Part shown: piece after piece, positions 1 through 64,000 of the stretch
How positions within the stretch are numbered: position 1 is the stretch's first letter
Layout: the number at the start of each line of letters is the position of its first letter
Source: a virus
Strand: one strand, 5' to 3'
Virus record (IMG/VR): IMGVR_UViG_3300045926_000283
Coordinates: 6,497-70,496 of that record
DNA length: 64,000 nt
Program-made: the position numbers and the translations under genes
Notes under the pieces: generated by a model
Seen by the model: only the letters and a program-made list of their open reading frames with translations
Told to the model about the DNA's origin: nothing
The model's database searches: none

Positions 1-807
1 CTTCGGCCCGACGATCGACAGCCCGCCTTCGTCGCTCGCCTCCATCGTCAGCGCGGTGAACACCGGCCCCTCGACGAGGTTCGGGATGGAGAGCGCGTTG
101 TTGATGAACTCCTTCGCCCGGCTCTGGCCGAGGCCGATGTCCGCCCGGTTGTTGCCGCCGATCCGGATGTCGCCCGAGACGATCGGCGCCCCGTGTGACG
201 CCTTCTCGCCGCCGATCCGCCCTTCTCCTCGCTCGTGATCGAGGAAGGTCAGGACCTCGCCGGTCATCGAGGTCAACCCGTCGTACGCCACGCCGCCGAC
301 GCGCTCGAAGCCTTCGGTCTGCCGGACGTTCTCTTCCACCAGCTGATCGCCGAGCTGGATCATGTTGCGGCACTGATCGCAGTAGGTCGGCGCGAGCTGA
401 CTCCTGACCGGCAGCGTCGCGAGCAGATGCCCCTGCCGGCAGCGGACGTAGTAGGCGCCGGTGACCGGCGGTACCAGCCGCACGCCGGGCGAGGTCTCGC
501 CGGTCGCGGCGTTGATCGACGAGGGCCAGTAGCCCTTCGTCGCCTGATAGAGGTTCTCGATCCCGAGCCCCTCGGCGCTCCGAGTCCGGACGCGCCAGAA
601 GCGGATCAACCCCTGCTTCACGAGCTTCTGCACCAGGGTGGGGATCGCGCCTCCATCCCAGGAGTACAGCAGCAGCACCTTCTTGTCGTGCGCTTCCCAG
701 AGGTAGCGCGCGAGCGTCGCCAGCAGCGACGTCTTGCCGCTGCCCGGGACGCCGATGAGCAGCGTGGCGGTGAGGATGCGACGGACCGACTGGATCGCTT
801 CAGCCAT
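1..807 (-). CDS. AAA ATPase, Sak4-like recombinase (3' end outside the window)
   Basis: Manual translation MAEAIQSVRRILTATLLIGVPGSGKTS (Walker A), then YDGLTSM (Walker B-like); near an exonuclease gene. Confidence 0.7.
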   Translation of the reverse strand, partial: MAEAIQSVRRILTATLLIGVPGSGKTSLLATLARYLWEAHDKKVLLLYSWDGGAIPTLVQKLVKQGLIRFWRVRTRSAEGLGIENLYQATKGYWPSSINAATGETSPGVRLVPPVTGAYYVRCRQGHLLATLPVRSQLAPTYCDQCRNMIQLGDQLVEENVRQTEGFERVGGVAYDGLTSMTGEVLTFLDHERGEGRIGGEKASHGAPIVSGDIRIGGNNRADIGLGQSRAKEFINNALSIPNLVEGPVFTALTMEASDEGGLSIVGPK

Positions 808-1318
808 GTTGGGGGACTCCATAGGTCTTGGTGATCTGCTCGATCAGCTGGGTGGTCTCGTCCTGGCTGCACCACTCACCCGTCGCAATCTCCTCCGGAC
901 CCTCCGCCAGCACGTGGTCGCGAAAGTAGGCGAGCGCGGCGACGATGGTGCGCGCTGGCTTTCCCTCGGGGGCGAGCTGCGGCACGTCGGCGGTGACCGG
1001 CGGCGCCACGGCGAGCTGACGCCTGAGCGCGTCGCGGTGCCCTTCGATGTAGCCGGCGGTGAAGGCCTCTTCGAGCGTCGCGCCGGGATGGGCGAGCGCC
1101 CAGCGATCGAACACGCCGAGCTGCTCCTCGGGATCGATCGGCCGTGTGGGCCGAGGCGGCGGCGCGGCGACCTTGTAGCCCACCCGCCCCGCCCCGCAGT
1201 GCGCGCACGGCGTGCCGAGCGGCGCCTGGTTCTCCACCCCGCACGCCGGGCACGTCCATCCAGCCACCTCGCCCAGCCCGGGGCCCTGGTAGTGACGGCT
1301 GCCGCCGACCGGGCTCAC
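800..1318 (-). CDS. Zn-ribbon hypothetical protein
   Basis: WTCPACG...CAHCG; overlaps both neighbouring genes. Confidence 0.7.
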   Translation of the reverse strand: MSPVGGSRHYQGPGLGEVAGWTCPACGVENQAPLGTPCAHCGAGRVGYKVAAPPPRPTRPIDPEEQLGVFDRWALAHPGATLEEAFTAGYIEGHRDALRRQLAVAPPVTADVPQLAPEGKPARTIVAALAYFRDHVLAEGPEEIATGEWCSQDETTQLIEQITKTYGVPQHG

Positions 1319-1506
1319 GCGTCCTCCCCCCGGCGGTCCTCGACCGTCCGCTGCGCGGCCGGGTTGTCCTCGAACCAGTCCTCGATCGATTGCTGGATCG
1401 ACCGGGCGAGTGACTGGATCACGATCGCGTTGCTCTGCTCGATCGAGTGCTGCAGGAAGTGCTTCGCCAGTTCCTCACACGCCGGGTCGTAGAGCTTCAC
1501 CCTCAT
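1315..1506 (-). CDS. hypothetical protein
   Basis: 63 aa ORF with 4-nt start/stop overlaps on both sides. Confidence 0.7.
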   Translation of the reverse strand: MRVKLYDPACEELAKHFLQHSIEQSNAIVIQSLARSIQQSIEDWFEDNPAAQRTVEDRRGEDA

Positions 1507-2918
1507 CGCTCGTCCTCCTCACGCTCCGCCGCTTCTTCCGGCAGCAGCCCGCGCGCGATCGCCTGCTTGGTTTCCGGGTCGTGGTGGGGCAGACGCGGCT
1601 GGTATCTCCCGCTGCCGATCGGATCCTGCCAGCCGTCGTAGCGGTGGCAGATGGGCACGAACTCGCACTGCGCGTCTTTCCCGAACGGCCGGCACATCCA
1701 GCTGCACGGGATCTCGCGATCGAGCCACGCCTGGAAGACGTCGCTCTCCCAGCGGTGCCCCTGCTGCTGCAGTTCGAACCCGTCCCACAGCAGCTCCTGC
1801 CAGCGTGCTTCCTCGCCGTCCATCGATCGCCGGAGGCTTCTGAGCTGCGCGTCCTGGCGGTTCATCGGCCCGAGCAGGAAGCACACCTTCTCCCGCTGGC
1901 TCTCGGGCAGCCAGCGGACCCAGAACTCTTCAGGCGTCAGCGCGGGGTTCGCGTCTTTGTGCGCGACCCAGACCGGCCAGTCGCTCGTCGCCAGTTCCCA
2001 CACGCCCTTGCGGCGGTGCATCTTCGACTTGCGCTTGACCTCGCCGTTCTGATCGATCCACTCGTAGGAGGGCAGCCAATCCTCGGGCAGCAGCGGTGGG
2101 TTCCCGGGTCTCGCGTAGCCGTAACACAACGTCGAGAGCTGCTTCTTCCGTCCGTCGTCGTCGTACTTGTCCTTCGCCCGCCGGCCCTTGCTCAGGCCGA
2201 TGATGTACAGCTCGCTGACCTCGGCGCCGTACCGCGCCTCGGCGTCCAAGGTCCCGAGCGCGAGCTGCGGATCCGTCTCCCACTGCTCCGCCCACGCATC
2301 GCTCTCCCACCCGGTCGTTTTACACTCGAAGTAGGCGAGCGTGTGTCCGCCCCTGCGCTGCGCGAGGAGATCCGTCCTGAGCATCAGCGCGCGGCCGCTG
2401 CACCCTCGTCGGATGTGTTCGGCCTCGTCGAGCGGCGGCGCTCCACAGGTGCAGCTGAGGAAGTGCATCCGCTCTTGCTCGATCGCCACGACGCGGTACT
2501 GCTTGTGCAGCCACGGCAGGAACTGCAGCCTGAGCGTCCACAGCAACCCGGAGATGAGCGCCTTCTGTTCCTTGATCGTCTCTTCGGTCTGCTCAGAGCC
2601 GAGGATCCCTCTGAAGCCTTTCGCTTCGACCTTGGCGACGTAGCGCGCGCAGACCTCGGCGACGATGGCGCGCGTCTCCTGCTCGTTCGGCAGGCGGTCC
2701 GCTTTGAGCGCCCCGGCGAACGCCTCGACGCCTTCGTGCGCGGCGAGGCCCGTCGCCAGCGGTAGCGACTCGGCGCGCATGGTGAGGCCGTACCCCGTCG
2801 GGCCGGCGTGATAGCTGAGGTAGCGGGCACGCCGGCAACGGCCGGTGCCCAGTTTGAAACGCGAGCGATCGGTTAACCAGATCGTGGTAGGGGCGGAGGT
2901 GTCGGGGGCCACCATCAA
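1503..2918 (-). CDS. PD-(D/E)XK (Cas4/RecB-like) exonuclease
   Basis: C..ARY, G.AAH, RTDLL...ECKT, Q motif and C-terminal C..C...C cluster. Confidence 0.75.
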   Translation of the reverse strand: MMVAPDTSAPTTIWLTDRSRFKLGTGRCRRARYLSYHAGPTGYGLTMRAESLPLATGLAAHEGVEAFAGALKADRLPNEQETRAIVAEVCARYVAKVEAKGFRGILGSEQTEETIKEQKALISGLLWTLRLQFLPWLHKQYRVVAIEQERMHFLSCTCGAPPLDEAEHIRRGCSGRALMLRTDLLAQRRGGHTLAYFECKTTGWESDAWAEQWETDPQLALGTLDAEARYGAEVSELYIIGLSKGRRAKDKYDDDGRKKQLSTLCYGYARPGNPPLLPEDWLPSYEWIDQNGEVKRKSKMHRRKGVWELATSDWPVWVAHKDANPALTPEEFWVRWLPESQREKVCFLLGPMNRQDAQLRSLRRSMDGEEARWQELLWDGFELQQQGHRWESDVFQAWLDREIPCSWMCRPFGKDAQCEFVPICHRYDGWQDPIGSGRYQPRLPHHDPETKQAIARGLLPEEAAEREEDER

Positions 2919-2955
2919 GCGTCTCCGTGTGCGAAGCGTTAATAACCCAGCGTCA

Positions 2956-3180
2956 TCAGGCGGCGCGGCGCCCCGCCCGTCTCTTCTTCTTCCGGAGCAG
3001 CGCCTCCAGCGGCACGCCGGTCAGGTCGTGGATCTTCAGCGCCAGCGGCAGCCGCGGCGCCCGTTTCCCATTGACGATCATCGACAGCGCCGACTGGGTG
3101 ATGCCCAGCCGCCACGCGAACACCTCCTGCGTCGTCTTGGTCGCGGCCAGGTAGGCTTTGAGCGACGGGTGCGGCGGCAT
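2956..3180 (-). CDS. Cro-like XRE HTH regulator
   Basis: TQEVFAWRLGITQSALSMIVNGKRAP; divergent from a second HTH gene. Confidence 0.85.
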   Translation of the reverse strand: MPPHPSLKAYLAATKTTQEVFAWRLGITQSALSMIVNGKRAPRLPLALKIHDLTGVPLEALLRKKKRRAGRRAA

Positions 3181-3189
3181 GACCGGCGG

Positions 3190-3219
3190 ACTCTAATGAC
3201 TCAGAGTTATCGCTGTCAA
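3190..3219 (-). promoter_or_regulatory. sigma70-type promoter for cro with an operator in the spacer
   Basis: Minus strand TTGACA-N18-TAGAGT, 9 nt before the ATG; AATGAC-N5-GTTATC at 3195-3211. Confidence 0.6.
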
Positions 3220-3352
3220 GCCCCACCCCCGCGGCCGAATCGGGCGGGGTGGGTCAGCGACGGCGTCTCACCGACAGTCGCTCACTGTCGGCGGCGGGAG
3301 AGGCGCAGCGGCAGGCGGGAAACCCGAAGCGCTAATGATATGCTTGTCTGCA

Positions 3353-3369
3353 TATCACTCTCTGTGATA
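3353..3369. promoter_or_regulatory. Perfect-arm operator TATCAC-N5-GTGATA
   Basis: Palindromic arms between divergent HTH genes; same architecture as lambda operators. Confidence 0.65.
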
Positions 3370-3426
3370 AATTCCCTCCCAAAAACACCACACACACAAC
3401 AGGACACAGCAACCACCACCCACCCT

Positions 3427-4170
3427 ATGCCCAGGACCGCGACACTGACCGATCAACTCTGTGAAGAGATTCAACGGCTCTGCGATCTGCGCGGCCTCAC
3501 GCAGCGCGACGTCGCCGAGCATCTCGACATCTCGCAGGCGTACGTCAGCCTCACCTTCCGCGGCGCGCGGCGAAAGAACTACTTCGAGGCGTGGGTGCGG
3601 CTGGCGCGGCTGGTCGGCTACCGCTTCAGCGCGCTCGTCCGGCTGGCGGAGCAGCAGCTGGCGCGTGAGGACAAGGCGCGGCGGAAGCGAGCGCGGGCGC
3701 GCACGGCGGTCCACCACGCGGCCGGCAGTGGCAAGGAGGAGACGGCGGGCGCACCGGTCGCGGCGGTCGCACGTACCGCTGAGGTCGCGCACCCCCGACG
3801 TAAAAAGATACAGGGGGGTCAGAAATCTGTTGCACCGTCGACGCCTGAACGTGTATCGTCCTCGACGCCGTTATCACACAGCGTTATAACCCAGGCGTCG
3901 TCGTCGGCGCGTTCCCAGGAGTCGATCGATGGCCAAGCCGCGTCCCGCTCCGGCGTTCCCTCGTCCACAGATGCTGCGCGTCGTGACTACCAGCGACGTC
4001 AGCGAGAAGCCGCCGCCGTCCTCGCAGCTGGCCTCCCCGGAGCCGCTGCTGCCGTGGGCCGAGTACGTGGGGCAAGCGGTCGGCCTGTCGCAAAAGCTCC
4101 TGGATCCAAAGCGCCCGTTCGAGCTGGAGCTGGTCGCGTGGCTGTGGCGCGCACTCGTCGTCGCGCTTGA
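3427..4170 (+). CDS. CI-like XRE HTH repressor with low-complexity C-terminus
   Basis: MPRTATL...RGLTQRDVAEHLDISQAYVSLTFRG; start chosen at ATG 3427. Confidence 0.7.
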   Translation: MPRTATLTDQLCEEIQRLCDLRGLTQRDVAEHLDISQAYVSLTFRGARRKNYFEAWVRLARLVGYRFSALVRLAEQQLAREDKARRKRARARTAVHHAAGSGKEETAGAPVAAVARTAEVAHPRRKKIQGGQKSVAPSTPERVSSSTPLSHSVITQASSSARSQESIDGQAASRSGVPSSTDAARRDYQRRQREAAAVLAAGLPGAAAAVGRVRGASGRPVAKAPGSKAPVRAGAGRVAVARTRRRA

Positions 4171-4285
4171 GTTCCTCCATCGGCATCACAGCCGCGCCGA
4201 GCAGCGGTACCTCCGACAGCTGATTCGGAAAGCCCTGTCGGGGACGGGGAAACTCGTCCTCAGCTGCCTGCTCGTCGCTAGTTGA
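3929..4285 (+). CDS. hypothetical protein
   Basis: GGAG RBS, typical codon usage; overlaps the repressor ORF tail. Confidence 0.55.
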   Translation: MAKPRPAPAFPRPQMLRVVTTSDVSEKPPPSSQLASPEPLLPWAEYVGQAVGLSQKLLDPKRPFELELVAWLWRALVVALEFLHRHHSRAEQRYLRQLIRKALSGTGKLVLSCLLVAS

Positions 4286-4476
4286 CGCCCCGACCCGGAC
4301 AGCCCGGTGGGCTGCCTCCGTCCGGCGGCGTCGCTCCTCGCCCCCCTCTAACTCCAGCTGAGCTTGCACCCTAGCCGCGCGAGCCTAGCTTGTGGTGCGT
4401 GGTCGCAAGCATCGCCATCCCAGCGTGTACGCTTGGTTGTCTCGTCCGGTCGGGTTTTCTAGCATCGGTGGCCATC

Positions 4477-4692
4477 ATGGTCACACGGCGAGTGTCGACG
4501 CGGGCGCGCGCACGGCAGGTGAACTTCCGGTTGCCGGGGGAGATCTGGCAGCGGCTCGACGCGACGGCGGGGCTGCTGGGCCTGCCGCAGTCGCGGATCG
4601 TCACCGACGCCCTGGTGCAGTACTTCCAGCAGCTGCCAGCGGAGACGCGGTCGCTGATCGACAAGACGATCGCGCTTCGGCAGAAGCACTGA
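4477..4692 (+). CDS. Ribbon-helix-helix DNA-binding protein
   Basis: QVNFRLPGEIWQRLDATAGLLGLPQSRIVTDAL. Confidence 0.7.
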   Translation: MVTRRVSTRARARQVNFRLPGEIWQRLDATAGLLGLPQSRIVTDALVQYFQQLPAETRSLIDKTIALRQKH

Positions 4693-4712
4693 GGGGGGCG
4701 GGAGGCCCGGTT

Positions 4713-5339
4713 CTACTCCTCCGGCGCGGCCTTCCCGGTCCCGACGTAGCCCTCGCTGGTGAGCTTCGCGTAGCCGTAGCGCACCAGACTGCCGAAGCCG
4801 GCGGCGCCGATCTTCCGTCCCAGGCGCTCTTCGATCCGTGCGCGGAAATCCTGCTTCAGGAGCGGCGCCTTCGCGTGACTGAGCACGCCGAGCGCCGCGT
4901 CGCGCAGCGCGCCCTTCGTCGGTGTCGCCTTCGCCGTCCGCCGCGTCGTTCCCGCCGGCTTCGCGCCGGTGTGCGTGTAGCGCGTGCCGGAGAACTTCCC
5001 GGTACGCTTCACGCGCGTGGTGCGCTTCAAGGCCTTCGCGACTTGATCCCGGGTCTGGGTGACGCCGCGCGTCCTGAGCCAGTCGACGATCTGCCCGACC
5101 TTGAGCGGGGCGGACGCGTCGCGCAGGCAGGTCTCGATGAGGGCGAGGCGTTCGTCGGCCGACACCGCGCCATTGGTGCTGCGCCGGATCTGGATCGCCT
5201 TCGACAGGTTCTCGGGCAGGGCGGTCTTCGCGCGCTTCGTGTCGTCGGCGCGCAGATCCTCCAGCGTGATGCGGTAGGCGTTCGCGCGGTCCTCGTGGTA
5301 GCGGATCTTGGCTTCGAGCTTGTCGTAGATGGTCGGCAT
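4713..5339 (-). CDS. Basic protein, probably two winged-helix domains
   Basis: Lys/Arg-rich; two similar ..L...xAPL... helical units; AG-rich RBS. Confidence 0.6.
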   Translation of the reverse strand: MPTIYDKLEAKIRYHEDRANAYRITLEDLRADDTKRAKTALPENLSKAIQIRRSTNGAVSADERLALIETCLRDASAPLKVGQIVDWLRTRGVTQTRDQVAKALKRTTRVKRTGKFSGTRYTHTGAKPAGTTRRTAKATPTKGALRDAALGVLSHAKAPLLKQDFRARIEERLGRKIGAAGFGSLVRYGYAKLTSEGYVGTGKAAPEE

Positions 5340-5366
5340 CGGGGGCTGCCTCTCCTCTCTCTCCTC

Positions 5367-5859
5367 TTAGCTGGGTTGATCGGCGGCGAGGAACCGTTCG
5401 CTGCGGATCCGGTGCGCCTCATCCCGCCGCTGCTGCTTGCGTCGTCGCCGCTCCTTCTTCTCCTTCGCCGCCTCCGCCGCCTCCCGCTCCTTGATCGTGT
5501 GGAAGGTCCGCACCGCGTCGCCCAGGTGCTTCTTCGCCCAGGCGTCGAGCGGCTCCTCCCCGCCCAGGCCCTTCGCCTCGAACGCGGCGCCGAGCACGGC
5601 GAGGCTGATCGCGCCCAGGCGCGGCAGCGCCAGCGCCTCGGGCGAGACGTTCATGTACACATCCCGCAGATCCTTCACCTGCAGGTGCTGGTTCAGCACC
5701 ACCGAGAGGTTCGCCCGCCGCGGTGAAGTTGTAGCAGGCGACGCCGGCCAGATCCGCCCGCGTGAAGCGGTCGCTGCCGATCTGCAGGATCGGTTGCGCG
5801 TTCTTCTCCTGCAGCTTCGTGACGACGTAGTGGCCGAGCAGGCTGTTCGAGAGGTTCAT
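5367..5859 (-). pseudogene. hypothetical gene split by a 1-nt frameshift near 5716
   Basis: MNLSNSLL...YNFTAA joins ANLSVVLNQHL... if one extra G is removed. Confidence 0.6.
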
Positions 5860-6062
5860 GGCTCTCCCTCCACGCCTTCGCTCATCAGGCGGTTGAGCAA
5901 GCCGAGTGCGGCGCGGTTCGCCTCGATCGCCGACACGAGCGCCGCGTCGTGGTGGTTGAACGCGAGCTGCATCGCGCCGTGCGCGGCGTGGATCTCCTGC
6001 AGCGCTTCCGCGTGGCTGTCGAGGATGCGGTGGATCTCCTGACGGATGTCGTGCGCGCTCAT
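5856..6062 (-). CDS. hypothetical protein
   Basis: GGAGG RBS, ATGA coupling. Confidence 0.7.
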   Translation of the reverse strand: MSAHDIRQEIHRILDSHAEALQEIHAAHGAMQLAFNHHDAALVSAIEANRAALGLLNRLMSEGVEGEP

Positions 6063-6373
6063 GAGGCTTCCTCCTGGGGGTGGAGCGTGGCGAGGTGCGT
6101 CCGCACGGTGGCGGCGCCATGATCAGCGACGAGCGCGAAGAAGTCCTGCATCGCCTGCCTCAGCGCGATCGCTTCTTCGACGGTCTCGCATTCGAGGATC
6201 CAACGGACGTGCTTCCAGGGCTGGTGCTGCTGATCGTGCCCGCGGCCGGAGGGGTGGGTGCGGAGGACGCTGGGCTGGACCCGGATGCGAATCGTCTTCC
6301 CGGGGCGCTCCTCGGCGGCGTCACGGACGGTCTGGTCGAGGTCGAGGGTATCGGCGCTGAAGCTGCTCTGCAT
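6059..6373 (-). CDS. hypothetical protein
   Basis: 104 aa ORF; TTGACA...TATAAC promoter-like sequence just upstream. Confidence 0.65.
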   Translation of the reverse strand: MQSSFSADTLDLDQTVRDAAEERPGKTIRIRVQPSVLRTHPSGRGHDQQHQPWKHVRWILECETVEEAIALRQAMQDFFALVADHGAATVRTHLATLHPQEEAS

Positions 6374-6656
6374 GACGAAGCGTTATAACCTGACAGGCTG
6401 GCAGGCTGTCAAGCAGAAGCGTGTCGGCGGCGGGCTGTCAGCCGACCAGCCTAGCGCCCAGATCGCGCAGAGACACCACGGGTGGGGAGGCTTGCGCTGG
6501 GGTAACGGAGGTGTGTAGAACAGCGCTTTCCTTGGCTCGCTGTCCGGATTAGCTATGCTCGTCGGGAGGGAGAGGGGGGCGGGGTGAGTGGCCCCGCCCC
6601 TAGAGAGAGCGAGCATCGAGCGAGCCTCAATCCGGCCGGAAAGGAGGCGTAGTGCG

Positions 6657-7613
6657 ATGACGCCCGATCACGATAGCACGCTTTTGGTAGGACACCAACC
6701 CGCGTTCCCGGACCCCCTCCCCCGCATCATCCCCTTCGGGGCCGTGACACTGCTCGGCGGCGCTCCTGGCGTCGGCAAGACCGCGCTCCTCGCCGACTGG
6801 TTGGTGCGCTTCCGGGACGGTAAGACCATCTTCGGCTTCCCGACAAACCCACCGCCAGGGGGGATCTTCTATCTAGCGTCAGACCGCGGTTGGCGGTCGG
6901 CCCGGCACTGGTTCGCGCTGGTCGACTACACGAACATCCCACACTACTCCCTGACGAACGATCCGAAGCTCAATCTGGACGACCTCAAGGACTGGAAGGC
7001 CAGCATCCTCCTCGACAAGTGCCTATCGCATCTCAACCCACCGCCGGGGGCGCTGCTCGTCCTCGATCCGCTCGCACCGCTCTTCATCGCGGGCGATCCG
7101 AACCGCACACGGGACGTGGCGCGCTCACTCATCCTGCTCGGACGCCTCTGCGAGCATCGGCAGATCACGATCATCGCGACGTGTCACTTCGGGAAGCAGA
7201 AGGTCGACAGCAAGGACCGCTACACCCGCCCACAGGACCGCATTGCCGGGTCAACCTCCTTCGCCGGCTTCACCGACACCCAGATCTACCTGCTCGGTCC
7301 TGAACCGCCCGAGTATCCGCAGTATCGGGTCGGATGGGTACCACACGAGGCACCGCCGGCCGAGTTCGACCTGCAACGGGACGACCGCGGCCTGTTCGTC
7401 CCCGTGACCCTCACTGACTTCCTCGACTCGAACGCGGATCGCGTCTACCGGCATCTGCCGGCGGCGGGCTATGAACCGCTGGGCCTGGACGTCCTGCTGC
7501 TCAAGGCCGGGCTGCCGCGCCGGACGTTGCAGCGGGCGCTGACGGATCTGGTGAACGACGGACGGGCCGAGCGGGTCCGGCCGGGCTATTACCGGAAGCG
7601 CAAACCGCAGTGA
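6657..7613 (+). CDS. RecA-family (AAA_25/RepA-like) helicase with C-terminal wHTH
   Basis: GAPGVGKT Walker A, LLVLDPL Walker B, H..K, GS..FAG; AGGAGG RBS. Confidence 0.8.
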   Translation: MTPDHDSTLLVGHQPAFPDPLPRIIPFGAVTLLGGAPGVGKTALLADWLVRFRDGKTIFGFPTNPPPGGIFYLASDRGWRSARHWFALVDYTNIPHYSLTNDPKLNLDDLKDWKASILLDKCLSHLNPPPGALLVLDPLAPLFIAGDPNRTRDVARSLILLGRLCEHRQITIIATCHFGKQKVDSKDRYTRPQDRIAGSTSFAGFTDTQIYLLGPEPPEYPQYRVGWVPHEAPPAEFDLQRDDRGLFVPVTLTDFLDSNADRVYRHLPAAGYEPLGLDVLLLKAGLPRRTLQRALTDLVNDGRAERVRPGYYRKRKPQ

Positions 7614-7654
7614 AAATCGCTGCGAGAGGCGAAAGTCACGATGGTGGTGGGTGA

Positions 7655-7820
7655 GATCGTGGCGCAGGGGAGATCTTAACTCTTAATACACGCTGGCGCA
7701 GAGGGTACTATTTCTGGCGCAGCTGGCACAGAGCTGCGCCACCTGCGCCAGTTTTTATCACAGGCTGGCGCAGGGTTATCTCCTGTACTGTCTGTGGGTT
7801 AACCCCAAGTGCGCCAATTT
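7655..7820. repeat. Iteron-like TGGCGCAG repeats, putative replication origin
   Basis: About 8 copies in both orientations (7660, 7694, 7715, 7724, 7734, 7743, 7766, 7809) with AT-richer spacers, directly after the helicase gene. Confidence 0.6.
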
Positions 7821-7848
7821 TCCACCCCCAATCCGGGGGGCAACTCGA

Positions 7849-8352
7849 TCAGCCCTCACTTTCGCCCCCCTCTTCCCCTCGCGGAATCCACCCATGCACC
7901 GGGCAGCCGGCGTGCCAGCCGTAGGGCTTCGGGCAGGTGCAGGGGACGTCGAGGGCGAGGTTCACTTCCTCGCCGCTGGGCTTGGCGTCGATCGCCCAGA
8001 ACCCAACCCCGGCCTGCTGCCGGATCGCCAGGAACTGGCGCGGGCTGGGGATGGTGTCAGACGGCTCCACGGCCTTCTTGGAGCGCGGGACGACCGGGTA
8101 GGCCATCAGGCCTATCTGGTAGACCTTTCGGCACCTGGGGCAGGCTAGACGCTGTGTGAGGGCATTGTAGGTGACCTCCCGGGCGCGGCGCGGCCGGCGG
8201 CGAACGCGGTTGGTCTCGTCGTCTCGGGAGCGGTGGCGCGTAGCGTCGAGCTGGGCGACGATGACGAGGCCGCAGCTCGGGCATTCGCAGGTGAAGCGGT
8301 CGATGCGGGCGAAGAAGCGGCTGGACGGCGGGACGGTCGGGACGTGGGGCAT
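7849..8352 (-). CDS. Zn-finger hypothetical protein
   Basis: CPSC, CPRC and CTC..CPVH motifs; GAGGAGG RBS. Confidence 0.7.
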   Translation of the reverse strand: MPHVPTVPPSSRFFARIDRFTCECPSCGLVIVAQLDATRHRSRDDETNRVRRRPRRAREVTYNALTQRLACPRCRKVYQIGLMAYPVVPRSKKAVEPSDTIPSPRQFLAIRQQAGVGFWAIDAKPSGEEVNLALDVPCTCPKPYGWHAGCPVHGWIPRGEEGGESEG

Positions 8353-8581
8353 GGCTGAGCCTCCTCGGCCGGGTACGTACGATCGGCTGCCGGGACGATC
8401 GGGAGGTCGAGGGTACGTACGATCGGCGATCGACGATCGGCGATCGGGATGATCGGGATGATCGTACGTACGCTGGCAAGGGGGACCGCTCAGACGCAGG
8501 GGACAGGCCGGGGTGGGGCGGTTCCGGCGCGCCGCCTTCAGGAGGCGCGGCGCGCCGCCACCAGCCAGGGTCGGGGGTCGG

Positions 8582-8917
8582 TCAGGGCTCGTCGACGATC
8601 TCGCCGTCCTTGACCGCGACCTCGGCTTGCTGAGCCTCGGCGAGGCGGTCGTAGATCCGGCGGACTTCGGGGTACTTCAGCGGCGCGTGCCGGACGAAGT
8701 GCTCGTAGTTCAGGATCGGGATGAACTGCCACCACTCGCGCACGGTCGAGGAGCGCGGCGGGGGTGTAGTCCGGTAGCGTTCGAGGTAGGCCTCGATCGC
8801 ATCGAGGACGGCACACGCCTCGCGCGCGCTCAGCGCCAGGTGGAGGGTCGGGGGCTCGGGGGGATCGATCGGGACGTTGGTGCGTCCGTAGATCTCTTCC
8901 GGGGTTCTTGGGGCCAT
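8582..8917 (-). CDS. hypothetical protein
   Basis: ORF after a long (GA)n leader. Confidence 0.7.
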   Translation of the reverse strand: MAPRTPEEIYGRTNVPIDPPEPPTLHLALSAREACAVLDAIEAYLERYRTTPPPRSSTVREWWQFIPILNYEHFVRHAPLKYPEVRRIYDRLAEAQQAEVAVKDGEIVDEP

Positions 8918-8965
8918 CGGTCTCTCCTCTCTCTCTCTCTCTCTCGCTCTCGCTCTCGCTCTCTT

Positions 8966-9181
8966 CTACGGCAGCCGGCCCATGATCGTGAAGCCCTGCC
9001 AGAACAGCCCGCTGACCAGCACGATCAACGCCGCCAGCATCCACCGCAGCAGCCGCAGCTCGCCGCGGATGTCGGCGAGCGCGCGGTCGTAGCCGGCGAC
9101 TTCCTCCGCCGCGATGCGGGCCTTGTCGGCGTTGCCGGGGTCGAGCAGCGCGTCGTGCAACGCGCCTAATCGCAAACTCAT
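8966..9181 (-). CDS. small coiled-coil protein with C-terminal TM helix
   Basis: ...IRGELRLLRWMLAALIVLVSGLFW. Confidence 0.7.
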   Translation of the reverse strand: MSLRLGALHDALLDPGNADKARIAAEEVAGYDRALADIRGELRLLRWMLAALIVLVSGLFWQGFTIMGRLP

Positions 9182-9247
9182 AGTGTTCTCGCTCGCTCCT
9201 CTCGTGCTGCCGGCCAGCGACGACCGGCAGCACTCTCTGTGATAAGT

Positions 9248-9454
9248 CTACGCCTTCTTCTTGGTGACGTCGGTCGTCGGCTCGATGCGAAGGATCGGGG
9301 TGTGCTGCAGCAGCGTCGGCACGCCGTTCGCCCACTTCGCTCTGTGCTTGTAGACCGAGTCCCAGTTCGCTTCGATGGCGCGCACCGCCAGCTCGGGGCT
9401 GTGGGTGTCGACCTCGACCTCGAACTGCGCCTCGATCGTGACGATGACTCTCAT
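9248..9454 (-). CDS. hypothetical protein
   Basis: MRVIVTIEAQ; GAGGAGG RBS. Confidence 0.6.
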   Translation of the reverse strand: MRVIVTIEAQFEVEVDTHSPELAVRAIEANWDSVYKHRAKWANGVPTLLQHTPILRIEPTTDVTKKKA

Positions 9455-9690
9455 CGTGCCTCCTCTCGCTCGACCGTCGCCCCCTGCCGGCGCAGGATCG
9501 CCGTGCCGCAGTCCTCGCAGTACCCGAACCACGGCCCGGGCGTCGGCTCGGTCTGTCCGTCCTTCACATCGCCGAGCGTGCGGGTGTCGACCACCCGCAC
9601 GCGCATCGTTGCGTGTTTCCGACAGCGGGTGAAGCGCCCGCCGTGGATCTCCCGCTTCTCACACTCGCAGATACTGCCCGGGCGCATCAT
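9451..9690 (-). CDS. Cys-rich hypothetical protein
   Basis: CEC..C..CEDC; coupled overlaps. Confidence 0.6.
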   Translation of the reverse strand: MMRPGSICECEKREIHGGRFTRCRKHATMRVRVVDTRTLGDVKDGQTEPTPGPWFGYCEDCGTAILRRQGATVEREEAR

Positions 9691-9893
9691 CGCCGCACCC
9701 ACAGCTTCCCGACGACTTCGGCGTCGTCGTTCTCTTCCACGATGTCGTAGGTCTCGCTGAGGAACTGTTCATAGTCCCCGTCGTCGAGCGCCTTGTCCGC
9801 CAGCTCCTTCAGCCGTGTGATCGCGCCCTTGCAGGCGTCGTAGAACCGGATCTCGTTGTCGAAGCTCGGCTCGAACTGCAGGGTGATCTTCAT
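9687..9893 (-). CDS. hypothetical protein
   Basis: 68 aa acidic ORF, ATGA overlaps. Confidence 0.65.
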   Translation of the reverse strand: MKITLQFEPSFDNEIRFYDACKGAITRLKELADKALDDGDYEQFLSETYDIVEENDDAEVVGKLWVRR

Positions 9894-10276
9894 CGCTCAC
9901 CTGCCTTCTTCAGGAAGGCCGGCTCGATCCCCTTCGCCTTCCTGGTCGCCGCCGCCTTGTTGGCGCCGCGCTTCCGGTTCACCGTCGCCGCCCCGTCTCG
10001 ATGCCGGGCCAGGACGCTGGTCACATCCGGCGGCAGCACGATCCGGTCGCCGCCCGTGGCGTCGTTCTTCTGCAGGAAGACCGTGTCGGACCCGTCGGCC
10101 CGCACGGTCTTGATCACCCAGGTGACGCTGTTACCGTAGGTGTCGATCAGCTCGACGATCGACTGCTTGGTCACCGCCGCCGGGTTGTTGCTGCACTTCC
10201 TCAGCGCGACGCTGTACTCGTCGCGCGGCAGGCTCGTGGTCAGGTCGGTGTCGACCCCCACGTTCTTCACGCTCAT
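9890..10276 (-). CDS. hypothetical protein
   Basis: MSVKNVGVDT; polypurine RBS. Confidence 0.7.
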   Translation of the reverse strand: MSVKNVGVDTDLTTSLPRDEYSVALRKCSNNPAAVTKQSIVELIDTYGNSVTWVIKTVRADGSDTVFLQKNDATGGDRIVLPPDVTSVLARHRDGAATVNRKRGANKAAATRKAKGIEPAFLKKAGER

Positions 10277-10301
10277 CGCTCTCGCTCCTCTCTGCTCGTT
10301 A

Positions 10302-10517
10302 TCACTCGAACTCGACATCCTGCCGCACCATCACCGACGTCGTTCCGTCGCCCGGTCCGAACAGGTACGTGTCGTCGGCCGGGATCGGCTTCGCATAGCG
10401 GCGATTGCCGACGTACCGCTCGGCGGCGGCCAGCGCCGCTTCGCGGGTGGGGTACTGCTTCTCCGTGTTGCTGTTCAGGAAGTAGCAGGTATAGGTCTCC
10501 AGGCGCTTGACGGCCAT
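10302..10517 (-). CDS. hypothetical protein
   Basis: MAVKRLETY; TGATG coupling. Confidence 0.6.
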   Translation of the reverse strand: MAVKRLETYTCYFLNSNTEKQYPTREAALAAAERYVGNRRYAKPIPADDTYLFGPGDGTTSVMVRQDVEFE

Positions 10518-10765
10518 CAGACCACGCCCCGGATCCGCGCCTCGATCAGCCGCAGCTGCGTCAGCATCTCGCGCAGCCGCTGCTCGCCCTGCTTCCTCGG
10601 CAGCCAGTCGCCGCCGCGCTCGCGGTTCACCGCGAGATCGACCGCGTTCTGCTGATACGCGCGGAACTGCCGCACGTACTTCGCGCACGCCTTCGCCAGC
10701 AGCTCCAGCTCGTCGTACTTGTCGAGATGCGGCTCGTCTCGCCGCACCTCCTGCGTTCTGCTCAC
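10517..10765 (-). CDS. hypothetical protein
   Basis: GTG start after structured element and RBS. Confidence 0.65.
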   Translation of the reverse strand: MSRTQEVRRDEPHLDKYDELELLAKACAKYVRQFRAYQQNAVDLAVNRERGGDWLPRKQGEQRLREMLTQLRLIEARIRGVV

Positions 10766-10781
10766 TCGCTCCTCTCCTCTC

Positions 10782-10840
10782 GGAGTCGGTCATCGACTCC
10801 GCACGCGGTCCGAACCTCGGCTCGGACCGCGCACGCAACC
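10782..10840 (-). repeat. Structured intergenic element, copy A
   Basis: GGTTGCG..GCGGTCCGAGC-CGAG-GTTCGGACCGC..GCGGAGTC..GACTCC then RBS. Confidence 0.75.
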
Positions 10841-10842
10841 GA

Positions 10843-11073
10843 TCACCCCTGCTCGCTTGTTAGCTCCTTCGTCACGTCGAACTGCAGCACGACCTCGGTC
10901 TCGGAGTCGTGCTCAACCCACCTCCTCACGGCCGGGTAGCGCAGATCGTGGCTGGTCATCCCCTCGACCTCGGCCTCGGCTAGCTGCTCGGCCGCTTCCA
11001 TCGTCTCCGCCTCGTAGACCTTGACGAACGTCGTCGTCGTGATCCGGTGCGCCAGTACTTCAAACCTCGCCAT
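10843..11073 (-). CDS. hypothetical protein
   Basis: 76 aa ORF, polypurine RBS. Confidence 0.7.
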   Translation of the reverse strand: MARFEVLAHRITTTTFVKVYEAETMEAAEQLAEAEVEGMTSHDLRYPAVRRWVEHDSETEVVLQFDVTKELTSEQG

Positions 11074-11097
11074 TGCTCGTGCTCCTCTCTCTCTCCC

Positions 11098-11364
11098 TCA
11101 GACTGCCCTGAGGATCTCGACGTCCCGCCAGCGCACCCCACCCGGCTGCCCGTACACCGCCTCCCCGACCTTCAGCCTGAGCAGCTGCCGGCCGGTCTCG
11201 TCCCGTAGCTCCGCGCTCGCCACCGTGGCGTGGACGTGCTCGGTGCCTTCGAGGATGTCCCACATCCTCGCCTGCTTCGCCAGCCGCGCGTGATAGGCGA
11301 CGTGGACCGGGCCGACGTAGACCTTCACGCGGTACAGCTTCGTCACCGCTCGCTCACTCATCAC
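11098..11364 (-). CDS. hypothetical protein
   Basis: 88 aa ORF, polypurine RBS. Confidence 0.65.
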   Translation of the reverse strand: MMSERAVTKLYRVKVYVGPVHVAYHARLAKQARMWDILEGTEHVHATVASAELRDETGRQLLRLKVGEAVYGQPGGVRWRDVEILRAV

Positions 11365-11381
11365 TCACTCCCCTCTCTCGC

Positions 11382-11591
11382 TCAGTAGTTCATCGAGTAG
11401 TCGAAGTCGCCGCCCTCCGCCCATCGCCGCTCCAGCCGCTTCTGGCACTTCACGCAGATCGAGCTGGTCGCCTTCAAGGGCAGCCGCTTGCCGCACTCCA
11501 CACACGTCCACCGTTCCCGCCCTCGGCTGTCGAGCGTCGGGCAGTCGCCTGCCTGATGCCCGCAGCAGGGGAAGTCTTCACACCTCGCCAT
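11382..11591 (-). CDS. Cys-rich small protein
   Basis: MARCEDFPCCGH...CVEC...CVKC. Confidence 0.7.
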   Translation of the reverse strand: MARCEDFPCCGHQAGDCPTLDSRGRERWTCVECGKRLPLKATSSICVKCQKRLERRWAEGGDFDYSMNY

Positions 11592-11626
11592 CACGCACGC
11601 TCCTCTCTCGCTCTCTGCTCTCGCTC

Positions 11627-11854
11627 TCAGACCAGCTTCTCGTTGTAGGCCGGCGTCACATGCCCGGCGAGGATGACCACGATGGACCACGCCCGCGCGT
11701 GCCCGTTCTCGTCGTTCTCCTCCTCGGGCGTCAGCTCGAAGTCGCGGGCGTCTCGGCCCTCGAACGGCTTCACGAAGATCTCGCCGACCGCACTCGGATG
11801 ATCGAGGTACAACCCGATCAGCGTGTACGGCTTCCGCTCCTGCTGCTCACTCAT
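11627..11854 (-). CDS. hypothetical protein
   Basis: GGGAGGAGAGCG leader. Confidence 0.65.
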   Translation of the reverse strand: MSEQQERKPYTLIGLYLDHPSAVGEIFVKPFEGRDARDFELTPEEENDENGHARAWSIVVILAGHVTPAYNEKLV

Positions 11855-11866
11855 CGCTCTCCTCCC

Positions 11867-12328
11867 TTACCTGACACTCGGCGGAACATAGATGCCCCGC
11901 ACCCGCCCGTTGTTCGCGTCCTCGTGGCTCGTCCCCCGCGGCACCAGCCGCAGCACGGCGCCCCGCGGGTCGCCGTTGAACGCCGGCTGCAGCTCGGTCT
12001 TGGCGAGCAGCTGCTCGACCTTCGACTCCGCGTAGCAGCTCGGGCAGCGCCGCTCCCGCTTCCGCCTGACGCCCTTGCCGTCGGCGTACGGCACTTCCTC
12101 GACCACCACCGGGCGGAAGCTCGCCGGCACGTAGCCGCTCTGGCACTTCGGGCAGTAGTCGACTTTGCGCTCGCCGTTATCCGCCGGCCAGTCGCCGTTG
12201 CACTCGGCCACCGCGAGCCGCTGCAGCGTCGTCGCGTAGCGCAGCAGCTTGCGGCTGGTCTCGATGTCCAATCCCGCCTTGGTCGCGGCGACGATGAACT
12301 CGTCGCGCTCCCGTGTGTAACTCATCAT
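11867..12328 (-). CDS. hypothetical protein with Zn-ribbon insert
   Basis: LQRLAVAECNG..CPKC..CPSC..GDPRG. Confidence 0.75.
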   Translation of the reverse strand: MMSYTRERDEFIVAATKAGLDIETSRKLLRYATTLQRLAVAECNGDWPADNGERKVDYCPKCQSGYVPASFRPVVVEEVPYADGKGVRRKRERRCPSCYAESKVEQLLAKTELQPAFNGDPRGAVLRLVPRGTSHEDANNGRVRGIYVPPSVR

Positions 12329-12386
12329 CGCTCTCTCCTCTCACGCTCTCTGTCTGACTGTTGTATCACGCTGGGTTATCGGTCGT

Positions 12387-13043
12387 TCACGCGGTCTTAC
12401 GCAGCCAGATCACGTTGGCTGGCTTGAGCGGGCTGCTCCCGTGGTAGACCAGCCCGATCCGTCCCTTGCCCTGCTGCGCCGGCTTGTCGTTCTTGTTGCC
12501 GTCGATGTACTTCGCTCGGCGCCGGTCGGCGTGACTGGCGAAGATGCGCGAGTGCGGCTTGCTGTGGTCGATCTGGTGATCGAGCTTGCCGCCAACGCTC
12601 TGGATCACCGTGAAGTGCGCCGGCTTCCTGCTCCAGTCGAGATGCAGGCTCTTGGTGTAGCAGTACCACGCGCGATCCGGGAATCGCGCGATGATCCTGA
12701 ACCAGCAGTCGAGATACGCCTGGCTGAAGAAGTCGCCGCTGTCGTGCAGCCGGATACTGCGCTGCTTGATCCGGTGGGTGAGGTCGTCGATCGCCAGCTC
12801 CTCGAAGCGGGCGAGGTCGGTTCGCGCTACGGCCAGATTCGCCTCTCGTGTCCGTCTTGCGTCGGGCATGAGAAAGCGACCCTGCCTCGCGTAGCACAGG
12901 GTCGCGCAGCCACCGGCCTGCGGACAGACAGCAAAGCCGTCCGCAGACCGGAACGCCGGGAGGTTGAAGCTGACAGTGCGCGTCTTACGGAGCTTGCGGT
13001 TGTTGACCGACCAGTAGAGCCGCTCCGCTCGACGCCTGCTCAC
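12387..13043 (-). CDS. GP88-family (radical-SAM-like) protein
   Basis: N.KL, F.LPA, CP....C...CYA, RLHDSGDF, YTK motifs; GTG start. Confidence 0.75.
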   Translation of the reverse strand: MSRRRAERLYWSVNNRKLRKTRTVSFNLPAFRSADGFAVCPQAGGCATLCYARQGRFLMPDARRTREANLAVARTDLARFEELAIDDLTHRIKQRSIRLHDSGDFFSQAYLDCWFRIIARFPDRAWYCYTKSLHLDWSRKPAHFTVIQSVGGKLDHQIDHSKPHSRIFASHADRRRAKYIDGNKNDKPAQQGKGRIGLVYHGSSPLKPANVIWLRKTA

Positions 13044-13477
13044 TCCGCCGCCTTGGCGACGAGGCGAGGCTCGATCTCGCAGCCGAACAGCATCGCGTAG
13101 CGGTCGGTCTTGTCGGGCGGCGACACCACGCCGCCCGCCGCGCTGATCGTGCGCCGCCGCGCGATCCGCTCCCTGGTCTGCCGCTTCCACCACTCCGGCG
13201 GCTGCCGCAGACTGAGGTACACGCCCAGCCACCCGTGCTCGATGAAGTAGCCCTTCACCGTGGCCGGGCCGAGGTTGTTCATGTAGGCAGTGACCTTCGT
13301 CCCCACCGTGGGCGGCGCCTGCTCGCCGCTCCACAGCGCGACCTCGTCGCTGTAGTTCTCGATGATCGGATCGCCGTGCTGATCCTTCACCGAGGTGCTG
13401 TAGACGGGGCGCTGCCACGCGGGCCGCGTCGTCTGCAGCTCGTACCGGGTCACACCCGGTTTCCTCTGCTCACTCAT
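13040..13477 (-). CDS. hypothetical protein
   Basis: MSEQRKPG start after (GA)n leader. Confidence 0.7.
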   Translation of the reverse strand: MSEQRKPGVTRYELQTTRPAWQRPVYSTSVKDQHGDPIIENYSDEVALWSGEQAPPTVGTKVTAYMNNLGPATVKGYFIEHGWLGVYLSLRQPPEWWKRQTRERIARRRTISAAGGVVSPPDKTDRYAMLFGCEIEPRLVAKAAE

Positions 13478-13498
13478 GGACTCACTCTCTCTCTCTCT

Positions 13499-13572
13499 GG
13501 AGTCGCTCTCTCGTGCGCTCCGCTGGGCGAGGCTCGACCCACTGCGGTCGAGCCCCGCACGCAGCACACGAG
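13499..13572 (-). repeat. Structured intergenic element, copy B (divergent)
   Basis: GTGCTGCG..GGGCTCGACC/GGTCGAGCCT..GCGGAGCGCAC..GACTCC then RBS. Confidence 0.6.
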
Positions 13573-13584
13573 CTACTTGCTCTC

Positions 13585-13785
13585 TCAGCTCGCCGTGTTC
13601 AGCCGCTCGCACAGCTCGTCCACCTCGCCGAAGTCCAGCGGCGCGTCGTCCTCGAAGTGGCCGAGGAACCGCTCCGGGATCTCGCCCGTGCCCTCCTCCA
13701 GCACTTCCTCCTGCCAGAACCTGAGCGCCACCAGGACCGTCGCCAGCTCACGGTCGGTCAATCGTCCTGCCACTCGTTTGCCCAT
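13585..13785 (-). CDS. hypothetical protein
   Basis: LTDRELATVLVALRFWQ...EVDELCERLN. Confidence 0.7.
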   Translation of the reverse strand: MGKRVAGRLTDRELATVLVALRFWQEEVLEEGTGEIPERFLGHFEDDAPLDFGEVDELCERLNTAS

Positions 13786-13806
13786 CGCTCTCTCCTCTCT
13801 GCTCTC

Positions 13807-14232
13807 TCAGCCGTAGATCAGCGTGCCGAACACGGTCAGCTGCAGCACCACGTCAGCGGTCTCCGCGTCGTCGTTCTCCTGCAGGAAGTTGGCGAGGTGG
13901 CTCATCGCGCCCGGGAAGGGCATCGGCTTGCCGCCGCCGTTGTCGGGCATCATCCCGGACACCGCGCACGCGCCCAGCCGCTCCAGCCCCTTCGCCAGAT
14001 CCTCGGCGGCGATCATTCGCCGCACCCTCGGCCCGTCGTCGTGCGATTCGTGCTCGACGACCTCGACGCCCAGGTAGTCGAGATTGACCGCCTGATGGAC
14101 CTTGCGGAAGCCCGCCCAGTAATTGGACCCGCCCTCGACCGCACTGCACAGCAGGTCTCTCAACCGCTGCACGTCGATGTCGATGGGGACGACGATCCGC
14201 ACCCGCTCCTCCTTCACGCTCTCGTCACTCAT
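13807..14232 (-). CDS. phage hypothetical protein
   Basis: A.EGGSNYW...DAETADVVLQ..VFG.LIYG. Confidence 0.75.
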   Translation of the reverse strand: MSDESVKEERVRIVVPIDIDVQRLRDLLCSAVEGGSNYWAGFRKVHQAVNLDYLGVEVVEHESHDDGPRVRRMIAAEDLAKGLERLGACAVSGMMPDNGGGKPMPFPGAMSHLANFLQENDDAETADVVLQLTVFGTLIYG

Positions 14233-14248
14233 GGTTCTCTCTCCCTCT

Positions 14249-14314
14249 GGAATCGACTCACCGACTCCGCACGACGGCTGGAACCTCGTTCGGCTCCAGC
14301 CGTGCCGCGCAATC
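14249..14314 (-). repeat. Structured intergenic element, copy C
   Basis: GATTGCG..ACGGCTGGAGC/GTTCCAGCCGT..GCGGAGTC..GATTCC then RBS. Confidence 0.75.
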
Positions 14315-14333
14315 GTCGAATCGCTCACCCGCC

Positions 14334-14549
14334 TTAGTCCTCGTCGGTCAACCACTCCCCGCACTCGTCGCACTGGTAGTAGCAGTCGAAGTCCTGGTAC
14401 GGCGGATGCTCGGCGTCGTAGGCGAAGCAGTTGCCTCGCCCGTCCGGCCCGTCGCCCATCGCCCCGTACTTCTCCTCGGCCTCGTCCTCGGTGGGACGAC
14501 AGCCGACGCAGAAGTCGTACGGGTCATTCGCGCTCGTGTAGATCCGCAT
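14334..14549 (-). CDS. Cys-containing acidic small protein
   Basis: DFCVGC...CDECG. Confidence 0.7.
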   Translation of the reverse strand: MRIYTSANDPYDFCVGCRPTEDEAEEKYGAMGDGPDGRGNCFAYDAEHPPYQDFDCYYQCDECGEWLTDED

Positions 14550-14570
14550 CGCTCTCCTCGCTCTCTTTCC

Positions 14571-14768
14571 TCACTGCTCCTCGAACTCCGCCTTCTTGCT
14601 CAGGAAGCCCGGATCGTGCGTGGCGTTCCACGCCTTGCAGATTGCCCGCGCCTCCTCGATGGTCTTGACGTTCTTGCGGATCGTCCGCCGCTTCCCTGCG
14701 CCGGGCTCGCGTCCGCCCGGCCATGCCGGGTTGGCGATCCACCACGTCCTCGTGAACACTCGGTACAT
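14571..14768 (-). CDS. hypothetical protein
   Basis: MYRVFTRTWW...EEARAIC..WN. Confidence 0.7.
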   Translation of the reverse strand: MYRVFTRTWWIANPAWPGGREPGAGKRRTIRKNVKTIEEARAICKAWNATHDPGFLSKKAEFEEQ

Positions 14769-14790
14769 CACTCGCTCCTCTCTCGCTCTC

Positions 14791-15069
14791 TCAGCCTTTC
14801 GTCTCATCGAACGGCTGCCCGACATAGGTCTCGCAGCACTCCCGCGAGCAGAACAGTCTCCCGCCCGCAATCGGCCCGCTCTGCCTCTTCCCTTGGTCAT
14901 CATCGACGTGGAAGCGGTACAGCCAGTGGCCTGTCACCTGCCCGCCTCGCCGCCGCTCTCTCCGTCCGCCGCACCAGTCGCACGTCGAGATCGTGACTCG
15001 CACGACCTCCGCCATGATGCTGTGGCGGGCGAAGCTGTTGCGTACTACGCTCCTCCTCCTCTCGCTCAT
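14791..15069 (-). CDS. Zn-finger small protein
   Basis: CDWCG...FCSREC. Confidence 0.7.
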   Translation of the reverse strand: MSERRRSVVRNSFARHSIMAEVVRVTISTCDWCGGRRERRRGGQVTGHWLYRFHVDDDQGKRQSGPIAGGRLFCSRECCETYVGQPFDETKG

Positions 15070-15083
15070 CTCGCTCTCCCTCT

Positions 15084-15138
15084 GGAGTCAGTGACTCCGC
15101 GAGGGGCTGGAACCTCGGCTCCAGCCCTCCCCGCAGTC
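15084..15138 (-). repeat. Structured intergenic element, copy D
   Basis: GACTGCG..GGGCTGGAGC-CGAG-GTTCCAGCCC..CGCGGAGTC-ACT-GACTCC then RBS. Confidence 0.75.
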
Positions 15139-15143
15139 GCCGA

Positions 15144-15374
15144 CTACTCAGGGTCGAGCTGCGACCCGTACGCCCAGTGCCCGTTGTTCAGGCCCACCGT
15201 GCAGTAATCGGCTCGCACTCTCGCCCACGGCAGCTCCTGCACCTCACGGCCATACTTCTCGTGCGGCCGGTCGGTCTCATCGATGCTCGTGACCACGGCC
15301 AACCGCGCTGGCTGGCTGCCCCACGCGCCGCGCCACCTCACGCGGTCGCCCACTCGCAACATCTGCTCTCCCAT
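15144..15374 (-). CDS. SH3-like small protein
   Basis: LRVGDRVRWRG.WG...NGHWAYG.Q. Confidence 0.7.
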   Translation of the reverse strand: MGEQMLRVGDRVRWRGAWGSQPARLAVVTSIDETDRPHEKYGREVQELPWARVRADYCTVGLNNGHWAYGSQLDPE

Positions 15375-15395
15375 CGCTCTCTCCTCTCGCTGCTC

Positions 15396-15890
15396 TCAGC
15401 ACGCCTCCATCCACTCCGTCACATCCAGCCCGCACGGCAGCTCATCGCGCCTCGCGGCGAACACGCTCACGTGCTCGCCGTAGTGCTGGCCGTACCGCTG
15501 GATGATCCGCACCCGCTCCGCCACGCTCTCTCGCTCCCAGCACTCGCCCGCCGCGACGTCGATCCGCTGGCTGTAGTCGTCCTCGTCGAGGATTGGGTAC
15601 TCGCTCAGGCTGCCCTCGATCTCCTCCGCCTCGCGGTACTTGTCCTCGTCCTTCGGGTCGACGAGGATCAGCTCGAACCAGCCGCAGGCCCAGTGCCCGA
15701 AGCGATGCACCTGCACGCTGTCGCTCTCGCCGCCGAGCTGCGCCAGCGCGACGGCGAAGTTGGACTGCGTCAGGTAGTCGCTGTCCCGCGTCTGCGAGTA
15801 CAGCACCTCGAAGTCGCTGATCCCGTGCCGCTCGCCGCCGAGGCCCGCCGGGTCGAACCCGGTCGGGCGGAACTCCCTGTACCTCTCCAT
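15396..15890 (-). CDS. phage hypothetical protein
   Basis: RDS..L..SNF...HWACGWFE...YPILDEDD. Confidence 0.75.
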   Translation of the reverse strand: MERYREFRPTGFDPAGLGGERHGISDFEVLYSQTRDSDYLTQSNFAVALAQLGGESDSVQVHRFGHWACGWFELILVDPKDEDKYREAEEIEGSLSEYPILDEDDYSQRIDVAAGECWERESVAERVRIIQRYGQHYGEHVSVFAARRDELPCGLDVTEWMEAC

Positions 15891-15912
15891 CGCTCTCTCC
15901 CCTCTCGCTCTG

Positions 15913-16170
15913 CTACTCCGTCACCCGATCCCAGCTCCGCCACTCCGGCGCGTGAACCGTCCACGTCGTCCGTCGCTGGCCCTCCAGCGGAATCCCCAGC
16001 GTGTCCCACGTCGGGACCTCGCCCTTGTGCTCCTTGCAGTAGCGGCACGAGCAGCCGCCGTCGATCACCCGGCGCAGCTCGTAGGGGATCCGCACGTAGA
16101 CCGATCCGCGCCATACCCGGAGCACGTCCCAGCCTTGCAGGCTGATATTACACTCCGTCATATCCTCCAT
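15913..16170 (-). CDS. hypothetical protein
   Basis: CSCRYC; polypurine RBS. Confidence 0.65.
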   Translation of the reverse strand: MEDMTECNISLQGWDVLRVWRGSVYVRIPYELRRVIDGGCSCRYCKEHKGEVPTWDTLGIPLEGQRRTTWTVHAPEWRSWDRVTE

Positions 16171-16184
16171 CGCTCTCTCCCTCT

Positions 16185-16240
16185 GGAGTCGAAGACTCCG
16201 CGAAGGGCCTGAACCCTCGGCTCAGGCCCAACGCGCAATC
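16185..16240 (-). repeat. Structured intergenic element, copy E
   Basis: GATTGCG..GGGCCTGAGC-CGAGG-GTTCAGGCCC..CGCGGAGTC-TTC-GACTCC then RBS. Confidence 0.75.
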
Positions 16241-16259
16241 TCATCGACCCTGCTCTCGC

Positions 16260-16811
16260 CTACGGCCGTCTCACTTCCTGATCGTCCTCGACCTGCCACA
16301 CCCGGTACGGCGCTTTCTCCTCCTCGAACCAGTCATGGCCCAGGCAGTAGGTCTTCACCCCGCCCGCCTCGAACGCGTCCAGATCCCCCGCGCCCGGGCA
16401 GCACGGCGAGCAGAACCGCGCCGTGGTGTAGTACGGCGAGCGGATCACGTAGATCCCGAGGCTGCTCGTCTCCAGCACGTACCCCTCCGCCTCGTAGCGG
16501 TAGGTGTCCTCGCTCTCCTCGTAGCGGTCGTTGAAGCGATCCTCGACGTCGCCCCAGATGCCGCTGACGTGCTCCTCGACCTGTGCCGCGTCGGCAATGT
16601 CGAAGTCGTCGACCAGCACTCGGCTGAGCGCCAGCCGGATCTGGTCCTTGACCGCGTCGACCGCTGCCGCGTGCGTCAGGTTCTCGCCGCTCGTCCAGAT
16701 GTCCTGCGTGGCCTCTGGGTTCGGCGTGTGCGGGCTGATCACCCCGTACCGGATCCCGGTCGCGTGATCCACGTTGGCCAATCCCCGCCCATAGTCAATC
16801 CCTGCACTCAT
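16260..16811 (-). CDS. phage hypothetical protein
   Basis: GIDYG.G.AN.D..TGIRYGVI...CSPC.PGAGDL. Confidence 0.75.
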   Translation of the reverse strand: MSAGIDYGRGLANVDHATGIRYGVISPHTPNPEATQDIWTSGENLTHAAAVDAVKDQIRLALSRVLVDDFDIADAAQVEEHVSGIWGDVEDRFNDRYEESEDTYRYEAEGYVLETSSLGIYVIRSPYYTTARFCSPCCPGAGDLDAFEAGGVKTYCLGHDWFEEEKAPYRVWQVEDDQEVRRP

Positions 16812-16937
16812 CGCTCTCTCCTCTCGGGCCCGGATCGTCCTTCATCCGTCCCCCACAGGGCTCACGCGACCCACGCTGAGCCCTCTAGGCGACAGACCGG
16901 GCAGAGTCTCGCCCTGCCCGGACCAGATCGCTCCTTG

Positions 16938-17183
16938 CTAGGCCGCCTTGGTCTTCAGCTCCGCGTCGTTGGCCTTGATGAAGGCCTTGACCTGCTCGGC
17001 CATCGCCAACAGCTTCTCCCACTGCTCCCGGTACAGCGTGACCGGGAATCTGCCCAACCCATAGACGCTCAGTCCGCCCTTGGGGCTGACCTTGAGCGTG
17101 ACCTTGGGCGTGCGCGCGGCCTTCAGCCTCGCGTTCTCTGCGATCAGCCGTGCGATCTCCGCTTGCATCTGTTCGTTGCTCAT
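16938..17183 (-). CDS. small coiled-coil protein, first gene of the early array
   Basis: LKVSPKGGLSVYGLGRFPVTLYREQW; AGAGGAG RBS. Confidence 0.8.
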   Translation of the reverse strand: MSNEQMQAEIARLIAENARLKAARTPKVTLKVSPKGGLSVYGLGRFPVTLYREQWEKLLAMAEQVKAFIKANDAELKTKAA

Positions 17184-17196
17184 CTCTGCACTCCTC

Positions 17197-17741
17197 TGGG
17201 CTTCGATGGAAGCCCTAATGCCGTCTGGGCTATGAACCAGACTGCCGCATTTCAGGCGAGCTTCCCATGTAGGGTTCCCCTCGCCTGTCACCTGCGTCCG
17301 CGCGCGTACACAGCTCGCGCTGTGGGTGATACGCTCGCGGTGTGAGCGGTGCCTACTCCGGTGCCTGTGGGGGACTCAGGGTCGCGTGGTCGCCCGCGAC
17401 GGAAGGCTTTAAGACTCACTGGGCGTTTAGCGTGTGAGCGATCAGCGCCGTCGTAGGCTCGCCTGTCCTACCCGTTCTGCCGGTCTGGTCGTACTCCGGC
17501 TCCCCTGCCCGCCTTGGGTGTGGCCGTCGGCAAGGGCGTTTCGGCTATGGCTGCCTGCCTGTAGTCTCAGTGTCGGACGGCTACTGACTCCCCGGAATGG
17601 CTTCGTCGGGGCGGAGCGTTCGTCGTCCGGCATGCCTTGGGGCAGACCGCGTTTGTCAGAGAACTCGAACCCACCGCGTCCCGCAGGCGACCAAGGGCCC
17701 TGTCGGGGCACCGGCGAACCGGTGCGGAGCGGCGTGCTGCC
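17197..17741 (-). ncRNA. Putative long structured leader RNA
   Basis: No credible ORF; many hairpins including GCACCGG-UUCG-CCGGTGC; begins right after the sigma54-type promoter. Confidence 0.5.
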
Positions 17742-17749
17742 TGCCAAAT

Positions 17750-17767
17750 TTGCAGGCACCGTGCCAA
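17750..17767 (-). promoter_or_regulatory. sigma54 (-24/-12) promoter
   Basis: Minus strand TTGGCACGGTGCCTGCAA matches TGGCAC-N5-(T/C)TGCA with correct GG/GC spacing. Confidence 0.65.
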
Positions 17768-18124
17768 ACGCAAAAACGGCCGGTTTTCGGCACCTTGCGC
17801 CGTTTGTTCGCCTTGAAAATCTGCCGGTTTCGGTAGAAAAAACCGACTTTTGTCTGCCTGCAGGCAGATTGCACAGAATTGCACGGACGTCGTCCCGCTA
17901 ACTCCTTCGCTATCAACGAGTTCCGAGGACTGGTTCCGATAATCTAGGTTATGTTAACTAGCTCGGCTGTAGTGGTCCTGTAGGCCGTAGGACCAGGGCA
18001 TTGTCCGGGGGGTAGGCCCGCGCGACCTAAGGACATGTCCGGGACTCAGCACAATTTTTCTCACAAATTTGTCGCGCAATTTTTCGGCGCGCGAGCGATT
18101 ACTCTCTGTGATAGCCTCCCCCGC

Positions 18125-18337
18125 ATGAGCGAACAGATCGTCCGCACGCTGCAGAACGAGATCATCGACCTCGACGATCGCCTCAGTCGCCTCGCCGAGC
18201 GGGTGCGGACGGTCAACGAGCGGCTGCAGATCGACCCGGGCGGCAGCGATCGCCTCGATGCGATCGACGAAGCGCTCGTGCAGCTCGCGGCGCGCGTCGC
18301 CGCGCTCGAACGCGAGGTCGCCAGCCATGAGCGGTGA
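18125..18337 (+). CDS. coiled-coil hypothetical protein
   Basis: MSEQIVRTLQNEI; typical codon usage. Confidence 0.6.
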   Translation: MSEQIVRTLQNEIIDLDDRLSRLAERVRTVNERLQIDPGGSDRLDAIDEALVQLAARVAALEREVASHER

Positions 18338-18956
18338 TGGCGATCCGTTCGATCACAACGCGGAGTGTCGCTTCTGCGACGAGCAGGCGGGCCACCGCGC
18401 CGACTGCCCCTGGCTGCTGGCGCTGCAGCAGTGTGTGCAGGCGAAAGACGAGGAGCTGGTCAAGGCCAACGAGAAGGTCGAGGAGGCGCGTGAGGCGGCG
18501 CGCAGCTACGCGGCCGAAGTGGTCGAGTACGAGCAGTCCTTCGAGCGGTACCACAAGGCGTCGATGGCCCTGATGGACGCCTACAAGCGTGCCCACCCGG
18601 ACGTGCCGAAGGACGTCTGGCCCGACGTCGGTGTCGTCAACGCCTGGGCCGTCGATCAGATCGAGAAGCACCTGACCTACCTCGAAGCCGAGCAGATGAA
18701 GCACGAAGTCGGGGCGCTGCAGGCGTGGAAGGACGCCGTCATCGACGCCCTGGTGGTCGACTGCATCTACACCAATGAGCATGAGACCGACCCGCGCCAA
18801 GCGATTGCCGACCTGTGTGCGTGGGAGGTGAAGATCGCGCTCGACCCGGCGGTCAGCGAGCCGGTCGCGAAGCTGCATCAGCGCATCGCCGAGCTGGAAA
18901 ACGCGCTTGCCGCTGTCGAACGAGCCCTGCGCGACGAGCAAGAGCACCCGCGATAA
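18327..18956 (+). CDS. hypothetical protein
   Basis: CRFC..H..DCPW plus coiled coil. Confidence 0.65.
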   Translation: MSGDGDPFDHNAECRFCDEQAGHRADCPWLLALQQCVQAKDEELVKANEKVEEAREAARSYAAEVVEYEQSFERYHKASMALMDAYKRAHPDVPKDVWPDVGVVNAWAVDQIEKHLTYLEAEQMKHEVGALQAWKDAVIDALVVDCIYTNEHETDPRQAIADLCAWEVKIALDPAVSEPVAKLHQRIAELENALAAVERALRDEQEHPR

Positions 18957-19029
18957 CCTCCCGTCATCGCTGAGGGGGGAGGGGGGCTGGACAAACCCCA
19001 GCCTCGTCTGCGTATCCTGCCTGCCGTCC

Positions 19030-19401
19030 ATGTTCAAACGGCTGGCCGGCGCGTTCCTGCTGCGGCGCCTCACGCGCGATCTCTCCGCGATCAGCGCCGC
19101 GCTCGATCGCCAGAACGTCCTGCTCGCGCGTCTGGTCGACCACCTCTGCCCCGCCCCGCCCGACGATGCGCCCACCGTCGCCACCAGCACCGATACCGGC
19201 GTCACCTTCCTCGATCCGATCGAGATGGGCCTCTCGCTCGACTACATCCAGAAGATGCGCGCGGCGACCGGCCACACCCCCGACGACGAGGAGATCCTCG
19301 TCTACCTCGCCGACGAGAAGACCCACGACCTGCACCTGCGGATGGCGGAGCGTGAGGCCGATCTCGCACGCCTCACCGCGGCTCGGGAGCGTCGGCGATG
19401 A
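19030..19401 (+). CDS. hypothetical protein
   Basis: MFKRLAGAF; coupled to the next ORF. Confidence 0.65.
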   Translation: MFKRLAGAFLLRRLTRDLSAISAALDRQNVLLARLVDHLCPAPPDDAPTVATSTDTGVTFLDPIEMGLSLDYIQKMRAATGHTPDDEEILVYLADEKTHDLHLRMAEREADLARLTAARERRR

Positions 19402-19544
19402 CGGCGCCGCTCAGGTGTGCCCGCTGCCGTCGGCCGGTCCTCATCGAGTGGCGCCGCTCAGGCCCCTCGCGGGTGCCGCTGCGGGCGTTCCGCTGCCCGC
19501 ACTGTAAGCGTGCCCTCTACCAGCGGAAGGAGGCGCGCGGCTGA
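19398..19544 (+). CDS. 48-aa Zn-ribbon protein (not in ORF track)
   Basis: MTAPLRCARC...CPHCKRALYQRKEARG; ATGA and TGATG coupling. Confidence 0.6.
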   Translation: MTAPLRCARCRRPVLIEWRRSGPSRVPLRAFRCPHCKRALYQRKEARG

Positions 19545-20416
19545 TGAAAAGGAAGTCCGGTCTCGTCCCCGCCGCCGCGCGCGTGCCGCTCGCGCTCAGC
19601 GACGCCGACCAGGCCCTCTCCGATGAGGCGGTGCAGACCTTCGTCGCCGAGGTCGGCGGCCGCCACGCCCTCACCGGCGCGCTCGCGGTGGGCGCCACCT
19701 CGCCCGACGTGCAGCAGATCGTGCGCCTGCTGCTCGACCCGCGCTACGACCAGACCTCGCTCCCGCGTCTCTGCCGCCTCGCCGGCCTGACCGTCGCCGA
19801 CTTCTTCGTCGCTTACCGCAAGGCGCTGGTCGCGCGCTCGCACATCGCTGCCACGCATCTGGTCGCCGGGCAGATCCTCACCGTCGTCCAGGACATCCTC
19901 CACCGCGCCGCGCCGCATCACGTCCCGTGCGACGCCTGCTACGGCTGCGGCTCGATCACGCCGTCGCCGACGCGGCAGGTCCCGAACCCCTCACCCGGGC
20001 CGTGCCCGCGGTGCCAGGGCAGGGGGCAGATCACCCTCCTGCCCGATCTCGATCGGCAGAAGGTCGCGCTCGAACTCGCGCAGCTCACGCAGAAGAGCGG
20101 AGGCATCGTCGTGCAACAGCAGACCACCGTCACCCAGCCGCAGCGGCCGCTCCAGGCGCCCGGCGCCCTCGAACAGCTCCAGCAGGCGGTCAGCCAGATC
20201 CTCTACCACGAGCCGATCACCCTCAGTCCCGACGCCGACGAACCGCCCGCCGAGGTCGACGAGCCGCCCGCCGACGACGACGCAGAAGACGAGCCCGAGG
20301 ATAGCGAGCAGCCGGACCCCTCCGACGCCGAAGCGCCGCCGCCCGAGCGCGTCTTCGACGAGCCGCCCAACGTGGCCCAACCCCTTCGCAGCCACCCCGG
20401 CCCCGATGCTGCCTGA
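19544..20416 (+). CDS. putative terminase small subunit with CxxCxGxG zinc module
   Basis: Position before terL; CDACYGCG/CPRCQGRG; acidic tail. Confidence 0.5.
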   Translation: MKRKSGLVPAAARVPLALSDADQALSDEAVQTFVAEVGGRHALTGALAVGATSPDVQQIVRLLLDPRYDQTSLPRLCRLAGLTVADFFVAYRKALVARSHIAATHLVAGQILTVVQDILHRAAPHHVPCDACYGCGSITPSPTRQVPNPSPGPCPRCQGRGQITLLPDLDRQKVALELAQLTQKSGGIVVQQQTTVTQPQRPLQAPGALEQLQQAVSQILYHEPITLSPDADEPPAEVDEPPADDDAEDEPEDSEQPDPSDAEAPPPERVFDEPPNVAQPLRSHPGPDAA

Positions 20417-20504
20417 CCTCACCCTGCCGCAGGCGATTGTGATCGTGGGCCTCGTGTTCGCGTGGCTGATCTTCGTCATCGCCCGGGCGATCGGTGAGCG
20501 GTAG
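20406..20504 (+). CDS. 32-aa membrane peptide (not in ORF track)
   Basis: MLPDLTLPQAIVIVGLVFAWLIFVIARAIGER fills the gap before terL. Confidence 0.5.
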   Translation: MLPDLTLPQAIVIVGLVFAWLIFVIARAIGER

Positions 20505-20506
20505 CC

Positions 20507-22789
20507 ATGTACGACCCGCGGATCATTGAGGCGGTCGAGGCCCGCCTCCTGCAGCAGCCGTCGCTGCGCCTGCAGTTCCCCGACGGCATCCCGCGCTACT
20601 CGGTCGCCGACTCCGCGGCGCTGACCGCGACCTTGATGAACGCCGTCGACGAGGACAACCGTGTCGCGCGTCCGCTCACCGAGGACGAGCAGGCGTTCAT
20701 CCGCGCGACCAAGCTCAGGGTCACCTTCGACTTCCCCTACTTCGCCGAGCGCTTCGCCTATATTGATGATCAGGGCTCGGGCCTCCGCCCGCTCTACCCG
20801 CTCTGGGAGTCGCAGCACTTCGTCCTCAAGGCGCTCGGCCGGCTCGAAGTCAGCCGCGCCAGCACGACGCATCCCGACGGCCTCCTGGTGAACGTGCTCA
20901 AGGCGCGGCAGCTCGGCGTCTCGACCCTCGCCGAAACCCTGGTCGCGCACCGCCTCCTCACCCAGCCGCACGTCCGCGCCATCTCCGGCGCCGACGTCGA
21001 GGAGCAGGCCGGCTACCTCTTTCGTATGGTGGTCCGCATCTACGACGAACTCCCCTGGTTCCTCAAGGTCGATCGCCTCTACTTCAACAAGAATCGCGAG
21101 CTGACCCTCAGCAACCAGAGCTTCCTGAAAACCGCGTGGGGCAAGTCCACCCGCGGCGCCCTGCAATCAGTGACCGGCCAGGAAGGCACCAAGGGCGCGA
21201 TCGGCCGCGGCCAGACCTTCGGCGTCGTCCACATCTCGGAACTCGCCACCTGGGACAACCCGCAGCAGCTCGACACAGCGCTCTTCCCCGCGATCCCGAT
21301 GTCGCGCCTCACCCTGGTCGTCCTCGAATCGACCGCCGAGTATGCCGGCGACTGGTGGCACAAGCACTGGCTCACCACCGCCGACGGTGACGGCCGCTTC
21401 ATCAACGTCTTCATCCCGTGGTACGCCGAGCCGACCAAGTACTCCCTCCCCGCGCCCCTCGACTGGACGCCCCTGACCACCACCACGCAGCACGCCACCA
21501 AGTGCGAGACCGACTCGCCGCGCTGGTTCGACGGCAAGACCGTCACCCTCTCCCGCGATCAGCTCTACTGGTACGAGCGCACCCGCGCCTTCTACGAGAA
21601 GAAGGGGGAACTCTACAAGTTCTTCAAGGAGTACTGCGCCGACGATCAGGAGTGCTTCCAGTACGCCGGCCGCTCGGTCTTCACCCTCGACCAGCTCGCG
21701 ACGATCGACCGCGCCGGCAGCCAGAAGCCGCTCCTCGATGTCTGGATGGTCGAGCCCGCGCGCGAGATCGCCGAGCTGCGCCAGGTCCGCACCGACGACG
21801 AGCCGGCCTCCACCGTGCGCCGCCCGGTGCCGCCGCTCAGCCCGCGCCTCGCCCAGACCGCCTCCCCGCTCGCGCATCTCACCTTCCCGGTGCCGCCCGG
21901 CTACGGCTTCCACCGCCTCTCGCCCGCGGCGCTCAAGGCCCTGCCCTCGCTGCGCCAGTCGGTCCTCTCGATCTGGGAGTATCCGCGCCCCCGCGGCACC
22001 CGCCGCTACGTCCTCGCGGCCGACGTCTCTGACGGCCTCGGCCAGGACTACTCGGTCGTCGACGTGATCCGCCTCCCGACCATCGAGGAACCCGCCGAGC
22101 AGGTCGCGCAGTACATCACCAATCGCCTCGACCCCAAGCAGCTCGCCTTCGTCTGCGACGCGATCGGCCGGCTCTATCCCGACGAAGACGGTGTGGAGGC
22201 GCTCGCCGCGATCGAGACCAACGGCCACGGCCTCGCCACCCAGGACACGATGCAGCTCCATCTCGGCTACTCCTCGTTCTACGTCTGGGAGTACGCCGAC
22301 TCCGCCACCCCCGAGCGGCGCTACTCGACCAAGATCGGCTGGGTCACCACCAACCGCACCCGGCCGCTGCTGCTCGCCAGCTTCTACGGCGCGATCCTCG
22401 CCGAGGACGCGATCACCGCCCAGCCCGACTTCATCCTCAACTCGCCGATCACGCGCGGCGAGCTGCGCCACTTCATCACCGAGTCGACGATTGGCGAAGC
22501 AGAAGCCGCCCGCGGGCAGCACGACGACTGCGTGATGGCCGCCGCCATCGGCTACTACGTCGCCTGGCGGATGGCCGGCGGCGAGATCGAGCCGATCGCC
22601 GAGCGCCGTCGCCGCCGTGCCGCGCTGCGCGCCCGCGCCGCGACCGAACGCCAACCGGTCGGCGACTACCGCAACACCGGCCTCACTATCGAGGAAGCCG
22701 ATCATCACCAGGAGGACGACGATGAGTTCGTCGACGACGTCTCCGCCAACCCCGGCGCGCTCTTCTTCGACGAGCGGCAACGGATCTAA
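20507..22789 (+). CDS. terL: Terminase large subunit
   Basis: LKARQLGVST, VVHISE, VLESTA, ADVSDG..DYS, IETN, HDD motifs. Confidence 0.92.
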   Translation: MYDPRIIEAVEARLLQQPSLRLQFPDGIPRYSVADSAALTATLMNAVDEDNRVARPLTEDEQAFIRATKLRVTFDFPYFAERFAYIDDQGSGLRPLYPLWESQHFVLKALGRLEVSRASTTHPDGLLVNVLKARQLGVSTLAETLVAHRLLTQPHVRAISGADVEEQAGYLFRMVVRIYDELPWFLKVDRLYFNKNRELTLSNQSFLKTAWGKSTRGALQSVTGQEGTKGAIGRGQTFGVVHISELATWDNPQQLDTALFPAIPMSRLTLVVLESTAEYAGDWWHKHWLTTADGDGRFINVFIPWYAEPTKYSLPAPLDWTPLTTTTQHATKCETDSPRWFDGKTVTLSRDQLYWYERTRAFYEKKGELYKFFKEYCADDQECFQYAGRSVFTLDQLATIDRAGSQKPLLDVWMVEPAREIAELRQVRTDDEPASTVRRPVPPLSPRLAQTASPLAHLTFPVPPGYGFHRLSPAALKALPSLRQSVLSIWEYPRPRGTRRYVLAADVSDGLGQDYSVVDVIRLPTIEEPAEQVAQYITNRLDPKQLAFVCDAIGRLYPDEDGVEALAAIETNGHGLATQDTMQLHLGYSSFYVWEYADSATPERRYSTKIGWVTTNRTRPLLLASFYGAILAEDAITAQPDFILNSPITRGELRHFITESTIGEAEAARGQHDDCVMAAAIGYYVAWRMAGGEIEPIAERRRRRAALRARAATERQPVGDYRNTGLTIEEADHHQEDDDEFVDDVSANPGALFFDERQRI

Positions 22790-23144
22790 CCGCGCCCTGC
22801 GCCAGAAGCAGCTCGCGCCCCTGCTCGTCGATCTCGGGAACCAGATCGCGGCGTTTCTCGACCAGGCCCCGACCCTCCCGCCCGGCAGCCTCGTCCTCTC
22901 CGCCGAGGACTGCCGCCGCCTCGAAGAGACGGTCGGCCTGGCGACCACCGTATCGCCGGCCGTGCTCCTCGCCGCCATCGAGCGGCTCGCCGCGATCCGC
23001 GTCGGCGACATCCGCCTCCCGTTCACCCCGGGGCAGCTCGCCGAGCTGCAGCACCGCGCCAGCAAACGCGGCCGTTCGATCGAGCAGGAGATCCGCGCGG
23101 TGGTCGATCGGATCCGCGACGAGATCTTCCACCGGGGAGGCTAG
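22722..23144 (+). CDS. hypothetical protein with RHH-like C-terminus
   Basis: GGAGG RBS before ATG 22722; ...LAELQHRASKRGRSIEQEIRAVVD. Confidence 0.55.
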   Translation: MSSSTTSPPTPARSSSTSGNGSNRALRQKQLAPLLVDLGNQIAAFLDQAPTLPPGSLVLSAEDCRRLEETVGLATTVSPAVLLAAIERLAAIRVGDIRLPFTPGQLAELQHRASKRGRSIEQEIRAVVDRIRDEIFHRGG

Positions 23145-23375
23145 ATGCCGCCGCTCGTCCTTCTCGCGGTGGTGATCGTGGCGATTCCGCTCGCGGCCTG
23201 CGCCACGATCGCGCCGCCCCGGCCGCGCTTCGTCGCCGTGTTCGAGCAGCGATCGGAGTGGTGCCGCATCCAGATCATCCAGGACAGCCGCTCGCTGGCG
23301 TGCTTCGTCGCCTTCCGCTGCGGCCGGCAACCCGTGTCAGTGCTGCCGGCCGAGGACGCGGTCTGCGTCCCCTGA
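23145..23375 (+). CDS. putative lipoprotein
   Basis: Hydrophobic signal and LAAC lipobox. Confidence 0.6.
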   Translation: MPPLVLLAVVIVAIPLAACATIAPPRPRFVAVFEQRSEWCRIQIIQDSRSLACFVAFRCGRQPVSVLPAEDAVCVP

Positions 23376-23399
23376 AGGAGAGAGAGAGGAAGGGCTGCC

Positions 23400-23582
23400 G
23401 TGGGGTTGATTGAACTGCTGCTGGTACTGATCATCATCGGCGTCGTGCTCTACCTGGTCGAGACCTACCTGCCGATCTCGCCGCCGATCAAAGTGGTCAT
23501 CCGGGTGGTGGTGGTGCTGGTGATCATCCTCTGGCTGCTCAGAGCGTTTGTCGGCGACGTCAGTCTGCCGCGGCTGCGCTGA
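23400..23582 (+). CDS. two-TM small membrane protein
   Basis: LIELLLVLIIIGVVLYLV...VVVVLVIILWLL. Confidence 0.75.
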   Translation: MGLIELLLVLIIIGVVLYLVETYLPISPPIKVVIRVVVVLVIILWLLRAFVGDVSLPRLR

Positions 23583-23593
23583 AGGAGATCTCT

Positions 23594-24082
23594 GTGGCGA
23601 ACCACGATTTTTGGTGTCAGATCTGCGGCCAGGTCCTGGTCGACATCAACGTCCCGATCGCGGTCGGGGCGACGGCCGGAGCGCCGCTGCACTGCGGGCG
23701 GAAGATGAACTGGATCCCCGCGGTCGCACGGATGGATGCGTCGAGCGGTCCAGGCTTCCAGGAGTTCGAGGCACATGATGGCCAGAACAACAAAGTCGTC
23801 GTCGACTCGCTCAAAAAGCTCCGCGACATCGAACGCACCTCCGAGCAGCAGTACCGCAACGGCGAAGGCCAACCGCTCGTCTGGCGGCGCTGGTCGCAGG
23901 ACTCGTCCAACCGCGACGTCCACAGCCTCGACCCCGCCCGCTTCTCTGGCGGCGAGCGACCCGACCCCGCCTACACCAAGAAGTTCGGCCTCCGCCGCTT
24001 CGGCGCCACCGAGCCCGATCACAGCTACGGCCCCGGCGTCGACGACAGCAACACCTCCGCCCTCGACCATCTCAAGGAGTGA
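23594..24082 (+). CDS. Zn-ribbon protein
   Basis: HDFWCQICG...HCGRKM; AGGAG RBS. Confidence 0.7.
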   Translation: MANHDFWCQICGQVLVDINVPIAVGATAGAPLHCGRKMNWIPAVARMDASSGPGFQEFEAHDGQNNKVVVDSLKKLRDIERTSEQQYRNGEGQPLVWRRWSQDSSNRDVHSLDPARFSGGERPDPAYTKKFGLRRFGATEPDHSYGPGVDDSNTSALDHLKE

Positions 24083-24086
24083 CGAC

Positions 24087-24323
24087 ATGGCGAAGACGCC
24101 GCCGAAGGACGCCCCAGAGAAGGCTCCGCCCGCCGACGCCTGGCAGCCGATCGCCACCGCCCCGCTCGACGGCCGCGATCTCCTGCTCGTCGTCCTCCCC
24201 GGCGGCCGGCTGTTCATCGGCTGGTATGGCGACCGCCACGGGATCAAGTGCTGGCTCGCCGACGACCGTCGCATCGAACCGACCCACTGGCAGCCGCTGC
24301 CGCCGCTGCCGACGACAGCGTAG
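24087..24323 (+). CDS. DUF551-like protein
   Basis: WQPIATAPLDG...PTHWQPLP. Confidence 0.7.
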   Translation: MAKTPPKDAPEKAPPADAWQPIATAPLDGRDLLLVVLPGGRLFIGWYGDRHGIKCWLADDRRIEPTHWQPLPPLPTTA

Positions 24324-24332
24324 GAGACGATC

Positions 24333-24797
24333 ATGGCCGACTGGTCCCCGATCTCGACCGCCCCGCGTGACACCCGTGATCTCCTCGTCTACCTCTCCGG
24401 CGGCCGACAACTCGTCGCCCGCTGGCACGACCCGTCTGCGGCCTTCGTCGCGATCGACGCTCGGCCGCTCACTCCGATCGCCTGGCAGCCGCTCCCCGAT
24501 CCGCCGCCGCCCGCCGCGCCCGAGCCGCCGCCGACTCCCGTCATCGCCGCGATCAACCCATCCTCCGCCGTCCTCGGCTCGCCCTCTTTCACGCTGCACG
24601 TCGTCGGCAGCGGCTTCACCGCCGACGCCGCGATTCTCTGGAACGGCACGCCCGAGCCGACCACGGTGGAGTCCTCGACCGAACTCACCACCGAGGTCGA
24701 TATGTCCACCGCCGAAGTCGCGATCGAGATCCCGGTCGCCGTCGCGCAGGGCGGGGTCGTCAGCAACGCCTTCGCCTTCACGCTGACCGAGGGCTGA
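24333..24797 (+). CDS. DUF551-like domain fused to an IPT/TIG Ig-like domain
   Basis: WSPISTAPRD..WQPLP; PVIAAINPSS..FTLHVVGSGF..WNG. Confidence 0.7.
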   Translation: MADWSPISTAPRDTRDLLVYLSGGRQLVARWHDPSAAFVAIDARPLTPIAWQPLPDPPPPAAPEPPPTPVIAAINPSSAVLGSPSFTLHVVGSGFTADAAILWNGTPEPTTVESSTELTTEVDMSTAEVAIEIPVAVAQGGVVSNAFAFTLTEG

Positions 24798-24801
24798 TCA
24801 T

Positions 24802-25041
24802 GTGCAGTACCAGGACGCGCTCAATCGCGTCCTTGCCGCCTCTCGCGACGAGCCGCACCGCCTGGGCGCCGCCGACGAGCCATGTCCCTGCTGGCGCTGC
24901 GTCGCGCACCGCCTCGTCCTCGACATCGCCAACAGCAAAGAAGGCGAGAACGCGGAGTTCCGCGTCCACCTCGCCGCCACCCGCCGCCGCGCCCGTAAGA
25001 AGGCTGAAGCCGATCTTCATCTGAGGACACGCCGTGGCTGA
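24802..25041 (+). CDS. hypothetical protein
   Basis: CPCWRC; overlaps the portal start. Confidence 0.5.
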   Translation: MQYQDALNRVLAASRDEPHRLGAADEPCPCWRCVAHRLVLDIANSKEGENAEFRVHLAATRRRARKKAEADLHLRTRRG

Positions 25042-27184
25042 CTTCTCTTCATCCGGTCTCCTCGATCTGCCGCTCACCTCCGCCGAGTCCCTCCAGCACG
25101 GCGACCCGAAAGTCCTCGGCTGGCTGCGCGAGTGGATCCAGGAGGGCGACGCGATCAACCGCGCCGACCCCTCCTACGACATCATCACCCGCGCGCAGGA
25201 GTACATCGTCGGCGAGCAGCTCTCGCCCGAGCGCTGCAAGCTCAAATACCTGCCGCAGGTCACCATCAACGAAACGCGCAAGGCGATGCAGGCCCACGTC
25301 TCCGCGATCACCGATCTCCGCCCCGTCGCCGGCTGGAAGGCGAACCCCGAGTATCAGGTCCAGGCCGATCTCCTCAACAAGTACCTCCTCAGCGAGTGGA
25401 TCACCACGATGATGGATCTCGACCTGGGCGACTGCGTGAAGTACGCCCTCGCCGGAGGCACCGGCGATCTGGTCATCGACTGGGATCCGCACGCCCCGCA
25501 GGGCGGCGCGCACCAGCTCTCCGCCCGCGATCCGCGCGACACCCTGCCCCTGCGCCCCTCCTTCGGCCGCTCCTGCCAGCTCTGGGAAGGCGTCTGCTTC
25601 CGCGAGGAGCACACGGTGAACGTCCTGCGCGGGATGTACCCGGCGAAGGCGCAGCTCTTTCGCTCGGCGTCCGACTCGGTCCTCGGACGGGTGATGGGCC
25701 GCTTCCGCGTCGGCCTCTCGCGCCTCATCTCACCGGCCGATCCGCTCGACACGCTCGGCGGCACCGCCGCGACCCAGCGCAAGGCGCGGATGGGATCGCT
25801 CGTCCTCTACCGCGCCTACTTCCGCGACCGCACGCGCAACCTCACCGACCGCCCGATCCCGATGGGCACGCCGGGCTCCAACTGGGCCTACACCGTCCAA
25901 CCGCGCCAGCCGCTCTACCCGCGCGGCCGCCTGCTCGTCGCCACCGAGGACGCGATCATCTACGACGGGCCGCAGACCTACTGGCACGGGATGTTCCCCT
26001 TCTGCCGCCTGAAGCTCTGGTCGCTGCCCTGGCAGTTCCTCGGCATCCCGCTGTTCAACGATCTCCTCCCGCTCCAGGACGCGATCAACGACACCGTGCA
26101 GGATGTCCGCCTCGGGATGCAGCAGTGGACCAACCCCGACATCACCTACAACCGCAACGCGGTCTCCGAGTCCACCATGAAGCTGATGGACCCGCGCCGC
26201 GCCGGCAAACGCGTCAAAGTGATGCCCGGGTTCGGCGATCCGTGGAAGAAAGAAGACGGCCCCAACCCGCAGATCCTCTCGATGGGCCTCGACCTCTGGG
26301 ACCGCCTCACCCAAAAGTTCGCCGACCTCTCCGGCACCGCCAACCTCTCGGCGCTCCTCCAACTGCGCCAGCTCCCTTCCGCCGACACGATCCAGAAGTA
26401 CTACGAGGCGCTCACCCCCGAGATCCGCCAGGAAGCGCGGCAGGTCGAACTCTTCCTGCGCGACTTCTCCGAGATGATCAAAGTCAATTACTTCCAGTTC
26501 CTCTCCGAGTCGAAGCGCATCATGATCCTCGGCCAGGGCGGGCGCACGCTCTCCGACTTCGACTACGACCCCGACACCCTGGTGCCCGCTCTGCTCCCCG
26601 GCCAACCCGGCTACACCCCCGAACTCGACGCCAACACCACCACCCGCGACCAGCGCGCGCAGTACTTCCACAAGCAGTTCGTCTTCGTCGTCGCGCCGAA
26701 CAGCGTCCTCTCGATCGATGCGCAAGAGCGGAAGATGATGCGGGTGCAGCTCGCGCGCATGGGCTACTACGACTTCTGGTCGCTGCACGAGACGCTCGAA
26801 ACGCCCAACGTCGGCGCGCCGCCGTCCATCCCACTTCCTCCGCTCGACGCGCCTCCTCCCGGCATCCTCGAAGGGATGCTGCAGCAGCTCGCCGCCAACC
26901 CGATGGGGATCCAGGCGATGGCCGCGGGCGCGATGCCCTCCCTCCCGCAGTACTCCGACCCGGTCACCGGCCGCACCTTCACGCTCGATCCGGCCTCGGG
27001 CCAGCTCCTCGAAATCCGCGTCCCGACCACCGTCACCGAACGCCTCTCCGCGCAGCAGATGCTCGGCATCGGCCAGACGGTCAGTCCGAGTGGCAGGAAG
27101 GCCTCCGGTCAGTCTCCGCCACAACAAGAAACGAAGAATGACGAACCAGGCGGGCGTCAGACGATCACGGAGTCGCCTAAGTGA
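25034..27184 (+). CDS. Portal protein
   Basis: 716 aa downstream of terL; YWHGMFPF..W...GI....LLPLQDAIN, as in P22-like portals. Confidence 0.8.
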   Translation: MADFSSSGLLDLPLTSAESLQHGDPKVLGWLREWIQEGDAINRADPSYDIITRAQEYIVGEQLSPERCKLKYLPQVTINETRKAMQAHVSAITDLRPVAGWKANPEYQVQADLLNKYLLSEWITTMMDLDLGDCVKYALAGGTGDLVIDWDPHAPQGGAHQLSARDPRDTLPLRPSFGRSCQLWEGVCFREEHTVNVLRGMYPAKAQLFRSASDSVLGRVMGRFRVGLSRLISPADPLDTLGGTAATQRKARMGSLVLYRAYFRDRTRNLTDRPIPMGTPGSNWAYTVQPRQPLYPRGRLLVATEDAIIYDGPQTYWHGMFPFCRLKLWSLPWQFLGIPLFNDLLPLQDAINDTVQDVRLGMQQWTNPDITYNRNAVSESTMKLMDPRRAGKRVKVMPGFGDPWKKEDGPNPQILSMGLDLWDRLTQKFADLSGTANLSALLQLRQLPSADTIQKYYEALTPEIRQEARQVELFLRDFSEMIKVNYFQFLSESKRIMILGQGGRTLSDFDYDPDTLVPALLPGQPGYTPELDANTTTRDQRAQYFHKQFVFVVAPNSVLSIDAQERKMMRVQLARMGYYDFWSLHETLETPNVGAPPSIPLPPLDAPPPGILEGMLQQLAANPMGIQAMAAGAMPSLPQYSDPVTGRTFTLDPASGQLLEIRVPTTVTERLSAQQMLGIGQTVSPSGRKASGQSPPQQETKNDEPGGRQTITESPK

Positions 27185-27717
27185 CGCCAGGTCAATCCAT
27201 GGATGATCGAAAAGATCGCGTACTTCGTCACGCCGTAGCGCGTTGCCAGTCCGCGAAGCGAAGTCGTGGTCGAGCGTGGTGCGGTGCCTCGTCGGTACTC
27301 AGCACGGATCGCTCGCACGTGATCGGCTGTCAGCTTCGTCTGACAGTTGGCAGGCCCGGTCGCCTTCCGTGCGTGTTTGAGGAGGGTGGGATCGAAGCGT
27401 CCTTTCCGAATCGCGTCCGTGGTGTTGGCCTTCGTCGTCCCGACGAACAGGTGACTGGGACGGACGCACGCTGGGGTGTCACAGTGGTGGCAGACCTTCA
27501 ACCCCGCGGGGATGGGACCAACGTACTGCTCGTACGTGAAGCGGCTCGCCGTGACGTTGCGTCCCTGGTACCAGAACTTCCCGTAGCCCTTGTCGGTCTT
27601 CCCGGTCCAGATCCAGCAAGCGGCAGGCCTCTTGGGGAACTGCTCGACGAACGCCCAGAAGCGCGGCAGCGGATCAGCCAAGGGTTTCGGCTGACGTTGA
27701 TAGACGCCGGTTGGCAT
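27157..27717 (-). CDS. HNH homing endonuclease (antisense insertion)
   Basis: CWIWTG..GYG..CHHCDTPACVRPSHL..GT.KAN..D; own TATAAT at about 27727-27732. Confidence 0.9.
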   Translation of the reverse strand: MPTGVYQRQPKPLADPLPRFWAFVEQFPKRPAACWIWTGKTDKGYGKFWYQGRNVTASRFTYEQYVGPIPAGLKVCHHCDTPACVRPSHLFVGTTKANTTDAIRKGRFDPTLLKHARKATGPANCQTKLTADHVRAIRAEYRRGTAPRSTTTSLRGLATRYGVTKYAIFSIIHGLTWRHLGDSVIV

Positions 27718-27749
27718 CGTTTGCCCATTATACCTGTCGAGAGTCCGAA

Positions 27750-27974
27750 GTGAGCGCCGACGATCGCCCGTCGCCCGCGCCGCCCGCGCTCGCCCGCCCG
27801 ATCGACCAGGCCCTCGATCGCATCGTCGTGCGTGAAGACGACTTCTCCGCGGTCCTCATGGCGCTCTACCGCCGTCGCTACTCCGGGGCCCTGACCATCC
27901 ACTTCCGCAACGGCCAGCCGCGCACGATCGAACTCCCGGGCGTGCAGGTCACGCTCACCACCGAGCCCGCCTGA
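27750..27974 (+). CDS. hypothetical protein
   Basis: GTG start; YSGALTIHFRNGQPR. Confidence 0.6.
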   Translation: MSADDRPSPAPPALARPIDQALDRIVVREDDFSAVLMALYRRRYSGALTIHFRNGQPRTIELPGVQVTLTTEPA

Positions 27975-28117
27975 CCCGCCAACGCCCTCGGCTGACCCCC
28001 GGGGGGCTTGACGGCGCTCGCCGCCCTTCTGCACTCTAGCCGACACTCGTCGTCGCCCTGACCGGCGCCGACCGATCGATTCGCAGCGGGGGCTGTGGCC
28101 GATCGGTCCAACGTCCT

Positions 28118-28162
28118 GGGCCCACTGCACGAAGCCATGCGTGCGGTGGGCCCTTTTCTTTT
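28118..28162 (+). terminator. Intrinsic terminator/attenuator before the head genes
   Basis: GGGCCCACTGCACG-loop-CGTGCGGTGGGCCC followed by TTTTCTTTT. Confidence 0.8.
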
Positions 28163-28168
28163 GTACCG

Positions 28169-28324
28169 ATGCCACTCACGAAGTCCGGATCGAAGGTGCT
28201 CAGCTCGATGCAAGAGCAGTACGGCGGCGAGAAGGGGACGCGTGTCTTCTACGCGACGGCGAACAAGCGGCCGGCGCTCGGCAAGAAGTGGCACGGCCGA
28301 TCGATGAGCAAGGGGAAGCATTGA
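28169..28324 (+). CDS. small basic phage protein (not in ORF track)
   Basis: MPLTKSGSKVLSSMQEQYGGEKGTRVFYATANK; TGATG coupling. Confidence 0.7.
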   Translation: MPLTKSGSKVLSSMQEQYGGEKGTRVFYATANKRPALGKKWHGRSMSKGKH

Positions 28325-28494
28325 TGCCGAAGGGCGATCCGGCCGGCTACCTCCCGAACGTCCAGCAGTACCGATCGGAGAAGGGCGGCGGCAAGGGCAA
28401 GCGGCGCTTCGGCAAGAAGAAGTCCGGCAAGTCCGCGCCGATCCAAACCCAACTCCGCAGCGGCTCGCGGCCGATGGCGAGGCCCGCCAGGTGA
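28324..28494 (+). CDS. small Lys/Gly-rich basic protein
   Basis: MPKGDPAGYLPN...KGKRRFGKKK. Confidence 0.6.
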   Translation: MPKGDPAGYLPNVQQYRSEKGGGKGKRRFGKKKSGKSAPIQTQLRSGSRPMARPAR

Positions 28495-28712
28495 GCACGG
28501 TCGGCCCGAACCCGGTCGACGCGGAGATCAACCGCCGCATGGGCATCGGCAAGCCCGGCGATCTGCTCTTCGCCGGAGCCGAGCGCGCCGCCGCTCGCGC
28601 GTCCACCCGTGGCGAGCGCGCCGACCCGACCCCCGACCTCTCGCTGCACGCGATGCCGTCGCTCACCAAGCGCCGCACCACCCGTTCGCTCTCGCGTGGA
28701 GGGTCTCGCTGA
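28491..28712 (+). CDS. small Arg-rich protein
   Basis: Coupled on both sides. Confidence 0.6.
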   Translation: MSTVGPNPVDAEINRRMGIGKPGDLLFAGAERAAARASTRGERADPTPDLSLHAMPSLTKRRTTRSLSRGGSR

Positions 28713-28903
28713 TGGCTGCCAACCGCGGCTCCCCGCTCCCGACCATGACCGCGACCGAGCGCCAGTACAAGGCGGAGTCCGATCTCCGCACGCTCACCGA
28801 CGCCGACGACATCCGCCGCGACGACGCGCGCCTGAAAGAGGCGACCAAGCACGCGACCAAGCAGATGTCGCGCTACCGGCGGATCACCGGGAGGAAACGC
28901 TGA
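28712..28903 (+). CDS. small basic protein
   Basis: AESDLRTL..A.DIRRD..RLK. Confidence 0.7.
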   Translation: MAANRGSPLPTMTATERQYKAESDLRTLTDADDIRRDDARLKEATKHATKQMSRYRRITGRKR

Positions 28904-29085
28904 TGGCCGGCAAGGACGTTCACCTGCCGAACGAGTCGCGCACGATCGATTCGCGTCTTCCCAACGCCCAGGTGCGTCAGTTGGCGCTGGATCGTGGACA
29001 GACCATACCCCGCGATTGGAAGCCGCCAGCTCGGTGGATGAAACGGTCGCCGGCTGAACGCCGTGAGATGCGAGGGAAACGCTGA
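28903..29085 (+). CDS. small basic protein
   Basis: MAGKDVHLPNE...RGKR; TGATG on both sides. Confidence 0.6.
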   Translation: MAGKDVHLPNESRTIDSRLPNAQVRQLALDRGQTIPRDWKPPARWMKRSPAERREMRGKR

Positions 29086-29474
29086 TGGCCTTCCCGCCAG
29101 CCTCGACGATTCCACCCAGCAACGCCGCTTCGCCGCTCGACGGCCCGCCGCCCTCCCCGACCGCGATGTCCGGCGGCGGCAACACGCCCTTTTCGATGCG
29201 CGGCGCGGTGCCCCCGCTCCCGCCGCAGGAGATCCCGCCGGAGATGCTCACCGGCATCACCGCGGCTTTTACCCAAGTCACCTCAGTCCTCGACGCCACG
29301 GCCCAGGCGCTGCCCACCAAGGCACCGCAGATCGGCCTGATCAAGGACCTGATCGCCCAGCTGCTCGCCGACGTGATGTCGGCCGGCGGCGGCTCCATCT
29401 CTCCCACCAATCCCGGACCGGCGGCGCCGATGGGTGGGATCGACCGTGGCATCGCCGGACCCGGCGCGATCTGA
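29085..29474 (+). CDS. Pro-rich head-region protein
   Basis: 129 aa, coupled start. Confidence 0.65.
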   Translation: MAFPPASTIPPSNAASPLDGPPPSPTAMSGGGNTPFSMRGAVPPLPPQEIPPEMLTGITAAFTQVTSVLDATAQALPTKAPQIGLIKDLIAQLLADVMSAGGGSISPTNPGPAAPMGGIDRGIAGPGAI

Positions 29475-29554
29475 AGGCGGACCCGCTCGCCTCGCCCGCA
29501 TCCCCGCGGAGGGCGACCTCGCCGCTGGCTCAGACGGCCAAGGAGATCTGATTC

Positions 29555-30364
29555 ATGGGTGCATTCGAGTCGGGACAAAGCCTGATGGCTAGCGTGCTCG
29601 CGAAGCTCCCCGAGTCTTCCCGCGCACAGGTCGAGGCCGCGTTTCAATCCGCGGAGGCACGCGACGCCGTGACGCTGATCGGCGACAGCGCGCTGGCCCG
29701 CAGCGACTACAGCAAGCACATGGACGGGATCCGCGCGCAGACCGAGGAGCTGAAGGGCAAGGAGCAGCAACTGGTCTCCGAGTTCGAGCGGCTCAACTCG
29801 TGGTACGAGGTCAACAAGACCGCGCTCGACGACTACAAGACGCTCAAGGCCACCGGCAACGGCGGCCATCCGCATCCGAGCCCCACCCCCACCCCGCCGA
29901 AGCCCGATCCCGCCGTCGACATCCGCAAGACCGTCGACGACGCGATCGCCGACGCCGGCCGCGACTACGTGAACCTCAATATGTTCACGATCGATCAGGC
30001 GATGCGCCACTACCAGATGTTCGGCGAAGCGCCGGACATGCAGGCGCTGGGATCGAACCCGAAACTCGGCAAACCGATCGCCGGGCAGCCCAATCGCATC
30101 TTCTCGCTGCAGGACGCCTACAACGAACGCTACGGCGAGCGGGTCGCGCAGAAACAGAAAGACGCCGAAGACGCACGCATCAACGCCGAGGTCGAGAAGC
30201 GCCTCGTCGAGGAGCGGAAGAAGCTGACCGGTCAGCCCTTCCCGATCCGCGACGCCAGTCCTTCTGTCCTCGACATTCTCTCGACGAAGGACGGTCCCGC
30301 CGCTCACACGATCGACTCCGCGGTCGCTGAGTACGAACGCCTGCAAAGCGCACGCGGGCAGTAG
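29555..30364 (+). CDS. putative scaffolding protein
   Basis: Coiled-coil, immediately before the capsid gene; AAGGAG RBS. Confidence 0.6.
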   Translation: MGAFESGQSLMASVLAKLPESSRAQVEAAFQSAEARDAVTLIGDSALARSDYSKHMDGIRAQTEELKGKEQQLVSEFERLNSWYEVNKTALDDYKTLKATGNGGHPHPSPTPTPPKPDPAVDIRKTVDDAIADAGRDYVNLNMFTIDQAMRHYQMFGEAPDMQALGSNPKLGKPIAGQPNRIFSLQDAYNERYGERVAQKQKDAEDARINAEVEKRLVEERKKLTGQPFPIRDASPSVLDILSTKDGPAAHTIDSAVAEYERLQSARGQ

Positions 30365-30419
30365 CGACGACGCGCCGGGGTAGACGCATCAGGCACGGGA
30401 CCACGCCAGGAGGACCTCG

Positions 30420-31469
30420 ATGGCGATTCAGCTGGACGATGTCAATACCGTCACGACGAAGGAGATCATGCCTGGCGTCGTCGACGGCTACTTCCGCGCG
30501 GGCCCACTGATTGCGATGGCGAAAGCTCGCTTCACTCGGAAGTGGATCGGGCCGCAAATCCAAGAAAATTTCATGTTCAAACCGATGAAGGGCGGCAGCT
30601 ACAAGAAGGGCGCCTCCTTCAACATCGATCGGCGGCAGACCCGCACGGGTCTCCTCTTCGGCCCTCGGTACTACCAGGTGAACGTCACCGAGTTCCTCGA
30701 AGATCTCGAAGTCGAGATGGCGGGCCCGCGCGCGGCGTTCTCGGTCATCCGCACCGACATGCAGCAGGCCGCGCTCACCATGTCGGCGATTCTCGAAATC
30801 GCGGCGTTCCACCACGGCCAGGCGCTCGCCGGTGACGATCGCACCGCCGAGATCAACGGGCTCGAAGAGGCGCTCAACGACGGCACCAACGCCAGCTACG
30901 CCGGCAACACCTTCCCGTCCTACGGCGGGCAGACGCGCGCCGACGTCGTCCCGGCGCTCACCCCGCCCACCGGCCTGGTCGCCGCCAACGTCAACGGCCC
31001 GATCTCCTACCGCGTGCTGCGTCACTCGTACTTCTCGACGATCATCGGCAACGAAGCGCCGACCACCGGTCTGACCACCAACCGCTGCATGGGGTACATC
31101 TCCGAGAACTTCCTGCCGCACCAGATCATCGACACGACGCAGCCGGAAATTAATTGGCCTGGGATGAAGTTCGACAAGGCGACGATCCTGATGTCGCAGT
31201 ACTGCCCCGGCGTCGACGGCGTCAACGATGCCGATCTCGGCGACTACTCCGCGGCCGCCGAGACCTTCTGGTGGATCAACTGGGGCCCGACCGGCGACGA
31301 CGCCTACATCCGTCTCTACATCGCGCAGTCGTCGAAGTTCGCCTTCGGCTTCACCGGCTTCAAAGGCGCGCGCCAGGACAACCAGGTCGCCGGGCAGATC
31401 CTCTTCGCCGGCAATCTCACGGTGAAGGCACTCCGCCTCTCGCGGGTCCTCCACGGCATCACCAGCTAG
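30420..31469 (+). CDS. Major capsid protein
   Basis: 349 aa, strong RBS, position after scaffold, INGL..A..DGT...YGG..R pattern. Confidence 0.8.
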   Translation: MAIQLDDVNTVTTKEIMPGVVDGYFRAGPLIAMAKARFTRKWIGPQIQENFMFKPMKGGSYKKGASFNIDRRQTRTGLLFGPRYYQVNVTEFLEDLEVEMAGPRAAFSVIRTDMQQAALTMSAILEIAAFHHGQALAGDDRTAEINGLEEALNDGTNASYAGNTFPSYGGQTRADVVPALTPPTGLVAANVNGPISYRVLRHSYFSTIIGNEAPTTGLTTNRCMGYISENFLPHQIIDTTQPEINWPGMKFDKATILMSQYCPGVDGVNDADLGDYSAAAETFWWINWGPTGDDAYIRLYIAQSSKFAFGFTGFKGARQDNQVAGQILFAGNLTVKALRLSRVLHGITS

Positions 31470-31496
31470 CTGCTGGCAAGGAGAAGGAGATCGTCC

Positions 31497-32063
31497 ATGC
31501 CTGTCCCCTACGAACAGAACGCCATCTACCTGCAATCGGGCAACCCGCTCACCGAGGACGCCGCGTCGAATCTCTATCCCGGCCAGCTCGGCGCCCGCTT
31601 CACGATGACGCATCCGGCGCGCGGCACCGCCTCGTCACCGTCGCGCACCAAGCGCTTCCAGTACGTCCAAGTCGACTCCGCCGCCGCGGCCGCCCCGAAA
31701 GCGAACCAGCCGGTCTACTGGGTCGACCGCGCCAACTACAAGGTCACCACCGCAGGCGGCACCACACTCAACCAGATCGCCGGCGTGATCAACAACGCCG
31801 CCACGCGCGGCAACTTCACCTGCATCCAGCAGGGCGGTCCCTGCTACGTCCGTGCCTCTGACGCGAACGTCACCGCCGCGGTGGCCGGCGCCGACATGCT
31901 GGTGGGCGGCGCCACCGATCTCGCCGTCCTGGTGGCGGCCGGCACCGCGCCCGGCACCACGCCGCTCGGCACGATCGCCTCGCCGAAGGCGACCAACACC
32001 GCAGGCGGCACCGGCAATCACCTGATCCTCGTGGATCTCGATCTGCCGTCCGAGAACTTCTGA
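31497..32063 (+). CDS. putative capsid decoration protein
   Basis: After MCP; GQLG..F..FQYVQ..WVD..G. Confidence 0.55.
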   Translation: MPVPYEQNAIYLQSGNPLTEDAASNLYPGQLGARFTMTHPARGTASSPSRTKRFQYVQVDSAAAAAPKANQPVYWVDRANYKVTTAGGTTLNQIAGVINNAATRGNFTCIQQGGPCYVRASDANVTAAVAGADMLVGGATDLAVLVAAGTAPGTTPLGTIASPKATNTAGGTGNHLILVDLDLPSENF

Positions 32064-32075
32064 GGAGGACCGCCT

Positions 32076-32396
32076 GTGCCAACCATTGATCGCACGACGG
32101 TCGGGCAGTACCACGACAGCAGCAATGCGTGCATCCGCAAGATCGGCGGCTACACCGGGCCCGCCAGCTACGTCAGTGGCGGCGACCCGATTGTGCCCGC
32201 CGACCTCGGGATGGCGCGTGTGCAGCTGATCCTCTTCACCCCCGCGACCAACGGCACCCTGTTCGTCTACCCGGTGTGGGTGCCCTCCGGCAGCGGGGGC
32301 GCGGTCAAGTGGCTGGTCGGCACCACCGGCGTCGAGGTCGCCGGGGGCGTCAACCTCTCCACCTACACCGCGCGCTTCGAGGCGATCGGGAAGTAG
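32076..32396 (+). CDS. virion structural protein
   Basis: GPASYVSGGD...EVAGGVNLS...FEAIG. Confidence 0.6.
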   Translation: MPTIDRTTVGQYHDSSNACIRKIGGYTGPASYVSGGDPIVPADLGMARVQLILFTPATNGTLFVYPVWVPSGSGGAVKWLVGTTGVEVAGGVNLSTYTARFEAIGK

Positions 32397-32450
32397 GCGC
32401 GTAGGAGCGTCTCGCTCGCGTCTCGCTCGCGTCTGCGATCGAGAGTCCGT

Positions 32451-33257
32451 ATGCTGCTGACGAAGTACACGCCCGTCCTGCACGGGCTCTCGTTCGATCT
32501 CGACACCGGCCCGCAGCCGCGCCAGGCGTACCTCGTGCAGACGGCCGGCTCCTCCGCCCTGGTCTCCCTCAACGGCACCGGCGTCTGGACGGTCGAGATC
32601 CTCGGCTCCATCGACGGTCAGGACTTCACCGTCCTCGCCACCCGCTCGATGCCCGGCCAGTGGCGCTTCGACACCAAGGGCATCAGCGCGATGGCGGTCC
32701 GCGTCGTCGCCTACACCTCGGGCCAGATCACCGGCGGCGTCCTCGCCCACGGCGCGCCCTACGCCGTCACCAACGTCTCGCCGCTCTTCGGCGCGTATCT
32801 CGTCTACAGCTACAACGCCACTCCCAACGAGCCGCCGATCGGTAACCAGCTCCGCTTCAACAACGCCACCTTCCCCTCCGTGACCAAGGTCTGGATTGCC
32901 AACACCGCCAACGACGGCACCGACCACTTCCAGGCCCTGCGCAAGATCCCGCACGGCGGCACCCTGATGGTCCAGGACCGCGCCAAGCACCTCGACGCGA
33001 TCGTCCTGCGCGTCCAGGGGCCGCCCGTCGACAAGACCGACTACGTCGAAGTCCCGGTCAGCTACCAGCAGCACACCGGGGCGCTGGTCGCCGGCCAGGT
33101 GCTCATCGCCATCTTCAACCCCGGCCCGACGATCTCGCTGACCGGTCCCTTCGAGCGCGAGTTCGCCACGCCCGGCTCCGACGCACTGCCGCCGCCGCCC
33201 GAGGAGCCGCCCGAGGAGCCGCCCGAGGAGCCGCCCGAGGAGCCGACCGGTGCCTAG
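32451..33257 (+). CDS. beta-rich virion protein with (PPEE)n tail
   Basis: 268 aa; CCGCCCGAGGAG repeated 3-4 times at about 33195-33243. Confidence 0.65.
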   Translation: MLLTKYTPVLHGLSFDLDTGPQPRQAYLVQTAGSSALVSLNGTGVWTVEILGSIDGQDFTVLATRSMPGQWRFDTKGISAMAVRVVAYTSGQITGGVLAHGAPYAVTNVSPLFGAYLVYSYNATPNEPPIGNQLRFNNATFPSVTKVWIANTANDGTDHFQALRKIPHGGTLMVQDRAKHLDAIVLRVQGPPVDKTDYVEVPVSYQQHTGALVAGQVLIAIFNPGPTISLTGPFEREFATPGSDALPPPPEEPPEEPPEEPPEEPTGA

Positions 33258-33975
33258 CGACTTCGGCTACTGCTGGCGCACCGTCCGTCTCTACTGCCCT
33301 GCGGCGCCGACCTTCCTCGCCCGCGAGTGGGTGCAGACCGCCTACAAACAACTCCTCGCCGCGCGCCGCTGGAGCTTCATGCGCGGCACGCTCGATCTCG
33401 TCTACGACGGCCTCACCCCCTACGTCACGATGCCGGCCGACTTCGCGAGCTTCGAGATCGTCGTCGACCCTTCCCAGCAGAAGAAGATCTGCACCGACCA
33501 GTCGCTCGCCGCCCTCACCTGCGCCGATCCGCTGCACGCGACCACCGGCTCGGCGCGCGCCCTGCTCCCCGCGCCGCCCGATCCCGTCACCGGCGCGGTC
33601 CGCTCAGAAGTCTATCCAGCCGGCACCGCGACCACCTTCTCCGGCTTCTATCACCGTCAAGGATCGCGCCTCGTCGACGGCCAGTTCTTCTCCGGCGTCC
33701 TCGCCGACGGCGCCGAGGTCCTCGTCGCGGGCGCGCTGGCCCAAGCCGCGCTCTGGCCCGGCACGCCCGACAAACCGAATCCGTACTTCCTGGTCAGTCT
33801 CGCCGAGGCGAAGTCCGCCGAGTTCAAGTACGGCGTGCAGATGCTCTCGCTGCGCGACGACGAACAGGCCCCCGCCGATCTCTGGGACAGCTGGGACACC
33901 GCCAGCTGCAGCTGTCACTGCGATCAGGGCGGCGGCGACTGGCGCGAGACCGACGCCAGCGCGCTCTATCACTAG
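33250..33975 (+). CDS. putative head-tail adaptor
   Basis: Helical N-terminus ..RRWSF, MPADF, helical C-terminus. Confidence 0.5.
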   Translation: MPSDFGYCWRTVRLYCPAAPTFLAREWVQTAYKQLLAARRWSFMRGTLDLVYDGLTPYVTMPADFASFEIVVDPSQQKKICTDQSLAALTCADPLHATTGSARALLPAPPDPVTGAVRSEVYPAGTATTFSGFYHRQGSRLVDGQFFSGVLADGAEVLVAGALAQAALWPGTPDKPNPYFLVSLAEAKSAEFKYGVQMLSLRDDEQAPADLWDSWDTASCSCHCDQGGGDWRETDASALYH

Positions 33976-33990
33976 AAGGAGCCTCTCATC

Positions 33991-34278
33991 ATGGGTGATC
34001 TGAAGACCTACTTCTCCGACGCCGTCGTGCCGACGCCCAGCCTCTCGGGCGATTCGATCACCGCCAGCGGATCCGATCCGAACGCCGACGGCAACCCGGG
34101 TGTCGCCGCGACCGATCCGCTCTGGCCGGCGCCCTTCGTCCCGACGCCCTCGGGCGAGGAGTCGCGCAACTCGGTCTCCGGCCTCCCGCCGCTGCCGACG
34201 CGCTATCAACCCTCCGAGACGCCGCCGGAGCCGCCCTCACTCGAAGATCGCAACCCCGGCACGATCGATCGGCGGTAA
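33991..34278 (+). CDS. Pro-rich hypothetical protein
   Basis: AAGGAG RBS. Confidence 0.6.
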   Translation: MGDLKTYFSDAVVPTPSLSGDSITASGSDPNADGNPGVAATDPLWPAPFVPTPSGEESRNSVSGLPPLPTRYQPSETPPEPPSLEDRNPGTIDRR

Positions 34279-34300
34279 CCGATCCGCACACGAGGCAGCC

Positions 34301-34606
34301 ATGACCAAGGCGTACAGTCTCGCGCTCGCCGCCGGAGCCAAGCGCGTCTCCGACGTCTACGGCGGCACGGCCGGCGCCATCGACGCGGCGACCGACATCC
34401 CGTACCGCCAGCTCCTCCTCTCGACCACCGGCGCCGACGGCTACATCGGCGGGTCGTCGGTCTCCACCACCGCCGGGATCAAGATCGCGACCGCCTCGAC
34501 CTTCCCGGTGTCGATCGGCCCCTTCCCCACCGGCGCGGTGAAGCTCTCCGATCTCTACGCGGTCGGGGCCGGCGCGACGCTGCAGATCCTCGGAGTGCCC
34601 TTCTGA
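34301..34606 (+). CDS. small beta-rich virion protein
   Basis: MTKAYSL; GAGG RBS. Confidence 0.65.
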   Translation: MTKAYSLALAAGAKRVSDVYGGTAGAIDAATDIPYRQLLLSTTGADGYIGGSSVSTTAGIKIATASTFPVSIGPFPTGAVKLSDLYAVGAGATLQILGVPF

Positions 34607-34836
34607 TGCCCGACGAACTCTGCTCCGGCTGCGGCGCCCTCGCCCCCGCTCACCCGATCGTCGGCGTCACCCGCGACGAGGACGGGCGGATGGCCTCCTT
34701 CCCCATCTGCCACGCCTGCTGGATGGACCCGTCGCACCGCCAGCATCCCCTGAAGATGCACTTCTTCGATCGCTCCCAGGCCTCGGTCGCGGTCGACGCC
34801 GCCGAGCGCAACATCCTGGTCGAGCCGCCGTCGTGA
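34606..34836 (+). CDS. Zn-binding small protein
   Basis: CSGC...CHAC. Confidence 0.65.
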   Translation: MPDELCSGCGALAPAHPIVGVTRDEDGRMASFPICHACWMDPSHRQHPLKMHFFDRSQASVAVDAAERNILVEPPS

Positions 34837-34840
34837 TGCG

Positions 34841-35257
34841 ATGGACCCTAACTCTCAGCATCAACGCTGGTCACTCTGGGAGTACCGCGTCTACCCGGAC
34901 ACTACCCGCCGCCCGACCTACCACGACGTCAAACGGAACGCAGCGCGCTTCGGCCGTCTGCTCTTCGGCAGTGCCTCCGAGATGCGGATTGTGTGCGCCA
35001 CCGACGACCACGGCCGCCTCTACTGGGAAGTCGCGGTGCTGACCGAGAACCACCCGGTCCACGAGCCGCTCTACGTCGCGTGGATGCACAAGCAGTGGGC
35101 GAAGTTCTTCCGCCGCGGCTTCGGCCCCGCGTGCGAGATCCGCCCGCACGCGCGGCTCGAAGCGGGCGACCGCCAGGACGGCCGCCCTGCCGACCAACTG
35201 ATCATCCTGCCGACGTTGGCGATCGAAGGAGGAGATCACTGTCCGGTTGCGAGGTAA
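34841..35257 (+). CDS. hypothetical protein
   Basis: 138 aa; 3' end runs into the HNH insertion. Confidence 0.6.
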   Translation: MDPNSQHQRWSLWEYRVYPDTTRRPTYHDVKRNAARFGRLLFGSASEMRIVCATDDHGRLYWEVAVLTENHPVHEPLYVAWMHKQWAKFFRRGFGPACEIRPHARLEAGDRQDGRPADQLIILPTLAIEGGDHCPVAR

Positions 35258-35760
35258 CGACAGCGTCGAGAGCAAAAACGGATGGGCCGATCCCTTCGGT
35301 GTTGATCAACCCGTTCAAATGTTGCGCCGCACTGTTCGCATGTAAATTCAGCAACGTACTTCGGCGGGGGTCCGCTGCGTGTGCAATTACACCGATGGCA
35401 ACTCGGCACGAGGTTGTCGATGGCGTTGTTCGACGGGTCGTCGTCGAGGTGATCGACCACCAGTGCGCCCTGTTTCGTGCGAGCACCCGGTGTTGCGACC
35501 ACGGAAGTGCCGCACCAATGGCACGGATGTGGGCCGGGACCGTGCGCATTGAGGAACAGCATCCGGTGAAGCGGGACTCTACCGTCGTCAGTCCAGACGT
35601 ATTCGTACTGACGGACGCGCTCGTCTGGCGGTACTCGGGCCGCAAGGCCACGACAGCGGTAGGAACAAAAGCGAGGAGGTGGTCTGGTGCTGGCCCAGAA
35701 TCGTCGCGTGAACGGAGTGTGGCAGTACTCGCATACGGCCGACACATCGCTGTGACGCAT
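35236..35760 (-). CDS. HNH endonuclease with Zn fingers (antisense insertion)
   Basis: CEYC..FCSYRC; VDHLDDDPSNNAIDNLVPSCHRCN. Confidence 0.88.
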   Translation of the reverse strand: MRHSDVSAVCEYCHTPFTRRFWASTRPPPRFCSYRCRGLAARVPPDERVRQYEYVWTDDGRVPLHRMLFLNAHGPGPHPCHWCGTSVVATPGARTKQGALVVDHLDDDPSNNAIDNLVPSCHRCNCTRSGPPPKYVAEFTCEQCGATFERVDQHRRDRPIRFCSRRCRYLATGQ

Positions 35761-35791
35761 GACCTCAATTTAACATAGGGAGTCAACTACG

Positions 35792-36202
35792 ATGGCCAAT
35801 CTTTTGTACCCGAAATTCAAGCAGGCCCTGCTCAACAAGGAACATGATCTCGACACCGATCAGATCAAAGCCTCGCTGATCGACGGCGCCGACTACACCT
35901 ACAACGCCGCGCACACCACCTACGCCGACGCCACCGTCCCCGCCGCCTCGAAGGTCGCGGTTTCCTCCGCTCTGACCTCGCCGACGATCGTCGACGGCGT
36001 GTTCGACACCGCCGACTTCACCTGGTCCTCGGTCACCGGCGATCAGTCCGAGAACATCATCCTGTGGAACGACACGCCGACCACGCCGACCGCCGACCCC
36101 CTGGTCGCCTTCTACGACACCGGCATGACGGGAATGCCCGTGACCCCCAATGGCGGAAATATCAATGTGACCGTTCACGCCTCGGGGTGGTTCGCGCTCT
36201 GA
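35792..36202 (+). CDS. tail-associated structural protein
   Basis: MANLLY..FK..LL..D.IK..L...GVFD.AD..PVTPNGGNI. Confidence 0.7.
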   Translation: MANLLYPKFKQALLNKEHDLDTDQIKASLIDGADYTYNAAHTTYADATVPAASKVAVSSALTSPTIVDGVFDTADFTWSSVTGDQSENIILWNDTPTTPTADPLVAFYDTGMTGMPVTPNGGNINVTVHASGWFAL

Positions 36203-36254
36203 AGTTCTTGATACGTAAGGACTTAGCTAAACGGTAGAAACATGACATAGAGCG

Positions 36255-36776
36255 ATGTGGCCCAATCTATATCAGCCGAAGCCGTGTCGCCGTTGCGGGC
36301 AGACCTTTCAGCCAGTCAGTGCGAACAGCCGCTGGTGCTCCGATGCCTGCTGCCGCGGCACCAAGACGTGTGAAGAGTGCGGCGCAGCGTTCGTACCCAA
36401 GAGAAAGAGCCGTGGTCGGTTCTGCTCGCGGGAGTGCTTCAACGACCACGAGCATCCGATCGGAGCGCGGAAGCCGATGAACGGCTACATCATCGTGAAG
36501 GTGCCTCGCGGCACGGCAGGCACGATTGGTGGAACGCTCAATCGCTGGATGTTCGAGCATCGCTACGTGCTGCAGCAGCACCTCGGGCGGCCGTTGCTGA
36601 AGACCGAAACCGTCCATCACAAGAACGGCGACAAGCAGGACAACGCCACTGAGAACCTCGAACTGTGGAGAACTCGCCACGGGAACGGGGTTCGCGACGG
36701 TGACTACCACTGTCCCGGCTGTCGCTGCTTTGAGTCGTCCGGTGACCGAGCCCTCCAGCACGCATCCCCTGCGTGA
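36255..36776 (+). CDS. HNH endonuclease with Zn fingers
   Basis: EHRYVLQQHLGRPL..ETVHHKNGDKQDN..ENLELW. Confidence 0.9.
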   Translation: MWPNLYQPKPCRRCGQTFQPVSANSRWCSDACCRGTKTCEECGAAFVPKRKSRGRFCSRECFNDHEHPIGARKPMNGYIIVKVPRGTAGTIGGTLNRWMFEHRYVLQQHLGRPLLKTETVHHKNGDKQDNATENLELWRTRHGNGVRDGDYHCPGCRCFESSGDRALQHASPA

Positions 36777-36933
36777 ACGCCCCGACCTGACCCTCGCGCA
36801 GCAGGTCCAGCACTACCGCGAGGCCTGCGCGCGGCTGCTGGACTATGTCTGGTGGCGCGTGAAGCTCACTGAGGCCGAGCGGCAGGCGTACCGCGATCAA
36901 GGGTTCGCCGACATCGAGCTGGACGAGCTGTAA
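36742..36933 (+). CDS. hypothetical protein
   Basis: Typical codon usage; start uncertain (36700 or 36742). Confidence 0.55.
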   Translation: MTEPSSTHPLRERPDLTLAQQVQHYREACARLLDYVWWRVKLTEAERQAYRDQGFADIELDEL

Positions 36934-36934
36934 G

Positions 36935-39900
36935 GTGGCGACCAAGTCGTACTACCTCACCGCGACAAATAGCGTCGAGGGTCCGTTCCGCACTATCGAC
37001 GAGACTCCCGTCACTGCCGCGACCAATCCCGATGGCTGGGTGGTTGGCACCGGCTCGACCGCCCATTCGGAATACGCGCTCGGCCAAGAGCGAGCTTCCA
37101 GTTCATTCACCTTCCCCGTGGCCCCGGAAGGGGTGAGCACGCTCGTCAGCATGCGGGATGCCTTCCGCAGCACCAACGCCGTCAATGGCAGCTTCGCCTC
37201 CGGCGACTGGGCATTCAACTTCGTGGTGCGTGGGGTCACGTCCGCCAGCACCCAGAACGGCCGCATCCGCTTCCGCATCATCGTCGCCAACGCCAACGGC
37301 TCCAGCGCCACGGAGATCACCAGCGGCCATCAGCAGGCCTCCCTCACCGGCGCCATCGCCAATACGACCTCCGACTTCACCTCGTCGCTCACCGTCAACC
37401 CCGGCGCGTTCTCGGTCGGCGCGAACCAGTATCTCTTCATCCAGCTCGCCTGGGAGCGCACCGCCGCCGGGCCGATGTCCACCTCGGACGTGAACTGGCG
37501 CACCGGCTCCAGCAGCTCCGCCGGCACCCGCATCGTCACCAGCGACTTCACCCCCGCCCAGAACGTGGAGACTCCGAGAACGGCGCAGGTAGTGGATGCC
37601 TACTCGCAGTTGAACTCCACGGGCGGACAGAACTTTGTGAACCTCGCCACCGGGCGAGCGCAGAGCTTTCAGGGCGATGGACGCGAGGTCGTGGCGTGTC
37701 AGTTCTATGTGCGTTTGAACGGCACGGTGACCGGGGGGAGTGTGCGGGGGGCGCTCTATACCACACAGAGCAGCGGCAGCGTCGTGGACAGTGTTATCGC
37801 GACGACGGCATCGATGGACCCCTCGATACTGTCAACCAGCTATGCCCCAGTGACGTTTACATTTTCTCCATCGGTCACATTGGCGGCGGGGACGTGGTAT
37901 GCCTTTGGGCTGGAAGTGATCAGTGCGATCACGGGCGGCGGGTTTGTGCAGGTTAGCGTGAGCACAGCACTGACACATGCGGGGACTGGGTTCATCATGA
38001 CCGGTGGCGCGTGGAACCCCAGTGGTACCGCTGACACGCCTTTTACGGTTCTCGCGGCGGCGTCTGGAGCCACAACGCTCTACGCCCCGACCGTCACCCC
38101 GGTTGCCCCTGCCGGCCAGGCCGTCACCGGGGAGACGATTGCCTCGACGCTCGTCGTCCGCACGCCGAGCGTGGGGTATGGCCTGCTGCCGCCGACGACC
38201 ATCCACCCGTATCGGGCCTTCACGACGAGTCCCATCTGGGAGGCAGTCAGTTCTTGGGAACTCTACGGCGGCAGTGGCGCGTTCGAGATGCTGGGCCAGC
38301 CGTTCACCGTGGTGTCGGCGGTTACGGCGACTGACATCGTGCAACTCCCCCTCGATAAAAGCGGCACTCCCACCGATGGTCTTCTGCTGGAGATTCTGAC
38401 TGGTTCGTTGACCGGGACCGTCGTGGCAACTTCCGCAACGCTGCCCGCGTCGGCGGTTGTTTCCAATCCGTGGATTGAACCGGAGGTTCCCCAGTACTAC
38501 ACGTTTACGTTTTCCTCCCTATCGTTGTCGCCGGGACAGTACTGGGCGCGGCTGTCTCGCACGGGCAGCCGGGACCTGGTCAATTGCTGTACCTGGATCT
38601 ACAACGCCAGCAACGGCGGCAAGCCGTTCGGGATGGATCTGGCGGACGACGAAAGGGGGTGGAATCGCAACGGAGGCACCTGGACGAAACATACGCAGAC
38701 GTTGATTTTCTCGTTACGCATCCTCTCCCCGCTCCCGGCCCCGACCGTCACGCCGGTTGTTCCCGCCGACCAAGCCATCACCGCCGACACGATCACTTCG
38801 ACGCTGGTCGTCTCCACGCCAACCGTCAGCCAGCCCACGGCCCAGGCGATCACCACCGCCTTCATCGGTGGCACGCCGGTCACGTCCACGTTCGTCGGCA
38901 GCGAAGACCCGTTGTCGGAAGGCGGCCTGTGGGCCGCGGTGCCGCACTGGGTCACGCCGACCAAGAACAACGGGGTGCAGCCCAAGGCGGGTGGGACGCC
39001 TGACGAGCAGAGCGCCCGGCTGACGACCGCGATCGGCCTCGCGCAATCCGCCGAGATCACCTACGACACCGCGCCGTCTGGGACGTGGGTCGGTATCTGT
39101 ACGTTCCTCGGGACGAGCACCGGCAGTTGTTACCTCTCGCTGATTCTCAGCGGGACGCTGCGCCTGTATCGCTGCTACGACAACGGCAGTTCGCTGGAAT
39201 TTCAGTTGATCGACCAGAGCGACACGCTCGACACCAGCGTGTCTCCGCGCCGCTTCCGCGTTGAAGTACGGATCGTTGATGGCTACACCGTCATCAGGCA
39301 TTACTTCAACGGCGTGCTGCAGCGCCTCATCGGCGGCTTGGGGCCGGAGATCGTCCCGCCCAATGCCTCCATCGGGGTGGCCGTCGAAGAGGCGTACACC
39401 GGCAAGATCACGTCGTTCAGCGGGGCGGCGCTTGGCTCCGCTGTGCTGTTCGCCCCGACCGTGGCGGAGGCTGGCGGCGCCGACCAGGCGATCACCACCG
39501 CCGCGATCACCACCGCCATCAGCCTCTTCGCCCCGAGCGTCGCGCCCGGCCCGGTCACCGTCCTCGCCCCGTCGATCGCCGCGACCGCCCAGCTGTTCGT
39601 CCCGAGCGTCACGCCCGGCGCCGTCTCGATCACCACCGCCCTGATCATCGCGACCAGCCTCGCGCAGGCGCCCACCCTCGCCGTCGGCCCGGTCACGATC
39701 ACCACCGCCGTCCTCGCCTCGACCGCCGTCCTCTTCGCCCCGACGATCACCACCGGCCCGGTCGCCGTCATCACCGCCACGCTCTCATCGACCGCCACGC
39801 CCTTCGCGCCTACGGTCGCGCCGCAGGCCGTCACCGTCACCACCGTCCTGATCGCCTCGACCGCCACCCTCGCCGAACCGATCGTCTCGCAGGGCGCCGT

Positions 39901-40678
39901 CGTCGTCCTCCTGCCGCTCGTCTCGTCGACTGCCCAGCTCTTCACCCCGACCCTCTCAACCATCACCTTCGCCTCCGGCGTCCACGTCGCCTCGACCGCG
40001 CAACTCTTCCCGCCCGCCGTCACCCCGACGATCACCGCCGGCACGCTCACCAACCTCTCGTCGCTCTTCTCGCCGTCGCTCGCGACCCTCACGCCGATCA
40101 CCACCGCGACGATCGCCAGCGGCAGCCAGCTCGCCTCGCCCACGATCACCACCGGCGCGGTCTCGATCACCACCAGCGCGATCGCCTCGACCGCCCAACT
40201 CTTCTCGCCGTCGCTCACCGCCGTCGCGGCGATCACCACTAGTCCGATCGCCGCGACCACCACGCTCTTCGCGCTGTCGCTCTCGACCGGCGCCGTCTCG
40301 ATCTCCCTCGCCTCGATCGCCTCGCTCGCCCAGCTCTTCTCGCCGACCGTCGTCCCCGCGGGCGTCGACGTCATCACCAGTCCGATCGCCGCCACCACCA
40401 CCCTCGCGCCGCCGACCCTGCGCTCCGACCTCGCCGTCACCACCGCCCCGATCGCCTCGACCACGACGCTCTATCCCGGCCGGGTCGCGCTCGCGCAGGA
40501 GATCACCACCGCCCTGATCCTGAACGCCTCGATCGTCAGCCCTGGCGTGATCACGGTCGGCCCGGTCTCCGTGCTGCTCGGCCTCTGGTCAACCTCGACC
40601 CGACTCTTTCCGCCGCGCCTGATTCTCGAACGCCTCTCCTGCCCCGCAAACTTTCTGATCGACAAGGATTGGGACTGA
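36935..40678 (+). CDS. Mosaic tail fibre/receptor-binding protein with ~25-aa Thr/Ala/Pro repeats
   Basis: 1247 aa; repeated IASTAQLF.PTV units; modules of differing codon usage. Confidence 0.75.
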   Translation: MATKSYYLTATNSVEGPFRTIDETPVTAATNPDGWVVGTGSTAHSEYALGQERASSSFTFPVAPEGVSTLVSMRDAFRSTNAVNGSFASGDWAFNFVVRGVTSASTQNGRIRFRIIVANANGSSATEITSGHQQASLTGAIANTTSDFTSSLTVNPGAFSVGANQYLFIQLAWERTAAGPMSTSDVNWRTGSSSSAGTRIVTSDFTPAQNVETPRTAQVVDAYSQLNSTGGQNFVNLATGRAQSFQGDGREVVACQFYVRLNGTVTGGSVRGALYTTQSSGSVVDSVIATTASMDPSILSTSYAPVTFTFSPSVTLAAGTWYAFGLEVISAITGGGFVQVSVSTALTHAGTGFIMTGGAWNPSGTADTPFTVLAAASGATTLYAPTVTPVAPAGQAVTGETIASTLVVRTPSVGYGLLPPTTIHPYRAFTTSPIWEAVSSWELYGGSGAFEMLGQPFTVVSAVTATDIVQLPLDKSGTPTDGLLLEILTGSLTGTVVATSATLPASAVVSNPWIEPEVPQYYTFTFSSLSLSPGQYWARLSRTGSRDLVNCCTWIYNASNGGKPFGMDLADDERGWNRNGGTWTKHTQTLIFSLRILSPLPAPTVTPVVPADQAITADTITSTLVVSTPTVSQPTAQAITTAFIGGTPVTSTFVGSEDPLSEGGLWAAVPHWVTPTKNNGVQPKAGGTPDEQSARLTTAIGLAQSAEITYDTAPSGTWVGICTFLGTSTGSCYLSLILSGTLRLYRCYDNGSSLEFQLIDQSDTLDTSVSPRRFRVEVRIVDGYTVIRHYFNGVLQRLIGGLGPEIVPPNASIGVAVEEAYTGKITSFSGAALGSAVLFAPTVAEAGGADQAITTAAITTAISLFAPSVAPGPVTVLAPSIAATAQLFVPSVTPGAVSITTALIIATSLAQAPTLAVGPVTITTAVLASTAVLFAPTITTGPVAVITATLSSTATPFAPTVAPQAVTVTTVLIASTATLAEPIVSQGAVVVLLPLVSSTAQLFTPTLSTITFASGVHVASTAQLFPPAVTPTITAGTLTNLSSLFSPSLATLTPITTATIASGSQLASPTITTGAVSITTSAIASTAQLFSPSLTAVAAITTSPIAATTTLFALSLSTGAVSISLASIASLAQLFSPTVVPAGVDVITSPIAATTTLAPPTLRSDLAVTTAPIASTTTLYPGRVALAQEITTALILNASIVSPGVITVGPVSVLLGLWSTSTRLFPPRLILERLSCPANFLIDKDWD

Positions 40679-41712
40679 TGGCTCTGCTCTTCATCGACAG
40701 CTTCGACCACTACGACGGCGACCACGTCCACTGCAAGTACACCAGCGGCTTCTTCTACGGCGGCATCGTCGTCGGCAAGGGGCGCTGCGGCACCAACTGC
40801 ATGGGCCTCGGCCTGTTCACCGCGATGAACAAGGGGCTGGTGTTCGGCTCAGCCACCGGCACCATCGGCTTCGCCTTCTACATCGTGAAGGACCGCACTG
40901 CCTTCAGCATTAGCCCGGTCTACCTGAACGGCATCGGCGGTACGCACTGCGTCGTCACCTATCACTTCGGCGACGGCTCGCTGGAGGTCTACCGCGAGAC
41001 CAACAACGCCTGGGTCAGCCTCGGGCGTACCGCCCCCGACCTGATTCGCATGGACACCTGGTACTATCTCGAACTCCAGTACTTCGTTCACGCCAGCGCC
41101 GGCTCGATGTCCCTCCGCATCAACAATGTCGAGCACCTCACCTTCACCGGCAAGACCGTCGGCAGTGCCGGCGGCGTCGACTACGGCGCCGACCTGCGCT
41201 CAGTCACCTGGCGCTGCCCCAGCAACTGCGAGTGGTACATGGACGACCTCTACATCCTCGACTCGACCGGCCCGGCCCCGTGGAACACCTTCCTCGGCGA
41301 CGTCCGCGTCGAGTATCTCCGCCCGCGCGCCGCCGGCACCTACCAGGAGTGGACCCCGGTCGGCGCCGCCTCTCACTGGCAGGCGGTCGACGATCTCTAC
41401 ACCCCCGACGACGACGCCACCTACGTCTCGGCCAACGCCCCCGACCTTCGCGACACCAACCTCTATCGCCCGACCGGCCTCCCCTCGGGCCCGGTCTACG
41501 GCGCGCAGCTCTCGCTCCTGGTCCGCAAGACCGAGGCCGGGCCGCGCATCCTCGCGCCGATGATGAACGGCGCGGTCGGCCCGTCCTACGCGCCGAGCGA
41601 AGTCAGCTACACCTACCTGCACCAGCCCTACGGCCCGAACCCGGCGACGGGCACGCAGTGGACGATCGCCGAGATCAACGCGATCGACGCCGGAGTGAAG
41701 GTGGTGAGCTGA
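40678..41712 (+). CDS. tail protein with lectin/LamG-like fold (paralog 1)
   Basis: MALLFIDSFD..WYYLE..DDLYILD..FLGDVRV..GVKVVS. Confidence 0.7.
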   Translation: MALLFIDSFDHYDGDHVHCKYTSGFFYGGIVVGKGRCGTNCMGLGLFTAMNKGLVFGSATGTIGFAFYIVKDRTAFSISPVYLNGIGGTHCVVTYHFGDGSLEVYRETNNAWVSLGRTAPDLIRMDTWYYLELQYFVHASAGSMSLRINNVEHLTFTGKTVGSAGGVDYGADLRSVTWRCPSNCEWYMDDLYILDSTGPAPWNTFLGDVRVEYLRPRAAGTYQEWTPVGAASHWQAVDDLYTPDDDATYVSANAPDLRDTNLYRPTGLPSGPVYGAQLSLLVRKTEAGPRILAPMMNGAVGPSYAPSEVSYTYLHQPYGPNPATGTQWTIAEINAIDAGVKVVS

Positions 41713-42707
41713 TGGCCCTCTTGTTCATGGAGTCGTTCGACGGCTACGGCGGCAACACCAGCTACATGCCGCAGTACTACCACTGGCCGATCCTGATGAC
41801 CGACGTGGTGCGGACCGGCTCTCACTCGATGCGCAACGGCCTCGGGCGGAACATCTCCCCCTCGGGGATGACGCTGATCTTCGGATTCGCCTTCTACCGC
41901 TCGTCCTCCCACGCCCAGGGGATAATTTCGTTCAGCCAGATACCGAGCAACTCCGGTAATTTCACCCAGTACCTGGCCCAGGTCACCCTCGACACCGACG
42001 GCAAGGTCCGCGTTTACCTCGGCTCTAGCACACTGCTTGACACCACCAGCACCGCGCCGCTCATCTCCGGCTCCTGGAACTACATCGAAGCCAAACTCGT
42101 GATCGCCGACGCCGGCAGCTGGACGATCAAAGTCAACGGCGTCACCGTACTCACCGGCACCGGGGATCTCAACCCAGGCGCCACCAGCATCGGCTCGATG
42201 TATCTCGACATCTCGAACAGCAACCGTCTCGACGACTTCTACCTGCTCGACGCCTCCGGTTCGTCCCTCAACGACTTCATCGGCGACTGCCGCGTCGAGT
42301 GGCTCGCCCCCCAGACCGGCAACGGCTCGAACGTCGGCCTGACCCCCTCGACCGGCACCGACCACGGCGCCCTGGTCGACGAACTTCCGCCCAACGACGA
42401 CACCGACTACAACTCCGGCACCGCCGCCGGAGTGAAGGACACCTACAATTTCAGCAACCTCGCCACCACCGGCGTGGTGAAGGCGGTGCAGCTCTCCGCC
42501 CGCGCCAAGAAGACCGACAGCGCCACCAAGCAGCTCGCGCTGGTCGCCCGCGTCGGCTCGACCGACTACGACGGCGCCACCCAGACGCTCGCCGCGACCA
42601 CCTACGGCCAGTACCAGCAGATCTGGGAGAAGCGCCCGAGCGACAACGCCGACTGGACGATCGCCGACGTCGACGGCGCGGAGTTCGGCCTGAAGGTCGT
42701 CTCCTAA
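41712..42707 (+). CDS. tail protein with lectin/LamG-like fold (paralog 2)
   Basis: MALLFMESFD..WNYIE..DDFYLLD..FIGDCRV..GLKVVS. Confidence 0.7.
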   Translation: MALLFMESFDGYGGNTSYMPQYYHWPILMTDVVRTGSHSMRNGLGRNISPSGMTLIFGFAFYRSSSHAQGIISFSQIPSNSGNFTQYLAQVTLDTDGKVRVYLGSSTLLDTTSTAPLISGSWNYIEAKLVIADAGSWTIKVNGVTVLTGTGDLNPGATSIGSMYLDISNSNRLDDFYLLDASGSSLNDFIGDCRVEWLAPQTGNGSNVGLTPSTGTDHGALVDELPPNDDTDYNSGTAAGVKDTYNFSNLATTGVVKAVQLSARAKKTDSATKQLALVARVGSTDYDGATQTLAATTYGQYQQIWEKRPSDNADWTIADVDGAEFGLKVVS

Positions 42708-42726
42708 CGGTGGCGGTGGTACCGTA

Positions 42727-44028
42727 ATGGCGATCACCCACATCGCCACCGTCTCGGCCACCCCCGGCGTGACCGGCGGGACGACGGCCGCGATCGACAC
42801 GACCGGCGCCGATCTGATCGTTGTGAGTGTCTCCTCCTACGCGGGCGGCATGGCGCCCACGCTCACCGATTCCAAGGGCAACACCTACACGGGGCTGACC
42901 GCGCGGTTGCTGTCGAACGCCGCGCATCGCTTGTTCTACGTCCTCGCGCCGACGGTGGGCGCGGGGCATACCTTCACCGTGACCGGCGCGACGCTGTACC
43001 CCGCGATCGTGGTCGACGCCTTCGCGGGGGTCGCGAGCTATCAGACCGAAAGCGGGGCCACGGCGACCAGTATCGCCAGTCTGGCGTGCGGCAGCGTCAC
43101 GCCGTCGACCAATGGCGCGCTCGTCGTGACCGGCGCCGCCGGGGACGGCGCCGTGACCGACACGGTCTCGCCCGCCGGGTTCACGCTGACGCAGAAGACC
43201 TTTAGCGGCGGCAATAACATGCAGGGCAGCGCGGCCTGGCAGGTTCAGGCGACCGCCGCCGCGATTAATCCGACCTGGTCGTTCAGTCCGGCGCAGGGCA
43301 GCGCGGCGGTCGGCGCGGCCGTGTTCGTGCCTGCTGCGGCGCCCTCGGGGGCGGTCCGCCTCACCACTCTCTACGCCGAGGCCCTCACCCAGAACGCCAG
43401 CGCCGACCTCCGGCTGACCGGGATCTACGCCGAAGCCCTCACGCAGAACGCCTCGGCCGACGTTCGCTTGACGGCGCTCTTTGCCGAAGCCCTGACCCAG
43501 AACCCCTCGGCCGACATCCGCCTCACCAGCCTCTTCGTCGAGGTGCTCGCCACCACGGCTCCCGCCGAGAGCGGAGTGGTCGGCGGGACAGTGGCCTCGA
43601 CGGCGGTCGTGTTCGCGCCCACCGTCAGCGCCCCCTCTCAGGCCGTCACGCTCCCCACGATCGCCCCGACCGCCGAGGAGCCCTTCCCCCCGACCGTCTT
43701 CCGCCTCCCGCCCTCGCCGGTCCAGGAGACCCAGGCGTCGCTGGAGATCATCGCCTCGCCGAACCCCGACGCCCGCCTGACCACCGCCGCCGTCGACACG
43801 CTGCGCCAAGCCGACGCCGCGATCACCGACGCCCGCACCACTCAGGCGCCCGTCGAGACCCTGCGCCAGGCGCTCGCCGCCGTCACCGACGCCCGCCTCT
43901 CCCAGGCGGTGGTCGAAGTGATCTACCCCTTCGGCTGCTACACCCCGAAGCCGCCCGCCTGCCCGCCCGGCGGCAGCTTCCCGATCGACTCCGACAGCCT
44001 GCTCGTCGACGAGGACGAGGACTCCTGA
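42727..44028 (+). CDS. tail-associated protein with 18- and 20-aa repeats
   Basis: ADxRLT.L.AEALTQN x4; DARxxQAxVE x3. Confidence 0.7.
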   Translation: MAITHIATVSATPGVTGGTTAAIDTTGADLIVVSVSSYAGGMAPTLTDSKGNTYTGLTARLLSNAAHRLFYVLAPTVGAGHTFTVTGATLYPAIVVDAFAGVASYQTESGATATSIASLACGSVTPSTNGALVVTGAAGDGAVTDTVSPAGFTLTQKTFSGGNNMQGSAAWQVQATAAAINPTWSFSPAQGSAAVGAAVFVPAAAPSGAVRLTTLYAEALTQNASADLRLTGIYAEALTQNASADVRLTALFAEALTQNPSADIRLTSLFVEVLATTAPAESGVVGGTVASTAVVFAPTVSAPSQAVTLPTIAPTAEEPFPPTVFRLPPSPVQETQASLEIIASPNPDARLTTAAVDTLRQADAAITDARTTQAPVETLRQALAAVTDARLSQAVVEVIYPFGCYTPKPPACPPGGSFPIDSDSLLVDEDEDS

Positions 44029-44029
44029 G

Positions 44030-45397
44030 ATGCCACCCCCACCGAACCTCACCGCCGCCACCGCCCTGGTCGTCACCGCCAACGAGCCCCTGACCCTCGA
44101 CACCTCGGGCGCGACCGCCCCGGCCTTCGCGGTCTGGTTCAAGTACACCACCCGCCCCGGCGAGATCCTGATCAGCGTCTACGCCCACGCCTCCACCGCC
44201 ACCACCTACCGCCCGCAGTTCAGCATCTGGACCGGCGACGATCCCGGCGCCCTCGTCGAGTACGACACGATCACCTCCGAGTCCGACGACAACCGCCCGA
44301 TGCTCATCCCGGTCGATCTGGTCCCGGTGCCGAGCGACTTCTACTTCCGCGTCATCCAGGAGGCGAGCGGCGTCACCCCGACCGTCCCGCTCCAGTTCGC
44401 CGTCTACAGCAAGCTCGGCGTCGACGTCCCGGCCGGCGCGTGGCTGGTGACGAGCGACGGGCCCGGCTTCCCGCTCTGCTCCTTCGGCCAGGCCGGCGAG
44501 ATCTACGGCCACAAGACCTACACCAACGGCGAAGCGGGCGTGATGCTCACCTCGGGCGTCTCCGCCCACACCAACAAGAACACCTCCGGCCTCACCGTCT
44601 ACGATGCCGACTACTCCGTCCTGGTCGACTACCCGTCCTCGGCCATCCTCACCGGCAACACCACCACCATCGCCACCGACCGCACCTCGCGCTTCTACGT
44701 CGCCTTCCCCGGCTCGGTCGGCGTCGCCAACGCCAAGGTCCACACCCTCGACGGCGAGGGCGCCCTCGTCTCGACCCAGACCTTCACTGGCGCGATCGGC
44801 AAAGCCGCGGTCCGCACCGACAACACGATCCTCTACTTCACCCAGGACGGCGCGCGGGTGCGGCGCTGGGATCTCGTCAACAGCGTCTTCCTCTCCGACC
44901 TCTACACGCTCCCCGCCAGCCACATCTTCCGCGCCGACATCCTCTGCCTCGCCGACCACAGCATCCTCATCCCGGTCCGCCAGACCGTCTCGCCCTTCGC
45001 CGTCTTCGTCCTCCGCCTCGCCGCCGACGGCAGCGTCCTCAACACCATCACCCTCGACGGCGGCCTGATCCCGACCTGGTCGATCAACCGCACCGCCAAC
45101 GCCATCAACGGCACCGACTTCCTGATCTGGGACCGCTCGCAGGACGGCCGCGAGCGCTTCCGCCAGCTCGTCGCCGCGACCGGCGCAGAGGTGGCCTCCG
45201 TCATCCACGATCGCTTCGACGCCGACGGCACCGCGACCCGCACGCCCTACGACGACATGGACCCCTATGGCCCGCAGAACTCCTGTCCGATCTTCGTGGC
45301 GATGGTGCCGTTCTCGACCGACGGCCCGGCCCCGGCGCAGCTCGGGGTGTGCCCGGCCGCCCTGCCGATCGACCCCGACCGGGGGATCTTGCCTTGA
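44030..45397 (+). CDS. tail-associated beta-propeller-like protein
   Basis: 455 aa beta-rich, within the tail module. Confidence 0.6.
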   Translation: MPPPPNLTAATALVVTANEPLTLDTSGATAPAFAVWFKYTTRPGEILISVYAHASTATTYRPQFSIWTGDDPGALVEYDTITSESDDNRPMLIPVDLVPVPSDFYFRVIQEASGVTPTVPLQFAVYSKLGVDVPAGAWLVTSDGPGFPLCSFGQAGEIYGHKTYTNGEAGVMLTSGVSAHTNKNTSGLTVYDADYSVLVDYPSSAILTGNTTTIATDRTSRFYVAFPGSVGVANAKVHTLDGEGALVSTQTFTGAIGKAAVRTDNTILYFTQDGARVRRWDLVNSVFLSDLYTLPASHIFRADILCLADHSILIPVRQTVSPFAVFVLRLAADGSVLNTITLDGGLIPTWSINRTANAINGTDFLIWDRSQDGRERFRQLVAATGAEVASVIHDRFDADGTATRTPYDDMDPYGPQNSCPIFVAMVPFSTDGPAPAQLGVCPAALPIDPDRGILP

Positions 45398-45429
45398 CCG
45401 CCCGCTCCCCTGACACTGGAGCCTGACCG

Positions 45430-46176
45430 ATGCCCTACACCACGACGACCCTCGCCGACCTCCAGACGCTGATGCAGCAGCGCTGGGACCAGGTCGTCTT
45501 CTGGACGCCCGAGGAAGCCCGCCTCGCGCTGAACGAATCGCTGCGCGACTGGAACCTCCTCACTGGCCGCTGGCGCCGCCGCGTCACCCTCTCCACCCTC
45601 TCCGGTGCACACGACTATCTCCTCCCCTCGACGATCGTCTACGGGATGCGCGTGCGCGTCGGCACGGCGACCCTCATCCCGTCCTCGACGCTCGAACTCG
45701 ATCTCGGTCGTCCCTCCTGGCGCGGCGAGACGGTGGCGACGGGCGGCGACGTCCCCGCCCTCCCGACGCTCTGGGCGCCGATCTCGCTGCGCCAGGTTGC
45801 GATCTGGCCCGCCACCCTCGGCGGCACCGACGATCTCCTCGTCGACGGCGTGAGCATCACCCCCGTCCTCGTCCTCCCCGCCGACACGGTCGATCTCGAC
45901 GAGGAGACGATCGACATCCTGGTCGACCAAGCGCTGCACGTCGTCGCGTTCAAGGAAGCCGGCCCGCGCTGGCGCTCGACGCTCGTCTACTTCCAGACCT
46001 TTCTCGCCGCCGCGGCGGAGGAGAACGGCGTCCTCAAACAGTCGCAGGCCTACCGCCGCTGGGCGGGCCTCGATCGCCGCCGCGACCTCTACCCGACGAA
46101 GGATGCGCCGAACCAGATCGCCGAGATCATCGCCGCCGTCGCCGGTGGCGGCAGTGCGGGGGCCTCCGATGCTTGA
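45430..46176 (+). CDS. putative adaptor/tail tubular protein
   Basis: TLADLQ..FWTPEE....LNE...YLLPS. Confidence 0.55.
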   Translation: MPYTTTTLADLQTLMQQRWDQVVFWTPEEARLALNESLRDWNLLTGRWRRRVTLSTLSGAHDYLLPSTIVYGMRVRVGTATLIPSSTLELDLGRPSWRGETVATGGDVPALPTLWAPISLRQVAIWPATLGGTDDLLVDGVSITPVLVLPADTVDLDEETIDILVDQALHVVAFKEAGPRWRSTLVYFQTFLAAAAEENGVLKQSQAYRRWAGLDRRRDLYPTKDAPNQIAEIIAAVAGGGSAGASDA

Positions 46177-46801
46177 CACCGATCTCCTCAGCGAACTCCA
46201 GTACGCGCTGATCGAACCGCCCGACGGCGGCGACACCTGGCCGGGTGAAGTCTGGACGCGCGACGAGGTCCTCGACGGCCTGAACGGCTCGATCCGATCG
46301 CTCGCGCGCGACACGCATCTCCTCGTCACGCGCGTCGAGCTGCCCGTCGCCGCGCTCGCCCTCTCGGTCGCGCTCCCCTCCGATTGGATGGTGACGGCGC
46401 ACCTGGTCTGGCGCGACACGGCGACGGGCACCCGCACCCCGCTCGGCCGCGCCGACAGCGTCGAGAGCGATCTCGCCGTCCTCGGCTGGGAGACCACCCC
46501 CGACCTCCCGCTCGCGTGGGCCGACTTCGACGCCACCACGCTGACCATCCGCCTCGTCCCCACACCCGCGGCCGACGGCGTGCTCGACTGCCTGTACATC
46601 GCGCGCCCGCCCGACGCGCTCGGCACCGACAGCCCGCTCCCGGTCGCCGAAGAACTCGTCTCCGGCGTGAAGTACGCGACCCTCGGCTGGCTGCTTCGCA
46701 AGGTCGCGCGCCTGCACGACGCCGAGCGCGCCGCCTACTGCGAGCAGCGCTACGAACTGACCGTGACCGCGACCGAGATCCTCCTGGAAGGGTGGGCCTG
46801 A
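46169..46801 (+). CDS. putative adaptor/tail tubular protein (paralog)
   Basis: WTRDEVLDGLN...LPSDW...IRLVPTP. Confidence 0.55.
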   Translation: MLDTDLLSELQYALIEPPDGGDTWPGEVWTRDEVLDGLNGSIRSLARDTHLLVTRVELPVAALALSVALPSDWMVTAHLVWRDTATGTRTPLGRADSVESDLAVLGWETTPDLPLAWADFDATTLTIRLVPTPAADGVLDCLYIARPPDALGTDSPLPVAEELVSGVKYATLGWLLRKVARLHDAERAAYCEQRYELTVTATEILLEGWA

Positions 46802-49800
46802 TGCCGGAACAGCAATCGCAGCGGGGGAACCAGATCACCGTCGCCCCGTTCGAGGCGCCGTTCGAGAATCAGATCGTCCGCTACGGCCGCCTCGGGCTGA
46901 ACCTCAAGGACTCGCTCGACGCGATGGAGGGCTGGAGCCGCCTGACCAACGTCTGGCACCAGAACGAAGCGGAAGCGACCGCGCGCCCGGGCCAGACCAC
47001 CGTCGCCACGCTGCCCGCCGCCTCCACCGTTCACTCGATCCAGAAGCTCCGCACGCCGCACGCGCCGCCCGCCACGCGCTTCTGGGGCGCCGGGACTTCG
47101 CTCTTCCGCGCCGAGGTCGGCACGCCCGCCGAGGTCGCCACCGGCTTCAGCGGCGATCCACTCGCGCTCCTGCCGCATCGGCCGACGCTCTCCGGCGAGC
47201 CGTGGATGTTCGTCGGCGATCGAACGCAGATGCTCAAGGTCCGCCACGATTCGCTCGCCCTCCCGATCGGCCTCCCCGCCCCGTCCTCCGCCGCGACCTC
47301 CGCCCTCGGCGAGGAGTACCGCACCCAGATCGCGATGTGCGAGGAGGCAGACTCGACCGACGCCGCCAACTGGACCGGCCACCCCGGCCACGACGCCGAC
47401 GGCCACCTGATGGGCGTGCCGATCATCGAGGACGATCCGAATCCACCCGTCCCGGGCGACGGCGCGGTGCGCTTCCGCACCACCGCCGACGACGCCACCG
47501 ACACCTACGACAGCTGGTGGGGCCTGGAGAAGACGCTCAATCTGTCGCAGCTCACCTCCTGGCCCACACCCGGTACGACCATCCCGGCCTCTGACGACGA
47601 CATCATCCACTTCTGGACGATGATGTCGCTGCCGCATCTCATTCAGGAGATCCGCCTCTACTTCGTGGTCAGCGAAGTCTTCGATCCGCGCTGCCTCCCC
47701 GGCACGATGATCGATCTGGGCGGCGACCCCGACGACGGCACCGCCGCTAACCAGGACGCCTACGTCAAGGCGTTTCGCCGCGACGACTTCACGCAGTTCA
47801 TTCAAGGCCGGCAGTCGCAAATCGACGCCGCCGAGATCGCGCGCATCCACATGCTGCGCGACGACGACCTCGCCGACCGGGTGATCACCGACGTGCGCTC
47901 GACCTGGGAGGTCATGCGGGCGGTGAAAGATCCCGCGCGCAAAGCCTCCCTCCTCGCCGCCTCCGGCTCCTACCAGTGGATCGAGTTCGGCAACACCGGC
48001 GTGCCGCTCCGGCGCGGCGACTTCCAGCGCATCGGCGTCACCAAGGACCGCGACTGGTCAACGGTCACCGGCGTGATCTTCTACGTCCGCACCGACATCG
48101 ACGACGTCAACCTCACGGTGGTCGCCGGCCTCGACGATCTCTACCTCACCGGCGGCCGCGGCCCCGACACGATCGAGCCGGGCGCGCAGATGTACGACTA
48201 CCGCTACACGCACTACGATCCGCGCACCGGGGCCGAGTCGAATCCCTCGCCGATCCAGGAGGACGCGCGCACCGACACCGCGGTCCAGCAGGACGCTCCG
48301 ATCGACACCCTGCGCCGCGCGATCGTCGTCGACCCCGAGGCCTACGGCGACAGTGCCGTCCGCCAGCGCGTCTATCGGCGCGGCGGCTCGCTCTACGACG
48401 ACTGGTTCTACGTCGGCATGAACGACGCGGACGGGGCGACCGTCGAGGATCTCCTCGCCGACGACGCGATCGCCGCCGCCGGGACCGCGCCGACCGATCA
48501 CTTCCAACCGGTGCCGACCCTCGACGCCAACGGCAACACGGTCCTCGCCCAGCCGCTCAGAGCCCTCTGGGGCCCGGTCGAGGGGATGCTGCTCGCCTGC
48601 GGCGACCCGTACCGCCCGGGGCACGCCTACTGGTGCCTACCCGACGCGCCCGATCACTGGTCGGCGTTCGGCAACGTCGAGGTGTGCGCGCCCTCCGAAG
48701 AGCTGATGAACGGCGGGCTGCTCGGTCATCAAGCGTTCGTCTTCTCGCGCCAGCGGCTCTACTTCCTCTACCCGAACCTCTCGGGCGACGCGCGCTTCAC
48801 CGCCACGCCGTCCCAGTGCAAACGAGGCCTCTTCGGCTACTGGAGCTTTGCTGTGGGACCAGGTGGCGTGTACTTCATGGCCGAGGACGGCATCTTCGTC
48901 ACCCAGGGTGGGGATGAAGTCTGGCTCTCCCGCGAGATCAACCCGATCTTCTACGGCACGGCGGTCAACGGCTACCAACCGATCGACAAGACGAAACCGA
49001 CCGCCTGCCGCCTCACCGTCTGGGAGAACGATCTCTATGTCCTCTATGAAGATCTCGCGGGCGCGCGGCAGGTGATGGTCTACTCGATCCTCGAAAAGTT
49101 CTGGCGGCATTACAGCTTCGGCCGATCTCCCGCCTGCGTTCAGGGCGAGGACGAGGAGATTCTCCTCCTCGGCGGCGAAGGCACCGGCAAGGCCTACCGC
49201 CACGACGGCAAGAGCGACGACGGCCTCGCCATCGCCTGCGTCGCCAGGACCGGCGCGATCTCCGGCGGGCGGCGCGAGGAGAAGCTCTTCGGCGACAGCT
49301 TCCTCGACGTCCGCACCGGGTCGGTCGAACTCACCCTGCAGTACTTCCTCAACGAAGAGACGCACGCCAACCAGACGCACACCATTGCCAACAGCACCGG
49401 CCGCCAGCGTTACATCGTCGACGCCTTCGGTCTCGCGCCGCAGAAAGCGCACTCGATCTCGACCGACCTGCGCTGGTCCTCATCCTCCGACGCGCCGATC
49501 CTCTACCAGTTCGGGATCGCCATCACGCTCCAGCCCGATCTCACCACCGCGCGGGTGACCAACTGGGACGACCTCGGCTCGCCCGACGAAGTCTGGCTGA
49601 CCGGCATCACCCTCGACTGCGACACCGGCAACGCGGTGAAGACGATCAACATCGAGCGCGACTTTGGCGGCGAACGCATCCTGGTCGCCACCTTCACCGT
49701 CACCAGCGCCAACCGCCACAAGTTCAAGTTCTCCTGGCCGGCGGTGCCCGCGAACATGGTGCGCATCCGTCCCGACCCGGAGTGCGTCCCGTGGCTGCTC

Positions 49801-50832
49801 TACCGCGCCGACTGGATCTACCAACCCGAGCCGCCGCGCATCGCCGGCTGGGACATCCACTTCGAGAACAAGTGGGATCAGTACTACACCGGCCTCGATC
49901 TCTACTGCGACACGCTCGGGCAGGAGAAGCGCATCGAGGTGTATGTCGACGAGGTGCGCCTCTCCGATCCCGCCACCAGCCTGCCGTACTGGCCGGTGGT
50001 CGCCGCCGGTCGCCAGGTCGTCCACCTGACCCTCCCCTGGGGCCGCGGCCACGTCTTCCGCTTCGTCGCGATCGACGACCACCCCGGCCTGCTCTACTCG
50101 CACCGCTGGCATCTCGAACCCGAGCCGAGCGAGCAGCACAACTGGAATCAGAACTTCTCGATCCTCGGCACCCGCGCCGACAAGTGGCTGAAGGCGGTGA
50201 TCTTCGAGTGCGACACCTACGGCCAGGACAAGCAGGTGCAGATCGAAGTCGACGGCACGATCGCCGAGACGCTCACGGTGAACACCCTCGGCCGCAAGGT
50301 GGTGCAGCTCGCGCTCAGCGATCAGCACCTCGGGCGGGTGTGGCGGATGTTCCCGGTCGATCACTTCCCGGGCCGGCTCTACTCCGCGCAGCCGATCTTC
50401 GACGAGGAGCCGTTCCAGCTGAATCGCTGGGAGACCCAAGAAAGCAACCACCAGATCCCGGGGTGGTTCTACCCGCTCTACGCGCACATCACGCTGAAGT
50501 CGACCGCCGATGTGACGTTGACGACGACGATTCAGCACAACCAGAGCGGCGGGCTCACCACCGACAGCTACACGATCGCCTCGACCGGCGGCGTGAAGCA
50601 GCGAAGATTCCTGCGCGGCTTCCACGCGACCAAAGGCGTGCTGATCAAGTACGTCCTCACCTCCGCCGTCCCCTTCTGGCTGTACCGCGAGGAGACGGTG
50701 GTGGTGATCCAGCCGTGGGGCGCCGCCGATCCGATCACGGTTCACGCCTTCGGCAACGATGACCTCGATCCGACGCGGACGATGACCCACGCGGTTCTCG
50801 CTGCGACGACCTCCGGCGGAGGGACCACGTGA
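46801..50832 (+). CDS. large tail nozzle/packaged-DNA stabilisation-like protein
   Basis: 1343 aa; GLNL, P..W, beta-propeller-like stretch; between adaptors and ejection genes. Confidence 0.55.
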   Translation: MPEQQSQRGNQITVAPFEAPFENQIVRYGRLGLNLKDSLDAMEGWSRLTNVWHQNEAEATARPGQTTVATLPAASTVHSIQKLRTPHAPPATRFWGAGTSLFRAEVGTPAEVATGFSGDPLALLPHRPTLSGEPWMFVGDRTQMLKVRHDSLALPIGLPAPSSAATSALGEEYRTQIAMCEEADSTDAANWTGHPGHDADGHLMGVPIIEDDPNPPVPGDGAVRFRTTADDATDTYDSWWGLEKTLNLSQLTSWPTPGTTIPASDDDIIHFWTMMSLPHLIQEIRLYFVVSEVFDPRCLPGTMIDLGGDPDDGTAANQDAYVKAFRRDDFTQFIQGRQSQIDAAEIARIHMLRDDDLADRVITDVRSTWEVMRAVKDPARKASLLAASGSYQWIEFGNTGVPLRRGDFQRIGVTKDRDWSTVTGVIFYVRTDIDDVNLTVVAGLDDLYLTGGRGPDTIEPGAQMYDYRYTHYDPRTGAESNPSPIQEDARTDTAVQQDAPIDTLRRAIVVDPEAYGDSAVRQRVYRRGGSLYDDWFYVGMNDADGATVEDLLADDAIAAAGTAPTDHFQPVPTLDANGNTVLAQPLRALWGPVEGMLLACGDPYRPGHAYWCLPDAPDHWSAFGNVEVCAPSEELMNGGLLGHQAFVFSRQRLYFLYPNLSGDARFTATPSQCKRGLFGYWSFAVGPGGVYFMAEDGIFVTQGGDEVWLSREINPIFYGTAVNGYQPIDKTKPTACRLTVWENDLYVLYEDLAGARQVMVYSILEKFWRHYSFGRSPACVQGEDEEILLLGGEGTGKAYRHDGKSDDGLAIACVARTGAISGGRREEKLFGDSFLDVRTGSVELTLQYFLNEETHANQTHTIANSTGRQRYIVDAFGLAPQKAHSISTDLRWSSSSDAPILYQFGIAITLQPDLTTARVTNWDDLGSPDEVWLTGITLDCDTGNAVKTINIERDFGGERILVATFTVTSANRHKFKFSWPAVPANMVRIRPDPECVPWLLYRADWIYQPEPPRIAGWDIHFENKWDQYYTGLDLYCDTLGQEKRIEVYVDEVRLSDPATSLPYWPVVAAGRQVVHLTLPWGRGHVFRFVAIDDHPGLLYSHRWHLEPEPSEQHNWNQNFSILGTRADKWLKAVIFECDTYGQDKQVQIEVDGTIAETLTVNTLGRKVVQLALSDQHLGRVWRMFPVDHFPGRLYSAQPIFDEEPFQLNRWETQESNHQIPGWFYPLYAHITLKSTADVTLTTTIQHNQSGGLTTDSYTIASTGGVKQRRFLRGFHATKGVLIKYVLTSAVPFWLYREETVVVIQPWGAADPITVHAFGNDDLDPTRTMTHAVLAATTSGGGTT

Positions 50833-51584
50833 GCCCGATCACCAAGCGCCCACGCCTCACCGTGCCGCATCCGCGCCGCGCCCGCGCCGCCGCCGACGAT
50901 CCGCCGATCGCCGCGGTCGAGATCGCCCCGCTCCAGCGCGTCTATCCGCACGTCGACGGCATCAAGGAGTGGCAGACCAACCAGTCCGTCCGTCTCCTCT
51001 GGGACCGCGTGTTCGCCCTCACCGAGCAGCTGACCGCCGCCGACGCCACCATCCGCCGTCTGGTCGACGAAGCCAACGACAACCGCGAGCGGGTCACGGC
51101 GGTCAACCGCGCGGCGAAGGAAGCGCTGGCGACCGCGCAGCTGACCGAGGCCGAGCGCGCCGCCGTCACCCCGCCCGATGCCGGCGAGGCGACCATCCCC
51201 GACTACTACGACACCGTGGTCGCGGTCCTCGCCACCTTCGACCCGGTCATCCCGATCGCCGACCGCGAGGCCGGCAAGGCGCAGCTGACCCGCGCCGTCG
51301 CCTGGGAGATCTACAACACGGTCGGCGACACCAACATCGGTCTGCTCGCCAAGGACTACGGCACCGAGGTCAACGGCCGCTCGACCGACATCATCGTGCA
51401 GATGACCGACGGCAGCTACGCCGACTGCTGCAGTGATCCCGAGACGCCCGGCGATCCGACCACCGTGACGATCACCGCGAGCTGGAACCGCCACGCGGGC
51501 GACAGCAACACCACCGACGAATCGCGGTGGATCGTCCCGACCGCGGCGATCGCCGCCGAGTCGGGGCCGATGGGGCCGGCATGA
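50829..51584 (+). CDS. virion protein: coiled coil plus conserved C-terminal domain
   Basis: VAW..IGLLAK.YG..NGRSTDII..G...DC..W. Confidence 0.65.
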   Translation: MSPITKRPRLTVPHPRRARAAADDPPIAAVEIAPLQRVYPHVDGIKEWQTNQSVRLLWDRVFALTEQLTAADATIRRLVDEANDNRERVTAVNRAAKEALATAQLTEAERAAVTPPDAGEATIPDYYDTVVAVLATFDPVIPIADREAGKAQLTRAVAWEIYNTVGDTNIGLLAKDYGTEVNGRSTDIIVQMTDGSYADCCSDPETPGDPTTVTITASWNRHAGDSNTTDESRWIVPTAAIAAESGPMGPA

Positions 51585-52012
51585 ACGAGCCGACGATCCA
51601 GGCCCCCGCCCCCGCCCCCGCCGCCGCGCTCACCATCCGTCTGCTCCCGCCCGAGGAGTGGGAGCGGATGCGCGCCTTCCCGCCCTTCGACGTGGGGGGC
51701 TTGCCCACAGCCGACCAGTGGCGGATCATCGTCGCCGAGGAGGGCGACCGGATCGTGGCGTTCACCTGCCTCTTCGCCGCCGTGCATTGGGAGCCGTGGT
51801 ACATCGACCCCGCCCGCCGCGGCCTCGCCGGGATCGTCCGCGGCCTGCTGCGCGAGGGACTGGCCCAGCTCCGCGCGCTCGACGTCGGGGCCGCCTTCGC
51901 CGTCGTCCGCGACACCGACGCCCCGACCCAGACGCTGGTCGAGCGGCTCGGATTCACCCCCGCGCCGGGTCAGCTCTACACCGTGATCGTCGACGACTTC
52001 AAGGAGTACTGA
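51581..52012 (+). CDS. GNAT-like protein
   Basis: WYIDPARRG...LVERLGF; lies before the ejection genes as in podoviruses. Confidence 0.7.
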   Translation: MNEPTIQAPAPAPAAALTIRLLPPEEWERMRAFPPFDVGGLPTADQWRIIVAEEGDRIVAFTCLFAAVHWEPWYIDPARRGLAGIVRGLLREGLAQLRALDVGAAFAVVRDTDAPTQTLVERLGFTPAPGQLYTVIVDDFKEY

Positions 52013-52017
52013 GGCTT

Positions 52018-52689
52018 ATGGGCTTCATCGCACCGGCGCTGCCGTGGATCGCCAAGGGCGCGGGGATGCTGGGCGGCGTGCTCGCCGGCCGCCACGCGCA
52101 GAAGAAGGCGATGGAGCGGACGCCCGAAGAGCAGGTCGCGCTCGGGCAGGCGCAGCAGGTCGGCGGCACGCTTCGCCAGACCGGCAGCGGGCTGCTCTCG
52201 ACCGGGCAAACGACCCAGGCGCCCGCGACCGACTACTGGGACACGCTGCTGCGCGGCAACCGGGCGCGGCAGTCGCAGGCGGTGGCGCCGGGGGTCGCCG
52301 CCGCGCAGGACGTCGCCCGCGGCGAGGAGCGCAGCCTCGAACGCTCGGGCGTGCGCGGCGCGGCCAGGGATGTCGCGGCCGCAGACATCGGCCGGCGGCG
52401 AGCCTCGACCATCGCGGGGTTGGTGACCGGCGTGCAGCCGATCGCCGCGCAGCAGCTCACCGACATCGGCCAGACGCAGATCAACCAGGGTGGGGTGCTC
52501 ACCTCCAACGCCGGATCCCTCTTCGCGAATCTCCTCGGGCAGGGCGCCAGACGCAATGAGTACGCGCGCGAGGAAGGGCGGCGGGCGGGTGAGTCGGTGG
52601 GCGGCTTCATCCGCGACATCGTCGGCAGCCTGCCGTTTGGCAAGCAGAAGGCCGGACCCACACTCGACGACTGGCACGGGGGGAGGTGA
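52018..52689 (+). CDS. DNA ejection (pilot) protein
   Basis: Gly/Ala/Gln-rich, hydrophobic N-terminus. Confidence 0.6.
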   Translation: MGFIAPALPWIAKGAGMLGGVLAGRHAQKKAMERTPEEQVALGQAQQVGGTLRQTGSGLLSTGQTTQAPATDYWDTLLRGNRARQSQAVAPGVAAAQDVARGEERSLERSGVRGAARDVAAADIGRRRASTIAGLVTGVQPIAAQQLTDIGQTQINQGGVLTSNAGSLFANLLGQGARRNEYAREEGRRAGESVGGFIRDIVGSLPFGKQKAGPTLDDWHGGR

Positions 52690-52692
52690 GGC

Positions 52693-54651
52693 GTGGGCTG
52701 GTTCGACGGCCTGATGAGCGGCTTCCAGGGCCGCCACTACGCGCTCGAAGCGCAGCAGCTGCGTGAGGCGGAACTCCGCAACGAGCGCGAGGCGAAGATC
52801 TTCTCGCAGCTGCTCTCCTCGCCCGACGACGAGGTCAAGGCGCTCGCCGCCACCGGCCTCCTCACCTCGGCGCAGTCGCCGAAGCGCAAGGGTGGCTTCC
52901 GCGGCTGGCTCGGCGAGGTCGAGACCAACCCGTACCTCGATCAGATCAAGGCGCTGATCGGCACGAGCAAGGAGACCGTCGTCCCGGGCATCACCAGCAC
53001 GCAGTACCAGGGGTACCACCTCCCGGGCGCGCCCAACGCCGCCTCCGCCGCCGCGCTCCCGTCCTCCTCGCCGACCGAAGCCGGGTCGGCCGCGATGGCG
53101 ACGCCGCAGCCGACGCCGCAGCCAACTAACCCCGCCGAGCCGTGGGTCAGTCCGATCCTCGGCCAACAGCCGCCGCGCCCGTCGGTCACCGACGCTCCGG
53201 CCGACTACGTCGGGAGCTGGCGCCGCAGTCTGCAGCTCGCCCCACAACCGAGCTTTGAGGACGCGATCACCGCGCGCCCTCTTTCCTTCGAGGCGGTGCC
53301 TGAACCGTCGCCCGCCGCAGAGGCACCCGTCTCCGCTGTCGACGCGCGCGTCGGTGCGCCGCCCGAGCTGCCGGTCGGCCTGAGCGGGACCGAGGAGGCG
53401 CCAGTCGTCACGATGGCGCATCCCGACGTCGAGGTCACTGCGCCCGTGCCGGAGCCGATCGGAACGACGGGCGCCGCCCTCACGCCGCCCGAGGTCGCCG
53501 CCGCGCCCCCGATCCCCTCCGCCGCCCACACCACCCGCACCTCGACCAGCCCCGAGCGTATCGAGCGCACGCCGCGGCAGATCTTCCAGACGCCCGAGGG
53601 GCAGATGCGCCTCAACACGCTCGCGCGCGAGGAAGCGGAATACGCCGCTGAGTACAACTACTACAAGCGCATCGGCTTCTCCGACCCGGAGATCAAGGCG
53701 ATGCTGCAGGAGAAGGCGCGGCGGGCGGCCGGGCGCGGCGCGGCGATTCGCTATCAGCGTGTGAAGGGCTCGCTCGCCGACGGGACGCCGGCCTTCGGCA
53801 CCTACGATCCGAGCACGGGGCAGTTCCTCGATCCGAACAACAACAACCAGCCCTTCGCGCCGGGGACGTTCCAGCCCTCTGACGACGACTCGTTCGGGGT
53901 GCTGTTCAACCGCGCGAAGAGCGAGTTCCCGTGGGGGAACAACCCACGCCTCACGCCGGAGCAGACGCGGCTGGTGAACGATCGGGTCGCCGAGATGCTG
54001 GAGAGCGAAGCCTACGGCCGCGGGACTGGCACGAGCCGAGCGGCGGTCGAGCGCGGGCTCGACAAGAATCAGCAGGCGACGCTCGTCAACCAGTACACCA
54101 CCGAGTGGCTCAAGCTGACCGACGAAGCCCGCGGCATCGACGGCGCCGTTGCCAAGATGGAAGCGGGCATGGATGCGATCGACCGTGGCGACCTCGGGCC
54201 TGGGGCCGAGGACATCATCGTGACCTTCCAGAAGGTACTCGACAAGAACTCGGTCGTGCGCGAGGCCGAGGCCGAGCGGTCGGGACGCTTCACGGGGTTG
54301 CTCACACGCGTCCAGGGAGCCGTCGACAATCTCCGCAAGGGTGGGGCGCCCAACATCCCGGCCGGGAACCTACAGCAGTACATCGACCTGGCGAAGGACA
54401 TCCAGAAGGCGCACCACGACCTGGCGATCGAGCATCGGACGCGTCTCGGCTGGAACGCGCGCTACTTCCAGATCCCCGAGGGACTCATCTTCGGCAGCAG
54501 CGTCCTTGGCCTGCCGGGCGGCGCGGCCCCGCTCACCGAGCCGGCACCGGCCGGTGGCCGGGGCAGTGCGGGCGGCGGCGGCAGAACGAACGCTCCTGTG
54601 ACGCTCGACACCCCGATGGACATCGATCCCGCGACCGGGCAGTTCCGGTAA
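52693..54651 (+). CDS. DNA ejection protein
   Basis: Pro-rich; IIVTFQKVLD.NSVVRE.E motif. Confidence 0.6.
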   Translation: MGWFDGLMSGFQGRHYALEAQQLREAELRNEREAKIFSQLLSSPDDEVKALAATGLLTSAQSPKRKGGFRGWLGEVETNPYLDQIKALIGTSKETVVPGITSTQYQGYHLPGAPNAASAAALPSSSPTEAGSAAMATPQPTPQPTNPAEPWVSPILGQQPPRPSVTDAPADYVGSWRRSLQLAPQPSFEDAITARPLSFEAVPEPSPAAEAPVSAVDARVGAPPELPVGLSGTEEAPVVTMAHPDVEVTAPVPEPIGTTGAALTPPEVAAAPPIPSAAHTTRTSTSPERIERTPRQIFQTPEGQMRLNTLAREEAEYAAEYNYYKRIGFSDPEIKAMLQEKARRAAGRGAAIRYQRVKGSLADGTPAFGTYDPSTGQFLDPNNNNQPFAPGTFQPSDDDSFGVLFNRAKSEFPWGNNPRLTPEQTRLVNDRVAEMLESEAYGRGTGTSRAAVERGLDKNQQATLVNQYTTEWLKLTDEARGIDGAVAKMEAGMDAIDRGDLGPGAEDIIVTFQKVLDKNSVVREAEAERSGRFTGLLTRVQGAVDNLRKGGAPNIPAGNLQQYIDLAKDIQKAHHDLAIEHRTRLGWNARYFQIPEGLIFGSSVLGLPGGAAPLTEPAPAGGRGSAGGGGRTNAPVTLDTPMDIDPATGQFR

Positions 54652-54654
54652 GCG

Positions 54655-57372
54655 ATGGCGCAGGATCCTGCCGTCCCGTCGCCCGCCGCGTCACCGGCCG
54701 CGCCGCCGGCCCAGCCGCCGAAGACCTACCGCGACTACGTGCGCGAGCAGGCGCTGAAGTGGAAGGTCCCCGAGGAGCTGGCGTTCGAGATCGTCGATCG
54801 TGAATCGAAGGGCATTCACGATCCTGGCGACGGCATCACGACCTCCACGCAAGGAGCGCAGGGCTTCTTTCAGCTGCTGCCGTCCACCGCCTACGGCGAG
54901 TTCGGGCTCGATCCGACCAAGCCGCGGCAGAACATCGAAGCCGGCATCCGCTACCTGCGCCAGGGCCTGGAGCGCAACAACTTCGATTCGCGCCTGGCAG
55001 CGGAGTACTACCACGGCGGGCCGGACGTCAAACAGCATGGGCCGAAGACGCGCGCCTACGGCGAGGCGATCGTCACCGGCGTCCGGTCGCGGCTGGACGC
55101 GCGGAAGAAGGGGCAAGCCTTCCCGACCGTCCGCGTCGACGTGCAGCAGGCTGGGCCGACCTTCCCCGCCGCGGGCACCGCGCGCACACCCTCCATCCGT
55201 CGCGGCGGCTCGCCAGAATCCACCTACCTCTCCGAGAAGCTCGCCCAGGAGCGTCCGCGCCGCAGCGACTTCAGCTGGGGTGGCACGCCGCCGACGATGG
55301 GCAGTCCGGAGGACGGCCACACCCTCTCCACCGTCGGGACGCCTCCGCCGCCACCCAGCCCGCGGCAGTTCGAGGACATCGGAGCCGCGTTCCAGATCTC
55401 CAAGCCGACGCTCATCGGCGGCGGCGCGGGGGTCGGGGCCTACTACGGCGGGCAGATGGGGCTCCCTGCAGGACCGCTCGGGGCGGCGCTCGGCACGACG
55501 TCTGGTGCCATCGTCGGCGGCACCGCCGGCTACGTGACCGACCAGCTCGCGCAGGAAGCGGCGCGGCAGATGAACTATCTCGGCCAACCGCCCTCGCGGC
55601 CGACCGGCTACGAACTCGCGGCCGACGCCGCCGAAGCCGGGCGGTCGGGCGCGTACGCCGAAGCGGGTGGCCAGGTCGGCGGCGCGATCATCAACAAGGC
55701 TCTCGCCCCGTTTGCGAGCAAGCTCGCCCCGCACGCGCAAGCGGCGATGGCGCGCTTCCGCGGCTCCAAGGGCGAGCCGCTGACGCTCCCTGGCGAAGTC
55801 TCTGACTCGTGGTTCCTCAACTTCCTGCAGAACGTCTCGGACTACAGCCTGCTCGGCAAGGGGCCGGGGCAGGCCCTGCGCGCGCAGCGGCAGCGGGAAG
55901 CGGAGCGACAGGTGCTCGACACGCTCGGCGATCTCGATCTGCCGATCATGAAAGACGCCGAGCGGGGCGCCGGGGTCATCGCCGACCACACCACCGCCGT
56001 CAAAGCCTTCCGCGTCGCGGAGAAGGCGCGGTGGCAAGGGACGCCCGAGCAGCCCGGCTTCAACCGACTCGCGCGGGAGATCCCGGCCGAGACACCGACG
56101 CTCGACGACTACGCCCAGGCGTTGCTCGGCGAGAAGACGGTCGTGCCGAACCTTGGGCAGCGACTCGCGCTCGCCGTCGCGCGCCGCACCGCGCCGGTCG
56201 GGGAGCTGGGCGACACCGCGGCGGACGAAGCGATCAAGGCGCTGAGCGGCTCGACGGCCGGTCCCCCGCCCGCATCCTTCCAGGAGGCGATTCAGCAAGC
56301 GATCGCCGACCCCGCCCAGCGGACACCGCTCACCGCCTACGACCTACGCCACATCGTCTCCAGCCTCGGACGTCAGGTGCGGAATCTGCAGCGGGCGGAG
56401 AAGCTGCCGAACGCCAGCGCAGACGCTACCTACCAGCGGTCCCAGGTCGAACAGCTCTGGCAGCGCGCGAAGGCCGATCTCGAAGACGCGCTCTTCCGCA
56501 CCTCTCCGCAGGCGCATCGGCTGTACCTCGAAGGCGTCGAGTTCTCGAAGGGCGGGAACGCGCAGCTCCTGAATAAGTACGTCAAGGAGGTGGTCCGATC
56601 GCGGCCCGAGGAAGTCTTCACGAAGATGTGGGGGAAGCGGCGGTCGACCTTCGTCAACACCGTGCGCGCCGCCGTCGGCGAGGAAGCGTTCCGGCCGATG
56701 CAGGCGCAGGGCATCGAGGAACTGCTGCAGCGCAACGCCAAGACCGGCGAGATCGACTGGCCGGCGGTGCTCAAACGAATGACCGAGATCGGCGACGACA
56801 CGCTCGACGCCTTCTTCCCCGGCGGGCACGCTGAGACGATCCGCGAAACGGCGACCCTGATGCGGGATCTCGGGAAGAAGCGCTGGGGCGACAAGGGCCG
56901 CTATGCGGTCGAGGCGTCGCAGATCGGCGGGGTCGGGGCGATCCTCTACTTCAACGGACATCCGGCGCTCTACGCCGCCATGACCATCCCGACCGTCGCC
57001 GCGCACGTGCTGAGCAGCCGCGCAGGGATCCGCTGGTTGACCACCGGGCTCAAGGCCGGCCCCTTCGCCCAGGCGACGATCAACGCCAACACACGGCTCG
57101 CCGCCCTGCTCGCCGAGGAAGGGATCGAGACCGGCCGCTGGGAGGATCCGGACGATCCCAACAAGGCGCCGCGGCGGGTGCGCGAGATGCCCTCGGTACT
57201 CGGCCAGCCGCCGATGCCCCCGCCGCTCAGTCCGCGCGCACCCGGCGAGCGGGTGGAGCCGCCACCACCAGCCGCACCAAGCCTGTACGATCGGACGATC
57301 GGGCGGGCGGGCGAGGCGATCGCCCCGTCCACGCGGCCGACGCCCTACCGCGATCTCGTCGGCCGCCGCTGA
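54655..57372 (+). CDS. DNA ejection protein with N-terminal lytic transglycosylase (SLT)
   Basis: RES..S.QGAQGFFQLLPSTA..NIEAGIRYL..YHGG. Confidence 0.8.
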   Translation: MAQDPAVPSPAASPAAPPAQPPKTYRDYVREQALKWKVPEELAFEIVDRESKGIHDPGDGITTSTQGAQGFFQLLPSTAYGEFGLDPTKPRQNIEAGIRYLRQGLERNNFDSRLAAEYYHGGPDVKQHGPKTRAYGEAIVTGVRSRLDARKKGQAFPTVRVDVQQAGPTFPAAGTARTPSIRRGGSPESTYLSEKLAQERPRRSDFSWGGTPPTMGSPEDGHTLSTVGTPPPPPSPRQFEDIGAAFQISKPTLIGGGAGVGAYYGGQMGLPAGPLGAALGTTSGAIVGGTAGYVTDQLAQEAARQMNYLGQPPSRPTGYELAADAAEAGRSGAYAEAGGQVGGAIINKALAPFASKLAPHAQAAMARFRGSKGEPLTLPGEVSDSWFLNFLQNVSDYSLLGKGPGQALRAQRQREAERQVLDTLGDLDLPIMKDAERGAGVIADHTTAVKAFRVAEKARWQGTPEQPGFNRLAREIPAETPTLDDYAQALLGEKTVVPNLGQRLALAVARRTAPVGELGDTAADEAIKALSGSTAGPPPASFQEAIQQAIADPAQRTPLTAYDLRHIVSSLGRQVRNLQRAEKLPNASADATYQRSQVEQLWQRAKADLEDALFRTSPQAHRLYLEGVEFSKGGNAQLLNKYVKEVVRSRPEEVFTKMWGKRRSTFVNTVRAAVGEEAFRPMQAQGIEELLQRNAKTGEIDWPAVLKRMTEIGDDTLDAFFPGGHAETIRETATLMRDLGKKRWGDKGRYAVEASQIGGVGAILYFNGHPALYAAMTIPTVAAHVLSSRAGIRWLTTGLKAGPFAQATINANTRLAALLAEEGIETGRWEDPDDPNKAPRRVREMPSVLGQPPMPPPLSPRAPGERVEPPPPAAPSLYDRTIGRAGEAIAPSTRPTPYRDLVGRR

Positions 57373-58029
57373 TCACGCCGGGTAGTACCACAGCGCGTGA
57401 TCGGGTGCGCCTTTGTAGCTCCACGCCGGCTCGGCGTCCGGACTCTCGGTGCTCAGGATGATGTCGTAGATCCCCGGCCCCGTGCTGCCCGCCTGCGCCA
57501 CTAGCTGGATCGCGTCGATCGCGTGGCCCACGCCGCTCGGGCCGACCCACTGGTTCTGGCCTGGGTTCTTCCTGATGTGCCCCCACCACTGCGACTGCTG
57601 CTCGTGCAGCGCGGTGCAGCACGCCTCGGTGTACACCCCGCAGCCTTCCTTCGTCGAGAGATCGTACTCGCCCTGCTCGTAGACGCTCCTGATCAGCGCG
57701 AACGGATCGAGGTTCGGGTCGAGCGGCGGTGGCTCGGGTGGGACCGGCTCCTCCTCGATCTTCTCCAGGTGAACGTCATCGAGCTGGAACCACGCCTCGC
57801 CCTCCGCGTTGGGGACGACGATGCCGCGGTGGGTGATCCCGCGGTAGCCGTCGCAGCCGACCTTGAGCAGCCCGCCCTGCGCCAGCGTCCCGGGCGGCAG
57901 CTGGCAGAGATGCGCGTCGCTCCTTCCGTGGACGGTGCAGGGCGTGCCGGTGATCGTCACGCCGCCGTCGAGGGTCAGCGTCACCGCGCTCGCGGCCGGG
58001 GTCGAGTAGATGTACAGCTCGTTCGCCAT
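57373..58029 (-). CDS. two-domain protein, candidate lysin
   Basis: WGHIRKNPGQNQ..GHAIDAI..YDII..PAW; AAGGAGG RBS. Confidence 0.6.
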   Translation of the reverse strand: MANELYIYSTPAASAVTLTLDGGVTITGTPCTVHGRSDAHLCQLPPGTLAQGGLLKVGCDGYRGITHRGIVVPNAEGEAWFQLDDVHLEKIEEEPVPPEPPPLDPNLDPFALIRSVYEQGEYDLSTKEGCGVYTEACCTALHEQQSQWWGHIRKNPGQNQWVGPSGVGHAIDAIQLVAQAGSTGPGIYDIILSTESPDAEPAWSYKGAPDHALWYYPA

Positions 58030-58041
58030 TCGATGCCTCCT

Positions 58042-61032
58042 TCAGGCGATCACTCTCGCCAGATCTGACCAGTCGTCTTCATCCTCGATCTCCATCGGTT
58101 CCGGTACCCAGTCGTTGTCGTCGTCGGGAATCTCGATCGGCGTCATCGCCTGCCAATCCGGCCCGGCCTTCGCGGCGATGCCGATCCGGACGTATTCCCC
58201 CGGCGCCCACGGCAGCGCCTGCTCGACCACCGGCCGGCGCATCTCTTGGCAGACGATCCGCACCACCCGGTCCCACACCGTGAGCGGGATCTCCAAGAGC
58301 AGCGAGTCGTGGATCGGGGCTCTCAGCGGCGTCTGCCCGAAGTAGCAGTCGCCGATGTAGGAGGGCGCACGCGGGTCGGCGAACAGCCTGAGCATCGCCT
58401 CCTTGAGGATCGCGGCGGCGATCGACTGCGGGAAGAACGCGAGGCAGCGCTTGCCGTCCTCGCCCAGGCTCACCCGGAACGGCTGGCCGTTGATCATCGC
58501 CACCGGAGGAGGCTGCCCGCTCTTCTGCGCGCGCGCCAGCAGTCGGTAGTACTGCGCCTGCGTCAGTCGCCGGTAGGTGAACACCGACCAGAACCAATGC
58601 TTGTAGTGAAACGGGTGCTCGTTCCCGCCGAGATAGTGCTGCCGGCCGGCGCGCTCCTGCGTGGCGTGCTGCCAGCTCGCGACCTTCGGCGCCATCCGCT
58701 CGAAGATCTGCGCGAACTTCTCCGCCTTCTGGAGCGTCGGGAAGAGGTGCGGGAACTGCAACACCATCCCATTCACCGTCAGTCCGTAGCTCCTACCGTG
58801 GACGTAGCGCTTCGCCGGGTCATAGACGTCGTGGTGCTCGGACTTCATCTTCGCGAACAGCTCGCGCAGCTCGGCGTCGCTGGCCTGCGGGTCGTACGGC
58901 TGTCCCAGGACGTGCGTCACCAGCGCGCTGTGTACGCCCAGCTTCGCGAGGCGGTAGTACTCCGGGTCGCCCGCGCACCAGCCGGTCTCGACCGCCTCGA
59001 TCGCCGCGTAGTCGACTTCGAGCAGCCGGCAGCCCGGGCCGGCGACGATGCACTTCCTGAACCCGGCGGCGAGGCCCTCGGGGCCTGATTTATCAGCGAC
59101 GACGTTGGTGATGTTGGGATCGACGTAGCTCAGTCTGAGGGTGCTCGGCTTGAAGGTCGGGACCGGGTGCAGCCGATCCTGATCATCCAGCCGTCGCTCG
59201 CAGCCCTCGACGTAGGTCCCCTTCACCTTGTTCACCGCGCGGTAGTTCAGCACCGCGGCGTAGAAGGGATCGCCGCTCCTGGCTAGTCGTTCGAGGGTCT
59301 CGCGGTTGGTCGACTCTTCGCTCTTGGTCTTCTTCGCCCGCCCGGGTTTATGCCCGCGGTGTTTGATGTAGGCGAGGACCTGCGGAACGCTGTCCGGGTT
59401 GAAGGGCTCGCGCCAGTACCAACGACTGACCGTCGCCACCACCAGAGACAGTCGAGGAGGATCAGGCGCAGGATCTCGATCTCGCTGGTGAGCGCAGCGA
59501 TGCCGTCGTTGAACTTCGAGCGCGCCGCAGCGGTCGCAGCGGAAGACTTCGCGGAGGACGAGCTTCTCGACGATCTCGGCTTTGGCATATAGCTCCTGTT
59601 TGACCTCGGAGGTCGGTTTGCCTTTTCGGACGGTGCCCTTCCTGGTGAACGCGCTCGCCTTCACGTGCAGCACCTCGGCGAGCGGCTTTCGGGTCAACCC
59701 CTGCTTCGGCGTGAGGGGCTGCAGGCTCTCGGGGACCGAGGTCTGGATCTTCGCGAGCTGCTCGCGGGCCTTGTCGACCAGCTCCGCCTTGAAGGTCAGG
59801 AGCCGCTCGCGATCGACCTGCACGCCAATCAGCTGCGCGGGCCGGAGCACCTTGGTCAGCAGGTCGTGCGTGTGCCGCATCGCGATCGGGTACTGCCCCT
59901 CGCGCACCAGGTCGGTGATGATCCCGAAGCCGGCGCGATGCGTCTGCAGCGCGTCGATCGCGCCGTAGCGCGCCGGCTCGCGGTCCGCCAAGTGTTTCCA
60001 CGGGCCGAAGGTGGAGTAGAAGGGAGCCCAGAACCCTAGGCCTCTCGGCAGGTCGCTCTGCAGCACGTGCGCGAGCCACATCAGATCGACGCAGCGCACC
60101 GAGTCGGATTCGAGCAGCAGGTGCGCATGAACCTGCCGGACGAAGTCATACTCCCGGTTCCACATCCAGATGTGGCCGGGCGAGGCGTACAACCTGGCGA
60201 GATGGGAGAGGTACGGTTCGGCGTGCGGGACGGTGACGCCTTCCTCGGTCGAGCAGGCGACGTTGTGCCGCAGCAGCTGGAAGGATCGATCCTCAGTGGT
60301 GATCTCACCTTCGTCCTGCCCGCCCGCTTTGTCCGGGGTCTCGACGTCGGAGGAGATCGGGTACGCGTCTGGGTCCTGCTGGCGTGCGGCGACGACCTGA
60401 TCGACCCACGCGGCGAACCACTCGACCGGCGGATCGACCACCAGCGAACTGTGATCGACCGGTCGTCCGTGATCGCGCGCCTGCTCAGCGCGCTGCAAGT
60501 CCCAGAGGACCGCACCGATCAAGTTGTGCGCGCCACGCTGCAAGTGGCTCGGGTGGTACGTCGGGACCACCCAGAAGCGATCGGTCGGATCTCTGACGAT
60601 GGCGCCGTGCCAGTCCTGGATGCGAACCTTCTTGTGCCCGAGCAGGTGCATCACCCGCTTGAGCGCCGTCGCCCCCAGCGTCACGACGACCTTCGATCGC
60701 CCGTCGAGCGTTTCGTCGACGTACTTGCAGTGGTTGATCGCGCTGAAGAACCACGGGGCACGCTCGTCGAACCAGTCGTTGGGCGGATGACATCGGCAGC
60801 AGTTGTCGAGGCGGTGCGCCTCGCGCGACCAGCCGAGCATGTTGAGCAGCCGCGCGAACATCCCGCCGGCATCGCCGACGAGCGGACGGCCGGTGAGCGC
60901 TTCGACCTTTCCAGCTGATTCGGCGACGAACGCGATGTCAGACCCGAGCGGCCCCTCGCCCGGGACGTAGCCCTCACCCTGTTCGTAGAGCGAACACCCA
61001 ACGCACGCGGGCGGCTTGGTCAGCCTCGCCAT
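58042..61032 (-). CDS. DNA polymerase family A fused to N-terminal family-4 uracil-DNA glycosylase
   Basis: CVGC..GEG..AESAG..GRPLVG.AG..TYHPS; exonuclease DVET; DYAAIE, AKRYVHGRSYG, IHDS. Confidence 0.9.
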   Translation of the reverse strand: MARLTKPPACVGCSLYEQGEGYVPGEGPLGSDIAFVAESAGKVEALTGRPLVGDAGGMFARLLNMLGWSREAHRLDNCCRCHPPNDWFDERAPWFFSAINHCKYVDETLDGRSKVVVTLGATALKRVMHLLGHKKVRIQDWHGAIVRDPTDRFWVVPTYHPSHLQRGAHNLIGAVLWDLQRAEQARDHGRPVDHSSLVVDPPVEWFAAWVDQVVAARQQDPDAYPISSDVETPDKAGGQDEGEITTEDRSFQLLRHNVACSTEEGVTVPHAEPYLSHLARLYASPGHIWMWNREYDFVRQVHAHLLLESDSVRCVDLMWLAHVLQSDLPRGLGFWAPFYSTFGPWKHLADREPARYGAIDALQTHRAGFGIITDLVREGQYPIAMRHTHDLLTKVLRPAQLIGVQVDRERLLTFKAELVDKAREQLAKIQTSVPESLQPLTPKQGLTRKPLAEVLHVKASAFTRKGTVRKGKPTSEVKQELYAKAEIVEKLVLREVFRCDRCGALEVQRRHRCAHQRDRDPAPDPPRLSLVVATVSRWYWREPFNPDSVPQVLAYIKHRGHKPGRAKKTKSEESTNRETLERLARSGDPFYAAVLNYRAVNKVKGTYVEGCERRLDDQDRLHPVPTFKPSTLRLSYVDPNITNVVADKSGPEGLAAGFRKCIVAGPGCRLLEVDYAAIEAVETGWCAGDPEYYRLAKLGVHSALVTHVLGQPYDPQASDAELRELFAKMKSEHHDVYDPAKRYVHGRSYGLTVNGMVLQFPHLFPTLQKAEKFAQIFERMAPKVASWQHATQERAGRQHYLGGNEHPFHYKHWFWSVFTYRRLTQAQYYRLLARAQKSGQPPPVAMINGQPFRVSLGEDGKRCLAFFPQSIAAAILKEAMLRLFADPRAPSYIGDCYFGQTPLRAPIHDSLLLEIPLTVWDRVVRIVCQEMRRPVVEQALPWAPGEYVRIGIAAKAGPDWQAMTPIEIPDDDNDWVPEPMEIEDEDDWSDLARVIA

Positions 61033-61397
61033 CGCCGCCGCCAGTTGGGATGCAGCCGCTGATGCTCTGCAGCGGACAGGAGTTGAAGGTTGTCGGGGTC
61101 GTTGTTGGTGTAGTCGTGATCGCGGTGGTGGACGTGCTCGTTTGTCTGCAACGGTCGTCCGAGGCGGCGGCGCACGATGCCCCGAGCACGTTGGTGACAG
61201 GCTCCCTTCTTCATGCTCTTTGGCGGCTTGCTCATCGAGATCGCCGTGTTGCGGTCGCGAGCGATGTCGCGGACGATCCAGCAGATCGCGCCGTAGGTGC
61301 AGTTGCCGACGAGCGCCGCGATCTTTGAGGTACTGAGCCCCGATCGGTACAGCTCGCGGATCTCCTCACGTCGATCGGTGATACGTGGTTTAGGCAT
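61020..61397 (-). CDS. HTH-HNH endonuclease
   Basis: LGRPL..EHVHHRDHDYTNNDPDNLQLLSAAEH.RLH. Confidence 0.85.
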   Translation of the reverse strand: MPKPRITDRREEIRELYRSGLSTSKIAALVGNCTYGAICWIVRDIARDRNTAISMSKPPKSMKKGACHQRARGIVRRRLGRPLQTNEHVHHRDHDYTNNDPDNLQLLSAAEHQRLHPNWRRRWRG

Positions 61398-61569
61398 ACG
61401 CCTCCTCGGCGAGCGTGTAGATCCGCGTCCCGTCGCACAGCACGATCACCCAGCCGAACAGCCCCGGCTCCTTCAATGGGACAAGCCGCTTGGGATGGTC
61501 AAGGATTCGCTCGCCACACTGCGGGCAGTCATCGTCGACGCCGAGCGGCGGCTGCTGAACCTCAGACAC
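61390..61569 (-). CDS. small Zn-ribbon protein
   Basis: GGAGG then GTG; DDCPQCG..LCDG. Confidence 0.45.
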   Translation of the reverse strand: MSEVQQPPLGVDDDCPQCGERILDHPKRLVPLKEPGLFGWVIVLCDGTRIYTLAEEAYA

Positions 61570-62081
61570 GCGGGCCTCCCTTGGCGGAACACGATCCAGC
61601 AGCAGGTGACGTTGTCGGTTTGTCGCTTGCCGAAGTCGTTCAACCGAAAGCTGTACCGCGGCAGCACGATCACATCGGTCGGCGGATGCGCGGCCCAGAA
61701 GTCCTGCCGCGTGCGCGTCGGTTCGAGGAAGGAGATCCGCGCGAGGAAGGCGACGTTGGCCGAGTGCGCGATCGCGTGCTGCAGGATCGCCAGCTCGTGC
61801 TCGAAGGGCGGGTTGGTGATCGTCCAGTCGAACCAGCGTTCCTGCTGTACCTCGGCATCGACCCACGCCGCTCCCAACGCGGCGTCGAGATGCGTGTCGG
61901 CCGCGCACGCCGGATCGAGATCGTTGGTGAGGAGCTGCTTCGCGTACAGCAGGTGGCGCGCGATGTGCCACTTGCCGACGCACGGCTCGTAGACCGTCCG
62001 TCCGTCGAGCGAGCCGATCAGCTCCAAGAGCGGCTCGACGTAGTGCGGCGGCGTCTCGTACTGATCGATGCGGCGCGGCAT
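61473..62081 (-). CDS. DNA N6-adenine methyltransferase
   Basis: YETP, EPCVG, NDL, TNPPF, LAR.SFLE. Confidence 0.85.
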   Translation of the reverse strand: MPRRIDQYETPPHYVEPLLELIGSLDGRTVYEPCVGKWHIARHLLYAKQLLTNDLDPACAADTHLDAALGAAWVDAEVQQERWFDWTITNPPFEHELAILQHAIAHSANVAFLARISFLEPTRTRQDFWAAHPPTDVIVLPRYSFRLNDFGKRQTDNVTCCWIVFRQGRPACLRFSSRRSASTMTARSVASESLTIPSGLSH

Positions 62082-62350
62082 CAGCGTCTCCACCGCGGCC
62101 GCGGTTTGTAGACCGCCGCCTCGATGTTCTCGATCGCTCTTCTCTGCCCCTCGGTCACCCGGCCGGTCCGCTCGACCGTCGTCTGGATGTCGGTCAGGGT
62201 GCGCTCTGCCCACGCGTATTGGCCCGTGTTGAGGAGATCGTCGATGTCCTGGATGAAGCGGTAGGCGGCGGTGTCGCGTGCGTCCTGGGGCTCAGGAGCG
62301 GGGCTGATCGGGGTCGGGTCGAGCGGGAGATCCTCGGGGCGTTTTCCCAC
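62081..62350 (-). CDS. hypothetical protein
   Basis: GGAGG RBS, GTG start, TGATG coupling. Confidence 0.65.
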   Translation of the reverse strand: MGKRPEDLPLDPTPISPAPEPQDARDTAAYRFIQDIDDLLNTGQYAWAERTLTDIQTTVERTGRVTEGQRRAIENIEAAVYKPRPRWRR

Positions 62351-62385
62351 AGATCACCTCCAGACAGCGGTGTTGCCCGCTGTTG

Positions 62386-62707
62386 CCCGCCGCCCAATCG
62401 CCGCCCAATCGAATCCAATCTGGATCAAAAACCCCGGTTGCCCGGGGGTGACCGGGAGTTGCCCTGGACGCCGGTTAACTACTTGTGGCCGTTGAGGTAA
62501 GGGCTAGGCGGGGGTGGGTGGGGGAACTCGGTGGCAAGGGGGGCACAATCGCCTCCAGCCGACTGAAAATCGTAGTGTCGACAGTTCGATTCTGTCCCTC
62601 GCCACCACCCGCAACCCACTGACCCACCAGCACTTGCCTCACTTCTGCTCCTGACGACGACCGACCGGCTGACCAGTCCCGCCGCCCAATCGCCGCCCAA
62701 TCGAATC
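62386..62707 (+). repeat. 30-bp direct repeats flanking the attP core (arm-type sites)
   Basis: CCCGCCGCCCAATCGCCGCCCAATCGAATC at 62386-62415 and 62678-62707. Confidence 0.75.
62560..62607 (+). other. attP core = 3' half of tRNA-Phe(GAA)
   Basis: CGACTGAAAATCG anticodon arm, GTTCGATT T-loop, ends CCA; 5' half absent; next to the integrase. Confidence 0.85.
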
Positions 62708-62716
62708 AGGTTTGGA

Positions 62717-63997
62717 TCACGCGCCGCCCACGCCGCCGCCCAACGCCCGCTTCATGCCGTTGTCGCCCAGTTCGGCGTCCGACAGCCCGAGGTAGCGCTG
62801 CGTCATCTTCCACGAGCTGTGGCCCAGCCAGAGCGACAGCTTGTTGATGTCCTTCGGGCTCATCGCGTCCCACCAGCGTGAGGCGCACTCGCGTCGGAAG
62901 TCCCGGAAGTGCAGGCCGGTCTCCATCACGGTCGCGACGACCTGCTTCGTCCGGATCTCGTGGGCGCGGATCGCGACCGCCTCCCAGGCGGTCCGGTCCT
63001 CGTAGACCTTGCCGTCGTCGTCGCCGAAGGGATGTCCCTCCGGCCCGAGGAACCGCCGCTTCTTCAGGATCTCGCGCAGCGTCTCCTGCTCGACCCAGAT
63101 CGGGCGTTCCTTCTTGCTCTTCCCCTTCGTCAGCTTGACGATCCACTCCTTGTAGTCGATGTGCTTGTTCTGCACACGGTCCAGTTCGCTGCCCCGCGCA
63201 CCGAGTCCCAGCGCTCCTCGAATCCGCCGTTCGATCGCCGCCCCGGCGAACTTGTGTCGCCAGTTGTTGAACTCCTGGCACGCCTGCAGCAACGCCTGCT
63301 CCTCCCCGTCGTGCAGCCGGCGTCCGCGCGGCTCTTCATCCTCGACGTCGATCGTGACGCCGAACTCGTGGAACGGATCCTTGGTCAGGAGCGGCGGCGT
63401 CTGGTGCTGACACCAGTGCATGAAGTGTCGCTGCCGCTGCAGCACGCGATCGACCGCGACCAACCCACGCGGCTTGCCCCAGCCCTGCTCACGACCGGTG
63501 CCATCGGCGAGGACATCGGCCGTCTCCTGCCGCCGCCGCCGGTGCGCCGGTCGCCAGCCCTTGGTGAAGTCGTCTTTGAACTGCTGCACCAGCGCGACGT
63601 GCTCCAGCTCCACGAGCGGCCGGGTCGCGCCGTAGTAGAGCACCAGATGCCGCATCTCGCTCGTCGCTGATCCGCGCGCGGCCTTGGCGAGCTTCTTCAG
63701 CTCCCACGTCATGTAGTCGCGCATCGCCACCACCAGGGCGTGCGCGTTGGGTGCCGGGGCCGGAGGCGGCACGCGCGGATCGCCGCCATCGCGCCACTCC
63801 TTGGCGATCTCCTCGGTCTCGATCTTCTCGGCTTCGGTCTTCGTCTTCACATGCGGTCGGTTCCCGCGCGCGAGCACGAAGTCGTCGATGTAGACGGAGC
63901 GCCGCACGCCCTTGACCATCAGCCGGCTCTCCCAGCTGTGCTCGCAGCGATGGTCGGCGTAGGGGCAGGTCTTGCCGCAGGCTTTGCGGACGCTCAT
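62717..63997 (-). CDS. int: Tyrosine integrase
   Basis: GARGSEL, K, FRDFRRE, LGHS, TQRYL. Confidence 0.9.
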   Translation of the reverse strand: MSVRKACGKTCPYADHRCEHSWESRLMVKGVRRSVYIDDFVLARGNRPHVKTKTEAEKIETEEIAKEWRDGGDPRVPPPAPAPNAHALVVAMRDYMTWELKKLAKAARGSATSEMRHLVLYYGATRPLVELEHVALVQQFKDDFTKGWRPAHRRRRQETADVLADGTGREQGWGKPRGLVAVDRVLQRQRHFMHWCQHQTPPLLTKDPFHEFGVTIDVEDEEPRGRRLHDGEEQALLQACQEFNNWRHKFAGAAIERRIRGALGLGARGSELDRVQNKHIDYKEWIVKLTKGKSKKERPIWVEQETLREILKKRRFLGPEGHPFGDDDGKVYEDRTAWEAVAIRAHEIRTKQVVATVMETGLHFRDFRRECASRWWDAMSPKDINKLSLWLGHSSWKMTQRYLGLSDAELGDNGMKRALGGGVGGA

Positions 63998-64000
63998 CGG

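Follow-up and report, generated by a model that had tools for sequence, protein, structure and literature searches.

A small family of co-varying RNA hairpins between genes of an uncultivated soil phage, probably controlling how a long messenger is cut and translated

Five hairpin elements occupy the wide gaps of a leftward operon

The window analyzed, a 64,000-nucleotide stretch of an uncultivated soil phage, carries a leftward operon of small genes (Table 1) that is presumed, from its position alone, to be early. Comparison of the operon proteins with Pfam and PHROG gave mostly no matches, and the nearest isolated phages show only 23 to 37% identity and have unrelated hosts, so that no host could be assigned in this way. 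A sequence-only reading of the window had claimed five intergenic copies of a structured RNA element. A whole-genome regular-expression search and a scan with covariance model R2 recovered all five where that reading had placed them, and no sixth sense copy in the whole 70,496-bp genome. Every copy lies on the minus strand, which is the coding strand, with a stop codon on its upstream side and the following Shine-Dalgarno (SD) sequence and start on its downstream side. The elements occupy the only wide gaps of the operon, the remaining junctions measuring about 20 nt, and are placed after groups of 1 to 7 genes. The SD context GAGAGGAGAGAGCG-AUG recurs at most operon starts, and AGAGGGAGAG follows every copy.

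The consensus proposed for the element, YTGCG-stem-GAGC-CGAG-GTTC-stem'-GCGGAGTC-Nx-GAYTCC-SD, holds. The four variable-stem pairs quoted with it were correct as given, the G.U pair in GAGC/GUUC is genuine, and copy B indeed lacks the loop consensus, having GACC-GCAGUG-GGUC instead, together with a variant of the repeat pair, GGAGCGC...GCGACTCC. The pattern GGAGTC-N2-12-GAYTCC occurs at four sites, giving seven strand matches versus 0.51 expected (0 of 100 shuffles reached seven), with a spacing between GGAGTC and GAYTCC that varies from copy to copy (3, 3, 7, and 8 nt). The loop 12-mer alone, allowing up to two mismatches, gave 20 matches versus 14.05 expected and showed no enrichment.

Table 1. 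Coordinates of the operon, the element copies, and their alternative hairpins (HP2) in the window
Feature	Position	Strand	Description
Operon with elements	8582..17183	-	Leftward; ~23 small, mostly orphan genes
Copy A	10766..10850	-	Core hairpin 10793-10842; 26 bp including 5 G.U
Copy A HP2	10782-10800	-	Alternative hairpin, GGAGUC-N7-GACUCC
Copy A flanks	10845-10843 (stop); 10765 (start)		Stop UGA adjoins P1 5' strand; downstream start GUG
Copy B (divergent)	13478..13584	-	Core 13514-13568; 26 bp; loop GCAGUG
Copy B P1			10 bp, CUCGUGUGCU/AGCGCACGAG; downstream start AUG at 13477
Copy B variant HP2	13500-13522	-	GGAGCGC-N8-GCGACUCC
Copy C	14233..14333	-	Core 14261-14316; 30 bp; 6-nt loop GAACGA; start AUG at 14232
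Copy C HP2	14249-14268	-	GGAGUC-N8-GAUUCC, one G.U
Copy D	15070..15146	-	Core 15091-15140; 24 bp; HP2 15084-15098; start AUG at 15069
Copy D upstream stop	15146-15144		UAG, adjoins helix
Copy E	16171..16259	-	Core 16192-16242; 27 bp; HP2 16185-16199; start AUG at 16170

One related phage carries homologous copies

Covariance model R1, built from copies A, D, and E only, recovered both held-out copies, with C at 50.7 bits (E 6.8e-11) and B at 29.5 bits (E 1.8e-5); its next match at a different site reached 18.6 bits (E 0.011). R1 also gave antisense echoes of copies D and E (40.7 and 25.6 bits). As had been proposed, the element belongs to no Rfam family: no Rfam 15 match in the 64-kb window reached its gathering threshold, and an Rfam E-value scan of positions 10500 to 17300 left the elements without a match. 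A Twister-P5 match (26.9 bits, E 0.018, 17225-17296, minus strand) was absent from three further searches and was set aside as noise. A search of the literature found no description of the motif.

Of the ten related phage records searched, one (G004) carries homologous copies, two in number (F1 and F2). In G004 the conserved 3' GGAG is the SD itself, buried in the basal helix, whereas in this phage (G000) an additional GAYUCC partner comes after GGAG(UC), with a new, exposed SD behind it. In the predicted folds of the two G004 copies (-48.1 and -45.5 kcal/mol; z scores of -6.4 and -6.2), the basal helix takes up both SD and spacer, and SD accessibility is 0.20 and 0.28. Apart from this motif, the early regions of the two phages have nothing in common. 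None of the seven G004 early proteins matches G000, and the best blastn-short E value was 0.028.

R1 and R2 found no match in 27 further loci or in records G001 to G003 and G005 to G010, and the relatives of the early proteins are distant and without the element. In IMG/VR, the exact patterns of the loop plus GCGGAGTC and of GCGGAGTC..GAYTCCRGAG gave 3 and 20 matches, respectively, all by chance, and among the 49 loci with a G004-type pattern R2 scored only G004 itself. A 22-bit match at locus L186 turned out to be a low-complexity stretch and not an element. Metagenome contigs yielded at least 120 loci; among those listed, 1 of 120 has a stem of at least 4 bp and none is element-like. For genome contigs, a first query gave no match, and the single match to the element pattern, in a Myxococcaceae MAG, arose by chance.

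The elements are long, irregular, co-varying helices of the coding strand

Each of the seven copies, those of G004 included, is an irregular hairpin of 24 to 30 bp, and the geometry is constant. From base to tip, it consists of P1, an invariant G.G mismatch with U-A and C-G as neighbors, P2, and an imperfection, above which a stem that is free to vary but co-varies carries the conserved GAGC/GUUC top. In every copy the imperfection lies 11 to 16 bp, and the G.G mismatch 16 to 19 bp, below the loop, and the 5' arm between the two conserved patches, as read by hand from the alignment, has a constant length of 15 to 17 nt.

The element had been assigned to the coding strand, in agreement with its folding. 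The sense folds reach -43.6 to -56.9 kcal/mol (z -4.0 to -5.8; none of 200 shuffles of each copy was as stable) versus -33.1 to -47.8 kcal/mol for the antisense folds of the five copies, so that sense is better than antisense by 9 to 18 kcal/mol. Over the seven copies, the 190 helix bp include 26 G.U pairs versus one C.A 1x1 mismatch. The stems also co-vary, as the sequence-only reading had noted. In alignment A6, which comprises the five copies of this phage and the two of G004, 88.1% of cells are paired versus 72.8 ± 2.4% in shuffles (0 of 500 reached 88.1%), both sides are changed in 12 of 18 pairs versus 5.1 in shuffles, and the covariation score is 0.492 versus 0.205 in shuffles and at most 0.156 in slid controls. 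These statistics indicate that the structure is under selection.

Hairpins of such stability, located just past stop codons, could be plain structural RNAs, acting as U-less terminators or attenuators or as exonuclease barriers that stabilize the upstream segments, with no specific recognition, and other, unrelated hairpins do precede SDs in the same operon (9204-9233 and 16812-16937). Ingham et al. 1995 reportedly described U-less terminators of phiC31. The sequence 3' of each helix is, however, purine-rich without a U-tract, and a terminator scan of positions 9000 to 18500 listed seven terminator-like sites, none of them at an element; in the high-GC case that has been studied, mycobacterial RNA polymerase requires a U-tract (PMC3993855). 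A purely structural role would also leave the motif conservation and the retained HP2 alternative unexplained. We regard it as very unlikely.

The two conserved patches could instead be an operator for a sequence-specific RNA-binding protein of phage or host, either a translational repressor or an antiterminator loading at a nut/boxB-like site, which would recognize two features set a fixed distance apart, the GAGC/GUUC top and the G.G motif. This would account for patches that are conserved across two phages with otherwise unrelated early genes and joined by an arm of constant 15 to 17 nt, while the stem between them varies freely. Against an operator speak the loop, whose sequence differs in B, C, F1, and F2 and is not conserved, a strain variant with a 3-nt loop insertion in copy D, and a number of sites, five to seven per operon, unlike that of nut; in addition, no candidate protein specific to the two carrier phages was found. 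A small basic protein that seemed restricted to G000 and G004, and thus a possible trans-factor, has homologues in the element-less G002 and G003 as well. We consider an operator quite improbable.

The strand asymmetry bears on a role of the elements as DNA, whether as an attC-like folded-ssDNA site, a PeSL-like module-shuffling joint, or a palindromic protein-binding site or promoter. Such a role would fit a motif that alone is common to the early regions of G000 and G004 and is surrounded by orphan genes, as T4 PeSLs are (PMC4122927). The excess of G.U pairs over C.A mismatches speaks against a duplex-DNA palindrome, however, and the variable spacing between GGAGTC and GAYTCC is unlike that of a dimer operator. 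A promoter scan of positions 9000 to 18500 found no sigma-70-like site, no attC core GTTRRRY lies at the element ends, and the integrase matches generic recombinase models only (27.6 bits versus a cutoff of 220). Among the relatives, no gene swaps are bounded by the element. A role as DNA is the least probable of the readings weighed here.

Two alternative pairings are predicted to leave the SD of this phage open

It had been proposed that GGAGUC has two mutually exclusive partners, and both pairings exist; copy B retains both with different letters, that is, through compensatory changes. The extended helix is predicted to beat the HP2 alternative by 0.6 to 7.3 kcal/mol. Folded alone, the 3' fragments (MFE, -9.6 to -19.9 kcal/mol) adopt HP2 in four of the five copies (A, B, C, and D), whereas that of copy E takes another fold. 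The further proposal of a translational switch that hides the SD was not borne out: predicted SD accessibility at the five element junctions (0.32 to 0.89; mean, 0.67) is like that at 18 element-free junctions (0.18 to 0.93; mean, 0.61), and it is the extended helix that wins. When SD sequestration by an operator was tested, the SD was paired in the dominant fold only in the G004 copies and not in those of the window; for this phage, prediction leaves the real SD open in either state. Overall, a repeated, structured, co-varying element of the coding strand, outside any Rfam family and with two alternative pairings, is what stands of the sequence-only reading. The SD-hiding switch is not supported as proposed, the attC-like option lacks the defining features of attC sites, and the PeSL-like option lacks a promoter.

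The paired states could also serve as a translational coupling gate that works without cleavage. A ribosome terminating on the upstream gene would unwind the 5' strand of the basal helix, which would uncover the SD of G004 directly; here, it would free AGUC to capture GAYUCC, the CUCC of which otherwise pairs weakly with the GGAG of the SD. The resulting relay, 1:2/3:4 versus 2:3, resembles ermC-type attenuation. In line with coupling, helix and upstream stop are 0 to 1 nt apart in copies A, D, F1, and F2; when the footprint of a ribosome at that stop is masked, the predicted accessibility of the SD increases from 0.60 to 0.98 in A, from 0.32 to 0.63 in D, and from 0.20 to 0.52 in F1; the consensus fold by RNAalifold includes the CUCC:GGAG hairpin; and copy B keeps both pairings. 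In B, C, and E, however, the helix begins 9 to 12 nt past the stop and the mask is without effect (0.72 to 0.70, 0.67 to 0.67, and 0.79 to 0.74, respectively), F2 is unresponsive (0.28 to 0.31), and SD accessibility is equal at element junctions and at the 18 others. Moreover, the 3:4 helix measures just 4 bp, and such a device would require neither the conserved top nor the constant arm. We hold coupling without cleavage to be rather unlikely.

RNase III-type processing as the tentatively preferred reading

Taken together, the elements make up a small RNA family not described before, the probable function of which is to control the cutting and translation of a long messenger. Among the options of the sequence-only reading, namely, a protein-bound translational switch, RNase III-type processing sites, and folded-ssDNA recombination sites, the second appears to fit the anatomy best. 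We tentatively favor, as a possible explanation, that the elements are RNase III-type processing sites that also gate the next ribosome-binding site (RBS).

According to this model, the elements would act as RNA within the sense transcript of the leftward polycistronic operon, which we presume to be a single RNA. A cut in the helix would split this long mRNA into modules, and the RNA upstream of the cut would keep a hairpin cap at its 3' end. The same cut would take away the 5' strand of P1, and the AGUC thus freed could pair with the downstream GAYUCC, so that a hairpin would form at the new 5' end of the downstream mRNA, or close to it, right before the polypurine SD. In G004, cleavage would expose the SD itself, located in the basal helix. 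The structure, strand, covariation, and positions of the elements and their homology to the G004 copies rest on the analyses above; the cleavage, the enzyme, the refolding, and any consequence for mRNA stability or translation we infer. In all seven copies, the 24 to 30 bp of the helix exceed the about 20 bp of near-continuous dsRNA expected of a T7- or SP82-type signal and reach the approximately two helical turns (22 bp) of an idealized RNase III substrate. There is precedent in a Gram-positive host, where the early mRNA of phage SP82 is reportedly an RNase III target (PMC4838370) and an RBS-like sequence of SP82 stabilizes mRNA (PMC7509114).

RNA evidence came from contigs assembled from two RNA libraries (soil metatranscriptomes). 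Counting against cleavage, contigs cross copy B (13290-13655) and copy D (15029-15240) unbroken at a depth of 2.6 to 5 and represent either uncut molecules or library DNA carry-over. Such contigs give neither strand nor ends. Parts of the region are without RNA-library cover, and a library joint, 12009>15573, rests on a 21-letter side.

To our knowledge, bacterial RNase III has no need of motifs like GAGC/GUUC or the G.G mismatch, and their conservation across two phages is therefore not explained by this enzyme. Also counting against RNase III, a cut above P1 in G004 would leave an 11- to 13-bp duplex still covering the SD.

Possible significance of the elements

Phage early operons rich in orphan genes are mostly annotated as bare strings of ORFs, and how expression is apportioned within them is known for few model phages only. 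The RNA motif described here, compact and co-varying, comes from soil phages that have not been cultivated, and its seven examples fall into two designs, one with the SD inside the helix and one with the SD outside and a refolding partner, which offer a natural experiment on the evolution of an RBS gate or processing site. A broader reading, which we find doubtful, is that of a portable post-transcriptional cassette, a self-contained four-segment RNA relay. Being all that two otherwise unrelated early regions have in common, it would travel from one gene junction to another and label the sites of exchange of orphan modules. Its input would be a ribosome terminating on any upstream gene or a cut of the helix, and its output the translation and stability of any downstream gene. 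Confirmation of either processing or coupling would make the element a small part, independent of its context, with which polycistronic expression could be tuned in high-GC hosts, and a new Rfam family useful for viral-metagenome annotation.

Comparison with known systems

The elements share with integron attC sites a structure kept above sequence, a variable length, a location between promoterless genes, and one strand that folds better. Unlike attC sites, they have no R/L core boxes (RYYYAAC...GTTRRRY) at their ends, are not accompanied by an integron integrase (the phage integrase remaining far below the cutoff of NF040815), and do not follow every gene. PeSLs of T4-type phages are likewise repeated composite intergenic cassettes that end in an SD and start and lie in plastic, ORFan-rich regions, but their stems are short terminators and a sigma-70-like -35/-10 lies between stem-loop and SD (PMC4122927), whereas the helices here have 24 to 30 bp and 0 promoter-like sites were found in 9000-18500.

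SAS/ESAS motifs of Cluster K mycobacteriophages are also repeated just upstream of the starts of a subset of nonstructural genes, in wider-than-usual junctions and with an upstream inverted repeat of variable spacer (PMC3203893). The 13-bp SAS, GGGATAGGAGCCC, has no match here at up to two mismatches. The 17-bp inverted-repeat arms of ESAS keep their sequence, and departures from it neither compensate nor speak for RNA pairing, so that the authors favor DNA-binding sites (PMC3203893). The arms of our elements, in contrast, vary and compensate, both sides being changed in 12 of 18 pairs.

RBS-sequestering leader hairpins that are opened by RNase III or by ribosomes are represented by the lambda N leader and by ermC-type attenuation. 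The G004 copies, which bury the SD, and the four segments of this phage, which can pair 1:2/3:4 or 2:3, are similar in design, but there is no leader peptide here, so that the upstream gene would have to take that role, and both states of this phage are predicted to have an open SD. In the early operon of Bacillus phage SP82, RNase III sites reportedly precede a tract that is rich in purines and resembles an SD, as the elements here precede AGAGGGAGAG, a likeness by description and not by sequence comparison. This polypurine, RBS-like 5' tract of SP82 reportedly stabilizes the downstream RNA after early-operon processing.

Unlike the signals of the T7 early region, with which they have no sequence similarity, the elements conserve both a G.G mismatch and the GAGC/GUUC top and can form HP2 as an alternative second hairpin; they have no Rfam match, and cleavage is putative here. 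As in T7, however, several irregular hairpins of about two turns lie between the cistrons of one early polycistronic mRNA (a presumed one here), with imperfections near mid-helix, and the five early signals of T7 (PMC3867540) compare with five copies here.

Genomic setting and occurrence of the element

The source record, of which the window is bases 6497 to 70496, is a single contig of 70,496 bp (67.7% G+C), rated 100% complete as a virus, and it encodes a tyrosine integrase and a fusion of a UDG domain with a family-A DNA polymerase. Its DNA is present in soil metagenomes. Megablast returned no close isolated phage, and the closest protein matches to isolated phages were 23 to 37% identical, with hosts unrelated to one another. 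About 23 small genes, most of them without a Pfam or PHROG family, run leftward and are tightly packed: their junctions measure about 20 nt, and a purine-rich Shine-Dalgarno (SD) context recurs. A noncoding region of about 930 nt separates this operon from the structural genes; from this layout only, in which operon and structural genes diverge, we infer that it is the early region.

The sequence-only reading had described five copies of a hairpin element at 10782, 13499, 14249, 15084 and 16185, and all five (copies A to E) were located there on the coding strand. The gaps that they fill, each between a stop codon and the next SD, are among the few wide ones. Scanning the complete genome by regex and by covariance model returned these five sense copies and no sixth. 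The pair GGAGTC-N-GAYTCC occurred at 4 sites against 0.51 expected, a count that none of 100 shuffles matched, and copy B carries a variant of it. Sense RNA folds of the copies reached -43.6 to -56.9 kcal/mol (z -4.0 to -5.8), with antisense folds weaker by 9 to 18 kcal/mol. Since covariance model R1 was trained on copies A, D and E, its matches to copy C (50.7 bits, E 6.8e-11) and copy B (29.5 bits, E 1.8e-5) are independent; the next best site, besides antisense echoes of D and E, scored 18.6 bits and has a different fold. A plain barrier or terminator role for these hairpins is very unlikely, since they lack a U-tract.

Features of the phage window, with two loci outside it
Position	Strand	Feature	Observation
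~17183 to ~8582	-	Leftward operon	
9204-9233	-	Hairpin	13-bp stem directly before the SD of gene 8966-9181; strong, outside the family
12387-13043	-	GP88-family protein	PF17338, E 2.5e-32; homologues chiefly in Mycobacterium phages, also Streptomyces and Synechococcus phages; GTG start overlaps upstream TGA stop (GTGA)
after 15117	+	CTC insertion	In copy D loop of a related strain (soil DNA run X8)
16812-16937	-	Two hairpins	Strong, non-family; before the SD of gene 16260-16811, same operon
17200-18130		Noncoding stretch	Lower GC, between divergent leftward operon and rightward genes; recurring A/T-rich words (AAATTG/CAAATTTG-like, GCAATTCTGTGCAATCTGCC), several hairpins; candidate control region, origin or noncoding RNA
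17225-17296	-	Sub-threshold Rfam match to the Twister-P5 ribozyme	26.9 bits vs gathering 37.6, E 0.018; not reproduced in further searches; probably noise
17360-17508, 17544-17699		Matches to RNA-library contigs	Inside the noncoding stretch
25034-27184		Portal-like protein	
58042-61032	-	996-aa protein	N-terminal uracil-DNA-glycosylase-superfamily domain and family-A DNA polymerase domain; ~60% identity in G001-G003
Genome 4011-4259 (L251:112-360), outside window	-	Cold-shock-domain protein	PF00313, E 1.6e-10; homologues in G001, G002, G004; an RNA chaperone could be relevant to a genome with such stable mRNA hairpins
L054:11560-11720 (relative G004)		Region upstream of early operon	Three 30-nt tandem repeats (11571-11660) and sigma-70-like TTGACA-N17-TAGTAT; resembles an operator/promoter region; a scan of 9000-18500 in this phage gave no equivalent consensus promoter

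Anatomy of the element

Every copy has as its MFE fold a single long, irregular hairpin of 24 to 30 bp. Its basal helix, P1, consists of GAYU:AGUC and 3 to 9 additional pairs that are different in each copy; above it lie an invariant 1x1 G.G mismatch between a U-A and a C-G pair, and P2 (CG:CG with 0 to 2 further pairs). An imperfection follows (A has tandem G.U, B a CCA bulge, C and E a 2x2 loop each, and D bulges), then a variable stem whose letters differ among copies with pairing kept, a conserved GAGC/GUUC top with a G.U pair (GACC/GGUC in copy B) and an apical loop of 3 to 6 nt. The 5' arm, counted from the G.G mismatch through the last base of GAGC, is 17 nt long in C and 16 nt in the other four copies. 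With the insertion of the X8 strain, the apical loop of copy D grows from 4 to 7 nt, and GAGC/GUUC is unchanged. Binding of a dedicated RNA-binding protein would account for the conserved patches, but the search for a protein specific to the carriers gave none, and we regard this reading as improbable.

Recurrence and covariation in a relative

The early region is hypervariable, with 1 of 23 early proteins having a homologue in four relatives. Neither R1 nor a second covariance model, R2, found the element in the portal loci of 27 IMG/VR contigs whose portal is 67 to 81% identical to that of this phage, or in nine of ten longer relative records searched whole (G001 to G003 and G005 to G010). 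In the tenth, G004 (52,090 bp; portal 69% identical), a separate hairpin scan found two copies, F1 and F2, at the first two junctions of the early operon. Like the window copies, they carry the basal motif 5' YUU-G-CR ... YG-G-AGG 3', G.G mismatch included, the covarying stem and the GAGC/GUUC top with its G.U; their arm is 15 nt. Over 104 kb of DNA from relatives, the best-scoring site of R1, which was built without either G004 copy, was one of these two (16.1 bits, E 0.075). The sequence-only motif TGCR-N9-12-GAGC-N4-12-GTTC-N9-13-YGGAG, composed after the copies were known and thus partly circular as a test, matched 4 sites in this genome, 2 in G004 and none in G001 to G003 (203 kb) or the 27 portal loci (346 kb), and arose in 3 of 300 Markov simulations of G004. 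None of the 7 G004 early proteins matched this genome, and blastn-short between the two early regions gave no match; the element is the only feature common to them.

The proposed covariation was borne out by the seven-sequence alignment, in which 88.1% of cells were paired (72.8 ± 2.4 in shuffles), 12 of 18 pairs showed changes on both sides (5.1 in shuffles) and the covariation score was 0.492 (0.205 in shuffles); none of 500 shuffles reached any of these values, and slid-register controls gave at most 0.156. The helices of the seven copies hold 26 G.U pairs in 190 bp and only one C.A apposition, the asymmetry to be expected if selection acts on this strand as RNA and not on duplex DNA. Roles at the DNA level, which we consider the least probable of the readings, are disfavored by this strand asymmetry, by the variable spacing and by the lack of a promoter, attC boxes and an integron integrase; the modular conservation pattern leaves room for PeSL-like recombination as a side effect only.

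Predicted accessibility of the Shine-Dalgarno sequence

The conserved 3' GGAGG of the G004 copies serves as the SD of the following gene, 8 to 10 nt ahead of AUG; in the predicted fold, a 5' strand starting 0 to 1 nt past the upstream stop codon pairs with both this SD and its spacer, and predicted SD accessibility is 0.20 and 0.28. The homologous GGAG(UC) of this phage does not serve as the SD and is followed by 3 to 8 nt, GAYUCC, a new SD (AGAGGGAGAG) and the start codon. GGAGUC does have the two partners proposed for it, upstream GAYU (P1) or downstream GAYUCC (alternative hairpin HP2). Copy B retains both pairings in other letters (AGCGC with GUGCU upstream or GCG.A.CU downstream), which is one independent compensatory event in favor of both states.

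The extended helix was favored by 0.6 (A), 3.9 (B), 4.8 (C), 5.2 (D) and 7.3 (E) kcal/mol. Predicted SD accessibility in copies A to E was 0.44 to 0.85 with P1 forced and 0.79 to 1.0 with HP2 forced, the SD of this phage thus being exposed in both modeled states. In a longer context, the five element junctions (0.32 to 0.89, mean 0.67) were no different from 18 element-free junctions (0.18 to 0.93, mean 0.61). A simple SD-hiding switch is therefore unsupported in this phage. A simulated ribosome on the upstream stop codon opened the SD of A, D and F1 and had no such effect in B, C, E and F2. Ribosome-driven translational coupling agrees well with G004, A and D and poorly with B, C and E, and we judge it rather unlikely.

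Possible cleavage and refolding

Four features have to be explained, namely, a helix of about 2.5 turns, a fixed geometry in which an imperfection lies halfway up, the two conserved patches and the maintenance of a second partner for the 3' strand. A double-strand-specific cut accounts for most of them, and we tentatively favor RNase III-type processing. Such a cut in the helix would remove the 5' strand, and the freed 3' strand would refold into HP2, placing a hairpin at or near the new 5' end, ahead of the polypurine SD; in G004, the same cut would help to free the buried SD. The isolated 3' fragments adopt HP2 in four copies, A to D (fragment MFE -9.6 to -19.9 kcal/mol); that of copy E has a different MFE fold. 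Two soil metatranscriptome runs contain parts of the region, with contigs matching exactly inside several operon genes and two contigs crossing copies B and D unbroken; these contigs carry no strand, ends or levels and could include DNA carry-over, and at most they indicate that uncut molecules may exist.

Comparison with known systems

As had been anticipated, the Rfam search gave no match to the elements, and we found no description of the motif in the literature searched. We class them as an undescribed structured intercistronic RNA family with a function that we infer, comprising so far seven members in 2 of the 11 clade records searched whole (this genome and ten relatives). The closest positional analogues are the SAS/ESAS of Cluster K mycobacteriophages, whose motif was absent from this phage in a motif search; according to PMC3203893, the ESAS inverted repeats are without compensation, and the authors therefore favor DNA sites. 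T4 PeSLs share the cassette position with the element but contain promoters (PMC4122927), which the elements of this phage lack.

For the proposed function, the closest analogues are the early processing signals of T7 and SP82. The early mRNA of phage SP82 has sites with an RBS-like stabilizer, which the logic proposed here matches. In T7, one early precursor carries five RNase III signals, with single-strand cuts at loops or mismatches and stabilizing 3' hairpins (PMC3867540), and the logic proposed here is the same.

What the first reader, a model, noticed from the sequence alone, without database searches (positions are those of the whole stretch)
17184..17745. Approximately 560-nt densely structured non-coding leader heading the early operon
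Seen: no ORF with phage-like codon usage. On the minus strand there is a series of helices: GCACCGG-UUCG-CCGGTGC, CCTTGG/CCAAGG, CGCCCTTG/CAAGGCG, GTAGG/CCTAC, GTCGCG/CGCGAC, CAGGCGAG/CTCGCCTG, GTCTGG/CCAGAC, and GGGCTTC/GAAGCCC abutting the RBS. A possible long-range closure (CAG..CGCCG with CGGCGCTG) spans about 300 nt. Inference: a large ncRNA or an RNA antiterminator (functionally like HK022 put) for a roughly 9-kb operon.
Basis: partly seen in the sequence, partly recalled or inferred. Interest (0 to 1): 0.75.

Follow-up and report, generated by a model that had tools for sequence, protein, structure and literature searches.

The report
Long untranslated leader, partly hairpin-rich
The stretch is a real non-coding gap in front of a soil phage's early genes, probably transcribed as part of a long leader, but only its last 260 bases fold unusually well, nothing like it is conserved elsewhere, and nothing shows that it is an antiterminator.

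Summary
Window 17184-17745 is non-coding. It makes up 60% of a 941-nt divergent gap (17184-18124) between a leftward operon of small unknown genes and the rightward packaging/structural operon of an uncultured ~70-kb temperate soil phage.

The "dense structure" is only partly real:
- The gene-proximal 262 nt (17184-17445) fold better than shuffles on both strands (z -3.8 and -3.3).
- The other 300 nt fold no better than chance (z +0.6).
- The phage's own coding RNA scores about the same as the whole stretch (z about -2.6 versus -2.3).

No Rfam family matches. No nucleotide homologue turned up in 222 related loci, so covariation cannot be tested.

New context:
- A 17-bp repressor-type operator (TATCAC-N5-GTNATA) sits at the far end of the gap (18097-18113). 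Its other copies lie only in the early region and at a divergent HTH-gene switch.
- Three metatranscriptome runs hold exact fragments of the gap.
- Relatives keep 0.4-1.2-kb unalignable spacers that fold better in the leftward sense.

Best reading (about 0.5): the stretch is part of a ~0.9-kb repressor-controlled early leader with a hairpin cluster abutting the ribosome-binding site, analogous to the mycobacteriophage L5 Pleft leader RNA. A put-like antiterminator is unsupported.

The parts
17184..17745 (-). The stretch as given: non-coding and G+C-rich (66%). On the leftward strand it is U-poor (A 119, C 190, G 184, U 69).
17184..17445 (-). Gene-proximal hairpin cluster, the only part that folds better than shuffles. 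MFE equals centroid. Stems include 17400-17395/17386-17381, 17340-17298 (nested, with CACAGC-GCGA-GCUGUG), 17287-17280/17260-17253, GUCUGG/CCAGAC and 17215-17209/17204-17198.
   Evidence: z -3.78; plus strand z -3.27
17446..17745 (-). Distal G+C-rich part. It folds no better than chance as a whole. It holds the isolated GCACCGG-UUCG-CCGGUGC hairpin (17725-17708) and one GCAGGCAG copy (17551-17558).
   Evidence: (z +0.61)
17191..17197 (-). Shine-Dalgarno AGAGGAG of the first leftward gene. It starts directly after the last hairpin and lies 7 nt before ATG 17183-17181.
   Evidence: sequence read directly
16938..17183 (-). First gene of the leftward operon: 81 aa, no Pfam family, a widespread hypothetical family in soil phages and prophages.
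17737..17868 (.). Cluster of GCAGGCAG sites: the perfect 16-bp palindrome TCTGCCTGCAGGCAGA at 17853-17868, and the split inverted repeat GCCTGC-N7-GCAGGC at 17738-17758. Four of the window's 7 copies lie within 17551-17867. Read as likely protein-binding sites.
17998..18059 (+). Sequence block conserved across the phage family: GCATTGTCCG, a G-rich stretch, then GGACTCAGCACAATTTTT. ATTGTCCG and TCA are invariant in 16 of 16 aligned sequences. There is no consensus RNA structure, so I read it as a DNA site of unknown role (late-operon control or packaging).
18097..18113 (-). 17-bp operator-type site TATCACAGAGAGTAATC, 12 nt from the ATG of the first rightward gene. It marks the candidate repressor-controlled promoter for the leftward operon.
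18125..18337 (+). First gene of the rightward operon (70 aa, coiled-coil, no Shine-Dalgarno). It is followed by 18327-18956, 18907-19401, 19544-20416 and the large terminase gene at 20507-22789.

Best explanation
The stretch is the gene-proximal two thirds of a 941-nt divergent control region in a temperate ~70-kb soil phage. It most likely has no product of its own. I propose it is transcribed leftward as part of a ~0.9-kb untranslated leader of the early-type operon (81-aa gene at 17183 and the genes below it).

Proposed order of events:
- Transcription starts at or near the repressor-type operator at 18097-18113.
- The RNA crosses the family-conserved block and the GCAGGCAG sites.
- It then crosses ~300 nt of unremarkable G+C-rich RNA.
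- It ends in a ~260-nt chain of stable hairpins whose last stem stops at the ribosome-binding site.

I propose the hairpin chain acts in cis on the early transcript, through stability after processing, partial termination, or access to the first ribosome-binding site. This would parallel the abundant, processed ~500-nt leader RNA between Pleft and gene 89 of mycobacteriophage L5.

Shown:
- The stretch is non-coding.
- The hairpin cluster is there and folds better than shuffles.
- The operator motif and its distribution.
- Exact fragments of the gap are present in RNA libraries.

Inferred:
- The start site and the strand of the RNA.
- Any effect of the hairpins.
For: 1. Non-coding.

2. Structured proximal domain: z -3.78, 0 of 200 shuffles as good, MFE equals centroid.

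3. Operator motif.
- The exact 13-mer TATCACAGAGAGT occurs 3 times in the window, all on the minus strand: 18113, 9244 and 3369.
- TTATCACA occurs 4 times against 0.16 expected.
- The 17-bp pattern TATCAC-N5-GTNATA with at most 1 mismatch hits 5 places in the 70.5-kb record, against 0 for the reversed control.
- All 5 places, and the 9228-9244 copy, lie at window positions 3353-18113. None lies in the 39-kb rightward operon.
- The perfect palindrome lies between divergent HTH genes: 2959-3180 (HTH_3, E 7.6e-11) and 3427-3756 (HTH_31, E 3.5e-6).

4. RNA libraries. Three metatranscriptome runs give 7 exact or near-exact pieces of 135-156 nt on 16000-19200. Four lie in the gap, three in the leftward genes, and none in the rightward genes at 18125-19200. 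One piece reaches 17975, so a leftward RNA would start upstream of that point.

5. Relatives. Eleven relatives with unalignable spacers, plus the window, give mean z -2.14 in the leftward sense and -0.95 in the rightward sense. Leftward is the more negative in 11 of 12 over 450 nt and 10 of 12 over 260 nt. Thirteen coding controls give -0.65 and -0.61, with sense the more negative in 7 of 13.

6. Close pair L091/L133. The 240 nt next to the leftward gene are 93.8% identical (225 of 240), against 88.5% at third codon positions (322 of 364).

7. Precedent: PMC5712189 (passages and section 11 read).
Against: - In the window itself the fold excess is the same on both strands (-3.78 and -3.27). This fits DNA inverted repeats as well as RNA structure.
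- The phage's own coding RNA has z about -2.6.
- The RNA evidence is weak. The pieces are Logan contigs without strand, depth is 3-9, and DNA carry-over is not excluded. No silent control stretch could be laid because the cap was 1 call. The runs were chosen for holding this very stretch.
- No sigma-70-type promoter was found on the minus strand, even at 8 of 12 matches.
- The operator is nearly palindromic and only 12 nt from the rightward ATG, so it could control the rightward operon instead.
- One relative pair (L091/L133) has a perfect TTGACA about 135 nt upstream of its leftward gene. Leaders in relatives may therefore be short.
- Two of 12 spacers (L083, L135) show no fold excess.
- The z-scores from my own scripts rest on 25-50 shuffles each.
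Confidence: 0.5

Rival explanations
1. The region works only at the DNA level. It would be a regulatory or packaging region (operators, the family-conserved block, perhaps cos/pac), and the G+C-rich 562 nt would be a tolerated spacer. Its inverted repeats would be incidental or protein-binding, and any RNA would have no function.
For: - The fold excess of 17184-17445 is equal on both strands.
- The clustered GCAGGCAG palindromes, the operator and the block are sequence elements without a consensus RNA structure.
- The gap lies directly upstream of the terminase module.
- Spacers of relatives are unalignable, and part of the L091/L133 spacer is only 64% identical (77 of 120).
- Relatives carry tandem 22-nt repeats beside the block.
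Against: - The hairpins of 17184-17445 all differ in sequence, unlike repeated binding sites.
- Relatives' spacers fold better in the leftward sense in 11 of 12 cases, while coding controls show no such bias.
- Fragments of the gap occur in RNA libraries.
- No family contig listed ends at the block. This is an incidental reading of that table, not a test.
Confidence: 0.25
2. The transcript of the gap is mainly a free-standing, abundant, stable non-coding RNA that mostly terminates before the first gene and acts in trans on the host, as proposed for L5, D29 and StarStuff.
For: - The layout matches: a repressor-controlled site, about 0.5-0.9 kb without genes, a leftward early operon, divergent from the late operon (PMC5712189).
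- In run X8 the contig depth in the gap (9.1 at 17544-17699) is at least that in the genes (5.7 at 16000-16134). The tool warns that contig depths cannot rank regions.
Against: - Abundance, ends and stability could not be measured.
- There is no sequence similarity to any deposited phage over 16900-18400, apart from a 123-nt coding match.
- No U-tract terminator lies before the first gene.
Confidence: 0.12
3. The leader holds a put-like (or nut-like) RNA that makes RNA polymerase resistant to terminators throughout the ~9-kb operon.
For: - The position is downstream of a likely early promoter and ahead of a long operon.
- Stable paired hairpins exist.
- In all three exact copies the operator 13-mer is followed by a hairpin of different sequence (sequence read directly).
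Against: - No second related copy of any leader segment exists in the window beyond the operator motifs.
- There is no Rfam match.
- No module is conserved with relatives.
- Terminator-like sites at 4500-18200 number 7 against 5.2 expected, and only one is on the operon's strand.
- Put RNAs are ~70 nt with two stem-loops and occur as two similar copies (PMC9378689, passages read).
Confidence: 0.05
4. The gap is mainly the leader of the rightward (late) operon. It would be transcribed from a plus-strand promoter such as TTGTCT-18-CAGAAT (17850-17879), whose spacer holds the GCAGGCAG palindrome, or from further left.
For: - This is the only relaxed sigma-70-type match in 17150-18200, and it is on the plus strand.
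- GGGACTCAG occurs exactly twice in the window, both on the plus strand, at 17371 and inside the conserved block at 18041.
Against: - No exact RNA-library piece lies in the rightward genes at 18125-19200, whereas three lie in the leftward genes.
- The RNA piece 17825-17975 starts upstream of that promoter's predicted start.
- Relatives' spacers fold worse in the rightward sense.
- This promoter would leave 17184-17850, including the whole stretch of the finding, untranscribed on the plus strand.
Confidence: 0.06
5. The stretch hides a real protein-coding gene or a recently decayed one.
For: ORFs of 79-155 aa are open on both strands.
Against: - GC1/2/3 are flat.
- There is no homologue.
- No Shine-Dalgarno plus start codon pair lies inside the stretch (read directly).
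- The 369-aa leftward gene that relatives carry at this position has no trace in the window (best tblastn E 0.61, located elsewhere).
Confidence: 0.02

Closest known systems
Non-coding leader RNA between the Pleft early promoter and gene 89 of Cluster A mycobacteriophages (L5, D29, StarStuff; PMC5712189)
   Same: Both lie in temperate phages. Both have a repressor-bound site at the head of a leftward early operon of small genes, several hundred gene-free bases before the first gene, and a position back-to-back with the rightward structural operon. Sequence diverges fast among relatives. RNA from the region is detectable.
   Different: - No sequence similarity.
- The operator here is a 17-bp dyad, not an asymmetric 13-bp stoperator.
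- Abundance, ~90% termination, processing and toxicity are untested here.
- The genome ends are not mapped here, and the candidate start lies on the far side of the family-conserved block.
- The host is probably an acidobacterium, not a mycobacterium.
HK022 putL/putR antiterminator RNAs (PMC9378689)
   Same: A cis RNA downstream of an early phage promoter, made of stem-loops, ahead of a long operon.
   Different: Put RNAs are ~70 nt with two specific stem-loops, and occur as two similar copies. Here there is a ~900-nt gap, no duplicated module, no conservation, and no sign that the operon contains terminators to overcome.
Lambdoid operator-controlled early promoters (17-bp dyad operators bound by CI/Cro-type HTH proteins). 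The comparison with lambda's operator half-site is recalled, not taken from a call.
   Same: Both have 17-bp sites with 6-bp half-sites (TATCAC ... GTGATA), a perfect copy between divergent HTH genes, and further copies at the heads of early transcription units.
   Different: - The sites are single, not tandem triplets.
- Additional copies sit inside the early operon (9228, 12364, 16146).
- The site that concerns this finding lies ~900 nt from the first gene.
- Binding has not been tested.

Membership tests
HK022 put RNA | A ~70-nt RNA of two stem-loops with family sequence similarity | tested here: inconclusive
   No Rfam family reached its gathering score. At E up to 10 there were only 3 chance-level hits: a snoRNA, a twister-P5 fragment and another snoRNA. 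I did not check whether Rfam 15 holds a put model.
HK022 put RNA | Two related copies, one downstream of each early promoter | tested here: not met
   A self-search of the 941-nt gap against the window found no second copy of any segment, apart from the 13-16-nt operator and palindrome motifs.
HK022 put RNA | Suppresses terminators within the downstream operon | tested here: inconclusive
   There are 7 terminator-like sites at 4500-18200 against 5.2 expected, and 1 is on the operon's strand. Terminators without U-tracts would be missed.
L5-type Pleft leader ncRNA | A gene-free region of several hundred nt between a repressor-controlled early promoter and the first gene of the leftward early operon | tested here: met
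   The gap 17184-18124 is gene-free. An operator-type site lies at 18097-18113, and its other copies lie in the early region and at the HTH switch. The promoter itself is inferred.
L5-type Pleft leader ncRNA | A very abundant, stable, processed RNA, with most transcripts ending before the first gene | not testable with these tools
   Only Logan contigs of three RNA runs were available. They give exact pieces in the gap, but contigs show neither level, ends nor strand.
L5-type Pleft leader ncRNA | Sequence homology to Cluster A right-end regions | tested here: not met
   blastn (word size 11) of 16900-18400 against 50,697 phage records matched 2 records, only over a 123-nt coding piece.
Any curated cis-regulatory RNA (riboswitch, leader, ribozyme, intron) | A match to an Rfam covariance model | tested here: not met
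   Searches (window; ten relatives' loci, 124 kb): no match at gathering score.
Conserved structured RNA (any new family) | Homologues with compensatory base changes | tested here: inconclusive
   No homologue in 222 loci: blastn gave 3 hits of 22-38 nt at E 0.33, and nhmmer gave none at E up to 1. DNA run X6, which holds 95% of the words, shows no differences in the gap. The only related pair (L091/L133, a different spacer) shows 1 compensatory and 2 one-sided pair-keeping changes in 67 predicted pairs.

The most novel reading that the evidence does not exclude
This uncultured family of ~70-kb soil phages (hosts probably Acidobacteriota) may keep, at the head of its early operon, a 0.4-1.2-kb leader RNA whose sequence turns over completely while leftward-sense folding is preserved. 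That would be a fast-evolving counterpart of the abundant, host-toxic Pleft leader RNAs of mycobacteriophages. In the window, such an RNA would run from the operator at 18097-18113 to the hairpin cluster at the ribosome-binding site.
Probability: 0.15. Interest if true: 0.55.

Novelty: new member of a known kind. Interest (0 to 1): 0.3.

Why it matters
If the leader reading holds, long non-coding early leaders so far studied in mycobacteriophages would also occur in an unrelated, uncultured lineage of soil phages. That would suggest a general early-infection RNA device rather than a mycobacteriophage peculiarity.

In practice the work also gives a regulatory map for an otherwise unannotated phage: the switch region, the operator set, and a family-conserved site upstream of the packaging genes.

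As it stands, the stretch itself is an ordinary long, poorly conserved phage intergenic leader, and the specific antiterminator idea has no support.

Tried and rejected
- Rfam on the window, on the gap at E up to 10, and on ten relatives: nothing usable.

- Homologue hunting for covariation. In each case the gap had no alignable counterpart.
  - blastn against deposited phages.
  - 80 viral and 80 metagenome loci encoding the 81-aa protein (best 65-70% aa identity).
  - 62 loci of terminase relatives (58-73% aa identity).
  - The 209-aa neighbour gave no locus.
  - The terminase found no prophage in genome contigs.

- Translated searches: tblastx gave only noise, and the ORF searches found nothing credible.

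- Remnant of the 369-aa leftward gene that relatives carry: none.

- Long gaps upstream of 81-aa homologues as a general feature: rejected.
  - My G+C-periodicity method over-called non-coding DNA in loci of 60-65% G+C.
  - In L071, L075, L078 and L080 an alignment shows a divergent gene and a true gap of only ~330 nt.
  - Many homologues have no gap at all.

- Sigma-70 promoter scans: none on the minus strand.

- Tandem repeats in the gap: none.

- Origin of replication in the gap: less likely. CTGGCGCAG repeats lie beside the helicase-type gene at 7690-7775.

- attP in the gap: less likely. A tRNA 3'-end fragment lies beside the integrase gene.

- Block as a structured RNA: 2 predicted pairs and no covariation.

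- A part of 16000-19200 without RNA-contig cover is not evidence of silence.

- Supplements of the papers were not consulted.

Full report
**What the window is**

The window is bases 6497-70496 of a 70,496-bp IMG/VR virus record that CheckV rates as complete. G+C is about 67%.

Codon-position G+C gives clear gene calls:
- A leftward run of small genes from 17183 down to about 7849.
- A rightward run from 18125 to about 57372. It holds the large terminase gene at 20507-22789 (phrog_2, E 4e-11).
- A DNA polymerase gene at 58045-61032 and an integrase gene at 62720-63997.

Of 16 leftward genes examined from 17183 down to 7852, none matches a family of known function.

No deposited phage is close. 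The best terminase identity is 26%.

The finding (17184-17745) lies in a 941-nt divergent gap, 17184-18124. It sits between the 81-aa first leftward gene and a 70-aa first rightward gene.

The gap is non-coding:
- It shows no codon-position periodicity.
- The ORFs inside it have flat GC1/2/3 of 0.56-0.75, against GC3 of 0.86-0.97 in the 11 neighbouring genes.
- The 155-aa ORF has no relatives.
- The 105-aa ORF gives only three multi-stretch hits to very long proteins.
- tblastx against 222 loci gives only noise.

Five are kept in the predicted ensemble or MFE. Three are displaced by alternatives, and the proposed ~300-nt closure is not predicted.

Folding energy against dinucleotide shuffles:

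| Segment | Strand | z | Shuffles at least as good |
|---|---|---|---|
| 17184-17745 (all 562 nt) | minus | -2.28 | 0 of 100 |
| 17184-17745 | plus | -1.05 | 14 of 100 |
| 17184-17445 (proximal 262 nt) | minus | -3.78 | 0 of 200 |
| 17184-17445 | plus | -3.27 | 0 of 200 |
| 17446-17745 (distal 300 nt) | minus | +0.61 | 142 of 200 |
| 17746-18124 (A+T-richer 379 nt) | minus | -1.12 | 10 of 100 |

For the proximal 262 nt on the minus strand, the MFE is identical to the centroid.

Two 400-nt coding pieces of the same operon score z -2.59 and -2.68.

So "densely structured" holds for the last ~260 nt only. There it is a property of inverted repeats visible on both strands. The last hairpin (17198-17215) ends exactly where the Shine-Dalgarno AGAGGAG (17191-17197) begins.

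**Known families and homologues**

Rfam gives nothing at gathering scores, and only three chance-level hits at E up to 10. Ten relatives' loci are also blank.

I collected 222 related loci:
- 80 viral and 80 metagenome loci encoding the 81-aa protein.
- 62 loci with a related terminase.

blastn and nhmmer find no counterpart of the gap in any of them. DNA runs that hold the phage show no variants in the gap. Covariation therefore cannot be tested for this sequence.

**What surrounds the stretch**

*A conserved block.* Relatives with 58-73% identical terminases keep the order 164-aa gene, 290-aa gene, terminase. Upstream of it many show a long stretch without coding periodicity at a divergent junction.
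- Their spacers are not alignable with one another or with the window.
- The exception is one block just upstream of the rightward genes.
- The window carries this block at 17998-18059.
- In a 16-sequence alignment, ATTGTCCG and a downstream TCA are invariant.
- There is no consensus RNA structure, only 2 predicted pairs.
- I therefore read it as a DNA site of unknown role.

*GCAGGCAG sites.* Four of the window's seven GCAGGCAG copies fall in 17551-17867. They include a perfect 16-bp palindrome at 17853-17868.

*An operator motif.*
- The exact 13-mer TATCACAGAGAGT occurs three times, always on the minus strand: 18113, 9244 and 3369.
- TTATCACA occurs 4 times against 0.16 expected.
- As a 17-bp dyad (TATCAC-N5-GTNATA, at most 1 mismatch) it hits five places in the whole record. 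The reversed control pattern hits none.
- The perfect palindrome (window 3353-3369) lies between two divergent helix-turn-helix genes. I read that region as the phage's genetic switch.
- The other copies are at 3872-3888, 9228-9244 (two mismatches), 12364-12380, 16146-16162 and 18097-18113.
- All lie in the switch or along the leftward early region. None lies in the 39-kb rightward operon.
- The copy at 18097-18113 sits at the far end of the gap.

**Transcription**

Three metatranscriptome runs hold exact or near-exact pieces of 135-156 nt:
- In the gap: 17360-17508 (one difference), 17544-17699, 17568-17718 and 17825-17975.
- In the leftward genes: 16000-16134, 16472-16622 and 16700-16850.
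- In the rightward genes 18125-19200: none. Only 35-41-nt partial matches with 5-6 differences occur there.

This fits a leftward transcript starting upstream of 17975. The evidence is weak for four reasons:
- Contigs carry no strand.
- Depths are 3-9.
- The runs were selected for holding this stretch.
- DNA carry-over could not be controlled.

**Family-level folding**

I could place the start of the leftward gene in 11 relatives: L083, L086, L091, L092, L094, L097, L099, L107, L109, L134 and L135.
- L133 was dropped as 93% identical to L091.
- L088, L095, L100, L106, L140 and the other terminase loci were not used. They lacked upstream sequence, or I could not place the leftward gene's start.

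Results, including the window (12 spacers in all):
- The spacer next to that gene has mean z -2.14 in the leftward sense and -0.95 in the rightward sense.
- Leftward is the more negative in 11 of 12 cases over up to 450 nt and in 10 of 12 over 260 nt.
- Thirteen coding controls give -0.65 (sense) and -0.61 (antisense), with sense the more negative in 7 of 13.

In the one close pair (L091/L133), identity varies along the gap:
- The 240 nt next to the gene are 93.8% identical, above the 88.5% at third codon positions.
- The next 120 nt are 64% identical.
- The block is 60 of 60.

These results suggest RNA-level constraint on the leftward transcript across the family.

Three caveats apply:
- Each z-score rests on 25-50 shuffles.
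- Two spacers show nothing.
- The window's own signal is symmetric between strands.

**Mechanism and comparison**

The closest described case is the ~500-nt gene-free region between the repressor-controlled Pleft promoter and gene 89 in mycobacteriophages L5, D29 and StarStuff. According to PMC5712189 (passages and section 11 read):
- It yields the most abundant phage RNA.
- About 90% of transcripts end before gene 89.
- The RNA is processed to 100-400-nt species.
- The region is toxic to the host.
- Its function is unknown.

The layout here is the same. There is no sequence similarity, and none of the RNA properties could be measured.

The put comparison fails on what could be tested:
- No duplicated module.
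- No conserved two-hairpin unit.
- No excess of terminator-like sites in the operon.

Put features were taken from passages of PMC9378689.

**Verdict**

The stretch is a real but mostly unremarkable non-coding segment. Its best reading is part of a long, repressor-controlled early leader with a hairpin cluster at the ribosome-binding site (confidence about 0.5). A DNA-only spacer is the main rival (0.25). Interest is modest. The operator map and the family-conserved block found on the way are the more concrete results.

Noticed in passing
window 2956-3930: Probable genetic switch. A 74-aa HTH_3 gene (2959-3180, minus) and an HTH_31 gene (from 3427, plus) diverge around a perfect 17-bp palindrome, TATCACAGAGAGTGATA (3353-3369). 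A variant, TATCACACAGCGTTATA (3872-3888), lies 40 nt before the plus gene at 3929.
   Followed up: partly
window 9228-9244, 12364-12380, 16146-16162: Further copies of the 17-bp operator-type site lie inside the leftward early region, at or near gaps between genes. None is in the rightward structural operon. The layout recalls repressor sites spread through early operons of other temperate phages.
   Followed up: partly
window 17998-18059; L083 3850-3905 and 14 other loci: Family-wide conserved DNA block just upstream of the packaging/structural operon: ATTGTCCG, ~37-40 G-rich bases, then CCCG(A/G)N(C/T)TCAG and AATTTT. It has no RNA consensus structure. In several relatives tandem repeats flank it, such as four 22-nt repeats at L083 3764-3848. 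It may be a packaging site or late-operon control site.
   Followed up: partly
window 16805-16945 (minus strand): The 129-nt gap between the 81-aa and 183-aa genes holds two long hairpins (z -2.97 for the 141-nt stretch 16805-16945, which includes it; local 120-nt windows reach -5.5). This is the strongest local structure near the finding. It may be a terminator or attenuator after the first gene.
   Followed up: partly
window 7690-7775: Three to four CTGGCGCAG repeats lie in the gap after the AAA_25 / primase-helicase-like gene (6588-7613). This is a candidate replication origin.
   Followed up: no
window 62507-62607: ARAGORN calls a 101-nt 'tRNA-Cys (aca)' beside the integrase gene. Its 3' part looks like a tRNA T-arm and acceptor end, so it is probably attP. 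An exact 33-mer from it occurs in 71 genome stretches, 57 of them titled Acidobacteriota lineages (many Vicinamibacterales), 7 Actinomycetota, 6 Thermotogota and 1 other. The host is therefore probably an acidobacterium.
   Followed up: partly
window 16938-17183: The 81-aa first gene belongs to a very widespread family with no Pfam family. More than 537 metagenome stretches encode relatives, in contigs from 40 to 72% G+C. Atlas clusters are labelled Acidobacteriota, Gemmatimonadota, Myxococcota and Binatota.
   Followed up: partly
window 18104-18127; L083 3992-4017; L106: GTGNTANNCT, seven bases, then ATG is shared by the window and two relatives at the start of the first rightward gene, which lacks a Shine-Dalgarno. 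It could be a -10 element for a leaderless message, overlapping the operator.
   Followed up: no
window 17396: RNA run X8 reads A where the DNA has G (one contig, depth 3.9). On the leftward RNA this turns a C-G pair of the 17395-17400/17381-17386 stem into U-G. It is a single observation and may be a strain variant.
   Followed up: no
L083 2050-3157 and equivalents in L086, L091, L107, L134, L135: In place of the window's 81-aa gene, relatives carry a conserved ~369-aa leftward gene next to the gap. From recall it looks like a DUF932-type protein. A second group (L092, L094, L097, L099) carries a different ~350-390-aa gene. The early-side neighbour of the gap is therefore mosaic.
   Followed up: partly

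Follow-up and report, generated by a model that had tools for sequence, protein, structure and literature searches.

The central non-coding region of the phage genome described here carries a sigma-54 (RpoN)-type -24/-12 element at 17751-17766 on the minus strand. Judged by its sequence and by comparison with related loci, this element is probably (roughly 0.6) a functional promoter within a divergent control region. For this promoter we infer sigma-54 binding, the position of the start site, dependence on an activator and the identity of the enhancer.

The stretch of DNA that was analysed, referred to below as the window, comprises 64,000 nucleotides (bases 6497-70496 of a 70,496-bp virus record rated complete by CheckV) and has a GC content of 67.7%. 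Analysis of codon-position GC gave two opposed gene blocks diverging from one large non-coding control region of ~940 bp, about 1.5% of the window. Codon-position GC periodicity was absent across 17190-18120, and the GC content fell to 52-57% over 17740-18120, exactly upstream of the -24/-12 motif. The leftward block, a putative early operon in the preliminary description cited below, consists of small ORFs with unassigned functions from 17183 down to ~4700, and beyond these of replication and recombination genes for an AAA_25 protein, a PIF1-like helicase, a family-A DNA polymerase with a UDG domain and an integrase. The polymerase gene, at 58042-61032 on the minus strand, encodes a 996-aa protein in which the uracil-DNA-glycosylase-superfamily domain is N-terminal to the polymerase domain. 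In the rightward block the first gene is followed by R164, R290, the large terminase and the portal. A blastn search of 16000-20000 against 50,697 phage records gave no match, and a search of the atlas with the portal returned viral clusters only. The features of the control region and its surroundings are as follows.

16938..17183, minus strand: first leftward gene, 81 aa, with an ATG at 17183 and an AGGAG ribosome-binding site upstream
17184..17738, minus strand: predicted GC-rich untranslated leader, ~557 nt, from the predicted start to the first gene
17739..17741, minus strand: predicted transcription start, ~11-12 nt downstream of the -12 GC, by sigma-54 geometry
17739..17757, unstranded: inverted repeat GCCTGC-N7-GCAGGC, candidate operator, part of inverted repeat I3
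17751..17766, minus strand: sigma-54 (RpoN)-type -24/-12 element, TGGCACGGTGCCTGCA, one mismatch to TGGCACGNNNNTTGCW
17772-17776, 17784-17787, 17816-17819, 17837-17842 and 17848-17851, unstranded: A/T tracts, read from the sequence
17853..17868, unstranded: perfect 16-bp palindrome TCTGCCTGCAGGCAGA, candidate activator or repressor site, centred ~120 bp upstream of the predicted start
17868..17887, unstranded: two 10-bp direct repeats, ATTGCACAGA and ATTGCACGGA, family D16
17932..17962, minus strand: conserved AT-rich element of the GGTTAACATAACC ... TTATCAGAC type, ~190-220 bp upstream of the promoter
17999..18095, plus strand: conserved anchor, in which CATTGTCCG precedes GC-rich sequence and then phased ATTTTT repeats, immediately before the first rightward gene
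18125..18337, plus strand: first rightward gene, encoding a 70-aa coiled-coil protein, assigned by GC3 periodicity
20507-22789, rightward block: large terminase, PHROG 2 match
25034-27184, rightward block: portal, P22-like lead

A preliminary description of this DNA had proposed a -24/-12 element directed into the leader, and the element was found at that position with both dinucleotides exact. Read on the minus strand (TTGGCACGGTGCCTGCAA is the reverse complement of 17750-17767), the GG lies at 17764-17765 and the GC at 17752-17753, separated by exactly 10 bp, as the invariant sigma-54 dinucleotides require. TGGCACGGTGCCTGCA agrees at 11 of the 12 specified positions with the extended consensus TGGCACG-N4-TTGCW, reportedly of the type given by Barrios and colleagues in 1999, and the sole mismatch is a C for the first T of TTGC, giving a -12 that reads CTGCA, not TTGCA. 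The element sits in non-coding DNA and is oriented into the leftward unit, whose first gene, on this strand too, begins at 17183. Sites were scored as mismatches to the sigma-54 consensus with the GG and GC held fixed. Scanned in this way for the RpoN site, the window and the whole 70,496-bp record contained TGGCACGGTGCCTGCA as the only match with at most one mismatch, and a sigma-70 consensus scan of 16800-18400 returned 0 promoters. A second sigma-54-like 16-mer, TGGCACGCCGGCTGCC, with two mismatches, lies at 7902-7917 on the minus strand inside the coding region 7849-8352 (minus strand) and is probably a chance match.

Because 32 of 100 dinucleotide shuffles of the window also yielded at least one match at up to one mismatch (mean 0.37), the single match is not significant alone; what lifts it beyond chance is its placement in the sole large divergent intergenic region together with a family-wide, spacing-specific enrichment. 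It could be argued from these shuffles, from the length of the leader and from flanks that are not conserved that the 16-mer of this phage is a non-functional chance match and that the family signal comes from real sites in other members only. We consider this quite improbable, because a chance match within the control region is expected only ~0.005 times given the small share of the window that it occupies, and because the related locus L010 carries in the same control region and in the same orientation a 16-mer, TGGCACGATGCCTGCA, that is identical to TGGCACGGTGCCTGCA at 15 of 16 positions within unrelated flanks.

Comparison of the control region was based on 62 related loci from viral contigs, retrieved with the terminase at 58-73% amino-acid identity, many of which come from records of ~70 kb. 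R164, R290 and the terminase are conserved in these relatives, unlike the genes of the leftward block. Apart from short elements, no nucleotide similarity to the relatives was seen in the leader and intergenic DNA. Eight matches with at most one mismatch were found in the 1.48 million strand-bases of the 62 loci, all of them in the homologous control region (L010, L013, L043, L044, L048, L057, L053 and L060), and the site in L053 is perfect. After removal of the redundant L017, L030 and L057, 27 non-redundant control regions of 700 bp were compared with dinucleotide shuffles. They contained 7 matches at up to one mismatch against 0.20 in the shuffles (maximum 2 in 300) and 16 at up to two mismatches against 2.25 ± 1.56 (maximum 8), counts that cover related sequences and are effectively somewhat smaller since L043 and L044 share a site. 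These numbers were obtained with the canonical N4 spacer, while spacers of N0-N3 and N5-N9 gave only 0-2 and 1-7 matches, respectively. In the spacing test all 7 of the 7 matches of the whole loci at up to one mismatch fell inside the control regions, which hold 4% of the bases. Of the 20 TGGCAC occurrences inside the control regions, 11 have a TGC after them at the sigma-54 distance, compared to 5 of 342 outside. As a statement about sequence, the control-region signal far exceeds what base composition explains.

The control region of the window is rich in inverted repeats. The 16-mer holds the near-palindrome TGGCAC-G-GTGCCt, the inverted repeat GCCTGC-N7-GCAGGC overlaps the -12 element and the predicted start, and CTGCCTGC, which recurs at 17551, 17737, 17854 and 17860, is present in 7 copies in the window against 3.4 expected, with 4 of these within 17551-17867. 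TGGCAG/CTGCCA-like repeats also surround the L010 and L044 sites, and iterated CTGGCAG-type repeats occur in the same region of some relatives. These repeats are consistent with an operator for a dimeric DNA-binding protein of phage or host, with TGGCA/TGCCA or CTGCC/GGCAG half-sites; the likeness to sigma-54 sites would then be incidental and the operon would be driven by an unrecognised promoter of another type. Such an operator is unlikely to account for the pattern among the relatives, whose best sites (TGGCACGCCTCTTGCC, TGGCACGCCGCTTGCC, TGGCACGGGTCTTGCC and TGGCACGAAGGTTGCT) are non-palindromic yet keep the -12 TTGC at the exact spacing. A change of one base in the spacer collapses the enrichment, and a palindromic operator would not show such a relation to TTGC.

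The preliminary description had named conservation in related phages as a test of the promoter. The spacing-specific enrichment and the near-identical site in L010 speak for conservation, but only 13 of the 27 control regions carry a site with up to two mismatches, and its position and orientation vary, with leftward sites in 7 regions and rightward sites in 8. Besides L010, leftward sites at this threshold were found among the 27 anchored regions in L007, L026, L034, L042 and L044, and also in L018 and L022, both of which lack the exact anchor. The L010 site lies 87 nt upstream of the ATG of the first leftward gene, which encodes a TIGR03299 phage/plasmid-like protein. Where the first gene could be read in L042, L018 and L036 the ATG was ~55-90 nt downstream of the site; the gap from motif to ATG is 54 nt in L042, compared to the 557-nt leader of the window. 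The rightward sites are mostly of the form TGGCACG-N3-CTTGCC and face the packaging and structural block, and the window has no such site. Leftward sigma-70-like promoters with a perfect TTGACA were found in 6 of the 27 regions (L001, L002, L005, L021, L027 and L034), among which only L034 also has a leftward sigma-54-like site, and in L042 the sigma-54-like match lies inside the spacer of a sigma-70-like TTGACA-N17-TAGGCT arrangement. These combinations suggest an exchange of promoter modules in a mosaic control region. With presence and promoter type mixed in this way, the site does not count as fixed and orthologous across the family.

In L053 the perfect consensus TGGCACGAAGGTTGCT lies on the plus strand within 637-790, with three palindromes of the GGATAC-TTG-GTATCC type, two of them imperfect, within 100 bp upstream; downstream of it comes a short ORF that has a GAGG ribosome-binding site. 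Judged by sequence, no other member of the family combines promoter and operators in so clean an arrangement.

Sigma-54 characteristically forms closed complexes that stay stable without activation, and the holoenzyme might be bound at these sites but never or rarely activated, so that the closed complex acts as a roadblock or architectural placeholder that silences neighbouring promoters rather than driving the operon. The occurrence of sites in both orientations, the position of the L034 and L042 sites beside or inside sigma-70-like promoters, the lack of a conserved enhancer and the lack of an enhancer-binding protein gene in the phage and in 25 related records would all agree with such a role. 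We nevertheless think it very doubtful, because no sigma-70-like promoter that could be regulated was detected in the window, L007, L010 or L044, and the sites of L010, L042, L018 and L036 face first genes at normal promoter distances.

The observation in the preliminary description that the window encodes no enhancer-binding AAA+ protein holds more widely. Neither PF00158 (Sigma54_activat) nor PF04552 (Sigma54_DBD) had a match in the whole 70,496-bp record, and PF00158 had none in 25 related records, of which 10 were at least 90% complete. With no activator gene in the phage, the activator must come from the host if the promoter acts in the textbook manner, and we infer that the leftward operon is gated by a host activator or signalling pathway. 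A search for terminase relatives in 185,579 species genomes, with the single protein and with a 21-sequence alignment, found none and thus gave no host lead from prophages, and a homology search with the cold-shock-domain protein found 3 proteins and no host lead. The record of the relative L011 is classed as a provirus. Among the matches listed, the distant terminase relatives from cultured phages all have Gram-negative hosts. The rpoN gene is common in Gram-negative bacteria. It is nearly absent from Actinomycetota according to PMC12316311. The motif itself hints at an rpoN-bearing host, probably a Gram-negative soil bacterium.

The sequence upstream of the element contains the A/T tracts, the perfect 16-bp palindrome and the TTGCAC direct repeats (17869-17874 and 17879-17884, inside the 10-bp direct repeats) where the preliminary description had placed them. 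The A/T tracts are helically phased, spaced by multiples of ~10.7-11 bp, and form the direct-repeat family D1 with spacings of 44 and 22 bp; from this phasing, the DNA from 17772 to 17851 is probably intrinsically bent. No match to the IHF consensus with at most one mismatch was found between the promoter and the palindrome, and the only such match lies at 17911-17923. The proposal that the palindrome and the TTGCAC repeats form an upstream activator site fared less well, since neither is conserved in the relatives that bear the motif and the palindrome is no rarer than chance: TCTGCCTGCAGGCAGA is the sole 16-bp palindrome in the window, and mononucleotide shuffles average 2.7. Other direct repeats occur ~100-130 bp upstream of the leftward sites in L018 (GATGCGAG) and L026 (GCGAGGTT), and a CTGGCAA-N9-TTGCCAG palindrome abuts the -24 element of L010.

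Two further elements of the control region are shared with relatives. The first is the AT-rich element of ~30 bp, with the structure GGTTAACATAACC-N7-9-TTATCAGAC and a palindromic GGTTA-ACA-TAACC core. With one mismatch allowed, the window holds a single copy of GTTAACATAA, and 19 of the 62 related loci have it too. Every copy lies in the central control region, and no locus has more than one apart from L060, which has two. Among the relatives, the AT-rich element lies at 4875-4905 in L010, at 470-500 in L044 and at 4840-4870 in L048, and it is present in others. In ten loci it lies ~100-200 bp upstream of leftward sites, and this distance plausibly fits an enhancer. With respect to the terminase gene the element points one way in some relatives and the other way in others, and it lies downstream of some rightward sites, which argues for another role; the element could be an origin, a cos or pac site or the site of a regulator.

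The second shared element is the anchor, the exact 9-mer CATTGTCCG on the plus strand upstream of the terminase gene, which the window has in common with 33 of the 62 loci. It is followed by ~40 nt of GC-rich sequence, by CCCGACNTCAGC and by two to three ATTTTT tracts with a period of ~11-13 bp. This layout resembles a terminase recognition site, and the anchor is possibly a packaging site or a late promoter or leader. In many relatives the anchor is preceded by three to four iteron-like direct repeats, such as CAGCTGGCGGG in L010 and GCGCGCCAGCG in L001 and L005.

The start site of a sigma-54 promoter lies ~11-12 nt beyond its -12 GC in the direction of transcription. A start near 17740, as predicted from this geometry, and a gene start at 17183 together give the untranslated leader of 557 nt. 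The leader had no match in Rfam, either at gathering thresholds over the window or at E<=1 over 17200-18200, where the only match in the scan was a eukaryotic snoRNA model with an E of 0.78, which is not credible. The fold of the leader, with a z-score of -2.5, is only moderately better than that of shuffled sequences. A 117-aa ORF with a GTG start was considered as the first leftward gene and was rejected, because the GC3 periodicity begins at ~17190 and the AGGAG precedes the ATG at 17183. Three soil metatranscriptome runs contain small parts of 16000-19500. Contigs from these RNA libraries at 17360-17508, 17544-17699 and 17568-17718 lie inside the predicted leader and none crosses 17740, and one contig at 17825-17975 lies upstream of the predicted start and could be carried-over DNA or another transcript; being unstranded, shallow and possibly derived from DNA carry-over, these contigs show neither a start nor expression.

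In the 81-aa protein of the first leftward gene, an N-terminal coiled coil precedes KVTLKVSPKGGLSVYGLGRFPVTLY. The protein matched no Pfam, PHROG or NCBIfam family and had no significant match among solved structures (best E 0.045). Its relatives, more than 537 at 58-70% identity, come from metagenome contigs that range in GC from 41 to 72%, with contigs of 239 kb and 778 kb among them. At the nucleotide level, the homology shared with 80 metagenome loci that encode this protein was limited to ~16940-17200, and only 1 of the 80 kept loci has a site with up to two mismatches within 800 bp upstream on the gene strand, so the promoter belongs to the phage control region and not to the gene family. 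The 183-aa leftward gene, used as a query, retrieved a single distant viral relative (41% identity), which was of no use for assessing conservation of the promoter.

No transcription comes from a sigma-54 promoter before a signal-activated ATPase has opened it. If 17751-17766 is such a promoter, host RNA polymerase with sigma-54 would bind it as a closed complex, and transcription would begin near 17740 only once an ATP-hydrolysing enhancer-binding protein makes contact from upstream. The transcript would run leftward through the 557-nt leader into the 81-aa gene and the long block of small ORFs. The activator would be encoded by the host, as the phage has none, and looping would make use of a bend provided by the phased A/T tracts (17772-17851). 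The activator might bind at 17853-17887, where the palindrome and direct repeats lie, or at the AT-rich element (17932-17962).

Canonical sigma-54 promoters such as glnAp2, Pu and pspA have a remote enhancer and bent intervening DNA. The promoter region of the window resembles these in its GG-N10-GC core with TGGCACG and TGCA, in its non-coding position upstream of an operon, in the repeats and palindrome ~110-145 bp upstream and in the phased A/T tracts where IHF or an intrinsic bend usually acts. It differs in being phage-borne, in the lack of an encoded enhancer-binding protein, in its 557-nt leader and in having no IHF consensus between palindrome and promoter. In phage lambda a divergent control region contains PL and PR with their operators. 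As in a lambda-type region, two opposed blocks of the window diverge from one intergenic region and inverted repeats overlap the promoter; unlike it, the window has no detected sigma-70 consensus promoter, the rightward block holds packaging and structural genes, and the gene for an HTH protein of the Cro/CI type lies ~14 kb away instead of adjacent. This HTH_3 gene (2956-3192, minus strand, 78 aa) stands opposite small plus-strand genes at 3929-4285 and 4390-4692, and 2956-4692 forms a second divergent region, which may be the immunity switch.

The element is of a known kind and its setting is unusual. The view that gating by sigma-54 would be unusual for a phage is fair in that few cases are documented, but it has a precedent in the Pseudomonas phage YuA, for which a sigma-54-like promoter, P015, is described (bioRxiv 10.1101/2023.10.13.562163, citing Ceyssens et al. 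2008). For YuA there are reported promoter-trap and TSS data. The present phage would resemble YuA in its dependence on host RNA polymerase and in a sigma-54-like promoter besides sigma-70-like ones, a likeness at the level of description. YuA is cultured in Pseudomonas, whereas the evidence here is comparative only, and the sites described here differ in lying within a central divergent control region and in recurring in both orientations across an uncultivated family. In a full-text literature search for phage sigma-54 promoters YuA was the sole precedent found, and the search returned no paper on sigma-54 sites that recur in the control region of a phage family.

An operon behind a sigma-54 promoter would hand the decision on its expression to a host sensory pathway. 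A broader reading can be offered tentatively, in which these uncultivated soil phages of ~70 kb with P22-like portals wire their central divergent control region to host sigma-54. The leftward block, the rightward packaging and structural block or both would start at -24/-12 promoters, sigma-54 and sigma-70 modules would be swapped among relatives and no member would carry an enhancer-binding protein. The licence for phage development would then come from enhancer-binding-protein signalling in the host, triggered by nutrient, envelope or RNA-damage stress, or from an unrecognised kind of phage activator. If this were true of the family, both arms of the control region would be wired to host sigma-54. 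The family also provides a testable set of natural promoter variants, with sigma-54 leftward, sigma-54 rightward and sigma-70 arrangements.

In the leftward block, the integrase gene (62717-63997, minus strand) is adjacent to a segment at 62390-62710 that contains the 3' fragment of a tRNA. The fragment comprises the T-arm and the acceptor end with a terminal CCACCA (~62565-62607), and ARAGORN called an implausible 101-nt tRNA-Cys at this position. It is flanked by a direct repeat of ~26 bp (CGCCGCCCAATCGCCGCCCAATCGAATC) with copies at ~62390 and ~62680, and the fragment with its flanking repeats is probably an attP with integrase arm sites.
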